From Thermodesulfobacteriota bacterium (GTDB taxonomy: Bacteria; Desulfobacterota; Binatia; Bin18), in contig OZ219926.1 in NCBI GenBank assembly GCA_964291405.2, positions 1,824,001-1,888,000 on the forward strand: a stretch of DNA of 64,000 nt. Direction: 5' to 3'. The position numbers and the translations under genes were made by a program. This document shows positions 1 to 64,000 of the stretch, one piece after another (within the stretch, counting starts at the first letter, position 1; every line of letters starts with the position of its first letter). Under the pieces are notes generated by a model. That model was not told the origin of the DNA. It did not search any database and saw only the letters and a program-made list of their open reading frames with translations.

Positions 1-273
1 GGTCTGAGCGCGGTCCCGCAGGCACCGATTGTTCCGTACGAGGCGGCTGCCGCGTTGGCTATGCTGCTCTTGCGGGATTATGGCATTCTGGCGGTTCATT
101 TCGCCGCCCTGCCACCCGGTACGGCCGATTTCCTGTTCAAGTTTATGCCGCCAGACACGGTAGAGCGATTCGGCGGGCCGGATGCTTTCGCCCAGGCTAT
201 TGATGCCTCACTGCACAAGCTGGCGGGCCTGGTCACCCGGCCCGAACATATGCGGCAACTCTTGTTCGGTTAA
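1..273 (+). CDS. C-terminal part of a PLP-dependent enzyme, probably MJ0158/SelA-like family (5' truncated by the window edge)
   Basis: Frame is open from base 1 (GLSAVPQAPIVPYEAAAALAMLLLRDYGILAVHFAALPPG...) to TAA at 271-273. Family recalled from the C-terminal sequence only. Confidence 0.45.
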   Translation, partial: GLSAVPQAPIVPYEAAAALAMLLLRDYGILAVHFAALPPGTADFLFKFMPPDTVERFGGPDAFAQAIDASLHKLAGLVTRPEHMRQLLFG

Positions 274-324
274 CACTCCAGCAGGCAAACAACACCGCGC
301 TCATTGGCCTAATGGGCCGCCACC

Positions 325-416
325 CCTCAAAACGGCTCCAACTGATCCGCGGTCTTTTTCCTCCGGGGCGGCGCCTGACTCCGGCGACGTTCGAGCAGTT
401 GTTCCTTAATATCGGC
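325..416 (-). repeat. Diverged duplicate of the last 29 codons plus stop of the EndoQ-UvrD gene (att-like island boundary)
   Basis: Ungapped match to 4397-4488, 76/92 identical by manual alignment. Encodes ADIKEQLLERRRSQAPPRRKKTADQLEPF* versus ADIEEHLLERRRSQLSARGKKKADQLELF*. Confidence 0.9.
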
Positions 417-626
417 CTATGGGCTTGGCCGATGCCTCTCTTGTGTGCTTGGCAGACTAGCTCGGAATACGAGATATCTTTACGCTTGACCGAAACGACT
501 TTCAGACTTATCGACTGCACGGCCTGCGTACGTTTCATCTCTGACCGTAATTTGACGGCTTAGAAACTGAACCAACCAATCAAGCCCCTTTACCTAAATC
601 GTTTCTGGGATAGCATCCCTCTTGCC

Positions 627-2195
627 TTACCCAGATTCTTCTGCGGTTGCAGGAGGCGGTGCACTGCTTGCAGCTTCACAGCCCGTAGTAGATACATTAT
701 TTAAGATTTCTTTAAGCCTTTCCAGATAGGTCGGATGTGATTCTTTGCCAAGGGCTTCTATGGCTTCTTTATTGTCTTCATTTACCTTAGAGAAGGCAGC
801 GATGGCGGCTCGGGTTCTTCGACCAAAGTCACCGTCGATATTAGTTTTTCCATCTTTACGGGTTTGCGCCAGACATCCCATGTCGACGAGGCGTTGCTGG
901 ACCTGGCTTACCTCATTGGATTCTTTCGGTTCGAATTTTGGCTCAATGTGAACCAACAGAGTTGCTCGCCCTCTACCAGAATCTTTGAGGCTCAAAGTAT
1001 AAGTCTCACGCTTGGCTTGGGCGGTCACGGTTATCTCCACCTCAGCATCGTCTGCGCTACCATAGTCATGATTCACGGGCTGGAGACTGACATCCACCCC
1101 AGGTGTCTGACCTATCCACCGAGCCGAGTAGGGAGGCACGCCACCGCTCAGATAGATTTTTGTGAGACGGTCAGGCGTCGCCGCACTGATATGGACACTA
1201 GAGGCTGGATCGACGCGAAACGTTAGGCCAGCCGAGGTTGCGTCAATCTGACTACATGCTTCGATTTGTTCACTATCTGGACCGGTATCGAGTCCAATCA
1301 GCATCTGTTCAATGACGGCGGTCTGCTCTTTAACGGCGTCAGCAGCATCTCGCAATGGGTTTAATATATGATCACTAAGTTTTGTTGTTAGCTCTCCGGG
1401 GGCGTCCAAAGGTTGGCCGGTGATCAGACCAGCCTGGATAGGAATAGTTTTAGACAACGTGGCGACGAGACTCGCTACATCCGGTTCGGATTCGGTTAGT
1501 GCTTTAGTGACTTTTGACCGGATGAGGTGAACCGCATCGTACAACGTGACGGCGGCTCGTTTCCGTAACGTTTTGACTGTACCACCTTTTTCCAGAGCTG
1601 CCTCAGCGTTACTGAAAATGATTCCTGCCCGGACAACGTCAGGACTCTCATCTCCCCGTTTCTTTTTGGCAATGTCAAGCTTCGTTTTCAGATCTGGTAA
1701 GGCATTGCGGAGTGTCGTCATTTTCATGTCTAGGTCACGATCGAAACCCGTACTATCTATAGCCCGTACGGGTCCGAATACTGTCAGGGTGCAGGTAAGA
1801 GCGTCGATACCAGCTTGATAAGCAAGCAGCTTTGGCCGCCCGTGTAGCCAATTACGCAGACTGTAGAGCCCAGCCCCACCGACGCCGAGGCCTGTGATAG
1901 CATCCGAGCTCCCGTTAGTAATACCTAGAACGAGTGCGGCTGCGGTTGATCCAATAAGAGTAGATCCTACCGCTCGGTTAAAGCCAGTGTGCTCGCGAAT
2001 GGCTTGATAATAGACCCCTCGGGTATCTTCGGCATATTTCACCGCATTCGTTAACGATTTGGTTTCCCTGAAGAGGTCATCCTTAGGCTCGACATATGGG
2101 TCCACGACAGCCATACACGAGGCTAAGACACACAGGAGTATTGCGAAAGCAATGAAGCTAGCAGTACAGTTGAACCAACGGGTATACATGTACAC
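627..2195 (-). CDS. Lipoprotein with helical N-terminal region and C-terminal peptidoglycan-binding-like domain
   Basis: 522-aa ORF (ATG at 2189 may be the true start). Hydrophobic leader with lipobox-like VLASC. C-terminal VSQVQQRLVDMG...IDGDFGRRTRAAIAAF resembles PG_binding_1. Confidence 0.65.
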   Translation of the reverse strand: MYMYTRWFNCTASFIAFAILLCVLASCMAVVDPYVEPKDDLFRETKSLTNAVKYAEDTRGVYYQAIREHTGFNRAVGSTLIGSTAAALVLGITNGSSDAITGLGVGGAGLYSLRNWLHGRPKLLAYQAGIDALTCTLTVFGPVRAIDSTGFDRDLDMKMTTLRNALPDLKTKLDIAKKKRGDESPDVVRAGIIFSNAEAALEKGGTVKTLRKRAAVTLYDAVHLIRSKVTKALTESEPDVASLVATLSKTIPIQAGLITGQPLDAPGELTTKLSDHILNPLRDAADAVKEQTAVIEQMLIGLDTGPDSEQIEACSQIDATSAGLTFRVDPASSVHISAATPDRLTKIYLSGGVPPYSARWIGQTPGVDVSLQPVNHDYGSADDAEVEITVTAQAKRETYTLSLKDSGRGRATLLVHIEPKFEPKESNEVSQVQQRLVDMGCLAQTRKDGKTNIDGDFGRRTRAAIAAFSKVNEDNKEAIEALGKESHPTYLERLKEILNNVSTTGCEAASSAPPPATAEESG

Positions 2196-2211
2196 TTCCC
2201 CTGCTGAGCTA

Positions 2212-3279
2212 TCAGGCGACTAGGGTTTGCAAAGCGTTTTTACGTTCTGCGTCGAAGCGATTCTGAACGGCCTTTTTCTCTCGTACAGTAGAACTCGTAA
2301 AGTAAATGTCGACTTTAGAGCGTTCATCGTAGATAGCATTAATAAGAGCTCTGTCAGAAGCCTGAAGGGCAGGACTTAAGGTATTAAGCGCACGGGTAAA
2401 AATATGGACACTACGAGGTCCGTGCTGGACACTGACCGACCAAGCCACATCGCGCAGGACTTTGGACCGTGTCGCGATATCAAAGCCATGGTGTCTGGAC
2501 AATGTGTTCACAAAGACGTCGTAGTGAGTAGCCTTGATATAGTCGTGTTGGGCTGTAGAGAAGGCAGGATCAGTGGCCAGTTCCTTCCACGCGGCTTGAA
2601 AGCTCGGGGTACCCGCACGCGCTTGGGCGTCACCGCCCGCGGCTTCAAGTTCGTCCGCAAAGGTCTGGTAAGCCATTCGTGTTTTAAGAAAGTCAATAAA
2701 GTCGCGGATTCGACGCTTATTGGAAGCCAGTTGGTAGAGGCCATAGGACCATCCTCCGTTTTTGTCACGGCCAATGGCAGCAGGATTTCCTCTAGATTCA
2801 TACCGGCGTGATAAGATTCCTAATTCTTCTTTGGGAGCGTGAATTAAATCGCCGGGTTTGAGGACGCAATTGCCATAGGCGGCTTTCTCAAAGGCAACCC
2901 CCATTTCCTGAGGCTCACACTTCCCTTGCCTAAAGAGTGCCCAATGAACCAGTTCGTGGAGGATGGTGGCTTCAATAAGTTTCTGTTTGTTTACATTGGT
3001 AGAGTCTTGCTCAAAATCATTAACCAATTTTTTGCCAAGATTGATAGTGTCGGGCAGACTCTCATCAAATTGACCATAAGACCCTTTTAGATCGTATATA
3101 AACAGCCGGGGACAGGTTCCAAATAGGAGAGCATTGCGGGCCGTTTCTTGGGGATACTGAGTGTGGCCTAAGAATGCCTCCCAGACTTGGGTTTTAGATT
3201 CGATCTGCGGCAATTCGGTTTTGACCCAGCTAGTCAATATTCGATAAGATTTTTGTTGGACCCCTAGTATCTTGACCAT
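2212..3279 (-). CDS. Two-domain enzyme: HEXXH zinc metallopeptidase (Tox-MPTase3-like) fused to a VgrG3-C-like lysozyme-type peptidoglycan hydrolase
   Basis: ATILHELVHW...EMGVAFEKAAYG motif, then LGILSRRYESRGNPAAIGRDKNGGWSYGLYQLAS...WSVSVQHGP. Strong AGGAG RBS. No signal peptide. Confidence 0.7.
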   Translation of the reverse strand: MVKILGVQQKSYRILTSWVKTELPQIESKTQVWEAFLGHTQYPQETARNALLFGTCPRLFIYDLKGSYGQFDESLPDTINLGKKLVNDFEQDSTNVNKQKLIEATILHELVHWALFRQGKCEPQEMGVAFEKAAYGNCVLKPGDLIHAPKEELGILSRRYESRGNPAAIGRDKNGGWSYGLYQLASNKRRIRDFIDFLKTRMAYQTFADELEAAGGDAQARAGTPSFQAAWKELATDPAFSTAQHDYIKATHYDVFVNTLSRHHGFDIATRSKVLRDVAWSVSVQHGPRSVHIFTRALNTLSPALQASDRALINAIYDERSKVDIYFTSSTVREKKAVQNRFDAERKNALQTLVA

Positions 3280-3375
3280 AGATACTTTCTCCTTTTTATG
3301 TTGATGACATCAACTATCCGTTCTGCCTTCCTCCTGCGTAATACAAATAATCTACACCTGTGGGCTGCTCTGCGA

Positions 3376-4272
3376 TTAGAGTCGGACTTTTGACGCACGC
3401 GCGTCTTCCAAAAGATCCAGGAGTTTCGGCCAAAAGTCTGGGGCGGCCTCGTCTCCTAATGTTGCGGTACGATCCTCCCCAACAATGTCTTCTGTAGTAA
3501 GAAAGCGTTCGATAGCCTCACGCGTCTTCGGACCGAGGAATCCATCGTCCAAACGTCGCCCATCTTCGCTCACAGGGGGCAAGTAGTTGAGCGTAATGAG
3601 ATGGGTTTGTACCTGTTGGATAGTGTGGTCTGAGCCTAAGGGGTGTTCGTCCGTATCGAGATTGTCACTCCTCGATTGAAGTGGCTCGATCTGTGGGCTT
3701 ACCTTGGAGCCAATCTCGTCTTCGCGTATCACCGGTTTGCTAGGCATAAACAAGTTATCAATCAAATCGCTGAGTTTGTCCGCAACTTGCCTGGAGAATA
3801 GTCCACTTAACCCTGCAAGAAGGATTACGAAATAGATGTGTGAAGGAATATTGAGTTCTAACTCTCCAAACACGCCAGCCCGGACTGCAACATAGACAAG
3901 CAAGGCTAACATCGTCCCGATTGGAATACGTACATAGAGCCACCACAACCAACTACGCACGAGCTGACGGTTGCCTGCAAATGTAGCAAACGATGTCATA
4001 GTATGAATGGCACTGCCTGTCGCTCCGGCGAGCACCACCAGCAGAAGCAACTGGCTTGGCGAGATGCAGTCGCTCAAACATGTTTCCGTCGTAGTTTGTT
4101 GAGCACCAACGGTTGGTAGAAACCACAGTAGGAGTCCCAGGATTACACCAGAGATGAGCATCAATGGAACCCCATATTTCCAGTAATCTTTGATCGCAAT
4201 ATAGACCCGCTTTGGGCGATACTCATCGACCTCGATGTTAGGCATGCTTAAATTGTCCGAGAAATTCTGCAT
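3376..4272 (-). CDS. Membrane protein (~4 TM) with C-terminal peptidoglycan-binding-like domain
   Basis: ORF 3376..4311; ATG 4272 has AGGAG 8 nt upstream. Hydrophobic segments GATGSAIH...VRIPIG...LAGLSGLFSRQVADKL. C-terminal IQQVQTHLITLNY...DDGFLGPKTREAIERF. Confidence 0.65.
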   Translation of the reverse strand: MQNFSDNLSMPNIEVDEYRPKRVYIAIKDYWKYGVPLMLISGVILGLLLWFLPTVGAQQTTTETCLSDCISPSQLLLLVVLAGATGSAIHTMTSFATFAGNRQLVRSWLWWLYVRIPIGTMLALLVYVAVRAGVFGELELNIPSHIYFVILLAGLSGLFSRQVADKLSDLIDNLFMPSKPVIREDEIGSKVSPQIEPLQSRSDNLDTDEHPLGSDHTIQQVQTHLITLNYLPPVSEDGRRLDDGFLGPKTREAIERFLTTEDIVGEDRTATLGDEAAPDFWPKLLDLLEDARASKVRL

Positions 4273-4396
4273 TATCTGTACTCCTAATGGGATATGAAGA
4301 GTTTCGATCACTTATTATTCTTTCGCATTCCAGATCAGTTCCTAGCTGAGAATGGTCTCCTCGAACTCATTATTGTCAACGGGGAAATGCCATCCA

Positions 4397-4488
4397 CCTC
4401 AAAACAGCTCCAACTGATCCGCTTTCTTCTTCCCCCGTGCACTCAACTGACTCCGACGACGTTCGAGGAGGTGTTCCTCAATATCGGC
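4397..4488 (-). repeat. In-gene copy of the duplicated 3' end (att-like island boundary)
   Basis: Matches 325-416. Similarity stops abruptly at the shared GCCGATATT (minus strand) end. Confidence 0.9.
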
Positions 4489-7400
4489 TAAATACGGGGA
4501 GGGTGACATGGGTTGCATCATCCCACGCCAGCGGCGTTTCTGTGCATGACACAGATAGAGTTTGGTTTTTGCCCGCGTGACGCCGACGTAGAACAGACGG
4601 CGCTCTTCCTCAAGGTCGGCAGCTTCGGCCTTGCCCCAGGTCAGCGGGAGAATGCCATCTTCACAGCCAACGATAAAAACAACGGGGAATTCCAAACCCT
4701 TGGCGGCGTGGAGGGTGAGTAAGGAAATCCGGTCGGCGCGTGGGTCCCAGGTATCGACCTGCGTTTCGAGCGCAAGGGCGGAGAGAAATCGATCCAGATC
4801 GTCCCCACACTCCTGAGCGACGGGTTGCAGGAGTTCAAGGGCCGCTCTTGTCTCCTCTCCTGCCCCAGTGGCCTCAGTTTTTTCACACGCGGCTTCAAGC
4901 CGCGCAACCAGAGTACCGTCGCCGGGCTGTTCGCGCAGAGTGTCGATCAGTATCGCCATACCAGGATGGTCGAGCAGCCGCGTATGGGCGTGTTTCTGAA
5001 ACGGCATACCCGAACGGTGGAGGGCTTCAACAACCGCCTCTGCTTGGGCTTCGGTTCGGTACAGCACGACGATGTCAGAAAAGGAGACGGCCCGGTCTTC
5101 GGCGTCTCGGGATCGACCGCTATCGATCGAAAAGAAGCTGTGTCCACCCAGCAGCGTTTCGATTGAGTGCACGACGAACTCGGCCTCGGCCTTCTCCGTC
5201 CGCGCCTCATGCAGCGTGATTAAACTTGGGGTGTCGGCAAGAACCGGAGTGGATTTCTGCTCAGACCCGGACGGTGCAATGACCTGGGAAGAGAGATGGA
5301 CGATGTTACTGTCAGACCGATAATTCCGCGTCAGGCGGACTACCTGCGTACCGGGGAAATCAGTAGTGAACTGGGCGAAGAAACGGACGTCCGCCCCACG
5401 GAAACGATAGATCGCCTGATCCGGATCGCCAATCGCACAGATGTTACCGTCGGACGGCACGAGCAGCTTGATGAGACGGGCCTGCTGCTCGTCCACGTCC
5501 TGATATTCGTCAATACACACCCATTGGTAGCGCTCACGATAGACGTCACGCAGGCCGGAGTCGGCCTCGAAGGCCTGGATCGTGCGGCCAATCAGATCAT
5601 CGAAGTCGACCAGATTCCGCGCGTCCAATTCCCGTTGGTATCGGTGATAGACTTCGGCCTGCCGAGCCTCAGCCGGCGCCTGTCCCGTTCGTTTTGCCAC
5701 CGAAATGGCTGACAGCAGGCTGCGTGTCCGGCGAGCCGAGACGCCAAGTGTTTCGCGCAGCAGATGTTGACGCTCCGCGTCTGACGCGACCCGAAAGCCC
5801 CGTTGGAGACCTGCCGCGTTCCAATGTTCCTGGAGAACGGACAGGCCCAAAGCGTGAAATGTAAAAAGCGGAATCGTATCGGCAACAGCGGGCAGAAGAC
5901 GGTGTAAGCGTTCGCGCATTTCGTCCGCAGCTCGGCGGGTAAACGTGATGGCCAAGCAGTGTTCGGGACGGACGCGGTGGGTGCGGATGAGATGGGCGAT
6001 ACGATGTGTGAGAGTGCGCGTTTTTCCAGAACCCGGTCCGGCAACAATCAGCAGCGGGCCTGCTATAATCTCGGCGGCCCTCCGCTGGTCGCTATCAAGT
6101 CCGGCTAAGATATCTGCGGACGGCACCGCTGTTGTATCGTCTGAAGGTGCAGGAGACACGCTGGGAGTATGGGTTAGTGCAGCGTCTGCTTTTCGCCGTG
6201 TCGCTCTTCTCTGCTTGGGACTGTCCACTACACGCACATCGGTCGACGTATTTTCCTGCTTGGTCTGGAGTGGGGGCTCCTGTGTGAACAACGACGCGCC
6301 GCTCGTCTTTTGGCGCAGCTCTTCCTCCCGGAACAGCCTGATTGTTCCGTACACACCGTCATAACCAGCTTCGCGGATCACTTCTTGTTTGCGCAGTCGG
6401 GAGATGGCTTCCGCAATAAGCGTGTCTCCGCCTTTCCGAATCTCTTCTAGCGGAATATCGTTGATCAATTGCAGTTCGGGCCCAAGGTGGTTGAGTAAGC
6501 CCTCGTAGTAGTGGCCCACCTTTTTACTCTTCGGACCTACATGCAGAATCTCGGATAACATCTCGGGGAGAGGAACAAGGCTCTGGACCGCGCCGGCAGT
6601 CTCGGGCTGAGTGTCGTCTTCACGGTCGGCCAAATCGTCCACCCGGTGCATCACGCCCACCGTCAGCGGCTTGCCACACGCAGGACAACGGCCCTCAAAT
6701 TGTTTGGTCTGGTGCGGTAGGAGGCGGACCAGACAATTTCGATGCCCGTCCAGGTGGTATTTGCCCTCTTCAGGAAAAAACTCGATCGTGCCCTGATACC
6801 CCTGTCCGGTCTCCAGGGCGCGACGGATCGAGAAATAGTCAAGCTCCGTATCAAACACACAGGCTTCGCGCCCGAGCTTCTCCGGCGAGTGTGCATCGGA
6901 GTTTGACACCAACCGGAAGCGATCTAGAGACGACACCCGCCAGTTCATCTCCGGGTCCGACGACAAGCCCGTCTCCACCGCAAAGATATGGGGAGCCAGG
7001 TCAGCGTAACACTCGTCTATGGCATCAAAACCGGACTTTGAGCCCAGCGCGGCAAACCACGGTGTCCAGATATGGGCCGGGACGAGATACGAGCCAGGGT
7101 CCGACTCCAACGTGATTTCCAAGAGGTGGCGGGAGTCCAGCCCCAGGATAGGTCTGCCGTCCGACTTCACATTCCCGATCCTGGACAACCGTTCGGTCAT
7201 CCTTTCCACTGCCGAAAAGTTTGGGGCGTATAACAAATGGTGAATCTTTCGGGTCTTGTCGCCCTTTTTGTAGATCGTCGAGATTTCAACCGAGAGCATG
7301 AAACGTGTCGTACCCTGGCACGCTGACGGTAGCATCTGGGCGACTTCTTTTTCCAGCTCGGGGCGGAGGCGGAACAGGCCCGGCTCGGCAGGTACCAACT

Positions 7401-7563
7401 GCTCCTTGAGTTCGGCCTGCCAGACCGGATGGGTGAAGTCCCCGGTGCCGACGACCGTGATACCCTTTTTCCTGGCCCAGTAGGCAAGATGTTTTAAATC
7501 ACAGTTTTTACTGGTGGCGCGGGAATATTTGGAATGAATGTGCAGATCAGCATAAAAGGCCAT
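4399..7563 (-). CDS. Endonuclease Q (PHP family) fused to a UvrD/PcrA-like SF1 helicase
   Basis: N-terminal DLHIHSKYSRATS, GTGDFTHP, SNSDAHS, GKYHLDGHRNC and CPACGK zinc site. C-terminal AGPGSGKT, DEYQD, IGDPDQAIYRFRGA, LTRNYRS, TLHAAKGLEF, EERRLFYVGVTRA. Confidence 0.93.
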   Translation of the reverse strand: MAFYADLHIHSKYSRATSKNCDLKHLAYWARKKGITVVGTGDFTHPVWQAELKEQLVPAEPGLFRLRPELEKEVAQMLPSACQGTTRFMLSVEISTIYKKGDKTRKIHHLLYAPNFSAVERMTERLSRIGNVKSDGRPILGLDSRHLLEITLESDPGSYLVPAHIWTPWFAALGSKSGFDAIDECYADLAPHIFAVETGLSSDPEMNWRVSSLDRFRLVSNSDAHSPEKLGREACVFDTELDYFSIRRALETGQGYQGTIEFFPEEGKYHLDGHRNCLVRLLPHQTKQFEGRCPACGKPLTVGVMHRVDDLADREDDTQPETAGAVQSLVPLPEMLSEILHVGPKSKKVGHYYEGLLNHLGPELQLINDIPLEEIRKGGDTLIAEAISRLRKQEVIREAGYDGVYGTIRLFREEELRQKTSGASLFTQEPPLQTKQENTSTDVRVVDSPKQRRATRRKADAALTHTPSVSPAPSDDTTAVPSADILAGLDSDQRRAAEIIAGPLLIVAGPGSGKTRTLTHRIAHLIRTHRVRPEHCLAITFTRRAADEMRERLHRLLPAVADTIPLFTFHALGLSVLQEHWNAAGLQRGFRVASDAERQHLLRETLGVSARRTRSLLSAISVAKRTGQAPAEARQAEVYHRYQRELDARNLVDFDDLIGRTIQAFEADSGLRDVYRERYQWVCIDEYQDVDEQQARLIKLLVPSDGNICAIGDPDQAIYRFRGADVRFFAQFTTDFPGTQVVRLTRNYRSDSNIVHLSSQVIAPSGSEQKSTPVLADTPSLITLHEARTEKAEAEFVVHSIETLLGGHSFFSIDSGRSRDAEDRAVSFSDIVVLYRTEAQAEAVVEALHRSGMPFQKHAHTRLLDHPGMAILIDTLREQPGDGTLVARLEAACEKTEATGAGEETRAALELLQPVAQECGDDLDRFLSALALETQVDTWDPRADRISLLTLHAAKGLEFPVVFIVGCEDGILPLTWGKAEAADLEEERRLFYVGVTRAKTKLYLCHAQKRRWRGMMQPMSPSPYLADIEEHLLERRRSQLSARGKKKADQLELF

Positions 7564-7676
7564 GGGCCGCCCTCCCCTCCTACCCGGTCCGGGGATTATC
7601 CACTGAGAGAAGGAGGGAGGTCAACGGCCTGTATTCCAGAACGGCAAGGGGAGCGGATTTCCGGGCCTTGAGGACC

Positions 7677-9092
7677 TTACCGGCCCAGTGCTCTATAGTG
7701 TTCAGCCAGCACGCGGGCCACACACGCAGTCAGCCGTTTGCCCATCGAGAGTTCCAGAAACTCATTCGGTCCGTGCGCGTTCGAGTGTGGCCCGAGCACA
7801 CCGGTAATCATGAACTGGGCGGTGGGGAATTTTTCACCCAGCATGGCCATAAATGGGATCGTCCCGCCCTCGCCTATGGCACACATGTCTCTGCCGAAAA
7901 ACTCCCGCGAGGCACTCTGCAAGGCAGTCTCCAGCCACGGAGCGGGCGGGGGGGCGTTCCAGCCGCCCGCCGCCCATTCGGGCTCAAAGGATACCTGTGC
8001 ACCATAGGGCGGGTCATTCTCCAGGAGCTGTTGCAACGCGGCTGAAGCCGCGTTCGCGTCCAGGGTCGGTGGAATCCGCAGCGACACCTTGGCCGCGGTA
8101 ACGGGCCGCAGGACATTACCGGCTTGCTCAAGCGCGGGCAGACCAGCCGCACCGGTAATTTCGAGTTGAGGCCGCCAGGTCCGGTTGAGCAGGAGCTGAC
8201 GGATATCGTCCGTCACTGCCTGGGCTCCGGGATGAAAAGGAAATTCTGCTGAGGCGGTCTGCCCCAACACGGTCGCGGTTGTTCGGGCCTGTTGCAGTCG
8301 TTCGTCCGGTATTTCAACCTGAAATTCGGGCGGCAGGACCTCTCCGGTTCGTTCGTCTTCGAGGCGGCTCAGGAGTTGGCGCAGAATACGAAAGCTTGAA
8401 GGAACGATGCCGCTGGCTGCGCCTGAGTGAACTCCTTCGGTGAGAGTAGAAACGGACAGATTTCCTGACACCAGGCCGCGTAAAGAAGTCGTAATCCAGA
8501 GCTGGTCGTAGTTGCCACAGCCCGAGTCAAGGCAGACGACGAAGCTGGGCGTACCGATGCGGTCGGCCAGGGCATCCATATAATAGGGCAAATCTCCACT
8601 GCCACTCTCCTCGCAGGCTTCGATAATGACCACACAGCGGGCAACCGGAACGCCCTGACGCTTGAGCGCCGCAATGGCGGTCAGGGAAGCACAGGCTGCA
8701 TAACCATCGTCGGCGCCTCCACGCCCGTATAGCTTGCCGTCTCTCAGCACCGGCTGCCACGGGCCGAGCCCGTCATGCCAGCCGTCCATGGGCGGCTGCT
8801 TATCCAGGTGACCGTAGAGCAGCACGGTTTCGGCCGAATCGCCCGGAACCTCGATAAAGAGTAAGGGCGTACGGCCTTCAAGCCGGACCACCTCAAGACT
8901 CAGACCGGGAACCGCTTGGCCGCGAATCCAGCCGGCGATGAGTTCGACAGCCTGATCCAGATAGCCGTTCGTCTGCCAGTCCGGATCGTAGGCTGGGGAT
9001 TGGTTAGGGATGGCTAGGTATTCTGTCAGGGTGGGGGTAATACTGTTATCCCAGGTGGATTCGACAAATTGCCAGGTTTTTTGGGTATCCAT
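7677..9092 (-). CDS. M20/M25/M40 family metallopeptidase (dipeptidase-like)
   Basis: YGHLDKQPP, GRGGADDG, EACEESGS, HSNAHGPNE motifs. ATG 9092 preferred over TTG 9128. Confidence 0.9.
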   Translation of the reverse strand: MDTQKTWQFVESTWDNSITPTLTEYLAIPNQSPAYDPDWQTNGYLDQAVELIAGWIRGQAVPGLSLEVVRLEGRTPLLFIEVPGDSAETVLLYGHLDKQPPMDGWHDGLGPWQPVLRDGKLYGRGGADDGYAACASLTAIAALKRQGVPVARCVVIIEACEESGSGDLPYYMDALADRIGTPSFVVCLDSGCGNYDQLWITTSLRGLVSGNLSVSTLTEGVHSGAASGIVPSSFRILRQLLSRLEDERTGEVLPPEFQVEIPDERLQQARTTATVLGQTASAEFPFHPGAQAVTDDIRQLLLNRTWRPQLEITGAAGLPALEQAGNVLRPVTAAKVSLRIPPTLDANAASAALQQLLENDPPYGAQVSFEPEWAAGGWNAPPPAPWLETALQSASREFFGRDMCAIGEGGTIPFMAMLGEKFPTAQFMITGVLGPHSNAHGPNEFLELSMGKRLTACVARVLAEHYRALGR

Positions 9093-9188
9093 ACGGGAAT
9101 TGTAACCGGCTGTCGGGTCCGTTGCCAATCCGGTCTAGCCGTCCGGCCCCCAACTCGGTAAGCTGACAGTCTCAAGGAGGTTGACGCT

Positions 9189-9542
9189 ATGGCAGAACTC
9201 GTTGTGTATCACAATCCTGGTTGAGGCAAGTCACGCGGAGCGCTCGATATTTTGCAGGAGCGCGGCGTCGAGTTCGACGTGATTGAATATCTCAAGAGCC
9301 CCCTCAGCCGAGGAGACTTTGAGCATTTTCTGGACCTGTTGCCGGATGAACCCGCGGAACTGGTCCGTAAGGATAAGAAATTCAAGGAACTCGGTCTGAG
9401 CGCGGACGACTATGTGACGCGCGAGGCCGTGGTCGAGGTCTTACTCCAGCATCCTGAGCTGATGCAGCGGCCGGTTATTATCAGGGATCAAAAGGCGGTC
9501 ATCGCCAGGCCATCCGAAAAGGTGCTGGAGCTGCTGGATTAG
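9189..9542 (+). CDS. arsC: ArsC/Spx-family arsenate reductase-like selenoprotein (in-frame TGA at the catalytic Cys)
   Basis: AGGAGG RBS, ATG 9189, MAELVVYHNPG-TGA(9222-9224)-GKSRGALDILQ continuing in frame into ORF 9252..9542 (HPELMQRPVI...IARP). The TGA aligns with the Cys of the ArsC HNPxCSKSR motif. Confidence 0.85.
9233..9268 (+). promoter_or_regulatory. Candidate bacterial SECIS hairpin
   Basis: Stem GCGCTC(9240-9245)/GAGCGC(9258-9263) with lower pairing ACGC/GCGT, starting 9 nt after the UGA. Confidence 0.5.
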
Positions 9543-9547
9543 CGAAG

Positions 9548-9578
9548 GGTCGGATTACGCTACGCTAATCCGACCTAC
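9548..9578 (-). repeat. GTAG-type REP palindrome between convergent arsC and miaB
   Basis: Minus strand GTAGGTCGGATTAGCGTAGCGTAATCCGACC; overlaps the miaB stop codon. Confidence 0.7.
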
Positions 9579-10894
9579 AGATCATCCGCACGCGCAGGTA
9601 CGCCCACTAGAGTATGGGCATTGGCGGAGGTCACCCGGACCGGCACCAACTCGCCGGGCCGGGCTCCGTTGCCGGGGAAGACTACTGTTTTGAACTGCGG
9701 GTCCTTCCCCGCGAGCCAATCTTTTTGCTTCTTGGCCGGCCCTTCAACCAGGACCTCCACGGACTGACCCACCCGTTGTCGGTTGATCTCTCCCCCAATG
9801 CCTTCCTGCAGGCGGATAATCTCCTGTAAACGCTGTCCCTTTTCCTGTTCCGAAAGGGTCTCGCCCCACTTATAGGCCCGTGTCCCCTCGCGGGCCGAGT
9901 ACTTGAACATAAAGGCGAAATCGTAGCGGACCTCCGCCATAAAGTCGTAGGTGGCACGAAAATCGTCTTCCTCTTCGCCCGGAAAGCCGACAATAATATC
10001 CGTCGACAAGGCCAGGTGGGGGATGGCTGCGCGCAGCCGGTCCACAAGCGCGGCATATTCTTCGATCGAGTAGCCCCGTTCCATACGCTCCAGGACCCGA
10101 TTCGAGGCGGCCTGGAGCGGCAGGTGGAGATACGGGACGACCTTGTCACAGGTCGCCATGGCGTCAATTGCACTAGCATCCATATCGGATGGATGCGGCG
10201 AGGTAAAACGAATCCGCTCAATCCCATCGATGCACGCGGTCTGGCGCAGGAGGCGGCCAAAATCGACCTCGCCATCCCGGTAGGCGTTGACGGTCTGGCC
10301 CAGATAGACGACTTCTTTATACCCTTGGTCGGCAAGCGCTCGGACTTGGTCTAATAATGCCGACGCGGGCACACTGCGTTCCCGTCCGCGGACGTAGGGC
10401 ACGATGCAGAATGTGCAGAACTTGTCGCAGCCCCGCATGATGGTCACCCACGCTCGCACCCCTTCCCCGCGCGCGGGCGCAATATCGGCATAGGTTTCAT
10501 CCCGGTCGAGACGGACGGACACCAGCGGTTCCTCAGCACTCTCCTGCGCCAGCAAGGCCGGCAGGTTACGATAGGCATCCGGTCCTAGCACCAGATCAAG
10601 AAAGGGGGCTTTATCGAGCAGGGCATCCCGATGGTGCTGGGCCATGCAGCCGGTGAGCCCCAGGACGACACTTGGATTCCGGGCTTTATACTGCACCAGA
10701 TCGCCCAGTCGCCCGATGATGCGTTCTTCCGCGTGCTCCCGAATCGCACAGGTATTCAGCAGGATGACATCGGCGCCCTCCGGCGTAGGCGTGGATTCGT
10801 ATCCCTGCGGTTTCAGCACGCCCAGGATGAGCTCGGTGTCAGCGATATTCATCTGACAGCCGTAGGTTTCAATATAGACGGTCCGTAGTTCCAT
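9575..10894 (-). CDS. miaB: tRNA-2-methylthio-N6-dimethylallyladenosine synthase MiaB
   Basis: ETYGCQMN, NTCAIRE, GCMAQ, radical SAM GCDKFCTFCIVPYVRG and C-terminal TRAM domain. Alternative start 10930. Confidence 0.95.
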   Translation of the reverse strand: MELRTVYIETYGCQMNIADTELILGVLKPQGYESTPTPEGADVILLNTCAIREHAEERIIGRLGDLVQYKARNPSVVLGLTGCMAQHHRDALLDKAPFLDLVLGPDAYRNLPALLAQESAEEPLVSVRLDRDETYADIAPARGEGVRAWVTIMRGCDKFCTFCIVPYVRGRERSVPASALLDQVRALADQGYKEVVYLGQTVNAYRDGEVDFGRLLRQTACIDGIERIRFTSPHPSDMDASAIDAMATCDKVVPYLHLPLQAASNRVLERMERGYSIEEYAALVDRLRAAIPHLALSTDIIVGFPGEEEDDFRATYDFMAEVRYDFAFMFKYSAREGTRAYKWGETLSEQEKGQRLQEIIRLQEGIGGEINRQRVGQSVEVLVEGPAKKQKDWLAGKDPQFKTVVFPGNGARPGELVPVRVTSANAHTLVGVPARADDL

Positions 10895-11015
10895 AGCGTC
10901 CCTGGCAGGGAATTTTTGTAGCCGTTCCATGACCGCAAAGCAACGGCTATAGTGGATGGCCGCCGGTAGACTGTCACGGTGCGGTTTTTATGTAAAAGCA
11001 AATATCTGGAGATGT

Positions 11016-11930
11016 ATGGCCGCACGCATTATCTCACTCCTGCCCAGCAGTACGGAAATTGTCTGCGCGCTGGGTCTGCGCGAGCACCTCGTCGGCGTCT
11101 CTCACGAGTGTGACTATCCCTCGGACGTTATCGGGCTTCCCATCTTGACCGAACCCAAACTTGATCCCCGCGGAACCAGCGGTGACATCGATACCCGAGT
11201 CCGTGAGATTGTGCAGGAGGGGTTGAGCGTCTACCGTCTGCAAACCGAGGCATTACAAAGGTTGAAGCCGGACCTCATCGTGACCCAGGACCAGTGTGAG
11301 GTGTGTGCCGTTTCCCTGCCCGAGGTTGAAGACGCCGTGCAGTGTTTTCTGACTCCGGACGTGACCGTCGTATCGCTCAGACCGGAGAAACTCGACGATA
11401 TCTGGACGGATATCCGTCGGGTCGCCCAGGCCACCGATCAGGAAAAAGCCGCGTACGTACTGATCCAGGACGCAAAAGAACGTCTCTGGAACATCGCCCA
11501 AAAGACTCGGCATTTACCCCGTCCGCGGGTGGCCTGCCTGGAATGGCTCGACCCCCTCATGGCGGCGGGCAACTGGATTCCGGAACTGGTGGATATTGCG
11601 AGCGGGGAATATGGCCTGGTTGAGGCCGGCGCGCATACACCAACGCTGACCTGGGAGGCCCTGGTCGCCTACCAACCGGAGGTCATCGTTATCACCCCGT
11701 GCGGATTCAAAATCCCACAGTCGCAGGCAGACCTGCCACAACTGACGGCGCATCCAGACTGGCAAGCCCTCCCGGCCGTGCAACAGAACCGGGTATATGT
11801 GGCAGACGGCAATGCCTATTATAACCGGCCCGGTCCGCGCATTGTGGAGAGTACGGAAATCCTCGCCGAGATGCTGCATCCGGAAGCATGCGCCGGCATG
11901 GCGGTGCCGGGCTCCTATATTCAGGTCTGA
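11016..11930 (+). CDS. BtuF-like (cobalamin/iron) solute-binding-fold protein
   Basis: RIISLLPSSTEIVCALG, VGVSHECDYP, TQDQCEVCAV, DGNAYYNRPGPR. No signal peptide from ATG 11016. Confidence 0.8.
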   Translation: MAARIISLLPSSTEIVCALGLREHLVGVSHECDYPSDVIGLPILTEPKLDPRGTSGDIDTRVREIVQEGLSVYRLQTEALQRLKPDLIVTQDQCEVCAVSLPEVEDAVQCFLTPDVTVVSLRPEKLDDIWTDIRRVAQATDQEKAAYVLIQDAKERLWNIAQKTRHLPRPRVACLEWLDPLMAAGNWIPELVDIASGEYGLVEAGAHTPTLTWEALVAYQPEVIVITPCGFKIPQSQADLPQLTAHPDWQALPAVQQNRVYVADGNAYYNRPGPRIVESTEILAEMLHPEACAGMAVPGSYIQV

Positions 11931-11980
11931 GCGATTCTGACAGTCGTCAGGGAAGGACGTGTCCTTGCGCGGTGTTCCTC

Positions 11981-12322
11981 TCACTCGCTGGGATCAAGAA
12001 TCTCAATCTTTCCATCTCGGAAATCCCGACCTCGTTCTTTTACCATGTGGGGATAGCTGTGGTAGAACTGCCCGCCGAGACGCAGGAAGGACTCCACTTC
12101 GGTCTCTTCAAGATCGAGGTCTTCAATGGCGCTAACCGCGTCCGCCTGGCTGGAGGCGTTGACTAAGACGTCAAAAATCAGTTGGCTTTCCGCGGTCTGG
12201 AAATCCTCGCGGCTCGGCAGCTCGTCACGGTTCTGCATACTCTCCGGATGGTTATCCAGAAGATAGCGGAGCGCCTTGAGTTCATGTCGCTGTTGATCCA
12301 GCTTTCTTATTTTTTCAGGCAT
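11981..12322 (-). CDS. Hypothetical acidic protein (113 aa)
   Basis: ORF fills the gap and has a GGAG RBS. Weak resemblance (EDFQTAESQLIFDVL) to DnaB N-terminal-type helical domains. Confidence 0.6.
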   Translation of the reverse strand: MPEKIRKLDQQRHELKALRYLLDNHPESMQNRDELPSREDFQTAESQLIFDVLVNASSQADAVSAIEDLDLEETEVESFLRLGGQFYHSYPHMVKERGRDFRDGKIEILDPSE

Positions 12323-12341
12323 GGATAGTCTCCTCTGTCAT

Positions 12342-12370
12342 GTAGGGGCGGGTTTCAAACCCGCCCCTAC
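12342..12370 (+). repeat. GTAG-type REP palindrome
   Basis: GTAGGGGCGGGTTTCAAACCCGCCCCTAC inverted repeat in a divergent spacer. Confidence 0.75.
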
Positions 12371-12390
12371 CTAGTATATACACAGGAGCT

Positions 12391-12909
12391 ATGGCTGTGA
12401 CAGAGCATAAAGGCAAAGCCCACCGCACGGTCAGGTGCGCCGTAATTACCCTGAGCGACACCCGGACCGAAGAGACGGATACGAGCGGTAAACGCATCAA
12501 AGACCTCCTGGCTGAGCAGGGTCAGCCTGTTGTCTCGTATCGTATTCTCAAGGACGAACCGGAGCAGATCACGGCGGTCGTGCAGGCTCTCCTGGCCCAG
12601 CCGGAGGTTGACGCGATTATCACCAACGGCGGAACCGGTATTGCGCCGCGCGACACGACGTTCGAGGCGATCCAAGGCCTGCTCGAAAAAGAAATCACCG
12701 GTTTTGGCGAGATGTTCCGCATGCTGAGCTACGCAGACATTGGCGCTGCGGCTATGCTGACCCGCGCCACCGCAGGGGTCGCGAACGGGAAAGTCATTAT
12801 TTCTTTGCCCGGTTCAACCGGGGCGGTCGAGCTGGGCATGACCAAACTGGTCTTGCCGGAACTCGGCCATATGATGTTCCTGCTCCGGGGAGAACGCCAT
12901 GCACATTAA
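12391..12909 (+). CDS. moaB: Molybdopterin adenylyltransferase MoaB/MogA family
   Basis: VITLSDTR...DTSG, TNGGTGIAPRDTT, GFGEMFR, SLPGS. Confidence 0.92.
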   Translation: MAVTEHKGKAHRTVRCAVITLSDTRTEETDTSGKRIKDLLAEQGQPVVSYRILKDEPEQITAVVQALLAQPEVDAIITNGGTGIAPRDTTFEAIQGLLEKEITGFGEMFRMLSYADIGAAAMLTRATAGVANGKVIISLPGSTGAVELGMTKLVLPELGHMMFLLRGERHAH

Positions 12910-13615
12910 GTTACGCTTTTTTGCCTCGCTCCGAGAGCGACTCGGCCGCAGTGAAGGCAGTTGTGAAGTACCGGAAGGCGCAACGGTCAGGACGGTTTGG
13001 GAGACGCTCAAACAAGAGCATCCGGCCCTCGTCGAGGTTGAGCGTTCGCTCGCCTTTGCCGTCGCCCAAGAATACGTTGACGGAGATCACCCCCTGCACG
13101 ATAACGATGAGCTGGCCTTTATCCCGCCAGTGAGTGGCGGCGTTCTGATGGACAGTCGTCTGTCCTGTCGGATTACCCAGGATCCGATTCGCCTGGACGA
13201 GTTGACCGCCTTTGTGGCCGACCCCGGCGCGGGCGCCATGGCAACATTTGTCGGCACGACCCGAGACACCAATGAGGGCCGGCGAGTCATTCGGCTGGAA
13301 TACGAGTGTTATCCCGGTATGGCGGAAAAAGAGATGGAAAAGATCAGCCAAGAGGTCCTGGAGCGCTGGCCAGTGAAAAAAATCGCCATGCTACATCGGC
13401 TCGGTCGGGTCGATATTGGAGAGGCCAGTGTGGCCATAGCCGTATCGTCCAGTCACCGCCACGCCGCGTTTGAGGCGTGTCATTACGCGATCAATCAGCT
13501 CAAAGAAACGGTCCCGATCTGGAAGAAAGAACTGTACGAAGGAGGCGAAGTGTGGATAGGCTCACAGACGGGGAAAAACGGCACCCTCCACCCGAGCGGA
13601 AGCACCGAGCAGTGA
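12899..13615 (+). CDS. moaD/moaE: Fused molybdopterin synthase MoaD-MoaE
   Basis: MoaD ends at FIPPVSGG with no stop, followed by MoaE (GAMATFVGTTR, LEYECY, HRLG, LKETVPIWKKE). Confidence 0.92.
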   Translation: MHIKLRFFASLRERLGRSEGSCEVPEGATVRTVWETLKQEHPALVEVERSLAFAVAQEYVDGDHPLHDNDELAFIPPVSGGVLMDSRLSCRITQDPIRLDELTAFVADPGAGAMATFVGTTRDTNEGRRVIRLEYECYPGMAEKEMEKISQEVLERWPVKKIAMLHRLGRVDIGEASVAIAVSSSHRHAAFEACHYAINQLKETVPIWKKELYEGGEVWIGSQTGKNGTLHPSGSTEQ

Positions 13616-13645
13616 TGCATCGCAGCAGAACTGGACGCTAGGCGT

Positions 13646-14503
13646 ATGGCAACAGACATTCGGACGGTTGGGATTGTCGGCACGGGACAAATGGGGAGTG
13701 GAATCGGTCAGGTTGCTGCGCAGGCGGGTATGGCGGTGGTCCTCTACGACGTCAACCAGGAGATCGTTGACCGCGCGCTGGGAAACATCCAGAAGGGACT
13801 CGTGCGCCTGACGGACCGGAGCAAGTTGTCGCCTGATGAGCGAGACGCCATTCTCGGCCGTCTGCGTGGCACAGCCGTCCTCGAAGACCTGAGTGGTGCC
13901 GACGTCATTATCGAGGCCGCCCCGGAAGACTCGGCCATCAAGGAGGATATCTTTCGGAAGCTCGACCATATCGCCCGGCCAGAGGTCATCTTGGCCAGCA
14001 ATACCTCGTCCATCTCGCTGACCCAGCTCGGGGCGGTTACCAACCGGCCGGAAAAAGTCATTGGTATGCACTTCATGAACCCGCCGGTCGTCATGCAGCT
14101 GGTCGAGATTGTGCGCGGCCTGGCCACCGCTGACGAAACCTATACGACCATTGATGGGTTGGCCAAGAAAATGGGCAAAACCACGATTCAGGCCAAGGAC
14201 TATGCCGGTTTTGTGGTCAACCGCATCCTGTTGCCCATGATCAACGAAGCGATCTATGCCTTATACGAAGGGGTGGGCGGCGTGGAGGATATTGACCAGG
14301 GGATGAAGCTCGGCACCAACCAGCCCATGGGCCCACTCGCCCTGGCCGACCTTATCGGACTGGACACCTGCCTGGCGGTCCTGGAACGCCTGCACCACGG
14401 CCTGGGTGACGACAAATACCGCCCTTGCCCGCTGCTGCGCAACTATGTTGCGGCGCATTACTTGGGGAAAAAAACGGGCAAGGGTTTCTACGAATATAGA
14501 TAG
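13646..14503 (+). CDS. hbd: 3-hydroxybutyryl-CoA dehydrogenase
   Basis: GTGQMGSGI, LASNTSSIS, GMHFMNP, PMGPLALADLIGLD, GKKTGKGFY. Confidence 0.92.
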   Translation: MATDIRTVGIVGTGQMGSGIGQVAAQAGMAVVLYDVNQEIVDRALGNIQKGLVRLTDRSKLSPDERDAILGRLRGTAVLEDLSGADVIIEAAPEDSAIKEDIFRKLDHIARPEVILASNTSSISLTQLGAVTNRPEKVIGMHFMNPPVVMQLVEIVRGLATADETYTTIDGLAKKMGKTTIQAKDYAGFVVNRILLPMINEAIYALYEGVGGVEDIDQGMKLGTNQPMGPLALADLIGLDTCLAVLERLHHGLGDDKYRPCPLLRNYVAAHYLGKKTGKGFYEYR

Positions 14504-14516
14504 GGGTTCGGGATTC

Positions 14517-15674
14517 TTACAAGGCGGCAGCCGCCTCTTTGCACGCGTCAATATACTCCGTCTCCGCTTGGGCACAGGACTGGGCTCGTTGTTGGTTGTC
14601 CGGATATAACGACAAGAGGACCTCGCCGGTCGCGGCGTAACACGCTTCTTTTGAAGCGTCATCAAGTCGACGGCAAAATGCCAGTCCACGCTGCGGGTCG
14701 GCATGGGTCAGAATAAAATCCTTCACCGCGCCAACAAGACACGCGGTAGCCTGTTCCGGACTGCCTTGCTGACACAGGCTCATGGTCTTCTCGGCATTAC
14801 GCAGGGTGAAACCGCTCACATCGCGACCCAGACTTTCATAACAGACGGACACAAACGCTGCCGGCGCACCGCTACACACCTGAAAAGCCTTTGCGAAATC
14901 GTGCTGCGAAAAAGTCAGGATGGCTGAGGATTGCATCCGGTAACAGGCCCGTTGGTAAGGCTCACCCACCGCGGTACAGGGATACAGGGGGTCTTCTGGC
15001 CGGAGCAAGCTTCTTGGACGGTCGGCGTGGCTCTGATGTCCCTCCTGATGCGTGTGATGAGGCTGAAGGAAGGCCACGACATTCTCCATAAAGACGCCGC
15101 TGTAGCACGACTCGCGCTCCCAGGGCGAGGCTAAGGCATCGCAGCCTTCAAGCGCGGTGGGGAGTTGGTAATCAAAGTATAAGGTGAGGCCGTGCCCCAG
15201 GCCATGCAGACATTGGTACTGCAAGAACGTGGACTGCCATGCATCAATCTCCCTGGTACACACCGCCGCGATGGTGTCGGCCCGTACCTCGGGCAGACTA
15301 CGCAGATAGCTTTCCAGCACGCCGTGGTAACAGCCCGACCAGAATGTCTCCCGGCAGTGAGCAAATGCCTCGGCCACATCCTTATAGTATGCAAATGATG
15401 CCCGGCCGAGGTGATGGGTGTAGGGATGCGCATCACGCAGCACATCGGGGTCCTGCTGTGTCAGCGTGTCCAGAGTGGCCAGCGCGTGTTCGGTGCCCTG
15501 GGTCTGCAGTATTTTTTCCAGCCCGGTATGGTAACACTGCCGCTTTTGGGGCTGGTGTTGATGCCCACCGCACTGCCCCCAGAGTTGCTCTGCCTCATTT
15601 TCCTGAGCAAAGCTCGGCACCGTCAAGACACCGACAATCCCAGCGAGTAGGATGCTTGATAGGATATGCCCCAT
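14517..15674 (-). CDS. Exported Cys/His-rich repeat protein of unknown function
   Basis: Signal peptide ending SFA. Repeated Cys-pair units (GCYHGVLE, CLHGLGHG, CYSGVFME, CYESLG) and a His-rich loop. Confidence 0.75.
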   Translation of the reverse strand: MGHILSSILLAGIVGVLTVPSFAQENEAEQLWGQCGGHQHQPQKRQCYHTGLEKILQTQGTEHALATLDTLTQQDPDVLRDAHPYTHHLGRASFAYYKDVAEAFAHCRETFWSGCYHGVLESYLRSLPEVRADTIAAVCTREIDAWQSTFLQYQCLHGLGHGLTLYFDYQLPTALEGCDALASPWERESCYSGVFMENVVAFLQPHHTHQEGHQSHADRPRSLLRPEDPLYPCTAVGEPYQRACYRMQSSAILTFSQHDFAKAFQVCSGAPAAFVSVCYESLGRDVSGFTLRNAEKTMSLCQQGSPEQATACLVGAVKDFILTHADPQRGLAFCRRLDDASKEACYAATGEVLLSLYPDNQQRAQSCAQAETEYIDACKEAAAAL

Positions 15675-15689
15675 GGTCTTCTCCTTGTA

Positions 15690-16709
15690 TCAGGTCCGAT
15701 ATTGAACAACCTCAAGCAGAGCGGAGAGCTTGCGGACCACACTCCAGGGCGCGGGTTGCTGATTCCATGCCGTGCGTACACCCTCAACGCCTCCCAGGGC
15801 GGCTAAGCCGCGTTGCCCGACCTCGTAGACTATTTCTCCAATCCCCCACTCCAGGTGTTGGGCAGCACGTTTTCTTTCAAGACTAGCGGTCGCTTGCAGA
15901 TGCCGCCAGTGCGCACGGAGGGCCTGGTTGAGAGTGTCCATATTCAGATTGGTTGCCGCGCTGACGGCCAGCACCGGACTGTCCCAGACTTCAGACTCAG
16001 GAGGGGCTGGCCGTCGTGCCAGGGCGAGCGCCGCCTGCGTATCAGACAGCGCCTTTTGCGCCAGCGTCTGATTATCCGCCTTGTTCACTGCCAAAATGTC
16101 CGGGATCTCCATCACCCCGGCTTTGATAAACTGAAGCAGGTCGCCGGAAAATGGCTGGACGACCAGGACAGTCGTATCGGCAAGGGCAGCAATATCGGTC
16201 TCGCTTTGGCCCACCCCAACCGTTTCAACCAGGATGACATCGCAACAATGCCGCAGTAGAAACACCGCCGAAAACGCCTCTCGACTCAGGCCGCCCAAAC
16301 GATCCCGCGCCGCGTAACTGCGGGCATAGACCTGAGCGGGCAATTGCATCCGGCCACGGTCGCCCAACAGAGCTCCGCCCGACACTTTACTAGACGGATC
16401 GACTGCAATAATGGCGACCCGGAGGCCATCTTGTACCTGCGGCTCAATCAGCCGCGAAATCAGCGAGCTTTTACCCACACCGGGCGGGCCGGTCAAGCCG
16501 ACGACCTGGGCCGATGCGGGTCGCGCCGAGAGGGTATCCAGGAGCGTGAGCGCTTGAGCTTGACGGTTTGGACGCCGATCTTCGAGAAGGTTGAGCGCAC
16601 GCGCAATAGCCTGACGATTAAAATCAACCAGAGCGGCAACAGTGCTGTGGGATGACTGTGTCACAAACAGAGGCGCCGGACAAAAGGCGCGGGGCAGCTC
16701 GGGCCGCAC
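15690..16709 (-). CDS. meaB: MeaB/ArgK G-protein chaperone of B12-dependent mutases
   Basis: GPPGVGKS, AVDPSS, LGDRGRM, ETVGVGQSE, VNKAD. Directly follows ecm; start may be GTG 16664. Confidence 0.9.
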   Translation of the reverse strand: MRPELPRAFCPAPLFVTQSSHSTVAALVDFNRQAIARALNLLEDRRPNRQAQALTLLDTLSARPASAQVVGLTGPPGVGKSSLISRLIEPQVQDGLRVAIIAVDPSSKVSGGALLGDRGRMQLPAQVYARSYAARDRLGGLSREAFSAVFLLRHCCDVILVETVGVGQSETDIAALADTTVLVVQPFSGDLLQFIKAGVMEIPDILAVNKADNQTLAQKALSDTQAALALARRPAPPESEVWDSPVLAVSAATNLNMDTLNQALRAHWRHLQATASLERKRAAQHLEWGIGEIVYEVGQRGLAALGGVEGVRTAWNQQPAPWSVVRKLSALLEVVQYRT

Positions 16710-16745
16710 CTAGGGATGTGTTCAATACCCTGGCTGAGCCGACCG

Positions 16746-18731
16746 TTATGCGGCCGCCTCAGCCACCTCGACCATGTCAGACAGAATGCGCAGCATTTCA
16801 AAATCCTTCGGGGTGTATACCCGCGCAACGCCGGCCTGCCGTAAATCTTCCGCGTCGTCCTCGGGAATAATACCGCCGACCACAACCGGAACGTCGCTGA
16901 GACCCTCCGCTCGCAGACCGGTGAGCACCTCGGGGACGAGGCGGAGGTGAGAGCCGGACAGGATACTCAGACCGACCAGATGTACGCCTTCATCACGCAC
17001 GCTGGTGACGATTTGCTCAGGTGACAGACGAATGCCCTCATACACGACTTCCATACCCGCGTCGCGACACCAGACAGCGATTTGCTCCGCACCGTTGGAG
17101 TGTCCGTCCAAGCCCGGCTTTCCGATCAGCACCTTGAGCGGCCGACCCAGCGCGGTGGCACTTTTCCGCACTCTCGCACGCAGTTCTTCAAGTGCCTGGG
17201 CAGCCGCGCCATTGACCGTACGCGCAGCCACGGCTCCACCAATACCGGTTGGTGCCCGGAATTCTCCAAAAATATCGCGCAGGGTCTGGGTCCATTCGCC
17301 CGTAGTCACACCAGCCAGCGCGCACCGTATAGAGGCCGGCATGATATTCTCGCCATTGAGGACGGCGACGCGCAGCCCGGAGAGAGCCGTTTCTACCTCT
17401 GCCTGATTGCGGGTTGCGCAAAACGCTTGCAGGCGCGCCACCTGATCCCGCTCGGCCTCTTCATCCACTTTGAGAATAGCCGACGAGTCACCTGAGTAGA
17501 GGGGAGATTCCGCGGTCTCGGTAAATTTGTTGACCCCCACAACAGTATGGTCCCTGGCAGTAATATTACGCACCCGTTCGGTATGACTCGCCACGAGTTG
17601 CTCTTTGATATAGCCCAGGGCCGAAATCACGCCGCCCAGGTCCGTCACGCGCTCGACCTCTGCCCAGGCCGCGTTTTTAATCGCGCTCGTTTTTGCCTCA
17701 ACAACCTTGCTCCCCTCAAAAATATCGCCGTACTCCAACAGATCGGTCTCAAAGGCCAGGATCTGCTGAATCCGCAGGCTCCACTGCTGGTCCCAGGGGC
17801 GCGGCAATCCCAGCGCCTCGTTCCAGGCCGGTAACTGCATGGCGCGGCAGCGCGCATCCTTGCTGAGCGTCACACCTAAAGCCTCCAAGACAATCCGGGG
17901 GATATTGTTCTCCGGCTGGGCTTCAGTCAGCCCCAGAGAATTGACCTGGACACCATACCGAAAGCGGCGCAACTTCGGATTCTCAACGCCGTAGCGTTCG
18001 CGTGTCAACTCGTCCCAGAGCTGACCAAAGGCGCGCAGTTTACACACCTCCTCAATAAAGCGGACACCGGAATTCACAAAGAAGCTGATCCGCCCGACCG
18101 CGGCGGTAAACTCGGCAGCGTCGAGCCGACCGGACGCACGCACCGTGTCGAGCACCGCAATCGCCGTGCACAGCGCGTAGGCGATCTCCTGGACGGGTGT
18201 GGCTCCGGCTTCCTGGAGATGGTAGGAGCACACATTGACCGGATTCCATTTGGGAACGTTTTTGACCGTATAGGTGATCACGTCGCTCGTCAGACGCAGG
18301 CTCGGTTCTGGTGGAAAGATATACGTGCCACGCGACAGATATTCTTTCACGATGTCGTTCTGCGTCGTGCCCTGGAGGGCTTGAGGCTCGACTCCTTGTC
18401 GCTCTGCCGCGGCAATATACAGGGCCAGCAGCCAGGCCGCAGTCCCGTTAATCGTCATGGACGTATTCGTCTGGTCGAGCGGAATATCGGCAAACAAGGT
18501 TTCCATATCGCCGATATGGCAAATCGGGACGCCGACTTTTCCAACCTCTCCACGCGCCAGGGCGTGATCGCTGTCGTAGCCGGTCTGCGTCGGCAAATCG
18601 AAGGCAACCGACAAGCCGGTCTGACCTTTACTCAGATTGAGCCGATAGAGTTCATTACTCGCTTGTGCGGTTGAGTGACCGGAATAGGTCCGCATGACCC
18701 AGGGCCGATCTTTCAGTCGGTCTGTTTCCAT
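16746..18731 (-). CDS. ecm: Ethylmalonyl-CoA mutase (MeaA/Ecm), B12-dependent
   Basis: RPWVMRTYSGHS, GLSVAFDLPTQTGYD, RFRYGVQVNSLGLTEAQPENN, ALGLPRPWDQQWSLR, GKPGLDGHSNGAEQIA. Confidence 0.93.
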   Translation of the reverse strand: METDRLKDRPWVMRTYSGHSTAQASNELYRLNLSKGQTGLSVAFDLPTQTGYDSDHALARGEVGKVGVPICHIGDMETLFADIPLDQTNTSMTINGTAAWLLALYIAAAERQGVEPQALQGTTQNDIVKEYLSRGTYIFPPEPSLRLTSDVITYTVKNVPKWNPVNVCSYHLQEAGATPVQEIAYALCTAIAVLDTVRASGRLDAAEFTAAVGRISFFVNSGVRFIEEVCKLRAFGQLWDELTRERYGVENPKLRRFRYGVQVNSLGLTEAQPENNIPRIVLEALGVTLSKDARCRAMQLPAWNEALGLPRPWDQQWSLRIQQILAFETDLLEYGDIFEGSKVVEAKTSAIKNAAWAEVERVTDLGGVISALGYIKEQLVASHTERVRNITARDHTVVGVNKFTETAESPLYSGDSSAILKVDEEAERDQVARLQAFCATRNQAEVETALSGLRVAVLNGENIMPASIRCALAGVTTGEWTQTLRDIFGEFRAPTGIGGAVAARTVNGAAAQALEELRARVRKSATALGRPLKVLIGKPGLDGHSNGAEQIAVWCRDAGMEVVYEGIRLSPEQIVTSVRDEGVHLVGLSILSGSHLRLVPEVLTGLRAEGLSDVPVVVGGIIPEDDAEDLRQAGVARVYTPKDFEMLRILSDMVEVAEAAA

Positions 18732-18805
18732 GTGTCGTCCTTAATCGTCTGCGGATTTAAGGTATGGGAAACAACTCCCCAGCCTCTAATCCCCAATCCC
18801 TATTT

Positions 18806-19843
18806 TTACCCTACCCGTCGCATCTGTTCCAGAATATCATAGCCGGTGATGGCCTTGCTCTTGGCGGCCTGCTCGGCCAGATAGGCCGGCTCGACGGCCT
18901 CGGCCTGAACCGCCTTGGCTAGGTCCATCAGCGCGATCTTAATGGTCGCTTCGTCGATCATCTCGCCAGTTTCCGGGTCGGGCATCGAGCCGCCGCCTTT
19001 CTCGTGGTAGAGGTCAAGGACGCGGGATGCATATTTGACCTGCTCGTCGTTCGGCGTATAGCAGGCGTTGGCGATGGCGGCCTGCTGCGGGTGGATGACC
19101 CAGGTGCCGTCCATGCCGAGGTTGGCTGCGCCAATATTTTTCTCGCGTAGTCCCGCCTCGATTTCCTTGACTTTCTCTTCGGGGTCGTTTTTTCGCCACA
19201 ACGGCAGATAGACATTATCAACCGCGTGCAAGCCGGCGGCCTTGGCCGCCACCACCACAGCCTGCTTGGAGTACAGAAAATTAATGTTCTGGTCTTTCAC
19301 TACCTCACGAATGCCCAGGGTGGCGGCAAAGTCAGCTATCCCGAAAATGAGACCGGCCATGCGGTCCGAAGCGGTCGCAATAGCGTAGGCGTTCACAATG
19401 GCCTGAGGAATTTCGATCAGGGATTCGATCTGCACTCGCGATTTCCAGCCGGCTTCCTGTTCGAGCGTATCGAGCAGGCTGGAAACGTATTTGATATCGT
19501 CCGGCCCGTGCGTCTTGGGCAGGATAATGCCATGAAATTTATCCGGCGCGCCTTTCACTATGGCTTCCATGTCCCCCAGGAAAAACTCGGAGCGGATATT
19601 ATTGGGTCGTACGGTAATGACTTTCTTGCCAAAATCCAGCGTGTTGAGCGCCTCGACGACGCACTGCCGACTTTGCGGTCCCTTGAATTCGTATGGGCAG
19701 GCATCTTCAAAATCCATCATCACATGGTCAACCGGTGACTTGACCGGGTCAGCCGCATTGCGGTGAAGCTTCATACTGTGGCCGGGATAGGTCATTTCAG
19801 TGCGGGGAATGACGAAACGTGTTCCCTCATCAACTACGAACAT
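18806..19843 (-). CDS. mcl: CitE/HpcH-family CoA ester lyase, probably malyl-CoA/beta-methylmalyl-CoA lyase
   Basis: DFEDAC, IILPK, LIEIP, FGIADFAA, GTWVIHPQQ. Context next to ecm and mcd. Confidence 0.7.
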   Translation of the reverse strand: MFVVDEGTRFVIPRTEMTYPGHSMKLHRNAADPVKSPVDHVMMDFEDACPYEFKGPQSRQCVVEALNTLDFGKKVITVRPNNIRSEFFLGDMEAIVKGAPDKFHGIILPKTHGPDDIKYVSSLLDTLEQEAGWKSRVQIESLIEIPQAIVNAYAIATASDRMAGLIFGIADFAATLGIREVVKDQNINFLYSKQAVVVAAKAAGLHAVDNVYLPLWRKNDPEEKVKEIEAGLREKNIGAANLGMDGTWVIHPQQAAIANACYTPNDEQVKYASRVLDLYHEKGGGSMPDPETGEMIDEATIKIALMDLAKAVQAEAVEPAYLAEQAAKSKAITGYDILEQMRRVG

Positions 19844-19966
19844 ACGGTCCTCCTCTATCGCAGTCTCTTGCTTATCGGCGGTCTGTTGGGGTCAGGAAAA
19901 TACAAGGCTCCCCCTCCTATCAGATTCACACCACTCGCCCAACCTCCCTAGGCGGATGTGTGTCCG

Positions 19967-20022
19967 AAAAGAGGAAACGTGTCCTTCCATCATCCACAGA
20001 AGCGGGACACGCTCCCTCTTTT
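19967..20022. repeat. Degenerate copy of the ~55-bp AAAGAGTAAACGTGTC palindrome family
   Basis: AAAAGAGGAAACGTGTCC...GGACACGCTCCCTCTTTT in the mcl/mcd divergent spacer. Confidence 0.65.
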
Positions 20023-20066
20023 GTGGTATTTTCTCGGCACTCTTCTGCTTCCATAAGGAGAACTGC

Positions 20067-21713
20067 ATGTCCGACACACTCCAACAGACCGACCTGATCG
20101 TTGACACACTCCAAAAAGTCCGCGACGAGGCGCTTCAGCACGGCCGCAGCCTGACCGACAACGGCAAAGGCATCGATGACCATCAGGTGCATGCCGAGCG
20201 GCTGGCCTATCTGGCGACTGAGGTCGAAGCCGCCCGCTCCTGCCTGCACTACGCCCAAGCCGCCGGAGAAAATAACGCCGACGAGAACGGCCATACGGCC
20301 AATATGGCCTTGGGGTTTGCTGCCGAAGTCGGCCAGCGCCTAGTCGGACAAGCCAGTACTCATATTGAAGATTTCGGATTTGACGAAGCGTTTCTGAATA
20401 ACACGCTGGGACAACCTCAGGTCAAGGCCGCCATCCGGGACGGAGCGCATGAGCGTCGCTTCCGCGCAATCGGTCAGACTATTTTGGCAACGAAAGGCGT
20501 GAACCATTCGTGGTTAGAGAGTGATATCGCGGAAATGACGCGGGATTCGGTGCGTCAGTTTGCCAGGAGCGAAATCGCACCCATTGCGGAGCGCGTCCAT
20601 CGCAACGACGAGCTGATTCCGGAATCCGTGATCACAAATATGTCCGAGCTGGGCTATTTCGGCATGTCGGTGCCCGAAGAGTACGGTGGCGGCGGCATGG
20701 GCAATCTGGCCATGATTATCACCACCGAGGAACTCTCTGCGGCCTCACTCGGCGTGGCTGGCAGTCTGATCACCCGACCGGAAATTCTGACCAAGGCCCT
20801 GCTGCGCGGCGGCACCGAAGACCAAAAGAAGAAGTGGCTACCACCGATTGCCAGCGGAGAGCTGATGGTTGCCATTTCCGTAACCGAGCCGGACACCGGT
20901 TCCGACGTGGCCTCGGTCAAGTGCCGCGCCGAGCCGGCTATGGTCAACGGGCAGAGCGGTTTTGTGATTGACGGGGCCAAGGCGTGGTGCACGTTTGCCG
21001 GACGGGCAAACATTATTGCCCTGCTGGCACGGACGAATCCGGAGGCCAGTTCCGGCGCGCGCGGGTTGTCCTTATTCATTGTTGAAAAGGATGCCTTTGC
21101 GGGCCATTCTTTTGAGATGCAACAGGAGACGGGCGGCATGCTCCAAGGGGACGCCATTCCGACCCTGGGCTACCGGGGGATGCATTCCTATGTGTTGAAC
21201 CTCGATAGATATTTTGTCCCGGCCGAAAACCTCGTTGGAGGAGAGGCGGGGCTGAATAAGGGCTTTTACTTGCAGATGGCCGGCTTTGCCGCGGGACGGC
21301 TCCAGACCGGAGGACGCGCCACCGGGCTCGCCCAAGCCGCGCTTGAGGTTAGCGCGGCCTACGCGGACGAGCGCAAGCAGTTTAAGAAATCGCTGGGAGA
21401 CTTCCAGCTCACCCAGTACAAGCTGGGCCGCATGGCCGCCCATATTACCGCAGCCCGCCAAATTACCTATGCCGCCGCACCGGCTATGGACAAAGACGAG
21501 GCGGCCACGCTGACCGCGGCCATGGCCAAATTGCTCGCCTGCGACGTAGCGGTATGGGTCACCCAGGAAGGCCAGCTCATTCACGGCGGTTGGGGCTATG
21601 GCGAAGAGTACGCCATCTCGCGCTATGTCGTGGACGCCCTGGTGCTACCCATTTTTGAGGGCGTCAAGCCTATTCTGGAACTCAAGGTGATTGCCCGGAC
21701 GTTGTTGGCCTAG
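20067..21713 (+). CDS. mcd: Acyl-CoA dehydrogenase, probably (2S)-methylsuccinyl-CoA dehydrogenase
   Basis: AAGGAG RBS before ATG 20067. N-terminal extension (HQVHAERLAYLATEVEA), SLITRPEI, VTEPDTGSD, IHGGWGYGEE, IFEG. Next to ecm. Confidence 0.78.
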   Translation: MSDTLQQTDLIVDTLQKVRDEALQHGRSLTDNGKGIDDHQVHAERLAYLATEVEAARSCLHYAQAAGENNADENGHTANMALGFAAEVGQRLVGQASTHIEDFGFDEAFLNNTLGQPQVKAAIRDGAHERRFRAIGQTILATKGVNHSWLESDIAEMTRDSVRQFARSEIAPIAERVHRNDELIPESVITNMSELGYFGMSVPEEYGGGGMGNLAMIITTEELSAASLGVAGSLITRPEILTKALLRGGTEDQKKKWLPPIASGELMVAISVTEPDTGSDVASVKCRAEPAMVNGQSGFVIDGAKAWCTFAGRANIIALLARTNPEASSGARGLSLFIVEKDAFAGHSFEMQQETGGMLQGDAIPTLGYRGMHSYVLNLDRYFVPAENLVGGEAGLNKGFYLQMAGFAAGRLQTGGRATGLAQAALEVSAAYADERKQFKKSLGDFQLTQYKLGRMAAHITAARQITYAAAPAMDKDEAATLTAAMAKLLACDVAVWVTQEGQLIHGGWGYGEEYAISRYVVDALVLPIFEGVKPILELKVIARTLLA

Positions 21714-21724
21714 AGCAATCGCGT

Positions 21725-21750
21725 CCTGGGAGCGCGGGTATCCCGCTCGC
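21725..21750 (+). repeat. CCTGGGAGCGCGG-type REP-like element
   Basis: Similar to 60377-60401 and 60748-60800. Confidence 0.55.
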
Positions 21751-21799
21751 CTCTATGTTCAGCGCGAGCAGACGATCAGAGCGGCTCAACTCAGCCTAT

Positions 21800-21828
21800 T
21801 AGACAAGCAAATTCCCGGCGTATATAAG
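21800..21828 (+). promoter_or_regulatory. Probable sigma70 promoter for metH
   Basis: TAGACA-N17-TATAAG. Confidence 0.55.
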
Positions 21829-21838
21829 AGGCACCGCA

Positions 21839-21919
21839 CATCATCGGATGCTGAGAGTTGGGTCGTTTGATACGACCGTCTCCAGTCCCTTTATTCTCTG
21901 TGCCAGCCTCCGTATGATG
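21839..21919 (+). ncRNA. Structured 5' leader of metH (candidate cis-regulatory RNA)
   Basis: CATCATCGGATGCTG pairs with CAGCCTCCGTATGATG and encloses the hairpin GGTCGT-TTGAT-ACGACC. Begins right after the predicted promoter. Confidence 0.4.
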
Positions 21920-21920
21920 A

Positions 21921-21974
21921 AAAGAGTAAACGTGTTCTCCAATAGATACAAAGCTGTTGACACGTTTACTCTTT
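21921..21974. repeat. ~55-bp palindrome family copy
   Basis: AAAGAGTAAACGTGTTCTCCAATAGATACAAAGCTGTTGACACGTTTACTCTTT. Confidence 0.9.
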
Positions 21975-21984
21975 AAGGACTTAG

Positions 21985-24900
21985 GTGGGAAATGTGAACG
22001 ACAGACTCCCTTCATTATCGGCTCGGGCCAGTGACCTGTGCGCCCTCCTGCATGAACGGGTGCTGCTCTTTGATGGGGCCATGGGGACGTCCATCCAAGC
22101 CCAGAATCTGAGTCCGGAAGATTTCGGCGGTCTGGCGTACGAAGGCTGTAATGAACACTTGGTGTTGACCTGCCCTGAGGCGATCACAAAGATTCACAAC
22201 CGCTTCTTGCAAGCCGGTTCGGATATTATTGAAACGAATACCTTTGGCGCGATGAGTATTGTCCTGGCCGAGTATGGCCTGCACGAGCAGACGGGCGCCA
22301 TCAATCAGACCGCGGCCGAACTCGCCCGGGTCTGTGCTCAACGCTATAGCTCTCCAAACCGGCCCCGCTTTGTGGCTGGTTCCATGGGGCCAACGACCAA
22401 AACAATTTCTGTCACTGGCGGTGTGACCTTCGGCCAACTGCGGCACGCCTATGCGGAACAAGCAGAGGGATTGCTGCGGGGTGGCGTGGATCTGCTGCTG
22501 ATGGAAACGACCCAGGATACGCTCAACCTGAAAGCGGGCCTCTTGGGTATCGAAGATGCGTTTCGGAAGGTCGGGCACCGCGTACCTGTGGCTGTCTCCA
22601 TCACCATTGAGACGATGGGCACGATGTTGGCCGGACAGGGAGTGGAGGCGCTCTATACCTCCGTGGCCCATCGGGACCTGTTCGCGCTCGGGCTGAACTG
22701 TGCGACCGGACCCGATTTCATGACCGATCATCTCCGGACCTTGGCAGAGTTCTCCCGTTTTCCTGCTTTATGTATCCCGAACGCCGGGTTGCCGGACGAA
22801 GAAGGGCACTACAACGAATCACCCGAGATGATCGTGACCAAGCTCGAACGTTTTGTCGATGCCGGCTGGCTCAATATGCTGGGCGGCTGCTGCGGCACGA
22901 CACCCGCGCATATTGCATTGCTCAGTCAGATGCTGGAGGGCAAACAGCCTCGAACGCTGCCGACGACAAAACGGAGTGTGGTCTCAGGGCTCGAACCCCT
23001 GGTGATCGACGAAGATAAACGCCCAATGCTGGTCGGTGAACGCACGAACGTCATTGGCTCACGCAAGTTCAAGAGGCTCATCCGCGACGGCGCGTTTGAA
23101 GAAGGCGCGGAGATCGGTCGGCGACAGGTGCGGGGCGGGGCCCACATCGTGGATGTGTGTCTGGCCGACCCGGACCGTGAAGAACTCGGCGATATGACCG
23201 CCTTCCTGGATATTCTGGTGCGGAAGATCAAAGTCCCCCTGATGATCGACTCGACCGACGCCCTGGTCATTGAAGCCGCACTTGAACGCTCACAGGGTAA
23301 GGCGGTCATCAACTCCATCAACCTGGAAGACGGCGAGGAACGGTTTGCGCAGGTCGTTCCGCTCATCAAACGCTACGGTGCGGCGGTAGTGGTGGGCTGT
23401 ATCGATGAAGACCCGGAACAGGGCATGGCGGTCACCCGGCAGCGGAAACTCGCAGTGGCTAAACGGAGCTATGATCTGCTCACCCATAAATACGGTCTGG
23501 ACGCCGAAGATATTATTTTCGATCCGCTGGTGTTTCCCCTTGGAACCGGTGACCGCAACTATATTGGCGCTGGCGAAGAGACGATCGCAGGAGTCCGGCT
23601 GATTAAAAAAGCGCTGCCGGCATGCAAGACCATCCTGGGTATCAGCAATGTGTCCTTTGGCCTCCCGCCGGCCGGTCGTGAGGTGTTGAACTCCGTGTTT
23701 CTCTACCACTGTGTCAAGGCGGGTCTCGATCTGGCGATTGTGAACACGGAAAGGCTGGAACGCTACGCCTCGATTACCGAAGAAGAAAAACATCTCGCCA
23801 ATGATCTGATTTACTGGCGTGGTGAGGATCCGGTCGCCGCTTTTGCCGCTCACTTTCGACAGAAAAAAGAAAGCGCAATTGAGGATACGCGCGCCGACCT
23901 GCCGCTGGATGAACGGCTGGCGCGGTATATTATAGAGGGCTCCAAGGACGGGCTGATCGACGACCTCAACACCGCCCTCAACGAGCGACCACCCTTGGAT
24001 ATCATCAACGAGCCGCTCATGGCGGGGATGGATGAGGTTGGCCGCCTGTTTAACAACAATGAACTCATTGTGGCCGAGGTCTTGCAAAGCGCAGAGTCCA
24101 TGAAGGCTGCCGTCGGGCATCTCGAACCCTTTATGGAGAAAACGGACAGCGCTCTCAAAGGCACGGTCATCCTGGCCACCGTCAAGGGTGATGTGCATGA
24201 TATCGGCAAAAACCTGGTGGAGATCATCCTGTCAAACAACGGCTATCGGGTGGTCAACCTCGGCATTAAAGTCGCACCGGAAACCTTGATAGAGGCCGTG
24301 CGTGAACATCAACCGGATTTAGTGGGTCTGTCCGGTTTATTGGTCAAATCGGCCCAACAGATGGTGGTGACGGCCCAGGATCTCACAACGGCCCAGGTAA
24401 CCTGTCCCCTGCTGGTTGGTGGGGCTGCGCTGACTCCGCGTTTTACTGCCAATAAGATTGCGCCCGAGTACGACGGTCTGGTCTGTTACGCGAACGATGC
24501 CATGCGCGGTCTGGACCTGGCAAACCAGATTATGGATGAAGACCGGTACGCGACACTTCTGCTGGACCTTGAGAAAGAGCGGGAACGGCTCGCCCAACAA
24601 GAACGTACGCCAAAACAAGAACCATCCGAAGCGCGTCCTGTCCGGCCCGCCACGCTCTCACACGACCAGCCAGCCCCCCATCCGCCCGACCTGCGGCTAC
24701 ATACGCTCGATGATTATGACCTGGACACGATCTTCGCCTACCTCAACCCGACCATGCTGTACGGCAAGCACCTCGGGCTGAGGGGGAATCTTGAGACCTT
24801 ATTAACGCAGGGCAACGAAAAAGCTACCGAGTTACACCAGCAGGTTGAAACTGTGATGGATGAGGTGATTGCAAAAAAAATGCTGCGCGCTCAGGCGGTG

Positions 24901-25539
24901 TATCAATTCTTTCCGGCCCAAGCCGAAGGCGACGGCCTGCGACTGTATCGTGCCAACGGCAAAGATATTGCCGCAACGTTTCTCTTTCCCCGCCAACAGC
25001 ATGGAGAGGGCCTGTGTCTGAGTGACTTTGTGGCTCCGACGAGCAGCGGCAAACAGGACTATATTGCGCTCTTCGCCGTGACCTGTGGCCACGGGGTCCG
25101 AGAACTCGCAAAACAGTACCGCGAGTCAGGCCACTACCTCCAGTCCCATATCCTGCAAGCCCTGGCGATTGAGGGCGCAGAGGCGTTTGCCGAACTCCTC
25201 CATCAGCGCCTACGAGAAATGTGGGGCTTTGCCGACCCGCCGGAGCTGAGCATGCGGGAGCGCTTCAAGGCCAGGTATCGTGGCGTCCGGGTGAGTTTCG
25301 GCTATCCGGCCTGCCCGCGCCTCGAAGACCAGGAGCGTTTGTTTCAGGTGCTGCCAGTCACCGCCTCAATCGGTGTCGAGCTGACAGAGGGTTATATGAT
25401 GGAGCCGGAAGCCTCGGTCTCGGCTCTCGTCTTCCATCACCCCCAAGCCAAATACTTCAACATTCTGGACGATGAGCTGGCCGCTTTCGAGCGGCGGCTG
25501 GCCGAGCGCTCAAACGCGCTCAGTGCGGCGGCGTTATAG
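21985..25539 (+). CDS. metH: Cobalamin-dependent methionine synthase
   Basis: DGAMGT, GLNCATGP, GGCCGTTP, GERTNVIGS, ATVKGDVHDIGKNLV, GYPACP. Confidence 0.97.
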   Translation: MGNVNDRLPSLSARASDLCALLHERVLLFDGAMGTSIQAQNLSPEDFGGLAYEGCNEHLVLTCPEAITKIHNRFLQAGSDIIETNTFGAMSIVLAEYGLHEQTGAINQTAAELARVCAQRYSSPNRPRFVAGSMGPTTKTISVTGGVTFGQLRHAYAEQAEGLLRGGVDLLLMETTQDTLNLKAGLLGIEDAFRKVGHRVPVAVSITIETMGTMLAGQGVEALYTSVAHRDLFALGLNCATGPDFMTDHLRTLAEFSRFPALCIPNAGLPDEEGHYNESPEMIVTKLERFVDAGWLNMLGGCCGTTPAHIALLSQMLEGKQPRTLPTTKRSVVSGLEPLVIDEDKRPMLVGERTNVIGSRKFKRLIRDGAFEEGAEIGRRQVRGGAHIVDVCLADPDREELGDMTAFLDILVRKIKVPLMIDSTDALVIEAALERSQGKAVINSINLEDGEERFAQVVPLIKRYGAAVVVGCIDEDPEQGMAVTRQRKLAVAKRSYDLLTHKYGLDAEDIIFDPLVFPLGTGDRNYIGAGEETIAGVRLIKKALPACKTILGISNVSFGLPPAGREVLNSVFLYHCVKAGLDLAIVNTERLERYASITEEEKHLANDLIYWRGEDPVAAFAAHFRQKKESAIEDTRADLPLDERLARYIIEGSKDGLIDDLNTALNERPPLDIINEPLMAGMDEVGRLFNNNELIVAEVLQSAESMKAAVGHLEPFMEKTDSALKGTVILATVKGDVHDIGKNLVEIILSNNGYRVVNLGIKVAPETLIEAVREHQPDLVGLSGLLVKSAQQMVVTAQDLTTAQVTCPLLVGGAALTPRFTANKIAPEYDGLVCYANDAMRGLDLANQIMDEDRYATLLLDLEKERERLAQQERTPKQEPSEARPVRPATLSHDQPAPHPPDLRLHTLDDYDLDTIFAYLNPTMLYGKHLGLRGNLETLLTQGNEKATELHQQVETVMDEVIAKKMLRAQAVYQFFPAQAEGDGLRLYRANGKDIAATFLFPRQQHGEGLCLSDFVAPTSSGKQDYIALFAVTCGHGVRELAKQYRESGHYLQSHILQALAIEGAEAFAELLHQRLREMWGFADPPELSMRERFKARYRGVRVSFGYPACPRLEDQERLFQVLPVTASIGVELTEGYMMEPEASVSALVFHHPQAKYFNILDDELAAFERRLAERSNALSAAAL

Positions 25540-25626
25540 CTGGTCCCCCAGGCTCGGCCGGACAGATAGTATCTCGGGGATGAAGCGCTGACTCAGCACG
25601 CTGAGGAAGGAAACTCGGGAATCACC

Positions 25627-26532
25627 ATGTCGGAACAGAACCATCCAGTCTTTCAATCGGTTGAGGCCGTCCAGGCAGAATTTGCCCAGTGGAATTATAT
25701 TGCCGACCGGGCGCTCGCCCTGACCGTCAAGCTTGCCGCCGATCTGGAAAAACCGCTGTTGCTCGAAGGGGAAGCCGGCGTGGGCAAGACGGAAGTAGCC
25801 AAAGTGCTGGCCAGCGTGCTCGGTACGCCGCTGATCCGCTTGCAGTGCTACGAGGGGTTGGACGCACAAACGACGCTATACGAATGGAACTACGCCCGGC
25901 AAATCCTGCATATTCGCATGGCCGAACAGCAGCCGCAGGAGCGTCCGCTGCTTGAGCGTACGATCTTCAGTGATGAATTTCTCCTGAATCGTCCCTTGCT
26001 TGAAGCCATTCGTCATCCGGGTCCCCGACCGGTCGTCCTCCTTATTGATGAGGTCGATCGCGCGGACGAGGAGTTTGAGGCCTTTCTCCTGGAAATTCTG
26101 TCCGACTTTCAGGTCAGCGTGCCTGAGATTGGGACTTTTACCGCCAGGCAGCCGCCCTATGTTGTCCTGACCTCAAACCGAACCCGGGAACTACACGAGG
26201 CCCTCAAGCGGCGCTGTCTGTACTTATGGATCGACTACCCGACGCCGGACAAAGAGCGTGAGATCATCCTGCGCCGGGTGCCGGGGATCCGGACTGTGTT
26301 GGCTGAGCGCATTGTCGCCGTGATGCAGGCGCTACGCAAAATAGACTTCTACAAACGCCCCGGTGTTGCCGAGAGTGTGGACTGGAGCCGAGCCTTACTC
26401 GGACTCGGGGTTGACGAGCTTCGGGCTGAAACCCTGGAGGACACCGCTGGTGTGATTCTTAAATACCATGACGATATTGAGCGCTTACAGACCATTGGAG
26501 CGGAGACCATCCTGAGGGGTGGCACGGAGTGA
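25627..26532 (+). CDS. MoxR-family AAA+ ATPase (CoxD-like)
   Basis: GEAGVGKT, LQCYEGLD, LIDEVDRAD, TSNRTRELHEALKRRC. Confidence 0.92.
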   Translation: MSEQNHPVFQSVEAVQAEFAQWNYIADRALALTVKLAADLEKPLLLEGEAGVGKTEVAKVLASVLGTPLIRLQCYEGLDAQTTLYEWNYARQILHIRMAEQQPQERPLLERTIFSDEFLLNRPLLEAIRHPGPRPVVLLIDEVDRADEEFEAFLLEILSDFQVSVPEIGTFTARQPPYVVLTSNRTRELHEALKRRCLYLWIDYPTPDKEREIILRRVPGIRTVLAERIVAVMQALRKIDFYKRPGVAESVDWSRALLGLGVDELRAETLEDTAGVILKYHDDIERLQTIGAETILRGGTE

Positions 26533-27686
26533 GTATAGGCATGCCTCCGACAGGAGACCCACCCAGAGAAGAACCCTCCGCTCTGAGCACGCTACCCGAT
26601 ACGTTGCTCACCCGCACGCTTGAGCTGTGCCGATTAGCCAAGGAGGCTGGGCTCGGCGTGACCCCGGGCCGAGTCATTGATATTGCCCGCTCCCTGCGCG
26701 GTATTCAGTTTGTCAATGGGAACGATTTCCGCCTCGCCCTACGGACGAATCTGGCCAGTAGTCGAGCGGAAGAACAGCGATTTGATCGGGTATTCAACGC
26801 CTACTGGTACGGAGAAGCAGAGAACGAAGGATACCGCCTAGGAGTACAGACCGAGTTGCTCCGCGGAAACTTTGATCAGGGCCTCCAGGAAGCGCACCAG
26901 GACATTATCGGCCAGCTTGAAGACAGTAGTGCGCAGGAAACCCACCGGGACCTGAACCTGACGGCGCGCTGGGATGAGGAGGCACCACCCATCGAACACA
27001 CCGTCCGTGCCCTGGCCAAGCGTCTCGCCACGCGTCCCAGCCGGCGTCTCAAACCGTCCCCACGGGGCCAGCGGATAGACCTGCGACGCTCACTCCGACG
27101 TAACATGCGGCACGGCATGGATATGCTGGAACTCGCCCGGGTCCATCGTCGCGTGCGCAAGACTCGCCTCGTTCTGCTGTGCGATGTGAGTGGGTCCATG
27201 GATGCGTTTAATCCGTTTCTTTTACAGCTCATGCTGGGGATTCAGAAGGAACTCAAGAACGCGCGCACAGTCGTTTTCAGCACGGCCGTCACCGAAATCA
27301 CGTCCGTGCTGCGCCGCCGCTCGGTGCAACACACCTTACAGCAGGTCGGTGAGACGGTCCGACACTGGTCCGGCGGCACAAATATCGGTGAGGCACTCAC
27401 CAAGTTGAACCGGAGCGTCCTGCGTGAAGGCTCGACCCGCTCAACGGTGGCTATTATTATCAGCGACGGATACGACAGCGGTCGCACCGAAGTTATTGAA
27501 CGCGAAATGTGCGCCCTGCGGCGACGCGTGCGCACCGTGGTCTGGATCAACCCCATGTACGGGGCCTCAAGCTTTGAACCGCGTGCCCAAGGCATGAAGG
27601 CCGCCCTGCCCTATATTGACCATTTTCTGCCGGCGTATAATGCCCAATCGTTGCAGGTCTTGGTGCGCGAGCTGGTACGGGTCTGA
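26529..27686 (+). CDS. VWA domain protein (CoxE-like)
   Basis: IDLRRSLR, CDVSGSM MIDAS motif, WSGGTNIG, ISDG, VWINP. Overlaps the MoxR stop. Confidence 0.9.
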   Translation: MSIGMPPTGDPPREEPSALSTLPDTLLTRTLELCRLAKEAGLGVTPGRVIDIARSLRGIQFVNGNDFRLALRTNLASSRAEEQRFDRVFNAYWYGEAENEGYRLGVQTELLRGNFDQGLQEAHQDIIGQLEDSSAQETHRDLNLTARWDEEAPPIEHTVRALAKRLATRPSRRLKPSPRGQRIDLRRSLRRNMRHGMDMLELARVHRRVRKTRLVLLCDVSGSMDAFNPFLLQLMLGIQKELKNARTVVFSTAVTEITSVLRRRSVQHTLQQVGETVRHWSGGTNIGEALTKLNRSVLREGSTRSTVAIIISDGYDSGRTEVIEREMCALRRRVRTVVWINPMYGASSFEPRAQGMKAALPYIDHFLPAYNAQSLQVLVRELVRV

Positions 27687-27832
27687 AGGACGGAGGGAGG
27701 CTGGCCAAAGGGCTCCCGGAAGGCTAAGACGCGGGGACCTCGGCCGGTCTGAGCCATCGCGCAGACCGGAACCCTTGACAAACTCGACCCTGCCCGATTA
27801 GTCAAGTGGCAGTTTTTCCAAAGCGAGGGGAT

Positions 27833-28630
27833 ATGCCAACCAAGTATGTTGATGTTGACGACTATGCGGTGCATTACTTTCACACCGGCCAAACAACGTT
27901 GCCACCGGTTGTTCCTGATGTCAGCAAAGGCAAGCTCTTTTTATACGTCCACGGGGCGGGCAGTAATGGCCACTTCGCCCATAAGATGCTGGATATTCTC
28001 TCGGCCGCCCACAGTCCGCTCGCCTTCGACTTTCCGGGCCATGGGCGTTCGAGCGGAACGGAAAGCCTCAAAAGCGTGGCCGCCTATAGCGACTTCACCT
28101 ATAGTCTGTGGCAGGCCTTAGGCGTGCGTCCGGTGGTTATTATTGGCCATTCCATGGGCGGCGCCATTGCCATGGACCTGGCCCTTCGTCACGCGGATAT
28201 GGTTGAGGGCGTCGCCCTGACCTGTACGGCGGCGAAGTTCAACATCTCGGATGAGCTGACCGGTACCTGGCAGGCAGTAATGAAAGGCCGCCAGGGACAG
28301 CCCTTCACCAAGGTGTCGTGCTCACCTCAGACGCCGCAGGAGATCATTCAAGAAGGCTGGATGGAACAGATCAAGACCGACCCGCGCGTCCGCTACTTTG
28401 ATTTGCTGGCCTGCCAGCAGGTTGACCTGAGGGCACAGCTCGGACAGATCGACCTGCCCACGCTGGTGCTGGCCGGAGCGGATGACGCCACCACACCAGT
28501 CGCTCAGGCCGAAGAGTTGCGGGACCATATTCCGAATGCACAACTGGCTGTCATTCCTGAGGCCGGGCACTGGCTGCCACTCGAAAAACCGCAGGCTGCC
28601 TGTGACGCCATTCAGGCGTTCTTCAGCTAG
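27833..28630 (+). CDS. Alpha/beta hydrolase
   Basis: VHGAG, DFPGHGRS, GHSMGG nucleophile elbow, AGHWLPLE. Confidence 0.9.
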   Translation: MPTKYVDVDDYAVHYFHTGQTTLPPVVPDVSKGKLFLYVHGAGSNGHFAHKMLDILSAAHSPLAFDFPGHGRSSGTESLKSVAAYSDFTYSLWQALGVRPVVIIGHSMGGAIAMDLALRHADMVEGVALTCTAAKFNISDELTGTWQAVMKGRQGQPFTKVSCSPQTPQEIIQEGWMEQIKTDPRVRYFDLLACQQVDLRAQLGQIDLPTLVLAGADDATTPVAQAEELRDHIPNAQLAVIPEAGHWLPLEKPQAACDAIQAFFS

Positions 28631-28641
28631 AGGGGAATAGC

Positions 28642-29790
28642 ATGAGTATCAGTCGAAAAGCTGCGCTGGCCGGTGTCTACGAGCACCCGCTCCGCTGGGC
28701 CCCGCATAAAACTCAATACCAGATCATGGCCGAAAGCGCCCGAGGCGCCCTGGACGATGCCGGGTTGAGTATAAAAGATGTCAACGGCCTGTTTACCTCG
28801 GGTGTGGGCGGGATGGGGATTATCGCCCTGGCCGAGCACCTGAATCTCAACCCCGATTTCCTGGACTCCAACTCGATTGGAGGCTCGTCCTTTGTTTCGC
28901 ATACGGCCCATGCCGCGGCGGCGATTGCCGCCGGCTACTGCGATGTTGTCCTGATTCTGTACGGCAGCAAATGGTCCTCGGACCGTTTTGCCGTTGGCAC
29001 CGGAGGCGGCGGGAGTGGCGACCCGCCTGAACAGTTTGAAGGTTGCTACGGCCCGACAACCGTTGGCGACTACGCCCTAGCCGCGCAGCGGCATATGTAC
29101 GAATTCGGCACCACCAGTGAGCAACTGGCCGAGATTGCCGTGACGACGCGCAAACATGCCTCGCTGAATCCGCACGCAAAGTTCCGTGACCTGATTAGCG
29201 TTGACGACGTCCTGGCCTCGCGCGAGGTATCTTCACCGCTGCACCTGCTGGACTGCTGCATGATCTCCGATGGCGGTGGCGCCCTGGTTGTCACTTCTGC
29301 CGAACGGGCACGCGATCTCAGAAAGAAGCCCGTCTATCTCCTGAGCGCGGCAGAGTCCTGCGCCCATACCAGCGCTGGGATGCGCGATATTACTGACGCA
29401 GCGGCCAAGCAGTCTGGCCCGAAAGCCATGGCACGAGCCGGGGTGAGTCATAGCGACTTTGACATGGCCATGATCTACGACTCCTTCACCATTACCGTGT
29501 GCATCACCCTTGAAAGCCTGGGGTTTTGTCAAAAAGGAGAAGGCGGGTCGTATGTCCAGAACGGTCGTATTGGTCTGGGCGGTGAACTCCCGATCAATAC
29601 CGACGGCGGCGGGTTGTCCTCCAACCACCCCGGTATGCGCGGAATTTTTTTGGTGATCGAGGCGGTCAAGCAGTTGCGAGGTGAGTGTGGAGAGCGCCAG
29701 GTCAAGGATTGTACACTCGCCTTTTGTCATGGAACAGGCGGAACACTCGGGCTCCGGCACAGCGGAGCCTCTCTGGTCCTCGGAGTATAG
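28642..29790 (+). CDS. SCP2-thiolase-like protein (Ltp2-type aldolase/thiolase)
   Basis: GGSSF in place of the catalytic Cys, CCMISDGG, IYDSFT, NTDGGGLSSNHPG. Confidence 0.85.
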   Translation: MSISRKAALAGVYEHPLRWAPHKTQYQIMAESARGALDDAGLSIKDVNGLFTSGVGGMGIIALAEHLNLNPDFLDSNSIGGSSFVSHTAHAAAAIAAGYCDVVLILYGSKWSSDRFAVGTGGGGSGDPPEQFEGCYGPTTVGDYALAAQRHMYEFGTTSEQLAEIAVTTRKHASLNPHAKFRDLISVDDVLASREVSSPLHLLDCCMISDGGGALVVTSAERARDLRKKPVYLLSAAESCAHTSAGMRDITDAAAKQSGPKAMARAGVSHSDFDMAMIYDSFTITVCITLESLGFCQKGEGGSYVQNGRIGLGGELPINTDGGGLSSNHPGMRGIFLVIEAVKQLRGECGERQVKDCTLAFCHGTGGTLGLRHSGASLVLGV

Positions 29791-29817
29791 CCGCGGTTCA
29801 GTAATAGGGGAGTAATT

Positions 29818-30243
29818 ATGGCTGATGAGAAAAAGAAACCGAACCGCCCGGTCCCACGGGTAGATGAAGAGTCGCGACCGTTCTGGGAAGCCTGCGCCCG
29901 GCACGAACTATACGTTCAGAAATGTCGGGCGTGTGGAACGGTCTTCTACTATCCGCGCGCCTTTTGCCCGGAAAACCTGTCGCAGGACTTTGAGTGGTTA
30001 CGCTGTAGCGGCAAAGGGACCGTCTATACCTTTACGATTACCCGTCAGAATCAAAGTTCAGGCTTTCGGAACAAAGTGCCCTATGTCATGGCCTATGTCG
30101 AGTTGGAAGAAGGGGTGCGGATGCTGACCAATATCGTGGGCTGTGACCCGGAGAGCGTCACCATCGGTATGCCGGTCGAAGTCACCTTTGAGGACGTGAC
30201 GCCGGAAGTCTCGGTTCCGCTGTTCAAGCCTATAGCAGAGTGA
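29818..30243 (+). CDS. DUF35 Zn-ribbon/OB-fold protein
   Basis: FWEAC...QKCRACG...YPRAFCP, SGKGTVYTFT, VELEEGVRMLTNIV, IGMPVEVTFE. Confidence 0.92.
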   Translation: MADEKKKPNRPVPRVDEESRPFWEACARHELYVQKCRACGTVFYYPRAFCPENLSQDFEWLRCSGKGTVYTFTITRQNQSSGFRNKVPYVMAYVELEEGVRMLTNIVGCDPESVTIGMPVEVTFEDVTPEVSVPLFKPIAE

Positions 30244-30380
30244 AGAGTCAGATAGGCTGGATGCGCGCCGTGTGATCTGACCCCAGGCAGGGTCCGCTTT
30301 GCATTGCCACACGCGTTCGCTTCTGGCACTATAGGGCCTTATTTTGCAGCCAGAAAAAACTGCTTCGACAAAAGGAGACA

Positions 30381-30437
30381 AAAGAGTAAACGTGTCAACA
30401 AATTTTTTGTATCTATTGGAAGACACGTTTACTCTTT
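30381..30437. repeat. ~55-bp palindrome family copy (core reversed)
   Basis: AAAGAGTAAACGTGTCAACAAATTTTTTGTATCTATTGGAAGACACGTTTACTCTTT. Confidence 0.9.
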
Positions 30438-30474
30438 GAGGAGCTGAGTTCGACCATCGACTCTCATATATCCC

Positions 30475-31149
30475 ATGGCACGAGTAATTGACCTCCACCT
30501 TCATTCTGAAGTCTCGGACGACAGCCGTGCGCCGGTCGAGGCCTACCTCAAGTGGCTAGCCCGTAAACGAGACGAACGGCCGCTAGACGGCATCGTGCTG
30601 ACCGAACACCGCCAGTTCGACACCCAGAGCGACTACCGGGCGCTTGAGGACAAGTATGGCATGCTGATCCTCAAAGCCTCTGAGGTCGAAACCGAGTACG
30701 GTCATGTTCTTGTGTATGGAGTCAATGACGCAATGCTGCAACGCTTCGACTTTTCCAACGTCCGACTGCGGGCCCAAGAGGTGATTGACGAAGTGGCGCG
30801 CATGGGCGGGGTGGCTATGCCGTGTCACCCGGGTCGGCCCACGATTGGCTTGATTGAGCACTATGAAAACCGCCCTCCGCTTGAGGGGGTGGTTGGCGTC
30901 GAGGCTCTGAACGGCGGAAGTAAAAAAGGCGAGAATGAGCGCGTTGCTGAGCTTATCGATACGTACGGCTACCACGCGTTTGGGGGGAGCGATGCCCATC
31001 TGGTGAGCTTTGTCGGGATTTGTGCCACAGAGTTTGAGAAAGATATTACGAATACGGAAGAGTTGGTTGAGGCGCTGCGGACGGGCGGCTACCGCCCGGT
31101 TGATTTTCGTGTCCGGCGAGCCCCGGTCCAGCCGGCCCCAGCGGCATAA
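30475..31149 (+). CDS. PHP-domain metal-dependent phosphoesterase
   Basis: DLHLHS, LTEH, GHVL, CHP, GGSDAH. Confidence 0.88.
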   Translation: MARVIDLHLHSEVSDDSRAPVEAYLKWLARKRDERPLDGIVLTEHRQFDTQSDYRALEDKYGMLILKASEVETEYGHVLVYGVNDAMLQRFDFSNVRLRAQEVIDEVARMGGVAMPCHPGRPTIGLIEHYENRPPLEGVVGVEALNGGSKKGENERVAELIDTYGYHAFGGSDAHLVSFVGICATEFEKDITNTEELVEALRTGGYRPVDFRVRRAPVQPAPAA

Positions 31150-31204
31150 AGAGCGAACGTGTCCTCCAATAGATACAAAAAAATTGTTGACACGTTTACT
31201 CTTT
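31148..31204. repeat. ~55-bp palindrome family copy
   Basis: AAAGAGCGAACGTGTCCTCCAATAGATACAAAAAAATTGTTGACACGTTTACTCTTT; overlaps the PHP gene stop codon. Confidence 0.9.
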
Positions 31205-31219
31205 GTAGAGGAGACGTGG

Positions 31220-31663
31220 ATGGCGCTTGAATTTGATCGGTCTATTTTAGGTCAAGTGTTTGACGAGACTGACTTTCCGCCGGTTGAGAAAGCAGACCTC
31301 TTACACTTTGCGGACGCGCTGGGAGAGACCAACCCGCTCTACACCGATGAAGAAGCGGCGGTGAATGGGCCCTATGGCGGTCTGGTGGCGGCTCCGACCT
31401 ATGTGACACGGCTCCGACCCAAAAAAATGACACCCGAGCATATGCCACGCTTCGGCAAGGTCGGCTTTGACGGCGGACGTGATGTTGAGATTTTTGCCCC
31501 GGTCCGGCCTGGTGATAGGCTGAAAATGGTCAGCACCATACACGATATTTACGAGAAAACCGGGCGCAGTGGCTCTATGTATTTCATCGTCCTGCGGAAT
31601 GAGATCTCAAACCAAGACGGCCAGAAGGTTGCGATTGTTGACCATAGGATTATGCAGCGATGA
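31220..31663 (+). CDS. MaoC-like dehydratase N-terminal (hot-dog fold) protein
   Basis: GAGGAG RBS before ATG 31220. FADALGETNPLYTD, APTY, YEKTGRSGSM. Confidence 0.85.
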   Translation: MALEFDRSILGQVFDETDFPPVEKADLLHFADALGETNPLYTDEEAAVNGPYGGLVAAPTYVTRLRPKKMTPEHMPRFGKVGFDGGRDVEIFAPVRPGDRLKMVSTIHDIYEKTGRSGSMYFIVLRNEISNQDGQKVAIVDHRIMQR

Positions 31664-32082
31664 AAACACTCTATTTTGAGGAGGTCGAAGAAGGCGACGA
31701 GTTGCCGCCTATCGACCTGCTTCTGACCAAAGACTTTGTCCGCACGTACGCCAAGACGGCCGGTATGGATTTTCCGCGGTTCACGGACGACGAAGGGGCA
31801 CGCCAGGAGGGTCTACCAGGTATGATCGCGCCTGGGGTTTTAAGTATGGGGTTGCTGGCCCGACTGATCGGCGAGTGGAACCAAGCGGCGCAGATTACCC
31901 GGATCGGCACGACGTTTCGCAGCCCGGTCCTACCTGACTGCACGATTCATCTGCTAGGCTTTGTCACCCAAAAGGATGTAGAGCGACATAGTGCTGAGTG
32001 TGATATCTGGATGGAGAACGATGATGGAGAACGCTGGGTCATTGGCACGGCGACCGTTCTGTTGCCAACCCGGAACTCCTAG
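31660..32082 (+). CDS. MaoC-like hot-dog fold protein
   Basis: YFEEVEEGDELP, GLPGMIAPG, FRSPV. ATGA-coupled to the previous gene. Confidence 0.82.
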   Translation: MKTLYFEEVEEGDELPPIDLLLTKDFVRTYAKTAGMDFPRFTDDEGARQEGLPGMIAPGVLSMGLLARLIGEWNQAAQITRIGTTFRSPVLPDCTIHLLGFVTQKDVERHSAECDIWMENDDGERWVIGTATVLLPTRNS

Positions 32083-32100
32083 TATTCAGAGAGTAGAACA

Positions 32101-32868
32101 ATGCAAAAACGACAACTTGGCTGTGTTATGGTTCTCTGTTTAGTCAGTGTCCTCGGACTTGGCCCGCATGTGCCAACAGCTTTTGCTCAGAATGGAGCAA
32201 TGCAGCAGGGACTGGATGGCTCACTGGACATGCTTGACAGCCCCACCCCGGTGTACGAACCGTCTGTTTTTGAACCCTTTAATGAGAAGATGTTTTCCTT
32301 CAACATCTGGATGGATGAACATATCCTCCGACCGGTTGCCCGTTCCTATGCCGGGGCTGTACCGGAGCCTGCGCGGCTCAGTGTGCGTCGTTTTTTTGAT
32401 AATATCGGGGTTGTGCCGCGCTTTGCGAATAGCCTCTTTCAGCTCAAGTTGGACGGTGCGGCGCGGGAAGCCGGACGCTTTATGATCAACACGACGATTG
32501 GCGGTCTCGGCTTTTTCGATGTGGCCAAAAATAAGTTTGGGCTCGAAAGAAGCCAAGAAGACTTTGGTCAAACCCTCGGGACCTATGGCGTAGGATCGGG
32601 CCCATATCTGGTATTGCCCTTTATCGGACCTTCCACGGTGCGTGACGCCATTGGCCGGGTCGCGGACGGAGCCATGGACCCGAAGACCTATTTGTTATCC
32701 ACGGTCGAAGTGACGGCAACGGATGCTGGCACGGTGCTCACCAATGCGGTCAACGAACGCTCCCTCAATCTTGAACTCTTCGAGAGTGTGGATCGCTACT
32801 CTCTTGATATGTACAGCGCAGTACAAGACTTCTACCTGCAAAATCGAGAGAGGCAGATCGTAGAATAA
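32101..32868 (+). CDS. mlaA: MlaA/VacJ family protein
   Basis: FEPFNEKMFSFN, RFMINTTIGGLG, EDFGQTLG, GPYLVLPFIGPSTVRD. Confidence 0.9.
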   Translation: MQKRQLGCVMVLCLVSVLGLGPHVPTAFAQNGAMQQGLDGSLDMLDSPTPVYEPSVFEPFNEKMFSFNIWMDEHILRPVARSYAGAVPEPARLSVRRFFDNIGVVPRFANSLFQLKLDGAAREAGRFMINTTIGGLGFFDVAKNKFGLERSQEDFGQTLGTYGVGSGPYLVLPFIGPSTVRDAIGRVADGAMDPKTYLLSTVEVTATDAGTVLTNAVNERSLNLELFESVDRYSLDMYSAVQDFYLQNRERQIVE

Positions 32869-32909
32869 GCCTCTGGCTTCTTGCAAACACCAGAAAGACA
32901 GCGACTGGC

Positions 32910-33518
32910 GTGTCGAGGAGTTTGATCGTGGTCAAAACTCTCCTTTTGATAATAGGCCTCCTTTTTCCTCAGCTCGGCTGGGCAGATTCTCCGGCGGAGG
33001 TGACCAAACGGCTGATCTCGACCATGCAATCGTGTGGCCAGGAATTTGGTTTGCCCTCCGCCCCCCCGCAGTGCACTAGTGAAGAGATCGAAAAAAACTT
33101 GGCTATTGCTCAACTGTCGCGCTGGCTAATGGGACCGCACTGGGACACCCTCGGCCAAGAGAAGCAGGCTGATTTCATCAGCCTCCTCACACGCTTGCTA
33201 CGCGAATTGGCCTATCCCAGAGCGTCGGAATTTCTGGCTGACACGCAGTTCGAATACGGCGACACGCATCAGCAAGGGAATGAGGCCCTGACCGAGGTCT
33301 CGGTCGTGAATCCTGATGAAGGGCGGGTGACCATCGGTTTTCGGCTCAACCAGTCGGAGGGCGTGTGGAGGGTTTGGGATGTTCGGCTTGACGGGGTCAG
33401 TATGGCCAGCAACCTGCGTAAACAGGTGCAATCGCTCATGTCCAAACAGTCCTACGAAGAGCTGGTGGAGCGGATGCAGCGGACCATCGCGAACGCCAAG
33501 ACCGAAGAGGCCGGATAA
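32910..33518 (+). CDS. hpnM: MlaC/Ttg2D-family periplasmic lipid-binding protein (HpnM-like)
   Basis: Signal peptide; WRVWDVRLDGVSMASNLRKQ. Directly upstream of hpnN. Confidence 0.75.
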   Translation: MSRSLIVVKTLLLIIGLLFPQLGWADSPAEVTKRLISTMQSCGQEFGLPSAPPQCTSEEIEKNLAIAQLSRWLMGPHWDTLGQEKQADFISLLTRLLRELAYPRASEFLADTQFEYGDTHQQGNEALTEVSVVNPDEGRVTIGFRLNQSEGVWRVWDVRLDGVSMASNLRKQVQSLMSKQSYEELVERMQRTIANAKTEEAG

Positions 33519-33709
33519 CAGCCGACTGCTCAGACTCTCTCCTCCGCTTGAGTAACCGGCATGGCTAGGATAGGCTGCTCGGCTCAACAGAGGACTGACA
33601 GGGCCCGTGCCGGGTATGGGGAATTTGGCGACGACGCTGGCAGATATCGTGACCCATCACCCTAGCCTACATGCGCTCTCCGTCCTATCCGTTCCAGCGT
33701 GCTTTGTGA

Positions 33710-36544
33710 GTGGAGACATTATCCGTGCAGGCGATCCCTCCGTCTTTTAAACAACGCCTCGTTGCCCTGGAAAAACGGGCTCTACGAGCTTGCGCTCGGG
33801 GAATCGTTGCATACGCAAAGACGGCGCTGGCCGGCTGTCTGCTGCTTACTGTTACGGCCTCATTCTACACCGCACAACATCTCGAACTCGTCACTGGCCG
33901 CAATGATCTGATCTCGACCGAAAAGCGCTACCTGCAACTCGATGAGGAATATTCCGAAGAGTTTGTCGGCGTAGACCAGGTGGCCGTGGTTGTTGAGCCG
34001 CAAGACATCCCGCAGGGCAAAGCCTTTGTGAGGCGCCTGGGTGAACGACTCGCCCAGGAGCAGGAGCATATTGCTGAGATTTTTTACCGCGTGGATGTTT
34101 CCTCGTTAGAAGGCAAAAAGCTGCTCTACCTGCCGGCTGAGGATTTACGCGATTTACAGCGGAGTCTTGAAGACTCGCAAGAGATTATTCATGAACTGCT
34201 GACGAACCCCGGCCTGAATACGCTATTCGAGGCGATCAACACCCAAGTCAGTAGCGCCGTTGTTTCGCATTTGGTTGACGACTTCCTCGGGCTGGGAGGC
34301 CCACTGGATGAAGACTCCGGTGAGTTCTCCGACTCTCAGTTGTCCTTCCTCACTGCGTTGTTACAAGAGATCGCGCGGGCGCTGTACGGACAAGACTACC
34401 GCTATCGTTCTCCCTGGGCTGAGTTTTTTGGTGGGACAGCCCAGCTCGATGACGACGGCTTCCTCATTGCCGAGAACCGCAAATACATGTTCCTCATGGT
34501 CGAGGCGAAAGAAGACGCCGCTGCTGGCTTCAACGACCTTCAGGATTCGATGGCGGCTATTCGGCAGGCGATTGCCGACCTGAAAGTGGAGTTTCCAGGT
34601 CTGGACGCTGGCGTCACCGGAACGAAGGCGCTGGGCAATGATGAAATGCTCAGCGCTCAGCATGATACGGCCGTAGCAACGGTGGTGTCCCTGTCGGGTA
34701 TTGCGCTCCTCTACTTGGTCTTTTTCCGACGCATTCGGCATCCGCTCTTCATCGTCTCATCGCTCATGATCGGCCTGAGCTGGACGCTGGGCTTTGTCAC
34801 GCTTTCAGTCGGTCATCTGACGATTATTACCGTCTTCATCGCCCCTATGCTGCTCGGCTTGGCCGATGACTTCGGCGTCCACTTCATGACCCGCTATGAG
34901 GAAGAGCGCGGCAAGGGAAAAAACCAGGCCGAAGCCATTACCATTGTGTTTGAACAGACCGTCCCCAGTATTATTGCGGGGGCGTTAACCACCTCGCTCG
35001 CCTTTTTTGCAGTCATACTGGCAGACTTTCGCGGGGTTCAGGAACTCGGCATCATTTCGGGTGGAGGAATCCTATTGTCTGTTCTCGCGATCCTGACTTT
35101 CCTGCCGGCCTTGATCGTCGGGATGGACTCGTTCTGGCCCTGGCGTGTTCCTGTGGGACAGCAGACGGTCTTGCAGACAACGTTTGCTGGGTTGGGCAAA
35201 TACGTCGAACAGAAGAGAGGTCTCCTTTTCGGAATCGCCGGCCTGGGAACGGCGGCGGGACTTCTGGCGCTGCCGTGGATCTCTTTTGACTATAATTTGC
35301 TAAACCTCCAGGCACACGGCACAGAGTCGGTTGAATGGGAAAAGCGCATTATTGCAAACTCCGAACGCTCGTCCTGGAACGCCTTGGCGACGGCGCCGAC
35401 GCCAGAAGCGGCGCGCCAAAAGGCTCAAGCGTTTGCGGCGCTGCCCAGCGTGGAGACCGTTGAGAGCGTCGCGTCACTGATTCCGGACGGACAGCCCGAG
35501 CGCCTCCATCTTCTTACAATCATCCGCCCGCTGTTGAGTGAGCTCCCTCCGCTCAGCACTGATCCCCAGGAGGTGGAGGTCAAGCAGCTCGAACGGACTC
35601 TGGATAAGCTCCGCCTCAAAATTCGCGATCAGGAAAACGGCAGCGCGACGCTCCTGCAGGAGGCGCGCCAGCACCTCCTGGCCGTTTTTGAAGCGCTCCG
35701 AACGCTGCCCGAACAGAACGTCCGACAGCGGCTGGCCCTTTTTCAGAACGCGCTGTTTCTCGACTTTCAGGATAAATGGTCCCTGCTCAGGAATAACCTG
35801 TCTCCGGCCGGTCCGATTACCTTTGCGGATGTCCCGCCTCAGTTGCGCAGCCGCTTTGTCAGCCGGGACGGCCAGCGGTTTCTTCTGCAGGTCTATCCCA
35901 AGGAAAATATCTGGGAGCGCGAGCCGCTGACGGAGTTCATTCGGCAGTTGCGCACGGTTGACCCCGATGTGACCGGCTCCCCGATTATTGGCTACGAGTC
36001 TATTGGAGCGATGCAGAACGGCTATGTTGAGGCGGCCTGGTACGCGTTTCTCGCCATCCTGGTTGTGACCTTTTTAGCGCTCCGACGTGTCACGGATGCA
36101 CTCCTGGCCGTCCTGCCGCTCGGTCTGGGTATGATCTGGACCGCGGGCCTGATGTGGCTGTGGGACGTGCAATTTAATCTGGCTAATATGGTTGCCGCCC
36201 CCCTGATTATTGGCATCGGCGTAGAGAATGGTATCCATCTCGTCCATCGTTTCCGAGTAGGCCGTGACGTCTCGGTCGTCAGCCTGATTGCCGGCAGTAC
36301 CGGCCAGGCGGTTGTCCTGTTCTCACTGACGACCATGATCGGGTTTGGTAGTCTCATGGTCGCCCAGTATTATGGCATTTTCAGTATGGGCCTCCTGCTG
36401 ACCCTAGCAGTCGGGAGTGTCCTGATCGCCTCTATTGTGATCCTCCCGCTGCTCTTATACCGAACGGAAAGGAGCGGGCAGGAATCGGGGATAGTCGCTT
36501 CGGAACTCTCCGTACAAGACTCGGCTCAGGGAGACCTCTCATAG
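33710..36544 (+). CDS. hpnN: MMPL/RND hopanoid transporter HpnN-like
   Basis: Two RND TM repeats (GLADDFGVHF, GIGVENGIH, TTMIGFGSL) with large periplasmic loops; hpn gene context. Confidence 0.85.
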   Translation: METLSVQAIPPSFKQRLVALEKRALRACARGIVAYAKTALAGCLLLTVTASFYTAQHLELVTGRNDLISTEKRYLQLDEEYSEEFVGVDQVAVVVEPQDIPQGKAFVRRLGERLAQEQEHIAEIFYRVDVSSLEGKKLLYLPAEDLRDLQRSLEDSQEIIHELLTNPGLNTLFEAINTQVSSAVVSHLVDDFLGLGGPLDEDSGEFSDSQLSFLTALLQEIARALYGQDYRYRSPWAEFFGGTAQLDDDGFLIAENRKYMFLMVEAKEDAAAGFNDLQDSMAAIRQAIADLKVEFPGLDAGVTGTKALGNDEMLSAQHDTAVATVVSLSGIALLYLVFFRRIRHPLFIVSSLMIGLSWTLGFVTLSVGHLTIITVFIAPMLLGLADDFGVHFMTRYEEERGKGKNQAEAITIVFEQTVPSIIAGALTTSLAFFAVILADFRGVQELGIISGGGILLSVLAILTFLPALIVGMDSFWPWRVPVGQQTVLQTTFAGLGKYVEQKRGLLFGIAGLGTAAGLLALPWISFDYNLLNLQAHGTESVEWEKRIIANSERSSWNALATAPTPEAARQKAQAFAALPSVETVESVASLIPDGQPERLHLLTIIRPLLSELPPLSTDPQEVEVKQLERTLDKLRLKIRDQENGSATLLQEARQHLLAVFEALRTLPEQNVRQRLALFQNALFLDFQDKWSLLRNNLSPAGPITFADVPPQLRSRFVSRDGQRFLLQVYPKENIWEREPLTEFIRQLRTVDPDVTGSPIIGYESIGAMQNGYVEAAWYAFLAILVVTFLALRRVTDALLAVLPLGLGMIWTAGLMWLWDVQFNLANMVAAPLIIGIGVENGIHLVHRFRVGRDVSVVSLIAGSTGQAVVLFSLTTMIGFGSLMVAQYYGIFSMGLLLTLAVGSVLIASIVILPLLLYRTERSGQESGIVASELSVQDSAQGDLS

Positions 36545-36591
36545 TCCGTGTTCGGACATTTCGAAGCTTCGAGAAGAAAGCGTATCGCTTC

Positions 36592-37077
36592 ATGGTCAGC
36601 GGACCCCAGTTTGTGCAACACCTCAGGAATGCCGGCTTCGACTTTTTCACCGGGGTGCCCTGCTCTTTGGTCAAGGGGGTGATTGCCACGCTTGAAGAAC
36701 GAGGTGGCTATATCGCTGAGACGCGTGAGGATGCGGCAGTGGGCCTGGCGGCAGGAGCCTATATGGCCGGCAAACAACCTGTTGTCATTATGCAGAATTC
36801 CGGTCTAGGAGTCTGCCTGAACGCACTGTCTTCTCTCAGTTTGATCTACGTCCTGCCTTGTCTGCTACTGATTACGTGGCGCGGCTATCAGGGCAAGGAT
36901 GCGCCGGAGCATCTCATTATGGGAGATATTCTGCCTGACCTGTTATCCACCCTGAAAATTCCGTATCGGGTGCTTGAAGAACAGACCCTGGAGGACGCGA
37001 TTGGCTGGGCCGCCGCGACCCTGAAGCAGACGAGTCGCCCGACGGCGCTGGTCCTCCCGCCTGGAGTCGCTGCATGA
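36592..37077 (+). CDS. Phosphonopyruvate/sulfopyruvate decarboxylase, alpha (N-terminal) subunit
   Basis: FFTGVPCSL, REDAAVGLAAG, MQNSGLG, WRGYQGKDAPEH. Confidence 0.85.
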   Translation: MVSGPQFVQHLRNAGFDFFTGVPCSLVKGVIATLEERGGYIAETREDAAVGLAAGAYMAGKQPVVIMQNSGLGVCLNALSSLSLIYVLPCLLLITWRGYQGKDAPEHLIMGDILPDLLSTLKIPYRVLEEQTLEDAIGWAAATLKQTSRPTALVLPPGVAA

Positions 37078-37658
37078 ATTTAGCCCAGGCCCTGAGCATA
37101 GTTATCCCTGCCCTACAGGACGCCCTGGTTGTCCATGCGAATGGGTTTATTTCGCGGGAGTCCTTTAATCTTGAGGATCGCCTTGGCAATTTCTATATGA
37201 TTGGCTCAATGGGCTTGGCTTCATCTATTGCGCTCGGTGTGGCCCTGAGTAAACCCGAGCGGCGCGTGGTCGTCTTTGACGGCGATGGCAATGTCCTTAT
37301 GAATATGGGCTCACTGGCCCTGATTGGTGCTCAGCAGCCACGCAATCTGGTCCACCTTGTTTTTGACAACGAAGTCTACGGCTCGACGGGCAACCAGCCG
37401 ACGATCTCCAGCCGCGTGGCGCTCGATAAAGTGGCGCGCGCGAGCGGCTACGTCGATGTGCGCCGCGCTGAGGATACCGACCAGTTGCGTGCCACGACGC
37501 AGGAGCTGCTGGCGCCAGACCCATCTGAAAAAGATGGACCGTCCTTTCTGCTGATTAAAATTGAGCCGGACCGGGAAGAGCGCCACATTGGTCGGATTAC
37601 GCACGAGCCACAGCACATCGTCAGGCGTTTTATGGAGGCTATTCATCAGGACGTATAG
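37074..37658 (+). CDS. Phosphonopyruvate/sulfopyruvate decarboxylase, beta (TPP-binding) subunit
   Basis: NGFISRE, FYMIGSMG, DGDGNVLMN...DN...STGNQP. Confidence 0.85.
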   Translation: MNLAQALSIVIPALQDALVVHANGFISRESFNLEDRLGNFYMIGSMGLASSIALGVALSKPERRVVVFDGDGNVLMNMGSLALIGAQQPRNLVHLVFDNEVYGSTGNQPTISSRVALDKVARASGYVDVRRAEDTDQLRATTQELLAPDPSEKDGPSFLLIKIEPDREERHIGRITHEPQHIVRRFMEAIHQDV

Positions 37659-37701
37659 GCCGTCGGCCCCGTTCGTCTTCTCCGTCCAGAGCAATTCCAC
37701 G

Positions 37702-38790
37702 ATGCAGCAATACATTCTCCTGAACCCCGGCCCTGTCAACGTTTCTCCGCGTGTCCGGCAGGCCCTCCTGCGTGGAGACCTATGCCACCGGGAGGCTGAG
37801 TTTTCCGATCTGCTGACTGCGGTTCGTACTAAGCTCCTACAGGCGTTCGCTCCGGAGGGTTATACCGCAGTGGTGGTGAGCGGCTCGGGCACCCTGGCGG
37901 TTGAAGCCATGGTCTCCTCAGCCCTGGTGGAGAGGGGGAAACTCCTCGTGATTAACAACGGCGTCTATGGCGATCGGATGCGTCAGATGGCCGAAGCCCA
38001 CCGGATCCCGACCGTAGAATTGACCTATGCCTGGGCCGAAGCGCCGAACTCGGAGCAGATTGAATCCGCTCTGAGAGATGATCCCGCTATCGCGGCCGTG
38101 GCCTTGGTCCAGCATGAAACCACAACCGGCCTACTCAACCCGGTGACTGAAATTGGCCGGATCGTGCGCCAGCAGGGTCGGCTGTTTCTGCTTGACGCGG
38201 TGAGTGCGCTTGGCGGCGAAAACCTCAATGTCGTGCGCGACAGCGTAGACCTGTGTGCCTGTACGGCGAACAAATGCATCCAGGGCCAGCCGGGTGTTGC
38301 CTTTGTGTTGGTTCGGAACGAAGTCATGGCGGTCATGCAGGACTATCCCCGCCGTTCGTTATACCTCCACCTGCCGTTGCACTGGCAAGCGCAGGAACGA
38401 CGGAGCATTCCATTTACTCCGGCCATCCCAGCCTGGTATGCGCTGGATGCCGCCCTTGACGAACTCCTGGAGGAAACGCCCGCAGGACGGGTCGAACGCT
38501 ACCGTCTGGCCGCCCGGTTTCTGCGTGACGGCTTTGCGGAACTCGGACTCGCCTTCCTCCTGCCCCCGGAATTACGGTCCAACTCCCTGACCTCTCTGGT
38601 CTTGCCCCAGGACGTTTCGTATCCCCGTTTGCATGACGGTCTCAAACAACGGGGCTTTGTCATTTACGAGGGACAGGGAAAACTCCGAACCGACATTTTC
38701 CGAGTAGCCAATATGGGCCATCTGACCCTGGACGATTTTCAGCGTTTTCTTGATGCCCTTAAAGATATGTTGCCAGGCGGGAAGCTATGA
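37702..38790 (+). CDS. aepZ: 2-aminoethylphosphonate aminotransferase family (class V PLP)
   Basis: LLNPGP, CHREAEF, GSGT, NGVYG, HETTTG, DAVS, TANKCIQGQPG, GFVIYEGQG. Confidence 0.82.
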   Translation: MQQYILLNPGPVNVSPRVRQALLRGDLCHREAEFSDLLTAVRTKLLQAFAPEGYTAVVVSGSGTLAVEAMVSSALVERGKLLVINNGVYGDRMRQMAEAHRIPTVELTYAWAEAPNSEQIESALRDDPAIAAVALVQHETTTGLLNPVTEIGRIVRQQGRLFLLDAVSALGGENLNVVRDSVDLCACTANKCIQGQPGVAFVLVRNEVMAVMQDYPRRSLYLHLPLHWQAQERRSIPFTPAIPAWYALDAALDELLEETPAGRVERYRLAARFLRDGFAELGLAFLLPPELRSNSLTSLVLPQDVSYPRLHDGLKQRGFVIYEGQGKLRTDIFRVANMGHLTLDDFQRFLDALKDMLPGGKL

Positions 38791-39545
38791 AGGCGATTAT
38801 CCTCGCGGCCGGTGTTGGTAAACGTTTTCAGACCATCACCGACCATAGACCCAAATGTTTAATTCAGGTCAGTGGGAAAACCTTGCTCGAACGCACCCTC
38901 ACCGCTTTAGGCGCTGCTGGGGTCAAGGAGGCGGTCATCGTGATCGGCTATCGTGGAGACATGATTGTCGAAGAAATCGGCGAGCGGTGCGGCGCGGTGG
39001 CCGTGCGTTATATCCGGAACGAGCAGTACGAAAAGGGTGCAATCCTGTCACTCTGGAGTGCGCGCGAAGAGTTTGACACCGACCTGCTGATCATGGATGC
39101 CGACGTATTGTTCCCGGTCCGTTTGCTGCAACGCTTGGTGCAATCCAGGCACGCAAGCTGTTTTCTCCTTGACGCGAGTTCCGAGAACACCGGCGAAGAA
39201 CAAATGCTGCTTACCCGGGCCGGGCGGGTGCTGACGATTATCCGGGGCGGCGCGGGCGACTACGACCTGATAGGCGAGTCGGTTGGTTTTCTCAAAGTCG
39301 CGCGAGACGCCGCGCCACTCCTCCGTTCTATTCTCGATGACTATGTGGCTCAGGGCCGAGACACGATCGAGCACGAAGAAGCCTTCCCTGAGTTTCTGGC
39401 CCAGCACCATGTTGGCTTTGAACGGGTTGACGACCTGCCCTGGACGGAAATCGATTTTCCGCAAGACCTCGAACACGCCGAACGTGACATCCTGCCTGAT
39501 ATTGAACGGCTCGACGCGCTTGACTTGGCCACTAATTCGGCCTGA
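38787..39545 (+). CDS. Phosphocholine/phosphonate cytidylyltransferase family (LicC/PntC-like)
   Basis: AIILAAGVGKR, PKCL, MDADVLF, GESVGF, WTEIDFPQD. Confidence 0.85.
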   Translation: MKAIILAAGVGKRFQTITDHRPKCLIQVSGKTLLERTLTALGAAGVKEAVIVIGYRGDMIVEEIGERCGAVAVRYIRNEQYEKGAILSLWSAREEFDTDLLIMDADVLFPVRLLQRLVQSRHASCFLLDASSENTGEEQMLLTRAGRVLTIIRGGAGDYDLIGESVGFLKVARDAAPLLRSILDDYVAQGRDTIEHEEAFPEFLAQHHVGFERVDDLPWTEIDFPQDLEHAERDILPDIERLDALDLATNSA

Positions 39546-39548
39546 ATT

Positions 39549-40451
39549 ATGCCCTCCCCCGTCCCTGGCGCTCGCTATCTCATCGTCAACGGGGACGACT
39601 TCGGCCTGTCCGCTCAGGTCAACACCGGCATACGACACGCCCATCGGCAGGGCATTCTGACCAATACCAGCCTCATGGTTACGGCTCCGGCCTGGGAGGA
39701 GGCGGTTGAGCTTGCCCGCTCGACACCCAGCCTCGGGGTTGGACTGCATATGACCTTAGTCCAGGGACGGGCTGTTCTGTCCAAACAGCACCTCCGCACG
39801 ATTATCGACAGCGAGGGGAATTTTGCCCACAATCCAACCCGAGCCGGATTGCAGTATTATTTCTCCCGGCGGGCGCGGGAAGAAATCCGGGCCGAGTGCC
39901 GGGCTCAGCTCGAGCGTTTTCTGGAAACGGAATTACCTCTGTCCCATATTGATGGACATCTCAACATCCATATGCACCCGGTCGTTATGGACGCTCTCCT
40001 CGCCCTCGCACAGGAATACTCTATTCCTCCGGCCATACGCCTGACCCGAGAAGACCTGACGACCAGCCTGGCGCTTGATCCGCGCCATGCCTTGAGGAAA
40101 CGCTGGGAGTCCGTTGTCTTTACATCCCTCGCCCGATCGGTAGAAAAAAAACTGCGGCGTGCTTTTATTCCCTACCCGGATCATCTGTTTGGCCTGCATC
40201 AAAGTGGCACTGTGGATGAATCTTATCTGCTTGGCCTGTTCCCACGACTCCAAGCCGGCGTAACGGAGTTGTACTGCCATCCGGCCTTCCTGCCGTGTCC
40301 CGAGGTCGAACGGTGGACGCCAACCTCTCGCAGAGATGTTGAGCTTGCGGCGCTCACAAGTCCGACGGTGCGAGCGGCAGCCGCGGAAGAGAATATTCGG
40401 TTCGTGAATTACCATGATCTCCCGTCGCTTCGTATAGGCGCGGGGGATTAA
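39549..40451 (+). CDS. hpnK: Hopanoid biosynthesis-associated deacetylase HpnK (YdjC family)
   Basis: NGDDFG, VGLH, HIDGHLNIHMHP, ELYCHP, ELAALTSP. Confidence 0.88.
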   Translation: MPSPVPGARYLIVNGDDFGLSAQVNTGIRHAHRQGILTNTSLMVTAPAWEEAVELARSTPSLGVGLHMTLVQGRAVLSKQHLRTIIDSEGNFAHNPTRAGLQYYFSRRAREEIRAECRAQLERFLETELPLSHIDGHLNIHMHPVVMDALLALAQEYSIPPAIRLTREDLTTSLALDPRHALRKRWESVVFTSLARSVEKKLRRAFIPYPDHLFGLHQSGTVDESYLLGLFPRLQAGVTELYCHPAFLPCPEVERWTPTSRRDVELAALTSPTVRAAAAEENIRFVNYHDLPSLRIGAGD

Positions 40452-41602
40452 CCGACGCGAACCATTCGCCCGTCTTTTTGGAGCTGGAAGGTATACTCTC
40501 GCCAGCGGACCGTGTTGCCCCGCAGGCTGGCACACCAGACAACAAAAGAGAGCAGGTCCGTGAGAAGGGTCAGCAGGATGGCGGGGCGCGGCAATTTCGA
40601 TTGCAGAAAGGCAGTATTCATCAGAGCGGCGGTCAGGAGGCGTACCCCGATAACGCTGAGGGCGAGCACCGTCATCTCGACAGACGACCAAAAACAGAGC
40701 AGGCTCACAGAGGCCCAGACCGTGCCAAACGTCACAACTGTACTGATATACCCGCCGGGACGACAGTTTCGTTGCGTCCGCGCCCAGCGCAACTGATGGT
40801 AAAACAAGCCGCGCAGCGAGACCGCATCGGGGCGGGTTTCAACAACGGTGGGAAGGACTCGCAACCGATACCCGGCCTGGGCAATGAGATACCCCAGGTA
40901 ATAGTCATCCGCCAGATAATCAGACAGCCTGGCAAATCCTCCAATAGCGTCAAGGCAGGCCCGTTTGAGCGCTATGGTTGCTCCGAAGGCATATGCAGGC
41001 CGCTCTATCTGGCTGGCGACTACGACCTGAGTGGTAAAAGTCGTATTGATCATGAGCGATTCCAGCAGGGCCGGCAGGGGTTGTCCGGAACCGCCACGAT
41101 ACACACAGGTGACCAGGCCTGTTTCCGTAGGCGTTAAGGGCGGGATGATTGTCTGTAAGTAATCGGGGGCAACACAGACATCACTATCGGTAATGACGAG
41201 ATAGTCATACTTCATCTGTGGCGTCAGATGGTGCAGGGTGCTGACCTTATAATTGGTCCCGATCACAGAGGGCGCAACAACCAGGGTAATATCGCACTGG
41301 GGAAAGTCGTGCTGCACTTTGGCGACAATAGCAGCCGCCGGGTCATTGGGGTCGCGGACGCCGCAGAGGATTTGAAAGGTCGGGTAATCGAGCTGACAAA
41401 AGCTCGCCAGACTGTCGTACAGATCGGGCGGTGCGCCTTTAAGCGGCTTGAGAATAGTAACTGGGGGAAGGGCCGTGCTAAGAGTTGGACGCGGATGGAA
41501 AAAACGCCAAGCCGCATAAACACTAAAAAGGTAATAGACTAGGGCAACACACAGCAGGCCTGCCAGGGACCAGAAAACGAGAAAAGTAGTAAACGTACCC
41601 AT
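40448..41602 (-). CDS. hpnI: Bacteriohopanetetrol glucosamine glycosyltransferase HpnI
   Basis: ILKPLKG, QLDYP, GTNYKV, DSD, FGATIA, LADDYYLG, QLRWART. Confidence 0.9.
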   Translation of the reverse strand: MGTFTTFLVFWSLAGLLCVALVYYLFSVYAAWRFFHPRPTLSTALPPVTILKPLKGAPPDLYDSLASFCQLDYPTFQILCGVRDPNDPAAAIVAKVQHDFPQCDITLVVAPSVIGTNYKVSTLHHLTPQMKYDYLVITDSDVCVAPDYLQTIIPPLTPTETGLVTCVYRGGSGQPLPALLESLMINTTFTTQVVVASQIERPAYAFGATIALKRACLDAIGGFARLSDYLADDYYLGYLIAQAGYRLRVLPTVVETRPDAVSLRGLFYHQLRWARTQRNCRPGGYISTVVTFGTVWASVSLLCFWSSVEMTVLALSVIGVRLLTAALMNTAFLQSKLPRPAILLTLLTDLLSFVVWCASLRGNTVRWREYTFQLQKDGRMVRVG

Positions 41603-41643
41603 CCTTTCTCGATCTACATAGTTGGGGCACGTTTACTACTTTT
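41582..41643. repeat. Variant of the palindrome family overlapping the hpnI start
   Basis: AAAAGTAGTAAACGTACCC...GGGCACGTTTACTACTTTT. Confidence 0.7.
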
Positions 41644-41690
41644 GGGACATGGCGTCAGACACAGTCTCCTCCCGGTCGGGAGGAGACGCA

Positions 41691-43133
41691 TTAGGCGGCC
41701 GCAGAAGACGTGGTGCTCATCTCCCGCCGTTTCCGCATGGTGCGGAAAAAATCTTTGCCTTCCTGCCACATTCGTTTCCGCTCCTCGGGATCACGCGCCA
41801 TCTTTTTCACGGCTTTGAAGATATAGCGCGGGCGGAGGTAGTACGAGCGGTAAAATTTCTCAACCGTCTCAAAAATTTCTTCCCCGGACAGGTTGGGGTA
41901 GTTGATCACGCACTGCTGATAGCCCGACTCGCCCACCATGTCTTCAGCCTTGATATAGCCATTGTCGAGGGCGAAATCGTAAAAGGCGGTGCCAGGATAG
42001 GGAGAAGCCAAAGAGACCTGAATGGTTTCCGGATTCATCTCCCGGGCGAAACGCATGGTCTCCTGCATGGTCTCCCGGGTTTCTCCCGGCAGGCCCAAAA
42101 TAAAGGTGCCGTGGATCAGGATGCCAAGCTTGTGGCAGTCCCGAGTAAACCGCCGCGAGGTTTCGAGGGCTACGCCTTTTTTAATATTCTTGAGAATGGC
42201 CGCGTTCCCCGACTCATAACCGACCACAAACAGCCGTAGCCCGCCGTCTTTCAAAACCTTGAGGGTCTCGTAGTCAACATTCCCACGCGCGTTGGTGGAC
42301 CAGCACAGGCCCATGGCGCCCATTTTCTTTGCGATCTCTCGCGCGCGTTTCGGGTCGGCCGTAAACGTATCGTCATCAAAAAAAACCTCTTTCATACCCG
42401 GAAAGAGGCGTTTCATTTCCTGCACTTCCTCAATGACGTTGCCCACTGAGCGAGTGCGGTAGGAATGGCCGGTAGTCACCTGCGGCCACAGACAAAACGT
42501 GCAGCGCGCCGGACAGCCCCGTCCGGTGTACAACGACACATAGGGATACTGGCAATACGGACTGTTATACTTCCGGAAGTCTAAATCCCGATCATAAATC
42601 TGGGTGACAAAGGGTAACTGGTCGAGCTCATCATCGGTGAGCGTCGGACGTTCAAGATTATGATGGATCTGTCCATCCTGGCGATAGCTGATACCGCGGA
42701 TGTCCTTCCAATCCCATCCCTCGGCAACCTCTTTCATGGAATAGTCAAACTCTTTCCGCGCGACAATATCGATAGCTTCAGAAATCTGTAAGGTCTTCTC
42801 CGGCTCAGCCGTGGCCTGACCACCCACAAACGCGATACGGCAGTCCGGATTTTTTTCTTTGATCAGTTCCGCGGTCTGCGCGTCCAATTTCACCGACGGC
42901 GTACTGGTGTGCAGCACAACAAAATCGTACTCCTTAGCGATCTCAACGGTCTGCGCCTGATTCAATCCTTCGGGCGGCGCGTCCAGAACGCGACTGTTCT
43001 CTATCATGCCGGCCGGATAACACAGCCAGGTCGGATACCAGAACGACCAGACCTCACGAGTCGCCTGATAGCGTGAGCCTGCTCCCCCATCAAAATTTTC
43101 ATATGCAGGCGGATTCAAAAACAATGTACGCAT
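41691..43133 (-). CDS. hpnJ: Hopanoid radical SAM protein HpnJ
   Basis: MRTLFLNPP..FDGGAGSRYQA..SFWYPTWL, GRGCPARCTFCLWPQ, FFDDDTFT. Confidence 0.94.
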   Translation of the reverse strand: MRTLFLNPPAYENFDGGAGSRYQATREVWSFWYPTWLCYPAGMIENSRVLDAPPEGLNQAQTVEIAKEYDFVVLHTSTPSVKLDAQTAELIKEKNPDCRIAFVGGQATAEPEKTLQISEAIDIVARKEFDYSMKEVAEGWDWKDIRGISYRQDGQIHHNLERPTLTDDELDQLPFVTQIYDRDLDFRKYNSPYCQYPYVSLYTGRGCPARCTFCLWPQVTTGHSYRTRSVGNVIEEVQEMKRLFPGMKEVFFDDDTFTADPKRAREIAKKMGAMGLCWSTNARGNVDYETLKVLKDGGLRLFVVGYESGNAAILKNIKKGVALETSRRFTRDCHKLGILIHGTFILGLPGETRETMQETMRFAREMNPETIQVSLASPYPGTAFYDFALDNGYIKAEDMVGESGYQQCVINYPNLSGEEIFETVEKFYRSYYLRPRYIFKAVKKMARDPEERKRMWQEGKDFFRTMRKRREMSTTSSAAA

Positions 43134-43190
43134 GCGTGCATCTCTCCTTCCCCACTGCGATCCTCAGGAGCGCTGCGGTTCTGCCGAAGG

Positions 43191-43205
43191 CATGTATTAT
43201 ACATG
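43191..43205 (-). promoter_or_regulatory. TATAAT -10 box inside a 15-bp palindrome upstream of hpnJ
   Basis: CATGTATAATACATG on the minus strand, about 60 nt upstream of the hpnJ ATG. No clear -35 box. Confidence 0.4.
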
Positions 43206-43428
43206 GGAAAAGAAGGAAAGCGAGTAGTGTTTCACACAGCGCTTTCCTATGGGTTGGGGCAAGGGACAATAGGCCTATACCCCCAGTAGACAGACCGAGA
43301 CACTTGAGAGAAGATAGCAGCCGAAGTACGCTCGTCCGGCTCTTCTCGAATGTATCTATTCAGTGTATAGTCTGAGTCCGTGCACGGTGTACGTATAGGT
43401 AGAGAAAAAACTCTGAGGGGGAAGCAGC

Positions 43429-46110
43429 ATGAACAAAATGAAGTGGTGGCAGCCCTATCTTCTCGCAAGTGTATTGGCCTTGACGGGGGCATCTGCGGTC
43501 GGTGCACAAGAGGCGGAGCCACAAGAACCGGCCGAGGCACAGGACACAGGGTCGCAAGAACAGATCCTAGAACTTGGAGAACTCAGGGTGGTCGGCTCCC
43601 GTGTGGCGGGTCGCTCGGCCCAGGATTCGCCGGTGCCGGTCGACGTCATTCAGGGCGAAGACTTGCAGACCTACGGCATCCGGGACATGGACTCCCTGCT
43701 GTCCGCGACCGTCCCCTCCTATAACGTGAGCCAGGAGCCCATCAGCGACGAGGCCACCTTCGTCCGGCCGGCCACGCTGCGCGGTCTGCCGCCGGACTCC
43801 ACCCTGGTCCTGGTCAACGGAAAACGCCGCCACCGTGGGTCGGTGATTAACTTCCTGGGTGCTCCGAACTCCAGAGGATCGCAGGGGGCCGATATCTCCA
43901 ACATCCCATCCATTGCCCTGGAGCGCGTCGAGGTGCTGCGCGACGGGGCTGCGGCCCAGTACGGCTCGGACGCCATTGCCGGCGTGCTGAACTTCAGGCT
44001 CAGGGAGGACACCGAGGGGCTGACTGTGCAGACGAGCTATGGTCAGAACTACCACGGCGACGGCGACAAGGTGAACGTGGCCGCCAACCTGGGCGTACCG
44101 CTGACCGAGAATGGCTTTGCCAACCTCAGCTTCGAGTTCAACAACGTGGACGAAACCAGCCGTAGCGTACAGCGCAGCGATGCCCGAGGCTTGATCGAGG
44201 CCGGCAACATGGATGTGCGTCGGCCCGCGGCGCAGATCTGGGGAGCGCCCGAGATTCAGTACGACTACAAATTCTTCGGCAACCTCGGCTTGGACCTGGA
44301 GGAGATCAACAGCCGCGTGTATGCCTTCGGTAACTATGCGGAGCGTAAGGTGGAGGGTGGTTTCTACTTCCGGAATCCGAATACGCGCAACGGGGTGTTC
44401 CGCGGTCCCGGCGACCTCCACAAAATTATCGACATCGGAGACGGTTTCGACCCGAGGCCCATCTCGGAGGGCGGAAATTTGCTCGAAAACGGATTATCCA
44501 GCCGCTGCCCCGAAGTGCCGAAGCACCCGGCGGCCGATTACTCGAACGTGTCGCTGCCCGACCATTGCGCCATGTTCAACACCCAGTTTCCGGGCGGCTT
44601 CACCCCGCGCTTCGGCGGCTATGTGCGCGACTGGAGCATCGCCTTTGGCCTGCGCGGGACGCTGGAGGACCTGGAGGGCGCCTATGCGCTGCTCGACGGC
44701 TGGTCCTACGACGTCAGCGCCTACTTCGGCGAGAACAGTGTTGACTATTTCATGATCAATACGATCAACCCGCAACTCCTGGCGGTCAACAGGGTCGTTC
44801 CGACGGAATACCGGCCCGGCGGTGTGAGCCAGACTGAGAAGACATTCAACCTGGACATTTCCAAACCATTTGATGTCGGTCTCTTCTACTCCGACCTGAA
44901 TATGGCCTTTGGCTTCGAGTACCACATCGAAGAGTACGAAGTGGAACTCGGCGGGGAAACCTCTTGGTACGTGGCCCCCGATAACCGGCTGACGGCACAG
45001 GGCCTCGGTGTCGGCTCGAACGGGTTCACCGGATTCGGACCCAACATCATCGGCGATCATCAGCGGAATAACTATGCCCTCTACATGGACCTGGAAGCCG
45101 AGGTGATTAAAAATGTGACCCTTGGCGTGGCCGGACGGTATGAGAACTTTGACAAGCCGATCGGCGAGTCCGTCAACGGGAAGGTGTCGGCCAGATGGCA
45201 ACTCCTGGAAATGCTGGCCATGCGCGGTGCGGTCAGCTCGGGTTTTCGCGCCCCAACACCCGGCCAGGCCAATGTGAACAAAATCACCACGTCCTTTGAC
45301 GCCGAGCTTGGCGGGCTGATAGACGACGCCACCTTTCCTGCCCACCATCCGGCTTCGGCTTTCTTCGGTGCCAGCGATTTGACCCCGGAAAAATCCGTCA
45401 ACTACTCGGCGGGCATTGTCTTCAACGTGGCCGATGTCGATGTCACCGTCGACTACTACCGTATCAAGATGCAGGACCGCATCGTTCGCAGCAGCCGATT
45501 TAATGTTGCGGACGAACTCGCCAAGCGGGGCATCACCCGGGCGGAATTCGACGCAGCGGTCGGGCCGAACCAGATCTCGGTGCTCCGCTTCTATACCAAC
45601 GACTTCGACACCACCACCCAGGGCGTTGATGTGGTAGCGACCTATCCGTTGCAATCGGTCGCGGGCTTCACCCAATTCACGCTTGTCGCGAACTGGAATA
45701 AGACCGAGGTGGACAGCCGGACTCCGGAGTTCATCAGTGATAAGCTCGTACGACAAATCGAAGAGGGCTTGCCGCAGTTCCGGTTCTCACTGACGGCCGA
45801 TCACAACTGGGGGCCGTGGCGCTTCCTGTCCCGTCTGTACTACTACGACCGCTTCCGCGACTACCCGACCGATAGCAGCTTCGGCTTTAATGCCGGCGAG
45901 CGCTTTCTGATGGATATGGAACTCTCGTACACCTTCCTGAACCTGCCGTTCATGGAGGCGGCCACCTTTGCGGCCGGCGCGGAAAACATATTTGATCAGT
46001 ATCCGCGCAGGAACCCGCAAGCGGCTGGCGCCGGCCTGAAGTACCCGGAAACCTCGCCCTACGGCTTCAACGGCGGGTTCTACTACCTGCGGGCCGGGTT
46101 TGAGTTCTAA
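43429..46110 (+). CDS. TonB-dependent receptor, paralogue 1
   Basis: Signal peptide, TonB-box-like VVGSR, plug LRGLPPDSTLVLVNGKRRH, VEVLRDGAAAQYGSDAIAGV, C-terminal Phe. Confidence 0.95.
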   Translation: MNKMKWWQPYLLASVLALTGASAVGAQEAEPQEPAEAQDTGSQEQILELGELRVVGSRVAGRSAQDSPVPVDVIQGEDLQTYGIRDMDSLLSATVPSYNVSQEPISDEATFVRPATLRGLPPDSTLVLVNGKRRHRGSVINFLGAPNSRGSQGADISNIPSIALERVEVLRDGAAAQYGSDAIAGVLNFRLREDTEGLTVQTSYGQNYHGDGDKVNVAANLGVPLTENGFANLSFEFNNVDETSRSVQRSDARGLIEAGNMDVRRPAAQIWGAPEIQYDYKFFGNLGLDLEEINSRVYAFGNYAERKVEGGFYFRNPNTRNGVFRGPGDLHKIIDIGDGFDPRPISEGGNLLENGLSSRCPEVPKHPAADYSNVSLPDHCAMFNTQFPGGFTPRFGGYVRDWSIAFGLRGTLEDLEGAYALLDGWSYDVSAYFGENSVDYFMINTINPQLLAVNRVVPTEYRPGGVSQTEKTFNLDISKPFDVGLFYSDLNMAFGFEYHIEEYEVELGGETSWYVAPDNRLTAQGLGVGSNGFTGFGPNIIGDHQRNNYALYMDLEAEVIKNVTLGVAGRYENFDKPIGESVNGKVSARWQLLEMLAMRGAVSSGFRAPTPGQANVNKITTSFDAELGGLIDDATFPAHHPASAFFGASDLTPEKSVNYSAGIVFNVADVDVTVDYYRIKMQDRIVRSSRFNVADELAKRGITRAEFDAAVGPNQISVLRFYTNDFDTTTQGVDVVATYPLQSVAGFTQFTLVANWNKTEVDSRTPEFISDKLVRQIEEGLPQFRFSLTADHNWGPWRFLSRLYYYDRFRDYPTDSSFGFNAGERFLMDMELSYTFLNLPFMEAATFAAGAENIFDQYPRRNPQAAGAGLKYPETSPYGFNGGFYYLRAGFEF

Positions 46111-46446
46111 GCGGAGGATCGAGCGGACAGCGTCCGTCATACCATTCGCCCAGGCGGGGGCGTCCCACTCCCGCCTAGCGGGTGATCAGAAACGACCCAG
46201 GATCTCAACTCCTGAGCGGGCCCCCTAGTGCGGTGGCCGGAGGAAAGATTGACAGCAAAGGTGTCTTTGGATAGGGACTTTTAAGATGCAGACAGTATGC
46301 ATAGTAGAGAAAGTGTAAATAAATTAGTGGTTTCCTGGTTAGAATCTTTCAAACTGAGACACCAACAGCGAACGGTTTTCCTGGAAAGAGAAACAGTAGC
46401 TTGCTAGGACGGAAGAACTGATTCACGCACAATAAGGAGGCCGGAG

Positions 46447-49071
46447 ATGAAGGCCAAGCGATGGCAATCTGGGGTATTGGCGGGTCTCTTGGTCTTGACG
46501 GGCGCACTGACAGCCTCGGCTCAAGAGACGAGCCAGCCAGAGCCGGCCACCGCACAAGACACTGGACAACAAGAGCAGGTCATAGAACTTGGTGAACTCC
46601 AGGTGGTCGGCTCCCGCGTGGTGGGTCGCTCGGCCCAGGATTCTGCGGTGCCGGTGGACATCATCCAGGGCGAGGACTTGCAGACCTATGGCGTCCGGGA
46701 CATGGACTCGCTGCTGTCGGCCACCGTGCCATCCTACAACGTCAACCGACAGCCTATCGGCGACGCGGCCACGCTCGTGCGCCCGGCCAACCTGCGCGGA
46801 CTATCACCGGACGCCACATTGGTGCTGGTCAACGGAAAACGCCGCCACCGCTCCTCGGTGATTACCTTCCTGGGAGGCCATACCGCGGCGGGGGCGCACG
46901 CGCCCGATCTTTCCGTTATTCCGGCCATTGCGCTGGAGCGGGTCGAATTGCTGCGCGACGGCGCTGCGGCCCAGTATGGCTCGGACGCCATCGCCGGTAT
47001 TTTGAACTTCAAACTCCGGGAAAACAGAGAGGGCCTGTCGGTTCACACAAGTTACGGTCAGAACTACCACGGCGACGGGGATACGGTGGACGTGGCCGCC
47101 AACCTGGGTCTGCCGCTGACCGCCAACGGCTTTGCCAACTTCAGCTTCGAGTTCACCAATGCGGACGAGACCAGTCGCAGCGTGCAGCGCGGCGACGCAT
47201 TGGGTCTGATCGCAGCGGGCAATACCGACGTACGCCAACCGGCGGCGCAGATCTGGGGCTCGCCCGAGGTGCAGTACGACTACAAGTTTTTCGGCAACCT
47301 GGGTCTCGACCTGGAGGACCTCAAGGCCCGCCTGTACGCTTTCGGCAACTACGCCGAGCGTAAAGTCGAGGGCGGCTTCTTCTTCCGCAATCCCAACACC
47401 CGCGGCGGTGTCTTCAGGGGGGACCCGGATGAAAACGGGGATCCGACGATCCGCGTCGCCGACCTGTCAGACACCGGCCTAGGCTGCCCCACCGTGCAGG
47501 CGAACGCCGCGGCCGACTACAATAATGTGCATCTGCCCGACCACTGCTTTATATTCAACGAGCGCTTTCCGGGCGGCTTCACGCCCCGCTTCGGCGGCTA
47601 TATGCAGGACTGGAGCATCGCCTTTGGCCTGCGTGGAGAGTTGGAAAGCGAGTACGCGCTGCTGAACGGCTGGTTTTATGACGCCAGCGCCAGCTTCGGC
47701 CAACATAGCGCGGACTTCTTCATGCACAACACCATTAACCCACAGCTCGCGGCCATGCGCACGAATATTCCGACATCGTACCGACCCGGCGGCTACCGCG
47801 AGTTCGACAAGGTGTTCAACTTCGATATCTCCCGGCCATTTGACGTGGGCCTGTTCTACTCCCCGCTCAACATCGCCTTTGGGCTGGAATACCGTGAAGA
47901 AGAGTTCGAGGTCAAAGCCGGAGAGAAGAATTCCTGGCATGTTGACGACAATCTTGCCCGCCAGGGATTTGGCATCGGCTCCAACGGTTTTCCTGGCTTC
48001 AGGCCGGATATCGCCGGCACGTTCAACCGGGGCAGCTACGCGGGTTATCTTGACCTAGAAGCCGAGGTGCTCAAGGATGTGCTCCTCGGTATAGCCGGGC
48101 GGTATGAGGATTTTGAACGGGTGGGCGACACGCTGAACGGCAAGGCGTCGGTTCGCTGGCAAGCGCTGGACGCGGACATGGTCCGGGCAGCTCTGCGCGG
48201 TTCGGTCAGCTCCGGGTTCCGCGCCCCGACCGTGGGGCAAGCCAACGTCCGCAACGTCTCAACCTCGTTCGCCGGAGGTATGCTGTCGGATCAGGCCACC
48301 CTGCCTCCAGACCATCCAATATCGGCCCTCAAGGGTGGCAAGAAGCTGGAGCCGGAAAAGTCTGTCAACTACTCCGTGGGCACAGTCTTCAGCGTGGGTA
48401 AGCTTGACGTGACCGTCGACTATTTCCGGATCAAGGTGCAGGGGCGTATCCAACAGGGAAGCCCACAATCCTTAACCGAATCTGATATAGCGGCGCTGTT
48501 GGCCCAGGGCGTTCAAGACGCGAGCAGTTACTCTTCCGTGGTATTCTTCTCCAATGCTTTGGACACCACTACGCAAGGTGTTGACGTGGTAGCAAGCTAC
48601 CCACTCAGGACCTTTGCCGGCCACACCCAATTCACCCTTGTGGGAAATTGGACCGACACCAAGATCGACAGCTTCGACTCTGACGTCATCGTTAGCGGTG
48701 AACGGTTCATGCTTCGTAACAACCTGCCGGAGTTCCGTTTCACGCTGACCGCCGACCACACTTGGGGGCCGTGGCGGCTCCTGGTCCGGCAGCATTACTT
48801 CGACGGGTTTTGGGACGATCAGTTGAATACCAATCTTGCATTAGCCAGTAAATCCAGTGAACGCTGGCTCACGGACGCGGAACTCTCGTACACCTTCCTG
48901 AACCTGCCGTTTATGGAGGCGGCGACGGTCGCGTTTGGCGCGGAAAATCTATTCGATCAGTATCCGGCCAGAAGCCCGTATGCGCGGGTAGTCGGCTATA
49001 AATACCCACCCTCCTCGCCGTACGGCTTCAACGGTGGCTTCTATTATCTGCGGGCCGGGTTTGAGTTCTAA
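46447..49071 (+). CDS. TonB-dependent receptor, paralogue 2
   Basis: Same motifs; AAGGAGG RBS; ends YYLRAGFEF. Confidence 0.95.
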   Translation: MKAKRWQSGVLAGLLVLTGALTASAQETSQPEPATAQDTGQQEQVIELGELQVVGSRVVGRSAQDSAVPVDIIQGEDLQTYGVRDMDSLLSATVPSYNVNRQPIGDAATLVRPANLRGLSPDATLVLVNGKRRHRSSVITFLGGHTAAGAHAPDLSVIPAIALERVELLRDGAAAQYGSDAIAGILNFKLRENREGLSVHTSYGQNYHGDGDTVDVAANLGLPLTANGFANFSFEFTNADETSRSVQRGDALGLIAAGNTDVRQPAAQIWGSPEVQYDYKFFGNLGLDLEDLKARLYAFGNYAERKVEGGFFFRNPNTRGGVFRGDPDENGDPTIRVADLSDTGLGCPTVQANAAADYNNVHLPDHCFIFNERFPGGFTPRFGGYMQDWSIAFGLRGELESEYALLNGWFYDASASFGQHSADFFMHNTINPQLAAMRTNIPTSYRPGGYREFDKVFNFDISRPFDVGLFYSPLNIAFGLEYREEEFEVKAGEKNSWHVDDNLARQGFGIGSNGFPGFRPDIAGTFNRGSYAGYLDLEAEVLKDVLLGIAGRYEDFERVGDTLNGKASVRWQALDADMVRAALRGSVSSGFRAPTVGQANVRNVSTSFAGGMLSDQATLPPDHPISALKGGKKLEPEKSVNYSVGTVFSVGKLDVTVDYFRIKVQGRIQQGSPQSLTESDIAALLAQGVQDASSYSSVVFFSNALDTTTQGVDVVASYPLRTFAGHTQFTLVGNWTDTKIDSFDSDVIVSGERFMLRNNLPEFRFTLTADHTWGPWRLLVRQHYFDGFWDDQLNTNLALASKSSERWLTDAELSYTFLNLPFMEAATVAFGAENLFDQYPARSPYARVVGYKYPPSSPYGFNGGFYYLRAGFEF

Positions 49072-49203
49072 GCACAGTTTGCAAACATGGCTGCAAAAAG
49101 AGGGGCGGGTATGACCCTATCCTTCTTTTCTTTTTGTCCGATTTCTATCGTCCTCTCAAAACGGTAATGGTGTCGTAGCAAGCATCCGTTATCAGAAAGA
49201 GAA

Positions 49204-51783
49204 GTGATGAAAAAATCGAGAACGTGGGCATACGGCCTGCTGCTCGTTCTGTTCCTCAGCCTGGGAGTCGCGCCGGTCGGAGCCCAGAATGCGGACCCCC
49301 CATCGGAGGCACAGCAAGAACAGGAAGGGGTCGTAGAGCTGGAAGGCGTCAGGGTGCTGGGCTCCCGTCATACCGCACGCTCGGCACGGGACTCGCTGGT
49401 GCCGGTGGACGTAATCCAGAGGGAAGACTTGCAGACCTATGGCATCCGGGACATGGACACGCTGCTGTCCGCCAGCGTGCCGTCCTACAACGTCAACCGG
49501 CGTGCCGGCGATGCCGCCGCACTGGTCCGGCCGGCCAATATGCGCGGCCTGCCGCCCGACTCCACCCTGGTGCTGGTCAACGGCAAGCGCCGGCATCGCG
49601 CCGCGGTGATTACCTTCCTGGGCAACGGTATTTCGGACGGCGCGCAGGGGGCTGATATTTCGGTGATTCCGGCCATTGCGCTCAAGCGGCTGGAAGTTTT
49701 GCGCGACGGTGCTTCGTCTCAGTACGGCTCCGACGCCATTGCCGGAGCGTTGAATTTCGTGCTGCGCGACGACGCCGAGGGAGCCATGCTGGAAACCCGC
49801 TGGGGCCAGAACTACCACGGCGATGGCGACAAAGTGAGCGTTGCCGGCAACCTCGGCCTGCCGTTGACCGAGAATGGCTTTGCCAACTTCAGTTTCGAGT
49901 TCATGAATGGAGACGAAACCAGCCGCAGCGTGCAGCGCAACGACGCGCGGGAGCTGATTGTCGCCGGCAATGACCATGTTCGTCAGCCGGCGCAATTTTT
50001 CGGCACACCTGCCGTACAGTACAATTACAAATTCTTTGGTAACCTGGGCCTGGACCTGACCGACAGGCATAGCCTGTATGCGTTTGGCAACTATGCCGAA
50101 CGCAAGGCCGAAGGCCACTTCTTTTTCCGCAATCCCAACACCCGAAGCGGGGTGTTCCGGGGCGACCCGCTTGAAGACGGCACGCCGACGATCCGGGTGG
50201 CCGACCTGTCCGACGATCTCAAAGGCTGTCCGGTGGTACCGGCCAACCCGGCCGCAGACTACACCAATGTGAATCTGCCGGCCCACTGCTTTATTTTCAA
50301 TCAGCGCTTTCCGGGCGGCTTTGCGCCGCGGTTCGGTGGCTCTATGCAGGACTGGAGTGTCACCTTCGGCCTGCGCGGAGAACTGTCAGGCATGCTGGAC
50401 GACTGGCACTACGACATGAGCGCCAGCTTCGGTCGAAACAGTATTGATTTCTTCATGCACAACACCATCAACCCGCAGCTCGCCCACCTGCAGACCGCCA
50501 TTCCAACCTCGTACAAACCTGGCAGCTATAGCGAATTCGACAAAGTGTTCAATTTTGACGTCTCCAAGCCGTTCGACTTGGGCCTCTTCTCTTCCGCGCT
50601 AAACCTCGCCTTTGGACTGGAATACCGAGAGGAAGAATTTTCAGCACACGCCGGTGAGCCGAATTCCTGGAAAATCGAGGAGAGCCTGGCCCGCCAGGGC
50701 TTTGGCATCGGCTCCAACGGCTTTCCCGGCCTCAGCCCCACGCATGCCGGGACGTTCAATCGGGGCAGTTATGCCGGTTATCTCGACCTGGAAGCCGAGG
50801 TGATTAAAAACCTGACCGTCGGCCTCGCCGGGCGGTATGAGGCGTATGAAGGGATAGCAGATACCCTGGACGGCAAGGTCTCGGCCCGCTGGCAATTCCT
50901 GGCCGATATGGCTGTGCGCGGCTCGGTCGGCTCCGGCTTTCGCGCCCCGACTGTGGGCCAGGCAAACATTCGCAATGTCACGACATCACTCATCGACGGC
51001 AGACTGGCGGATGAAGCCACCCTCTCCCCGACCGACCCGATTGCGCGACAGAAGGGCGGCAAGGAACTGGAGCCGGAAAAATCGGTCAATTATTCCGTGG
51101 GCACGGTCTTCAGCCTGGGCAAGCTGGACGTCACCCTCGACTATTACCGCATCAAGATGCAGGATCGCATCGGTTTGACGAAAACGCTGACACTGACCGA
51201 GTCGGATATAGCGTCACTCCTGGCCCGAGGAGTCGCGGACGCGAGCAGTTTCACCGGGGTACGCTATTTTACCAACGATTTCGATACTACCACGCAAGGC
51301 GTCGACCTCGTGGCGACCTACCCGCTGGAGACGTTCGCCGGCAGCACGCTATTCACCTTTGTGGGCAACTGGAACAACACCAAGGTTGACAGCCGCAATC
51401 CAACCATCATTGACGATGGGCGAGTGCGGCAGCTTGAAGACAATCTGCCGGAGTTTCGTTTCTCACTCACGAGTGACCACACCTACGGGCCGTGGCGGCT
51501 CCTGACCCGGCTGCATTTCTACGACGGTTTTTATGCGGCCTATCTGAGGGATTTGCCCATACAGGCGGGCGAACGCTGGCTCGTGGACGCGGAACTCTCG
51601 TACACGTTTATGAACCTGCCGGTCATGGGGATGCTGACCCTCGCCTTCGGCGCCGAGAACCTGTTCGATCAGTATCCGGCCAGAAATCCGTATGCCCGCC
51701 TCGCCGGCGCCAAATATCCGGCCTCGTCGCCCTACGGCTTCAACGGCGGCTTCTATTATCTACGGGCCAGATTTGAGTTTTAA
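49204..51783 (+). CDS. TonB-dependent receptor, paralogue 3
   Basis: Same motifs; ends YYLRARFEF. Confidence 0.95.
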   Translation: MMKKSRTWAYGLLLVLFLSLGVAPVGAQNADPPSEAQQEQEGVVELEGVRVLGSRHTARSARDSLVPVDVIQREDLQTYGIRDMDTLLSASVPSYNVNRRAGDAAALVRPANMRGLPPDSTLVLVNGKRRHRAAVITFLGNGISDGAQGADISVIPAIALKRLEVLRDGASSQYGSDAIAGALNFVLRDDAEGAMLETRWGQNYHGDGDKVSVAGNLGLPLTENGFANFSFEFMNGDETSRSVQRNDARELIVAGNDHVRQPAQFFGTPAVQYNYKFFGNLGLDLTDRHSLYAFGNYAERKAEGHFFFRNPNTRSGVFRGDPLEDGTPTIRVADLSDDLKGCPVVPANPAADYTNVNLPAHCFIFNQRFPGGFAPRFGGSMQDWSVTFGLRGELSGMLDDWHYDMSASFGRNSIDFFMHNTINPQLAHLQTAIPTSYKPGSYSEFDKVFNFDVSKPFDLGLFSSALNLAFGLEYREEEFSAHAGEPNSWKIEESLARQGFGIGSNGFPGLSPTHAGTFNRGSYAGYLDLEAEVIKNLTVGLAGRYEAYEGIADTLDGKVSARWQFLADMAVRGSVGSGFRAPTVGQANIRNVTTSLIDGRLADEATLSPTDPIARQKGGKELEPEKSVNYSVGTVFSLGKLDVTLDYYRIKMQDRIGLTKTLTLTESDIASLLARGVADASSFTGVRYFTNDFDTTTQGVDLVATYPLETFAGSTLFTFVGNWNNTKVDSRNPTIIDDGRVRQLEDNLPEFRFSLTSDHTYGPWRLLTRLHFYDGFYAAYLRDLPIQAGERWLVDAELSYTFMNLPVMGMLTLAFGAENLFDQYPARNPYARLAGAKYPASSPYGFNGGFYYLRARFEF

Positions 51784-51872
51784 GGATGGGAACGGGTGCT
51801 TTTTCTGGAAAAAAAGACAGCAGCTTGTTAGACCGGAGGGGCTGATTCAAACGCACGGAGAGGAGACTGGAG

Positions 51873-54482
51873 ATGCCGGAGATGGAGACCAAGCGATGGC
51901 AATGTGGGGTATTGGTGGGGTTCTGGGTCCTGACAGGCGCGCTGACAGTCTCGGCCCAAGAGACGAGTCAGTCAGAGCCGGCTGCCGCACAAGACATCGG
52001 GCAACAGGAGTCGGTCGTAGGCCTCGAAGCCCTCAAGGTAATCGGCTCCCGCGTGGCGGGCCGCTCGGCCCAGGATTCCGTGGTGCCGGTAGACATTATT
52101 CAGGGCGAGGACTTACAGACCTACGGCATCCGGGACATGGACTCGCTGCTGTCCGCCAGCGTGCCGTCCTATAACGTCAACCAGCAGCCCATCAGCGACG
52201 CTGCCACCCTGATTCGCCCGGCCAACCTGCGCGGGTTGCCGCCCGACTCCACGCTGGTGCTCGTCAACGGTAAGCGCCGCCACCGCGCCTCGGTCATCCC
52301 TGAATTTGGAGGCATTTCAAATGGGTCGCATGGGGCCGATATTTCCGCGATACCGGCCATTGCGTTGGACCGGGTGGAAGTCCTGCGCGACGGCGCCGCG
52401 GCCCAGTACGGCTCCGACGCCATCGCGGGGATTCTGAACTTCAAGCTACGCGAAGACCGGGAGGGCCTAACGGTCCAGACCAGCTATGGCCAGAACTATC
52501 ACGGTGACGGCGACAAGGTGAATGTAGCCGCCAACCTCGGGCTGCCACTGACCGAGCGTGGCTTTGCCAATTTCAGCTTCGAATTCGCCAACGCGGACGA
52601 GACCAGCCGGAGTGCGCAGCGCGCCGATGCTCGAGGCTTGATTGAAGCCGGTAACGAGCATGTACGCCGGCCGGCGACCCAGATTTGGGGGGCGCCCGAA
52701 GTCCAGTACGACTACAAATTTTTCGGTAATTTGGGCTTGGACCTGGAGGAGTTGAACAGTCGCGTGTATGTGTTTGGCAACTATGCGGAGCGCAGAGTCG
52801 AGGGCGGCTTCTTTTTTCGTAATCCCAACACCCGCGGCGGGATATTCGATGGCGGCGAGAATCTCCTGGTCGCCGACCTGTCGGACGACCGTCAGGGCTG
52901 TCCTCCAATTGCGAAGAACCCCGCGGCCGATTATGCCGCAGCATTGGCGGGGTTGCCCGACCACTGCTTCGCCTTTAACGAGCGCTTTCCGGGCGGCTTC
53001 ACGCCGCGTTACGGCGGGGTCGTCGAGGACTGGAGCATCAGCTTCGGCCTGCGTGGGGAAGTCGAGAGCGCGTCGGCGCTGCTCAATGGCTGGTTCTATG
53101 ACGCCAGCGCCAGCTTCGGCCATAACAGCGTCGATTTCTTTATGCACAACACCATCAACCCCCAACTCGCCGCCATGCGCACCAACATCCCGACCTCTTA
53201 CAAGCCCGGCGGCTACCGGGAGTTTGACAAGGTGTTTAACCTGGACATCTCCCGGCCGTTCGATGTGGGGCTGTTCTATTCGGCATTGAACTTCGCTTTC
53301 GGGCTGGAGTACCGCGAGGAAGAGTTTGAGATCAAATCCGGCGGAGAGAACTCCTGGTATGTTGACAACAGTCCCGGCGGCCTGGCGGCTCAGGGCTTCG
53401 GCATCGGCTCCAACGGGTTTCAAGGCTTCGGGCCGGAGATAGCCGGCACGTTCAACCGGGGCAGTTATGCCGGCTATCTGGACCTGGAAGCTGAGGTGAT
53501 CAAAAACCTGACCATCGGCCTCGCCGGGCGGTATGAGGCCTACGAGGGGATCGCGGATACCCTGGACGGCAAGGTCTCCGCCCGCTGGCAGTTGGTGGAA
53601 GCTCTTGCTGTGCGCGGTTCGGTCAGCTCGGGCTTTCGCGCCCCGACCGTGGGACAGACCAACTACCGCAAGACCTCGACCTCACTGGAGGGAAACCGGC
53701 TGGTGGACAACGCGATCCTACCGCCGGACCACCCGGCGGCAGTCCTGAAAGGCGGCAAGCAACTGGAGCCGGAAAAATCGATCAATTATTCCGTGGGTAC
53801 GGTCTTCAGCATGGGCGACCTCGACGTGACCGTCGACTACTACCGCATCAAGGTGCAGGGCCGCCTCGCCTTGACGAGCAATCTCAAGCTGACGCAGGCG
53901 GATATCGACACGCTCCTGGCCCAGGGTCTTTCAGACGCACGCAGCTTCGCGGGGGTGAACTTCTTCACCAATGATTTCGATACCACCACCCAAGGCGTAG
54001 ACGTCGTGGCAACCTATCCGCTCCACACTTTCACCGGTCAGACCCTGCTGACCTTCGTGGGCAACTGGACCGACACTCAGGTGGATAGCTTTAACCCGGA
54101 CATAATCAATCCCAGGCGACGGCGACAGTATGAAGACGCCCTACCGGAGTTTCGCTTCTCCCTCACGGCCGACCACACCTGGGGGCCGTGGCGATTTCTG
54201 ACCCGGCTGCATTACTACGACGGCTTTTTCGAGGATATCGTTGAGGCTGGCTTGACCTCCATAAACGGGGAACGCTGGCTCACCGATATGGAACTCTCCT
54301 ACACCTTCAGGAATCTGCCGTTCATGCAGATGGCGACCTTTGCCCTCGGCGCGGAAAACCTGTTCGACCAGTATCCGCGCAGGAGTCGCTGGGCGCCCGT
54401 GCTCGGCAATAAATATCCGCCCAACTCACCCTACGGATTCAACGGCGGCTTTTATTATCTCAGAGCCAGCTTTGAGTTCTAG
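51873..54482 (+). CDS. TonB-dependent receptor, paralogue 4
   Basis: Same motifs; leader and signal peptide similar to paralogue 2. Confidence 0.95.
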   Translation: MPEMETKRWQCGVLVGFWVLTGALTVSAQETSQSEPAAAQDIGQQESVVGLEALKVIGSRVAGRSAQDSVVPVDIIQGEDLQTYGIRDMDSLLSASVPSYNVNQQPISDAATLIRPANLRGLPPDSTLVLVNGKRRHRASVIPEFGGISNGSHGADISAIPAIALDRVEVLRDGAAAQYGSDAIAGILNFKLREDREGLTVQTSYGQNYHGDGDKVNVAANLGLPLTERGFANFSFEFANADETSRSAQRADARGLIEAGNEHVRRPATQIWGAPEVQYDYKFFGNLGLDLEELNSRVYVFGNYAERRVEGGFFFRNPNTRGGIFDGGENLLVADLSDDRQGCPPIAKNPAADYAAALAGLPDHCFAFNERFPGGFTPRYGGVVEDWSISFGLRGEVESASALLNGWFYDASASFGHNSVDFFMHNTINPQLAAMRTNIPTSYKPGGYREFDKVFNLDISRPFDVGLFYSALNFAFGLEYREEEFEIKSGGENSWYVDNSPGGLAAQGFGIGSNGFQGFGPEIAGTFNRGSYAGYLDLEAEVIKNLTIGLAGRYEAYEGIADTLDGKVSARWQLVEALAVRGSVSSGFRAPTVGQTNYRKTSTSLEGNRLVDNAILPPDHPAAVLKGGKQLEPEKSINYSVGTVFSMGDLDVTVDYYRIKVQGRLALTSNLKLTQADIDTLLAQGLSDARSFAGVNFFTNDFDTTTQGVDVVATYPLHTFTGQTLLTFVGNWTDTQVDSFNPDIINPRRRRQYEDALPEFRFSLTADHTWGPWRFLTRLHYYDGFFEDIVEAGLTSINGERWLTDMELSYTFRNLPFMQMATFALGAENLFDQYPRRSRWAPVLGNKYPPNSPYGFNGGFYYLRASFEF

Positions 54483-54557
54483 CGAGGAGTTCCTGAAAAA
54501 CCGGACGCCGCACGGCGGAGAGCAACCGAGACCGGTGAACAGCAATGGAGGATAAGG

Positions 54558-57134
54558 ATGAGGATAAGGCGGTGGCCGTGTTGGGGAGTAGTGGCGCTCT
54601 TCATCCTGCTGGGAGCAGTGACAGCCAGACCACAGGAAGTGGAATCGCCAGCGGAGGTCGTCGGGCTTGACACCTTGCAGGTTGTGGGGTCGCGTCTGGT
54701 CGGGCGCTCGGCCCAAGACTCACCGGTGCCGGTGGACATCATTCAGGGCGAGGACTTGCAGACCTATGGCATCCGGGACATGGATGCACTGCTGTCCGCC
54801 ACCGTCCCATCCTATAACGTCAACCAGCATCCCATCGGCGGGGACGCCACCTTTGTACGGCCGGCCAATCTGCGCGGAATGCCGCCCGACTCCACCCTGG
54901 TGCTCATCAACGGCAAACGCCGCCACCGCTCTGCGGTCATTGCCTTCTCCGCGGACGGCAGCAATCGCGGGACGCAGGGCGCCGACCTGTCTGTCATCCC
55001 GGCCATCGCACTGGATCGGGTCGAAGTCCTGCGCGATGGCGCCGCGGCCCAGTACGGCTCGGATGCCATCGCCGGTATCCTGAACTTCAAGCTGAAGGAG
55101 GCGTCCGAGGGCCTGTCACTCCACACCAGTTGGGGCCAGACCTATCACGGTGACGGAGACAAGGTGAATGTCGCCGTCAACCTGGGTCTGCCGCTGACCG
55201 ACAACGGTTTTGCCAACTTCAGCTTCGAGTTCCTGAACGCCGACGAAACCAGCCGCAGCGTGCAGCGCAGGGATGCACAAGGGCTGATCGAGGCCGGCAA
55301 TATGCATGTGCGCCGACCCGCGGCCCAGATCTGGGGGGCGCCCGAAATCCAGTACGACTACAAGTTCTTCGGCAACCTCGGCCTGGACCTGGAGGCGCTC
55401 GACGCCCGGCTGTACGCCTTTGGCAACTACGCCGAGCGCAAGGTGGAGGGCGGCTTCTTTTTCCGTAACCCCAACACGCGCGGCGGGATATTCAGGGGCG
55501 ACCCGCTTGAAGACGGCACGCCCACGGTCCGGGTGGCCGACCTGTCCGGCACTGGCCTCGGCTGTCCCGCCGTGCCTGCCAACCCGGCGGCCGACTACAC
55601 CGGCGTGAATTTGCCCGAGCACTGCTTCCTCTTCAACGAGCGCTTTCCCGGCGGTTTCATACCTCGTTTTGGCGGCTACCTCCAGGACTGGAGCATCGCC
55701 TTTGGCCTGCGCGGGGAATTGGAAAGCACATACGGCTTGCTGAACGGCTGGTCATACGACGCCAGCGCCAGCTTCGGCTACAACAGTATTGATTTCTTCA
55801 TCCACAACACCATCAACCCGCAACTGGCCGCCCTGCGCATCGCTATTCCCACGAAATACCGACCCGGTGGAAACGCGCAGTTTGAGCGGACGTTCAACCT
55901 GGATATTGCCAGGCCCCTGGATATCGGCCTCTTCCACTCTCCGCTGAACATGGCCTTCGGATTTGAGTATCACATGGAGGAGTTCGAACAGAAAGTTGGG
56001 GAAGCGCAGTCCTGGTTCATCGATGAAAACCTGAGAAATCAGGGTTTTACCATTGGCTCCAACGGGTTTGCGGGCTACCCGCCGCAGTCGGCCGGCGTGT
56101 TCGAACGCAACAACTATGCGCTGTATCTGGACCTGGAAGCTGAAGTCATACAGTCCCTCAGCCTCGGCCTGGCCGGGCGATATGAAAACTTCGACAGCGC
56201 AATAGGAGAGTCGCTGAACGGCAAGGGGTCGGTCCGCTGGCAACTGCTGGACGCTCTGGCCCTGCGCGGTTCGGTCGGTTCGGGCTTCCGTGCCCCAACA
56301 CCGGGACAGGCGAACATCCGGAAAATCAACTCGCAGTTTACCACCGCAGGCCTAGTCGACCAAGGCATTTTCCCCTCGCATCACCCGGTCTCGGCCTTCT
56401 TCGGAGGCAGGCCGTTGGAGTCGGAAAAATCGGTCAACTATTCCGTCGGCAGCGTGTTCAACGCGGGTGACTTCAGTCTGACCGTCGACTATTATCGGAT
56501 CAAAATTCAGGATCGCATCGGACTGACGCAGGATTTCAGAGTCCCGGACGAGCAGCGGGCGGCCTTCGACCGCCTCGCTCCCGACGCGAGTACCCTCACC
56601 TCGGTGCGCTACTTCACCAATGCGTTTGACACGACCGCGCAAGGGGTCGATATCGTGGCGACCTATCCGCTGGCAACGCGGGTCGGTGACACCATGTTGA
56701 CCTTTGCCGGCAACTGGAACCGGCTGAGGCTCGACCGCTTCGATCCGCACGTCATCAATACCAAGCAGGTGCGTCAGATAGAGGATGGCTTGCCGCAATT
56801 CCGGTTTTCGCTGACCGCGGATCACACCTACGGACCGTGGCGCTTCCTGACCCGCGTGTATTTCTACGACGAATTTTTTGAAGCCCACGCCAACACCGAA
56901 ACGCGTTTCCTGACCGCCGGGGAGCGGTGGCTGATGGATGTCGAAGCCTCGTACACCCTGCTGACGCTGCCCTTCACCCAGGCGGTGATTCTTGCAGTAG
57001 GCGCGGAAAACGTGTTCGACACCTACCCGCGCAGAAATCCGTACGCGCGCGATACGGGCGCGAAATACCCGGAATCCTCACCCTACGGCTTTGGCGGCGG
57101 CTTCTACTACGTACGGGCTGGCTTTGAGTTCTAG
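54558..57134 (+). CDS. TonB-dependent receptor, paralogue 5
   Basis: Same motifs; ends YYVRAGFEF. Confidence 0.95.
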   Translation: MRIRRWPCWGVVALFILLGAVTARPQEVESPAEVVGLDTLQVVGSRLVGRSAQDSPVPVDIIQGEDLQTYGIRDMDALLSATVPSYNVNQHPIGGDATFVRPANLRGMPPDSTLVLINGKRRHRSAVIAFSADGSNRGTQGADLSVIPAIALDRVEVLRDGAAAQYGSDAIAGILNFKLKEASEGLSLHTSWGQTYHGDGDKVNVAVNLGLPLTDNGFANFSFEFLNADETSRSVQRRDAQGLIEAGNMHVRRPAAQIWGAPEIQYDYKFFGNLGLDLEALDARLYAFGNYAERKVEGGFFFRNPNTRGGIFRGDPLEDGTPTVRVADLSGTGLGCPAVPANPAADYTGVNLPEHCFLFNERFPGGFIPRFGGYLQDWSIAFGLRGELESTYGLLNGWSYDASASFGYNSIDFFIHNTINPQLAALRIAIPTKYRPGGNAQFERTFNLDIARPLDIGLFHSPLNMAFGFEYHMEEFEQKVGEAQSWFIDENLRNQGFTIGSNGFAGYPPQSAGVFERNNYALYLDLEAEVIQSLSLGLAGRYENFDSAIGESLNGKGSVRWQLLDALALRGSVGSGFRAPTPGQANIRKINSQFTTAGLVDQGIFPSHHPVSAFFGGRPLESEKSVNYSVGSVFNAGDFSLTVDYYRIKIQDRIGLTQDFRVPDEQRAAFDRLAPDASTLTSVRYFTNAFDTTAQGVDIVATYPLATRVGDTMLTFAGNWNRLRLDRFDPHVINTKQVRQIEDGLPQFRFSLTADHTYGPWRFLTRVYFYDEFFEAHANTETRFLTAGERWLMDVEASYTLLTLPFTQAVILAVGAENVFDTYPRRNPYARDTGAKYPESSPYGFGGGFYYVRAGFEF

Positions 57135-58177
57135 CCTGACCGACGGGTCGGCTGCGGATCAGGCCGGGGAGTTTTCTCCGGAAAAAGGGCGTAGCCGGCG
57201 CGGACCAGGACGATCAGACCGACCGAGTTGTAGACGGCCTCGCGTGCGCGTTTGAGAAGCATGAGCGTCAGACCGGCGCTCTCCTCAATACCGAGCAGAC
57301 GGCAAAGGAAGACCCCACCCGCTTCACGCACCCCCAGCGCGCCCGGTATGATCAACGCCGCGGCTGTGACGGGTTGAATCATGGTTTCAATAATGAGGGC
57401 GTCCATCCAACTGACCGGTGCGCCGATCAGAATCAAAAACACATAGACTTCCACCGCCCCAACCGCCCAGCCCAGAAAATGATACAGGCTGGCCGCAATG
57501 AAATCCTTGGCGTCTCCGTCATACAAATGAAAGAGATGCGTATCGATGTGCTTGGCCCGTTCCTGCCAGTGCGCCAGGCGGCTCCAGCCGGGAAATCGAC
57601 GCCGTAGCCAGCCGACGCATTTTTCAACAAGACCCCGCTGCTGCCAGCGCACAATAACCATCACAAACCCGTACGCCATGACAAAAACGGCACCGAATAT
57701 CCACCAGGCATGGTAGCCGATATCCAGGCGATACAGAAAAAACGGCAGGCCCAGCACAATAAAAGCAACCTGAGAGACGGTCAGGGCCGTCTTGGCAGCG
57801 ACAACCGAGGCCGCGCCAACATCGGAGGTCACGCCGTGTTGTCGCAGGAGATAGACCTTGACAGCCTCGCCACCGACATTCGCCGTTGGGGTCAGATTAT
57901 TGATGGCCTCCCCAGCCAGTCGGGTGAGCGAAAGCTGAAGCAGGGAGAGCTGCCTGGCGGCCACTGAGCCGCCCATGGTATAGCCCCAGCCCTTGGCGTC
58001 AAACAGCGCCACAAAGCTCTGCGGGATCAGGACCAGGGGGGCGAGCCAGCCAATGTGGTAGAGATGCTGTGCGACCTCAGCAATACCGACCTTCCAGAAA
58101 AGAATCCCCAGCAAACTGAGGCCGAGCAGAGCGGCGCCAAGCTGGAGGACCCGGCTCTTTTTCTGCGCGGCGGTCAT
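57131..58177 (-). CDS. hpnL: HpnL-family / LPG-synthase-TM (flippase-like) membrane protein
   Basis: RLAGEAINNLTPTANVGGE, IPGALGVREAG, LLKRAREA; multiple TM segments. Confidence 0.78.
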   Translation of the reverse strand: MTAAQKKSRVLQLGAALLGLSLLGILFWKVGIAEVAQHLYHIGWLAPLVLIPQSFVALFDAKGWGYTMGGSVAARQLSLLQLSLTRLAGEAINNLTPTANVGGEAVKVYLLRQHGVTSDVGAASVVAAKTALTVSQVAFIVLGLPFFLYRLDIGYHAWWIFGAVFVMAYGFVMVIVRWQQRGLVEKCVGWLRRRFPGWSRLAHWQERAKHIDTHLFHLYDGDAKDFIAASLYHFLGWAVGAVEVYVFLILIGAPVSWMDALIIETMIQPVTAAALIIPGALGVREAGGVFLCRLLGIEESAGLTLMLLKRAREAVYNSVGLIVLVRAGYALFPEKTPRPDPQPTRRSG

Positions 58178-58199
58178 ACCTGGGTTTCTCTAGGGAGCG

Positions 58200-58253
58200 A
58201 AAGAGTAAACGTGTCAACAGCTTTGTATCTATTGAAAGACACGTTTACTCTTT
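58200..58253. repeat. ~55-bp palindrome family copy
   Basis: Near-exact reverse complement of 21921-21974. Confidence 0.9.
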
Positions 58254-58322
58254 GCGGACGGAGGAAGGGCGGTACGGGCTGCAAGCAGTCGCTCTCTTGT
58301 CCAGGTGCGTGTCTTGGGTCTG

Positions 58323-59222
58323 TTACTCAGGGGCTCCGGACGGAAGGCCGGCCATCTCTCGGATAACAGTCGCCAGCGCGCCCCAGTCGAGGTCGCCCCG
58401 TCCTCTGGCAAAGGCGGCCCGCAAATGGTTGTCAGCCAGGTCGGCCAGCGGCAGGGGCGCGGCAACATCTTTGGCCAGCTTTTGCATCAGCCCAACATCT
58501 TTCAGTCCCAGCGCCAGCGCAAAGCCCGCAGGAACAAACTCCTGTTTGGCGATCCGGCTGCCATAGCCCTGGAACAGAGGCACGGGCAGCAACGCTCGGA
58601 TCAGCTCCAGAACGGTCTCGTTTTGTAAGCCGCCCTTCTCGGCCAAAGTCAGCGCCTCGCTGATGGTTTCGATGCCGGCAATTACAAAAAAGTTTCCCAC
58701 CAGCTTGAGGACATTGGCGAGGTGAGGCTCTTCACCCACCACGATAACCCCCTGCCCCATGGCCTCGAACGCGGGTCGGCAACGGTCGATGGCCGTGGCC
58801 GGGCCGGCCGGACAGATCCACAGTTTTGCCGCTGCCGCAGCCTCCGGACGGCCGAAGACCGGCGAGGCCACAAAATGCGCCCCTCGGTCGTGATACAGCG
58901 GCGCTAGTTCTTTGGTCACATCGGGCGAGACGGTACTCATATCAACATGAATCCCGTCCGGTTTGAGGCCGGCCAGAATGCCGTCCTCACCTAGCGCAAT
59001 CGCCCGGAGCGCGGCATCGTCAGCAATAATGCTGATCACAATATCGGACTGCGCGGCCAGCTCGCGGGGAGAATCGGCCCACCGCGCTCCGTTTTGGCGC
59101 AAGGTGTCGGCCCGTGAGGCCGTACGATTAAAAACCGCGAGGGGAAAATCAGCGTCGATCAGATTCTGCGCCATGGGCAGGCCCATCCTGCCCAGTCCAA
59201 TAAAGCCAATTGAAGGGGTCAT
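58323..59222 (-). CDS. NAD(P)-dependent beta-hydroxyacid dehydrogenase (3-hydroxyisobutyrate/6PGDH-like)
   Basis: GFIGLGRMG, DMSTVSP, SPVFGRPEAA, KLVGNF, GLKDV. ATG 59222. Confidence 0.88.
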   Translation of the reverse strand: MTPSIGFIGLGRMGLPMAQNLIDADFPLAVFNRTASRADTLRQNGARWADSPRELAAQSDIVISIIADDAALRAIALGEDGILAGLKPDGIHVDMSTVSPDVTKELAPLYHDRGAHFVASPVFGRPEAAAAAKLWICPAGPATAIDRCRPAFEAMGQGVIVVGEEPHLANVLKLVGNFFVIAGIETISEALTLAEKGGLQNETVLELIRALLPVPLFQGYGSRIAKQEFVPAGFALALGLKDVGLMQKLAKDVAAPLPLADLADNHLRAAFARGRGDLDWGALATVIREMAGLPSGAPE

Positions 59223-59247
59223 ATCTGCTTTGTCCTTTGAGTCGGTT

Positions 59248-59284
59248 GGGTCGGTTGGGTCTGTTGAGTCGGACTCAACAGACC
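59248..59284. terminator. Hairpin just downstream of apaG, preceded by short GTCGGTTGG repeats
   Basis: GGTCTGTTGAGTC-G-GACTCAACAGACC inverted repeat. Confidence 0.4.
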
Positions 59285-59289
59285 TAATC

Positions 59290-59679
59290 TCAGTGCATGG
59301 CGTGTGGTTCGCGCAGAATAAATTCGGCGATTTCCGCATCAAACTGCTCGCCGTCAGCCGTGGTCATCTGATAGCTGCCGCGCATGGAGCCAAAGGGTGT
59401 GGTTAGCGGACAGCCCGAGGTGTACTCAAAAGATTGGCCCTGCGCCAGGACGGGCTGCTCGCCCACCACGCCCGGTCCTTTGACTTCTTCCACATGGCCG
59501 GTCGCGTCGGTAATAATCCAGTGGCGGGTCATGAGCTGAGCGGTAACCGACCCTTCGTTGGTGATGCGGATAGTATACAGGAAGAACCACTGGCTCTGCT
59601 GAGGAGAAGAGCGGGTCGGGTCGTATTGGGTTTCCACGCTGATGCGAATCCCTCGGGTGACTGTTTCAGAGGCTGGCAC
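59290..59679 (-). CDS. apaG: ApaG protein
   Basis: YTIRITN, QLMTRHWIITD, GPGVVGEQP, FEYTSGCPL, GSMRGSY. GTG 59679 with GAGGAGG RBS. Confidence 0.93.
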   Translation of the reverse strand: MPASETVTRGIRISVETQYDPTRSSPQQSQWFFLYTIRITNEGSVTAQLMTRHWIITDATGHVEEVKGPGVVGEQPVLAQGQSFEYTSGCPLTTPFGSMRGSYQMTTADGEQFDAEIAEFILREPHAMH

Positions 59680-59775
59680 GCTGTCTCCTCCTCTTTCTCT
59701 CATTGGTCCACATGTCGGACAAACATGTCGGGAGTGTATGACCGCCCTGCCAGCGCGTCAACCAAGGACGTCAAC

Positions 59776-60207
59776 TTACTCCTCGGCCAGGGCCGCCGTG
59801 ATATCGGCCGCCAGTTGCCGGCCCGTTTCATTGTCCAGCGTGCCTGCCGGCCATTGAATGCCGAGCCCCGCGCCCTCAGTTGCCTCCGGGAATCTGGGAA
59901 TAATATGGAAGTGGACGTGCATCACGGCCTGATGCGCGCTGGCACCGTTATTTTGCAGGACGTTGAACGCCGTAGCCCCGGTGGCTTTGAGGACGGCCCG
60001 GCTCAGGCGGGGGAGCACTCGGCCGAGGGCCGCCGCGGATTCGTCCGAAAGCTGGTCTATTGTTTCTGCCGGCTCTTTTGGGATGAGCAGGGTATGGCCG
60101 CTGCTCAGCGGACCAATATCAAGAAATGCGAAGACCTGGTCGTCTTCATAGATTTTGTGACACGGGATCTCACCAGCAATGATTTTCAAAAAGATTGTCT
60201 CTGCCAT
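59776..60207 (-). CDS. HIT family nucleotide hydrolase
   Basis: IFLKIIAGEIP, AFLDIGPLSSGHTLLIPK, HVHFHII. ATG 60207. Confidence 0.92.
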   Translation of the reverse strand: MAETIFLKIIAGEIPCHKIYEDDQVFAFLDIGPLSSGHTLLIPKEPAETIDQLSDESAAALGRVLPRLSRAVLKATGATAFNVLQNNGASAHQAVMHVHFHIIPRFPEATEGAGLGIQWPAGTLDNETGRQLAADITAALAEE

Positions 60208-60376
60208 ACCCCGAGAGTAGCGTATGACCGGACAGGCGGCTAGGGTTGGGGCCCTCCGCTTCCCCTCCTTGGAGGGGTGGTGCAGATTACCTCCCCCAGG
60301 ACCGGACCAGCGGGCCCTTTTGCCCTCACCTCTCCCTTTGCCCAAGGGGCGAGGGGCTCTTTTCTTGCTCTTGCTG

Positions 60377-60401
60377 CCTGGGAGAGCGGCCATCCTGGCC
60401 G
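60377..60401 (+). repeat. CCTGGGAG.GCGGCCATC REP-like element
   Basis: Direct repeat of 60748-60772 (2 mismatches in 25). Confidence 0.7.
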
Positions 60402-60722
60402 ACGGCGTATGGCACAGAGCGGCTGGACCCAGAGCCGGTGAGAATAGCGGCCATTCAGGCGGAACTGAAGAGCAAACGAAAACCGCTGAACGACACGCTC
60501 CGGGCGCTGGTCGAGCAGAGCAAAATCGGGTGCGTCGGGAGCGGAAAAAGGGGCGATCCGTACCGCTATTTTGCTGTTCCCGAGGGTCCCGAAAACGCGG
60601 CGGTTTCGGCAGCAGGCCGGGAACAGCAACTGTCCAGCGATTCCAAAGGGTTAGGCCCTGAAAAAAAAGCTGTTCCGCTGTTCCCGACCTATAATGGGGA
60701 ACAGAAAGAACAGCAAATCTGA
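60402..60722 (+). pseudogene. Fragment resembling the C-terminal wHTH of a mobile-element primase/helicase, with iteron-like repeats
   Basis: No start or RBS. LRALVEQSKIGCVGSGKRGDPYRYF peptide; six GAACAG(C) motifs in both orientations. Confidence 0.4.
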
Positions 60723-60747
60723 TAAGGGGCCGCTCACCCTCCCACTT

Positions 60748-60800
60748 CCTGGGAGCGCGGCCATCTTGGCCGCTTGCGGGCTGGAAGCCCGCACTCCTGG
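60748..60800 (+). repeat. Double-hairpin REP-like element
   Basis: CCTGGGAGCGCGGCCATCTTGGCCGCTTGCGGGCTGGAAGCCCGCACTCCTGG. Confidence 0.7.
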
Positions 60801-60889
60801 CCCCCTGGCGCAGACAGGCACGGCGCAGGGGAGCGGGGAGCCGCCGAGTAATGTCATTGGCATCACACGTTTGGGAGTAGGGCTCCGGC

Positions 60890-61732
60890 TCAGGGCAATC
60901 CGGCGCCCGGCACCTCGACCTGGACCGTTTCGATAGCAGCCTCGGACTTCCCCTGGGCCAACTCCTCCACGCTTGTGGCTGCGGTCAGCATGAAGAGCGT
61001 CCGCCGCCCTTCCCCGCCCAGCATGCAGGCAACGGCCCGTTTGTCTGGGACAGGAACACGATGCGTGACCTCTCCGCCGTCTTTGACCCGAATAAATTCA
61101 CCACTCCCAAACGAACTCACCCAGACCGCCCCTTCGGCGTCCAGACAAATCCCGTCAGGGGTTGCTTCCCCAAGTTGGGCAAACACGCGCCGGTCCGACA
61201 GCGAACCGTCGGCGGCGATGCTGAAAGCGCTCAAACAGTTCGCAAACGTTTCGGCAACAATGAAGGTGTTCCCGTCCGGACTGATCACACTGCCATTCGG
61301 GAAGCTCAGACCGTCCGCGACCACGCGGGCCTGTCCGTCCGGCGTGACCATGACGATGTTCGCCGGCCGGGCTTCTTCGCCGCCCATCAGGTCGTAGCCA
61401 AAACTCCCGATATAGGACCGGCCCTGGGCATCAACGACCATATCGTTGATATCGCCCCGGACGAGCGCGGAGACATCCGCGACTTCCGCGAGGCCGTTCG
61501 GGTCCTGCCGGAGCAGTTTTCTATCGTGCATGGAGACGATGAGCAGGCGTCCATCCGGCAGAAAGCCCAGTCCCGACGGGCGCTGCGGAACCGTTGCGAC
61601 CAACTCGGTGTTGCCCTGCGTATCAACCGTGAGCACTTTCTCGGCAAACATGTCGGAAACCCAGAGTTTGCCGTCGTGCCAGCGCGGGCCTTCAAGAAAA
61701 ATAAATCCATCTGCGAGGAGCTGAGGAGTCAT
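60890..61732 (-). CDS. SMP-30/gluconolactonase/LRE family protein
   Basis: FLEGPRWHDG, NDMVVD, FPNG, PDGICLDAEG, ACMLGG. Confidence 0.92.
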   Translation of the reverse strand: MTPQLLADGFIFLEGPRWHDGKLWVSDMFAEKVLTVDTQGNTELVATVPQRPSGLGFLPDGRLLIVSMHDRKLLRQDPNGLAEVADVSALVRGDINDMVVDAQGRSYIGSFGYDLMGGEEARPANIVMVTPDGQARVVADGLSFPNGSVISPDGNTFIVAETFANCLSAFSIAADGSLSDRRVFAQLGEATPDGICLDAEGAVWVSSFGSGEFIRVKDGGEVTHRVPVPDKRAVACMLGGEGRRTLFMLTAATSVEELAQGKSEAAIETVQVEVPGAGLP

Positions 61733-61750
61733 GCGGTCCCCCTTTCCTGA

Positions 61751-62548
61751 TTAGCGGCCCCGGAAGACCGGTTGCCGTTTGTCCATAAACGCGTTGACGC
61801 CTTCCTGATGATCTTCCGTCTGGCCACAGCGCAAATGCGTTTCCGCCTCCCGGTCGAGCATGGTACGAAAATCTACCGCACCCGACGCATTGACGTTGGC
61901 CTTCATATAGCGGTAGCTGACCAAGGGACCGGATGCGATACGTTCGGCCAGTTCCAGGGCTTCGTTCATGAGCTGGTCGTGGGCAAAGACACGGTTGACC
62001 AGACCAATACGCAGGGCTTCATCCGCGTTAATCATGTCCGGCAAAAAGAACAATTCCTTGGCCTTGGCCTGGCCGACCAAACGGCTGAGCTGCCAGGTCG
62101 TGCCGTAGTCGCCGCCATAGCCCACCCGCGCATAGGCCGTCCCGAGCCGCGCCCGGTCAGAAGCAAAGCGCAGGTCGCACGACAGGGCAATGCCCAGGCC
62201 GGCGCCGGCGGCCGGACCGTTAATGACCGCGATCGTGACCTTGGGCATATGGTGTAGCATCCAGGGCCAGGTATGACCTTCGCGGAGTTCGTCGACCTGC
62301 TGCTCCAGAGTGGAATCCCGAGTGCCGATTTCCTCACCCTTTTGCATGGCTGACACATCACCGCCCGCGCAAAAGCCTCGACCCGCGCCCGTCAGCACAA
62401 CCGCGCCAATATTGGGATCTTCCGACATCTCGCGCAGCGCCGAAACCGCCGCCTGGTTCATGTCTCTAGTGAGCGCGTTGAGCTTATCCGGGCGATTCAT
62501 GGTCAGAATGCCGACCCGGTTTGCGACTTCGATATTGAGATCAGCCAT
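61751..62548 (-). CDS. Enoyl-CoA hydratase/isomerase family protein
   Basis: NRPDKLNAL, GAGRGFCAGGD, NGPAAGAG, EALRIGLVN, EGVNAFMDKRQP. Confidence 0.92.
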   Translation of the reverse strand: MADLNIEVANRVGILTMNRPDKLNALTRDMNQAAVSALREMSEDPNIGAVVLTGAGRGFCAGGDVSAMQKGEEIGTRDSTLEQQVDELREGHTWPWMLHHMPKVTIAVINGPAAGAGLGIALSCDLRFASDRARLGTAYARVGYGGDYGTTWQLSRLVGQAKAKELFFLPDMINADEALRIGLVNRVFAHDQLMNEALELAERIASGPLVSYRYMKANVNASGAVDFRTMLDREAETHLRCGQTEDHQEGVNAFMDKRQPVFRGR

Positions 62549-62627
62549 CTTTCTTCCTCCTTATTTCCCTGTGGATGAAGCTTGCACTTTATCGCGTTTT
62601 GCGTAGAAAGGAAGGGACAGCTCAGGA

Positions 62628-63275
62628 ATGGAAAAGGAGAGGGACATGACGGCAAGCGCAGACCCGCATCAAATTACGAGTGTGGAACAGCTTCGCGAAC
62701 GCATTGGATCACCGAGTGAGCTCGTTCCGCATAAGCTCTGGACCGAGTTGGACGAGTCGTGCATGGACTTCATAAAACGCTCGCCGTTTCTCTTGCTCGC
62801 CACGGCAGACGCCGAAGGGAATCAGGATGTCTCGCCCAAAGGGGATGGGCCGGGGTTTGTCTGTATTGAGGATGAACACACGCTGCTCATCCCGGACCGG
62901 GCTGGCAACAAGCTGGTCTTCGGACTGACCAATATCATTGAGAACTCCCATATTGGCCTGATTTTCCTGCTGCCGGGAACGCCGGAAACCATGCGGGTCA
63001 ATGGCACTGCCGAGCTCACCGCCGACCCGGAAGTCCTGGAGCGCCTGTCCGCGCGTGGTAAACCCGCAGTGGTTGCCATTCGGGTCCATATCAAAGAGGT
63101 GTTCTACCACTGCGCCAAGGCGTTTATTCGGTCACAGCTCTGGAAGCCCAATACGTGGGAGGAGCGCTTGAAGATTTCGTTCGGCAAGATTCTGGCGGCC
63201 AAGATGGGCGGCGATGCCGGTATGGCCAACAAGATTGATGAATTTGTCGAACAGGACTATCGGACCAATCTGTAG
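62628..63275 (+). CDS. Pyridoxamine 5'-phosphate oxidase-like FMN-binding protein (MSMEG_1061-like)
   Basis: DVSPKGDGPGF, PDRAGN, MRVNG, FYHCAKAFIRSQLW. Start may be ATG 62646. Confidence 0.88.
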   Translation: MEKERDMTASADPHQITSVEQLRERIGSPSELVPHKLWTELDESCMDFIKRSPFLLLATADAEGNQDVSPKGDGPGFVCIEDEHTLLIPDRAGNKLVFGLTNIIENSHIGLIFLLPGTPETMRVNGTAELTADPEVLERLSARGKPAVVAIRVHIKEVFYHCAKAFIRSQLWKPNTWEERLKISFGKILAAKMGGDAGMANKIDEFVEQDYRTNL

Positions 63276-63298
63276 GCTTCCTTCACTCTCCTCAAAAT

Positions 63299-63332
63299 CC
63301 CTCTCCCATTGGGAGAGGGATAGGGTAAGGTG
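63299..63332. repeat. CCCTCTCCC...GGGAGAGGG palindromic repeat between convergent genes
   Basis: CCCTCTCCCATTGGGAGAGGGATAGGGTAAGG; a related element lies near 60322-60356. Confidence 0.55.
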
Positions 63333-63341
63333 GCCTGCTTC

Positions 63342-64000
63342 TTACAACAGTTCCAACCCCCTCCGCTCCCATTCCATGGCCACCACCCGGCCCAACCCCG
63401 ACTCCGTAATATACAAAGTCTTCGAATCGCCGCCGCCGAAGGCGATATTCGTGACCGCTCTGTCCTCACTCGGAATCCGATCGACCTGCCGCCCGTGCGG
63501 ATCGAAGACAATAATGCCCCCTCCCAACACACCGCAGACCAGGACATAGCCTACTTCATCCAGACAAAACCCATCGGGATAATGGCCGGCCGGCAGTTCA
63601 CAAAATGGTCGCCGCCGGCCGAGTTTGCCCGGAGCGAGAATGGGGAAGGCGCACAGGGCAGCGGCAAAGGTTTCCGCTACGAGCAGGGTTTTGCCGTCCG
63701 GGGTGAGGCCGATACCGTTGGGATGTTGCAGGTTGGTGGCGACACGCCGAATCCAGGTCCCATCCGGACTGGCGTAGTAGACACTGCCCGGACGCCGAGT
63801 GGGCGCATTCATTGGTTCAGGCCGTGTGGGATCACGCTGGATCGGGTCGGTAAAATAGCAATTTCCCTCAGCATCAAACACCAAATCATTAGGCGCGCTG
63901 AGTTGCACGCCTTCACATGAGGTGTATAACCGTTCGACCTTGCCCTGGGCGTCAATCCGCTCAAGGCGTCCGGTCTCGTAGTCCGCAGCCGGTCCAATCG
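63342..64000 (-). CDS. SMP-30/gluconolactonase family protein (5' truncated by the window edge)
   Basis: Frame open to the window end. APNDLVFD, HPNGIGLTPDG, PDGFCLD, TNIAFGG. Confidence 0.88.
   Translation of the reverse strand, partial: IGPAADYETGRLERIDAQGKVERLYTSCEGVQLSAPNDLVFDAEGNCYFTDPIQRDPTRPEPMNAPTRRPGSVYYASPDGTWIRRVATNLQHPNGIGLTPDGKTLLVAETFAAALCAFPILAPGKLGRRRPFCELPAGHYPDGFCLDEVGYVLVCGVLGGGIIVFDPHGRQVDRIPSEDRAVTNIAFGGGDSKTLYITESGLGRVVAMEWERRGLELL

Follow-up and report, generated by a model that had tools for sequence, protein, structure and literature searches.

Organization of the three-gene islet

The window, i.e., the whole 64,000-nt stretch of DNA analysed, contains a low-GC islet of 4.07 kb with three co-oriented genes, all on the minus strand, which encode a membrane protein (TM298), a two-domain enzyme (ENZ355) and a lipoprotein (LIPO520) (Table 1). 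The GC content was 0.46-0.53 in segments from 501 to 4500, compared with 0.596 in 1-500 and 0.56-0.63 in 4501-12000. The maximal open reading frames spanned 3376-4311 (311 aa), 2212-3279 (355 aa) and 627-2195 (522 aa). Shine-Dalgarno sequences backed starts at ATG 4272 (preceded by TAGGAG; 298 aa), ATG 3279 (AAGGAG) and ATG 2189 (520 aa), and the first and last of these agreed with database gene calls of 298 and 520 aa. Both the AT-richer islet of three co-oriented genes and the end coordinate 4272, as given in an initial annotation of this region, were thereby confirmed. The islet is no assembly artefact: contigs assembled from two runs, belonging to two studies, matched the window over 204-4426 (0 differences) and 256-3971 (1 difference). 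No RNA run was listed among those containing the stretch.

Table 1 Features of the islet and its borders (positions in the window)
Feature	Position	Strand	Basis
Left copy of direct repeat D1, non-functional helicase 3′ remnant	325..416		Contiguous with left flank
Distal islet end, non-coding, 3′ of the LIPO520 gene	417..626		Between left repeat and LIPO520 stop
LIPO520, lipoprotein, 520 aa	627-2189	-	ORF and Shine-Dalgarno start
ENZ355, two-domain enzyme, 355 aa	2212-3279	-	ORF and Shine-Dalgarno start
TM298, membrane protein, 298 aa	3376-4272	-	ORF and Shine-Dalgarno start
Operon leader, possible promoter region	4273..4396	-	Between helicase stop and TM298 start
Right copy of the repeat, helicase 3′ end in actual use	4397..4488		Repeat match
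PHP-UvrD helicase gene, host of the insertion at its 3′ end (context only)	4399..7563	-	Pfam

In the leader before TM298, a TTGACA hexamer was read directly at about 4374-4379, and a consensus promoter scan returned one site (4298-4271), a count not above the expectation from shuffled sequence. No ORF of at least 60 aa is contained wholly inside the distal islet end, and neither a regulator nor a cargo gene was found within the islet.

The islet is flanked by a duplicated 3′ end of a helicase gene whose product matched the Pfam models UvrD-helicase (E 2.4e-72), UvrD_C and, weakly, PHP_C. The two 92-nt copies are 83% identical; the right copy matches the allele of three relatives (G015, G004 and G011), and the left copy resembles that of G018. 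Ten genomes of the same genus (G015, G004, G006, G018, G010, G007, G011, G005, G013 and G017) encode helicase orthologues of 86-94% identity in one uninterrupted frame covering the whole protein, and other members matched at 68-81% or in two pieces only. The site is either empty in relatives, with the sequence of window positions 1-423 joined directly to the helicase 3′ end, or occupied by a Phd/PIN toxin-antitoxin cassette. Of 28 genomes in the genus, 1 contained the islet, and no member of the lipoprotein family was found in 400 further genomes from the phylum. The trio in the window is a mobile, horizontally acquired module.

Domain architecture of the encoded proteins

ENZ355 consists of an N-terminal Tox-MPTase3 zincin domain (residues 9-136, nt 2872-3255; Pfam E 9.3e-18) and a C-terminal T6SS_VgrG3-like_C lysozyme domain (residues 153-345, nt 2245-2823; Pfam E 1.5e-37). 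Its AF2 model reached a pLDDT of 90. Residues 11-138 matched selecase structurally (4qhf_A; Z 7.0), and the VgrG3C chain 4nso_A was aligned over 189 residues (Z 22.2, rmsd 2.2 Å, 30% identity); the lysozyme-like domain also matched VgrG3C by profile (E 3e-24) and by Foldseek (TM 0.81). HELVH (108-112), E161, S178, G180 and Q183, as well as F130-E131, were invariant in all 18 fused homologues, and ENZ355 is predicted to be a two-headed wall hydrolase joining an apparently active zincin to a VgrG3C/T4-type lysozyme domain. It has neither an N-terminal hydrophobic stretch nor a signal peptide, residues 6-51 forming confident helices in the AF2 model, and it carries no RHS, PAAR or VgrG fusion. 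Since 203 relatives of the lysozyme domain were found in viral contigs, this domain is not specific to the T6SS.

TM298, a predicted inner-membrane protein, has four hydrophobic segments and many conserved polar residues; its PG_binding_1-like tail occupies residues 213-298 (nt 3379-3636). A word-index search identified 16 homologues, and G86, H90, S94, G100, R102, W108, W111, R115, Y127, Q162 and K166 are invariant. Except for a weak match to PG_binding_1, nothing was found for TM298 in Pfam, NCBIfam, PHROGs or PADLOC. In an 11-sequence alignment, the mean K+R was 9.1 in the N-terminus, loop 2 and the region after TM4 versus 2.2 in loops 1 and 3; loops 1 and 3 hold a Cys cluster, and the tail lacks Cys in 8 of the 11 sequences. 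Because of this charge bias, the tail is placed in the cytoplasm, with a probable N-in, C-in orientation, and the charge bias of two other membrane scaffolds likewise points to a cytoplasmic tail, as read from their sequences. On the other side, 2 of 18 TM298-core homologues bear a TIG/IPT domain, which is usually extracytoplasmic, in place of the PG_binding_1-like tail (E 9e-8 and 2e-7). Together with the periplasmic Ig-like and tail modules of the lipoprotein, these tails could, by parsimony, argue for a periplasmic tail in TM298 as well.

LIPO520 has a lipobox (L-A-S-C) that can be read directly from the sequence, with Cys25 as the lipidated residue; Cys25, Cys133 and Cys312 did not vary in two alignments of the family (91 and 78 members). 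In its AF2 model (mean pLDDT 86), a Gly/Ala-rich hydrophobic helical hairpin (approximately residues 75-113) and a long helical bundle (46-297) precede an Ig-like beta sandwich (325-416, nt 942-1217), which is followed by a three-helix tail resembling PG_binding_1 (426-498, nt 696-914). At E<=1e-30 the family comprises 407 clusters, and its N-terminal 420 aa lie outside every Pfam model. A C-terminal membrane anchor is absent, and no i-spanin partner is present. Outer-membrane glycine-zipper lipoproteins such as SlyB/PCP may be a further likeness, since they too have a Gly/Ala-rich hydrophobic helical hairpin after the N-terminal lipobox. In LIPO520 these elements are joined by a helical bundle of about 250 aa, the Ig-like domain and the PG-binding tail. 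No Pfam glycine-zipper family was matched at E<=0.1.

The tails of TM298 and LIPO520 are homologous (BLASTP: 32% identity over 76 aa, E 2e-9; hhalign: 97.5% probability, E 7.4e-12, 82 columns). Against the Pfam cut-off of 23 bits for PG_binding_1, the LIPO520 tail barely passes (23.2 bits, E 7.8e-5) and the TM298 tail fails (16 bits). A profile of 78 lipoprotein relatives matched the PG-binding domains of solved wall enzymes, including 4xxt (3.6e-5), 4nso (residues 11-65), 7rum, 1lbu and 5anz. The earlier description of a membrane protein with about four transmembrane segments, a signal-less enzyme with HEXXH and lysozyme-like domains, a lipoprotein, and a common C-terminal module in the two flanking proteins thus holds. 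Its reference to two PG-binding envelope proteins is doubtful for TM298, whose charge bias puts the tail in the cytoplasm.

Complex prediction lends weak support to docking of the TM298 tail on ENZ355: the pair scored an ipSAE of 0.42 versus 0.00 for the best of three controls, in a range where, by the calibration of the tool, passes are mostly wrong unless the pairing was probable beforehand. Of 157 solved complexes, 116 reached the mark applied, as did 2 of 215 mismatched pairs; passes scoring <=0.60 comprised 18 of the 157 solved complexes and both passing mismatched pairs. Three runs shared at least 56% of contacts, with a partner pLDDT of at least 76.

Recurrence of the module in other genomes

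Proteobacterial MAGs and metagenome contigs contain further instances of the enzyme, the lipoprotein and a tailed membrane protein encoded together, so that the set is shared by unrelated bacteria. The fused enzyme was encoded in 5 of 113 enzyme-seeded loci (L002, L012, L035, L036 and L045), and a lipoprotein gene adjoined it in all five; the accompanying lipoproteins are 520-670 aa long, and those beside the fused enzyme (5/5) have a tail Cys in 'LGCL' and a C-terminal Cys. The TM298 core and tail were present in L012 and L035, the genes of L035 being overlapping or 16 nt apart. L036 shows the tail alone, at a contig edge, and the upstream DNA of L045 is too short to judge the presence of TM298. 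L002 encodes a different, three-segment membrane scaffold bearing the same tail (tail HMM E 3e-9), with a homologue in L103. In L083, a pair of ECF sigma factor and zf-HC2 anti-sigma genes lies directly upstream.

Related proteins of 149-449 aa combine a constant N-terminal MPTase3 domain with a variable C-terminal wall hydrolase (lysozyme, M23 or SLT). In L080, an MPTase3+Peptidase_M23 enzyme and an MPTase3-like+SLT enzyme stand beside a single lipoprotein; the locus also encodes one remote homologue of TM298 (hhalign 81.8%, E 1.1e-5), whose tail matches PG_binding_1 (Pfam E 6.6e-5). The occurrence of one lipoprotein and one membrane protein with different hydrolase heads speaks for machinery rather than head-specific immunity, and no other candidate immunity gene was conserved across the loci. 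The co-occurrence of the three parts elsewhere agrees with the initial annotation, which proposed a self-contained module and named a lack of such co-occurrence as grounds for rejecting it.

The proposed lack of T6SS and phage genes was also supported: searches of three carrier genomes detected no TssC (T6SS sheath) gene and that of the window's genome no Hcp gene, no phage genes were seen around the trio, and 0 of 80 viral loci with the lysozyme domain carried other module parts. The flanks of the module vary between genomes and contain metabolic genes, not defence genes, and PADLOC matched none of the three proteins.

Comparison with known systems

The trio matches no described system, and the nearest logic is that of holin/endolysin/spanin cassettes and the type 10 secretion system (T10SS; holin, signal-less peptidoglycan hydrolase and spanin), of which Serratia ChiWXYZ is reportedly an example. 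In phage lysis cassettes and T10SS, the gene of a signal-less muralytic enzyme is likewise flanked within its operon by genes for an inner-membrane protein and for a lipoprotein, and T10SS, like the trio, are chromosomal cassettes outside prophages. In contrast, apart from the lysozyme fold, the trio has no match to holin, spanin, endolysin or T10SS families (Pfam, NCBIfam and PHROGs), the one PHROG endolysin match spanning the PG-binding tail only. Moreover, TM298 has 298 aa and a folded tail, LIPO520 has 520 aa and a wall-binding-like tail but no i-spanin partner, ENZ355 has two predicted catalytic domains, and a cargo gene is missing near the trio.

The C-terminal domain of the Vibrio cholerae T6SS effector VgrG3 (PDB 4NSO and 4NOO, for the domain with its immunity protein TsiV3/TsaB) is a clear relative of the lysozyme-like domain of ENZ355. 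VgrG3 is described as a peptidoglycan-targeting hydrolase with the immunity protein TsiV3/TsaB (PMC6099711). It carries its own PG_binding_1 module, which the LIPO520 tail matches, whereas in the trio such modules reside on separate proteins, off the enzyme; the VgrG, gp27 and gp5 spike portions are lacking, and neither TssC (three carrier genomes) nor Hcp (genome of the window) was detected. The HExxH and F[DE] signatures of Tox-MPTase3 (Zhang et al. 2012, PMC3482391) are invariant in ENZ355 homologues. The tabulated entries there list Tox-MPTase3 as a toxin head associated with RHS repeats and PVC or T2SS delivery, and with no immunity protein. In the trio, unlike these entries, MPTase3 is the constant N-terminal domain and the wall hydrolase is C-terminal, a layout closer to the N-terminal 'releasing peptidase' arrangement of PVC-metallopeptidases (PMC3482391).

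Proposed function and alternatives

We assign a probability of about 0.38 to the reading that the islet is self-contained, dedicated machinery for handling a signal-less, polymorphic wall hydrolase with holin/endolysin/spanin-like logic. In its favour count the conserved set, the different hydrolase heads beside the same partners, the invariant HExxH, F-E and E161 of a signal-less ENZ355 with its fold match to VgrG3C, the charge bias of TM298 and, weakly, the docking score. So does the failure of the TssC and Hcp searches, and of the genes around the trio, to reveal T6SS or phage delivery. The predicted cytoplasmic tail of TM298 would dock or hold ENZ355, probably via the constant zincin domain, and the conserved polar membrane core might gate its passage into the periplasm. 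LIPO520 would be lipid-anchored, with the outer membrane as its destination by the +2 sorting rule from E. coli, and could reach the wall with its long helical bundle and its disulfide-stabilised copy of the tail, where it may receive, position or restrain ENZ355 at the peptidoglycan. Such a system, built from unrelated protein families, might breach the cell's own wall locally or globally in a controlled manner, be it to let out cell contents, to lyse altruistically or to export ENZ355 as a weapon. Several points weaken this reading. Holin, spanin and T10SS families are not matched by any of the three proteins, and TM298, with its 298 aa and many invariant polar residues, does not resemble typical holins; LIPO520 lacks a C-terminal membrane anchor and an i-spanin partner; the islet has no regulator, and a lysis cassette without regulation would be lethal; the TIG/IPT tails hint at a periplasmic TM298 tail; and the complex score of ENZ355 with this tail is low.

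It is possible, if rather unlikely, that ENZ355 is instead an antibacterial polymorphic toxin which is exported to attack competitor walls, with LIPO520, and perhaps TM298, binding it to protect the producer. Wall-targeting effectors often have periplasmic lipoprotein immunity proteins, a constant N-terminal domain with variable heads is the polymorphic-toxin pattern, and the patchy, horizontal distribution (1/28 and 0/400 genomes) and the Phd/PIN cassettes at the same insertion site fit this reading. Both ENZ355 domain families are, moreover, described from interbacterial toxins (PMC3482391 and PMC6099711). However, no delivery system was found by the TssC and Hcp searches, ENZ355 has no signal peptide or RHS, PAAR or VgrG fusion, and the invariant polar residues of the TM298 membrane core suggest an active membrane function. 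The lipoprotein family is kept beside different heads, with one lipoprotein for two enzymes in L080, and therefore cannot be a head-specific inhibitor; no further conserved candidate immunity gene accompanies it. Immunity proteins are generally far smaller than the 520-670 aa of this 407-cluster family. As to the earlier suggestion of a toxin with envelope immunity, classical immunity fits poorly with the same partners beside lysozyme, M23 and SLT heads.

More doubtful is a periplasmic wall-anchored scaffold, in which both tails would lie in the periplasm and bind peptidoglycan or each other, the resulting bridge from inner membrane through wall to outer membrane positioning and regulating a hydrolase that opens or reshapes the cell's own sacculus. 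The tails are true PG_binding_1 relatives by the Pfam and profile matches above, some TM298-core homologues bear TIG/IPT tails of a usually extracytoplasmic kind, the lipoprotein has both module types in the periplasm, and the sigma/anti-sigma pair of L083 points to envelope-stress regulation. Against this, the K+R bias (9.1 vs 2.2) puts the TM298 tail in the cytoplasm, a housekeeping role is ill-suited to a low-GC islet in 1/28 genomes with empty sites in relatives, and ENZ355 would still have no way into the periplasm.

Abortive-infection defence, in which TM298 would keep the hydrolase inactive and free it upon disturbance of the membrane or wall by a phage, so that lysis precedes progeny, appears quite improbable given the lack of PADLOC matches, the metabolic neighbours elsewhere and the absence of a detected sensor-like domain, although a small mobile islet in a variable hotspot that elsewhere holds toxin-antitoxin genes would suit it, as would a lytic enzyme that is latent, lacks a signal and has partners in the membrane. 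Its mechanism is compatible with that of the dedicated machinery, from which only the trigger and purpose differ.

Gene organization of the islet

The three genes, which encode the membrane protein TM298, the enzyme ENZ355 and the lipoprotein LIPO520, are separated by gaps of 96 nt and 22 nt and comprise 3.6 kb of coding sequence in total. The product lengths in the table are those of identical gene calls in the databases. The GC content is 0.46-0.53 over the three genes, compared with 0.596 at window positions 1-500 and 0.56-0.63 over positions 4501-12000 on the other side. In a scan of the islet, promoter and terminator sites were no more numerous than in shuffled sequence.

Features of the islet and of other parts of the window (window positions)
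Feature	Position	Strand	Remark
Left copy of direct repeat	325-416		92 nt, 83% identical to the right copy; the two copies bracket the trio
LIPO520 ORF as called	627-2195	minus	head to tail with the next two ORFs
LIPO520 start	ATG 2189	minus	likely, read from the upstream sequence; product 520 aa
ENZ355 ORF as called	2212-3279	minus	head to tail
ENZ355 start	ATG 3279	minus	likely, AAGGAG upstream; product 355 aa
TM298 ORF as called	3376-4311	minus	head to tail
TM298 start	ATG 4272	minus	likely, TAGGAG upstream; product 298 aa
Right copy of direct repeat	4397-4488		working 3' end of the helicase gene
PHP-UvrD helicase gene	4399-7563
Cobalamin-linked genes	9575-25539 and 41691-43133		close together
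Tandem ORFs	43429-57134	plus	five ORFs, 858-893 aa

ENZ355 joins a zincin domain to a lysozyme domain

Pfam assigned just two domains to ENZ355, Tox-MPTase3 at residues 9-136 (E 9.3e-18; 65.1 bits against a cut-off of 25) and T6SS_VgrG3-like_C at residues 153-345 (E 1.5e-37), with an interdomain linker at about residues 137-152. A database search returned 94 relatives, of which 18, the window's own protein included, have both domains. These two-domain homologues are 353-382 aa long and the other 17 share 41-53% identity with ENZ355, while the MPTase3 forms related to it span 149-449 aa. Residues H108, E109, H112, F130, E131, E161, D172, S178, G180 and Q183 are invariant in all 18 fused homologues. 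Both zincin signatures, HExxH and F[DE], are present in ENZ355, and PMC3482391 gives them as signatures of the Tox-MPTase3 family. Because HExxH, the F-E pair, E161 and the other residues are invariant among the fused homologues, both active sites look intact.

The AlphaFold model of ENZ355 (pLDDT 90) strongly resembles the structure of VgrG3C, the C-terminal domain of Vibrio cholerae VgrG3 (4nso_A; Z 22.2, rmsd 2.2 A over 189 aligned residues; Foldseek TM 0.81), and the profile of the lysozyme domain matches VgrG3C at E 3e-24. The next structural matches were GH46 chitosanases (Z ~13.8) and T4-type lysozymes (Z ~8). The N-terminal domain has a weak likeness to the minigluzincin selecase (Z 7.0, residues 11-138). 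No hydrophobic stretch was found at the N-terminus, which forms folded helices in the model, and ENZ355 is thus without a signal peptide. Together with the Pfam matches and the invariant residues, this bears out the initial annotation, which had described a signal-less enzyme with an HEXXH domain and a lysozyme-like domain.

LIPO520 and TM298 share a C-terminal tail

LIPO520 has the lipobox LASC (FIAFAILLCVLASC), read directly from the sequence; a lipobox has the motif [LVI][ASTVI][GAS]C and follows a hydrophobic signal segment. The lipobox Cys25, as well as Cys133 and Cys312, is invariant in family alignments of 91 and 78 rows. In the model (pLDDT 86), a signal helix leads into a long helical bundle (residues 46-297), part of which is a conserved hydrophobic hairpin rich in Gly and Ala; an Ig-like sandwich (325-416) and a three-helix tail (426-498) come next. 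The segment 247-276 is disordered. For the bundle, Foldseek returned Ig-domain matches only, and VIA-align returned generic long-helix matches, with I-BAR (Z ~8.5, rmsd ~7 A) under the noise level of that tool for helical bundles. Among the 78 family members scanned, the first 420 residues lie outside all Pfam families, and PG_binding_1 is detectable in 16. The only Protein Atlas leads for LIPO520 scored below 0.9 and point to hypothetical proteins from Pseudomonadota.

TM298, for which a database search returned 16 relatives, has four hydrophobic segments, and its core is rich in invariant polar residues, including H90, S94, R102, W108, W111, R115, Y127, Q162 and K166. Pfam, NCBIfam, PHROGs and PADLOC gave no family match to TM298 except for a sub-threshold PG_binding_1 match in the tail (16 bits vs 23). 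A profile search of solved structures found no relative, and the Protein Atlas gave no usable match.

The C-terminal module that the two flanking proteins had been noted to share was recovered by BLASTP (E 2e-9) and hhalign (97.5%). The LIPO520 tail barely reaches the PG_binding_1 cut-off in Pfam (23.2 bits vs 23), and the profile of 78 LIPO520 relatives matches the peptidoglycan-binding modules of solved wall enzymes. By these sequence matches, the LIPO520 tail and, through its homology to that tail, the TM298 tail can be assigned to the PG_binding_1 family, with a putative role in peptidoglycan binding.

Over 11 TM298 homologues, the summed K+R content is 9.1 for the N-terminus, loop 2 and the stretch after the fourth segment and 2.2 for loops 1 and 3, and cysteines are concentrated in loops 1 and 3. 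This charge bias and the placement of cysteines favour a topology with both termini inside and the tail in the cytoplasm, and we consider a cytoplasmic tail somewhat more probable than not. In addition, two other membrane scaffolds that accompany related enzymes have a positively charged stretch directly after the last membrane segment, as read from the sequence. The lipoprotein tail has two cysteines in all five lipoproteins that accompany a fused enzyme, and the TM298 tail has none in 8 of 11 sequences, which fits different compartments for the two tails. Two observations count against a cytoplasmic tail: a TIG/IPT domain, usually extracytoplasmic, stands at the C-terminal end of 2 of the 18 TM298-core homologues, and the lipoprotein has both types of module, Ig-like and tail, in the periplasm.

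In complex prediction, ENZ355 and the TM298 tail scored 0.42 (best of three controls, 0.00), with at least 56% of contacts common to three runs and a partner pLDDT of at least 76. The mark for a pass was reached by 116/157 solved complexes and 2/215 mismatched pairs, and the passes at 0.60 or lower comprise only 18 of the 157 solved complexes but both of the mismatched pairs; by the tool's own reading, a pass in this range is wrong in the majority of cases if the pairing was not already likely. The models thus weakly suggest that the TM298 tail might dock ENZ355.

Constant and variable parts of the module

A total of 113 enzyme-seeded loci from genomes and metagenomes were scanned with an HMM for each part. 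The fused enzyme occurs in five (L002, L012, L035, L036 and L045), and in all five the lipoprotein gene adjoins the enzyme gene. The complete order of TM298, enzyme and lipoprotein is found in a MAG of Gammaproteobacteria (L012) and in L035; L036 has the TM298 tail visible at the contig edge, and the upstream DNA of L045 is too short to judge the membrane protein. The gene order is rearranged in a MAG of Alphaproteobacteria (L002), whose membrane protein has the same tail (tail HMM E 3e-9) on a different scaffold of three segments. The genes flanking L002, L012 and L035 are unrelated metabolic genes. The trio is therefore a real and recurrent arrangement, and the lack of co-occurrence elsewhere that would have refuted the initial annotation was not seen.

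Of the 55 loci with MPTase3 only, many on short contigs, three have the lipoprotein (L080, L083 and L103), and neither the lipoprotein nor TM298 was found in any of the 53 lysozyme-only loci. L080 encodes an MPTase3+Peptidase_M23 protein and an MPTase3-like+SLT protein side by side, adjoined by a single lipoprotein and a single, distantly related homologue of TM298 that has a PG_binding_1 tail. In L103, an MPTase3 protein with an unknown C-terminal part is followed by the lipoprotein and by a homologue of the L002 scaffold; in this 434-aa membrane protein no PG_binding_1-like tail was detected (hhalign 0.3%; no Pfam match). L083 encodes a 149-aa MPTase3 protein and the lipoprotein without a tailed membrane protein. 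Among the eight assessable loci with MPTase3 and lipoprotein (the window and L002, L012, L035, L036, L080, L103 and L083), a verified tailed membrane protein is thus present in six, a scaffold homologue with an unverified tail in one and neither in one.

Judging from these sequences, the module keeps its zincin domain, its lipoprotein and its tail, and varies in the membrane scaffold and in the wall-hydrolase head, which is lysozyme, M23, SLT or unknown. The lipoprotein and the membrane protein accordingly have the look of machinery, or of proteins that partner the zincin domain.

Directly upstream of the MPTase3 and lipoprotein genes of L083, positions 5140-6662 of that locus encode an ECF-type sigma factor (Sigma70_r2) and a membrane protein that resembles zf-HC2 anti-sigma factors. 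This pair hints that related modules respond to envelope stress.

An exhaustive profile search returned 407 clusters of the lipoprotein family at E<=1e-30. Its profile found none in 400 other genomes sampled from the phylum. In the class of the carrier genome G433, one of 400 scored genomes has the family, namely G433 itself, and in the order of the carrier genome G432 it occurs in 5 of 91 genomes, G432 included. Of the four new matches in this order, three were examined (G843, G854 and G840), and the ORF scan did not recover the one in G849. The three loci (L221, L222 and L224, respectively) encode more distant lipoproteins beside IS transposases, UvrA, or M4 and S8 peptidases, and no MPTase3 gene was found near them, indicating that the lipoprotein family also occurs outside the trio.

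The islet occupies a recurrent insertion site

The left repeat copy is a remnant of the helicase end joined to the left flank. We compared the helicase 3' region in nine relatives of the same genus. In four of them (G015, G004, G018 and G011) the site is empty, with the left flank directly joined to the helicase end; three others (G005, G017 and G010) have an insert of 0.8-1.0 kb, and G006 has one of ~2.2 kb with ORFs of ArsR type, AHSA1-like and RibD_C type. G013 has a different neighbour at the helicase end. In the G005 insert, Pfam identified a PIN protein (E 9.7e-16) and, with a score under its cut-off, a Phd/YefM-like antitoxin (E 3.7e-6); the inserts of G017 and G010 have near-identical ORFs of 88 aa and 151 aa. 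A duplicated helicase end was seen again in G005 and G017. Insertions thus recur at the 3' end of this helicase gene, a hotspot in the genus, and the module is mobile as well as conserved.

No integrase was found in the islet or in any insert of the relatives, and the two repeat copies match two natural alleles of the helicase end in the genus. A Campbell-type single crossover, or recombination functions supplied in trans, would fit this insertion. Within the genus, the enzyme itself was detected in one genome of 28.

The islet recurs, with 0 and 1 differences, on contigs of two sequencing runs (X1 and X2) that belong to two studies. No RNA run was among those listed for the stretch. In one run, a contig has the helicase end after a sequence resembling the left flank at ~300-324, as in an empty site (30-letter consensus read). 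In the other, over window positions 1-5200, the summed contig depth of the islet reaches roughly half the value for the flanks, contig depth being a different quantity from copy number. The empty-site-like contig in one run and the halved depth in the other suggest that strains with and without the islet coexist, apparently in both samples.

The helicase orthologues of G001, G002, G012 and G016 match in two pieces with a break near residues 457-481, within a single open frame of 1099-1132 codons from stop to stop (1073 in the window). A split match within a longer frame points to extra sequence inserted in frame between the PHP part and the UvrD part.

Comparison with phage, secretion and defence systems

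Several searches were consistent with the noted absence of T6SS and phage genes around the trio. The neighbours encode a helicase, an M20 peptidase and metabolic proteins, and no phage or prophage context or adjacent secreted cargo gene was found. The lysozyme domain has 203 viral relatives, of which 80 loci were kept; the domain sits there in reading frames of 243-858 codons from stop to stop, and none of the 80 carries MPTase3, the lipoprotein or TM298. A search of viral contigs with TM298 sequence patterns found no relative, and a prophage lysis cassette was rejected.

A T6SS effector was likewise rejected: searches of the window's genome (97.5% complete) detected neither TssC (PF05943) nor Hcp (PF05638), and the other two carrier genomes, G432 and G433, also yielded no TssC. 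The lysozyme domain of ENZ355 is a clear relative of VgrG3C, but ENZ355 has no VgrG, PAAR or Hcp fusion, and domains of the VgrG3C type are also widespread in viral contigs.

None of the PADLOC-DB 2.0 families matched any of the three proteins at E<=0.1, and a known defence system was rejected. In the search for a named family, NCBIfam gave noise only, PHROGs matched the lysozyme and PG-binding modules only, and Pfam gave only PG_binding_1 and Cadherin-like matches for the two neighbours of ENZ355. A literature search by the names of the enzyme domain families found no published description of the arrangement.

Possible functions of the trio

All identifiable heads act on peptidoglycan, and therefore the enzyme must reach a periplasm. 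To our knowledge, the crossing of the inner membrane by signal-less wall hydrolases outside phage lysis is understood for few systems only, for example T10SS. We propose that the trio may be a holin/endolysin/spanin-like system that handles a signal-less, polymorphic wall hydrolase, and give this reading a probability of a little under 40%. The operon logic of the trio resembles that of holin-endolysin-spanin cassettes and of T10SS, with which it has in common a predicted peptidoglycan hydrolase without a signal peptide, but none of its components was assigned to their families. TM298 matched no holin family in Pfam, NCBIfam or PHROGs; holins are very diverse, and the missing match is compatible with a holin-like function. 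A spanin is either a pair of i- and o-spanin or a unimolecular protein with a lipobox and a C-terminal membrane anchor, whereas LIPO520 ends in a soluble three-helix tail without a C-terminal membrane segment in the model and is thus no spanin by its anatomy. No Rz-like gene was found in the islet, and there was no PHROG match to a spanin.

The trio could instead be a toxin-immunity set that works independently of T6SS. The enzyme favours this alternative: PMC3482391 describes Tox-MPTase3, for which no immunity protein is known, as the head of toxins of the RHS and PVC types. Those toxins have a C-terminal head on a long protein with an N-terminal trafficking domain, whereas in ENZ355, a short protein, the domain is N-terminal and constant. 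In L080, moreover, one lipoprotein and one membrane protein serve different heads, so that a head-specific immunity role is unlikely. We regard a toxin-immunity set as possible but unlikely overall; if true, it would establish that VgrG3-like effectors have a route independent of T6SS. A periplasmic scaffold for wall remodelling would make use of the putative peptidoglycan-binding tails, one of them on a lipoprotein, and would sit poorly with the cytoplasmic tail favoured for TM298; we consider it improbable. An abortive-infection role, in which the wall hydrolase would act in defence, is more improbable still given the PADLOC result.

The holin/endolysin/spanin-like reading can be taken further, although we doubt that the trio represents the first case of a minimal, previously undescribed trans-envelope delivery pathway for polymorphic, signal-less wall hydrolases. 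In such a pathway, the N-terminal MPTase3 zincin would be a constant 'handle', which an interchangeable gate in the inner membrane would recognize in the cytoplasm through its PG_binding_1-like tail, and after translocation the handle would pass to the homologous tail of an outer-membrane lipoprotein. A peptidoglycan-binding fold would then have been recruited for protein docking on each side of the inner membrane.

The module is compact and moves horizontally, its modular enzyme has an exchangeable wall-cutting head, and it includes two unannotated protein families, the lipoprotein (at least 407 sequence clusters) and the membrane core rich in invariant polar residues. If the proposed docking and gating were true, they would represent a new mechanism of export or lysis and a new use of the PG_binding_1 fold, and would explain a widespread family of 'hypothetical lipoproteins'.

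Other genes in the window

Two of the five tandem ORFs on the plus strand were scanned and encode TonB-dependent receptors (Plug and beta-barrel), indicating that the host has an outer membrane. The cobalamin-linked set includes genes for a Peripla_BP_2-type periplasmic binding protein, a methylmalonyl-CoA mutase, a B12-dependent methionine synthase and a B12-binding radical SAM protein.
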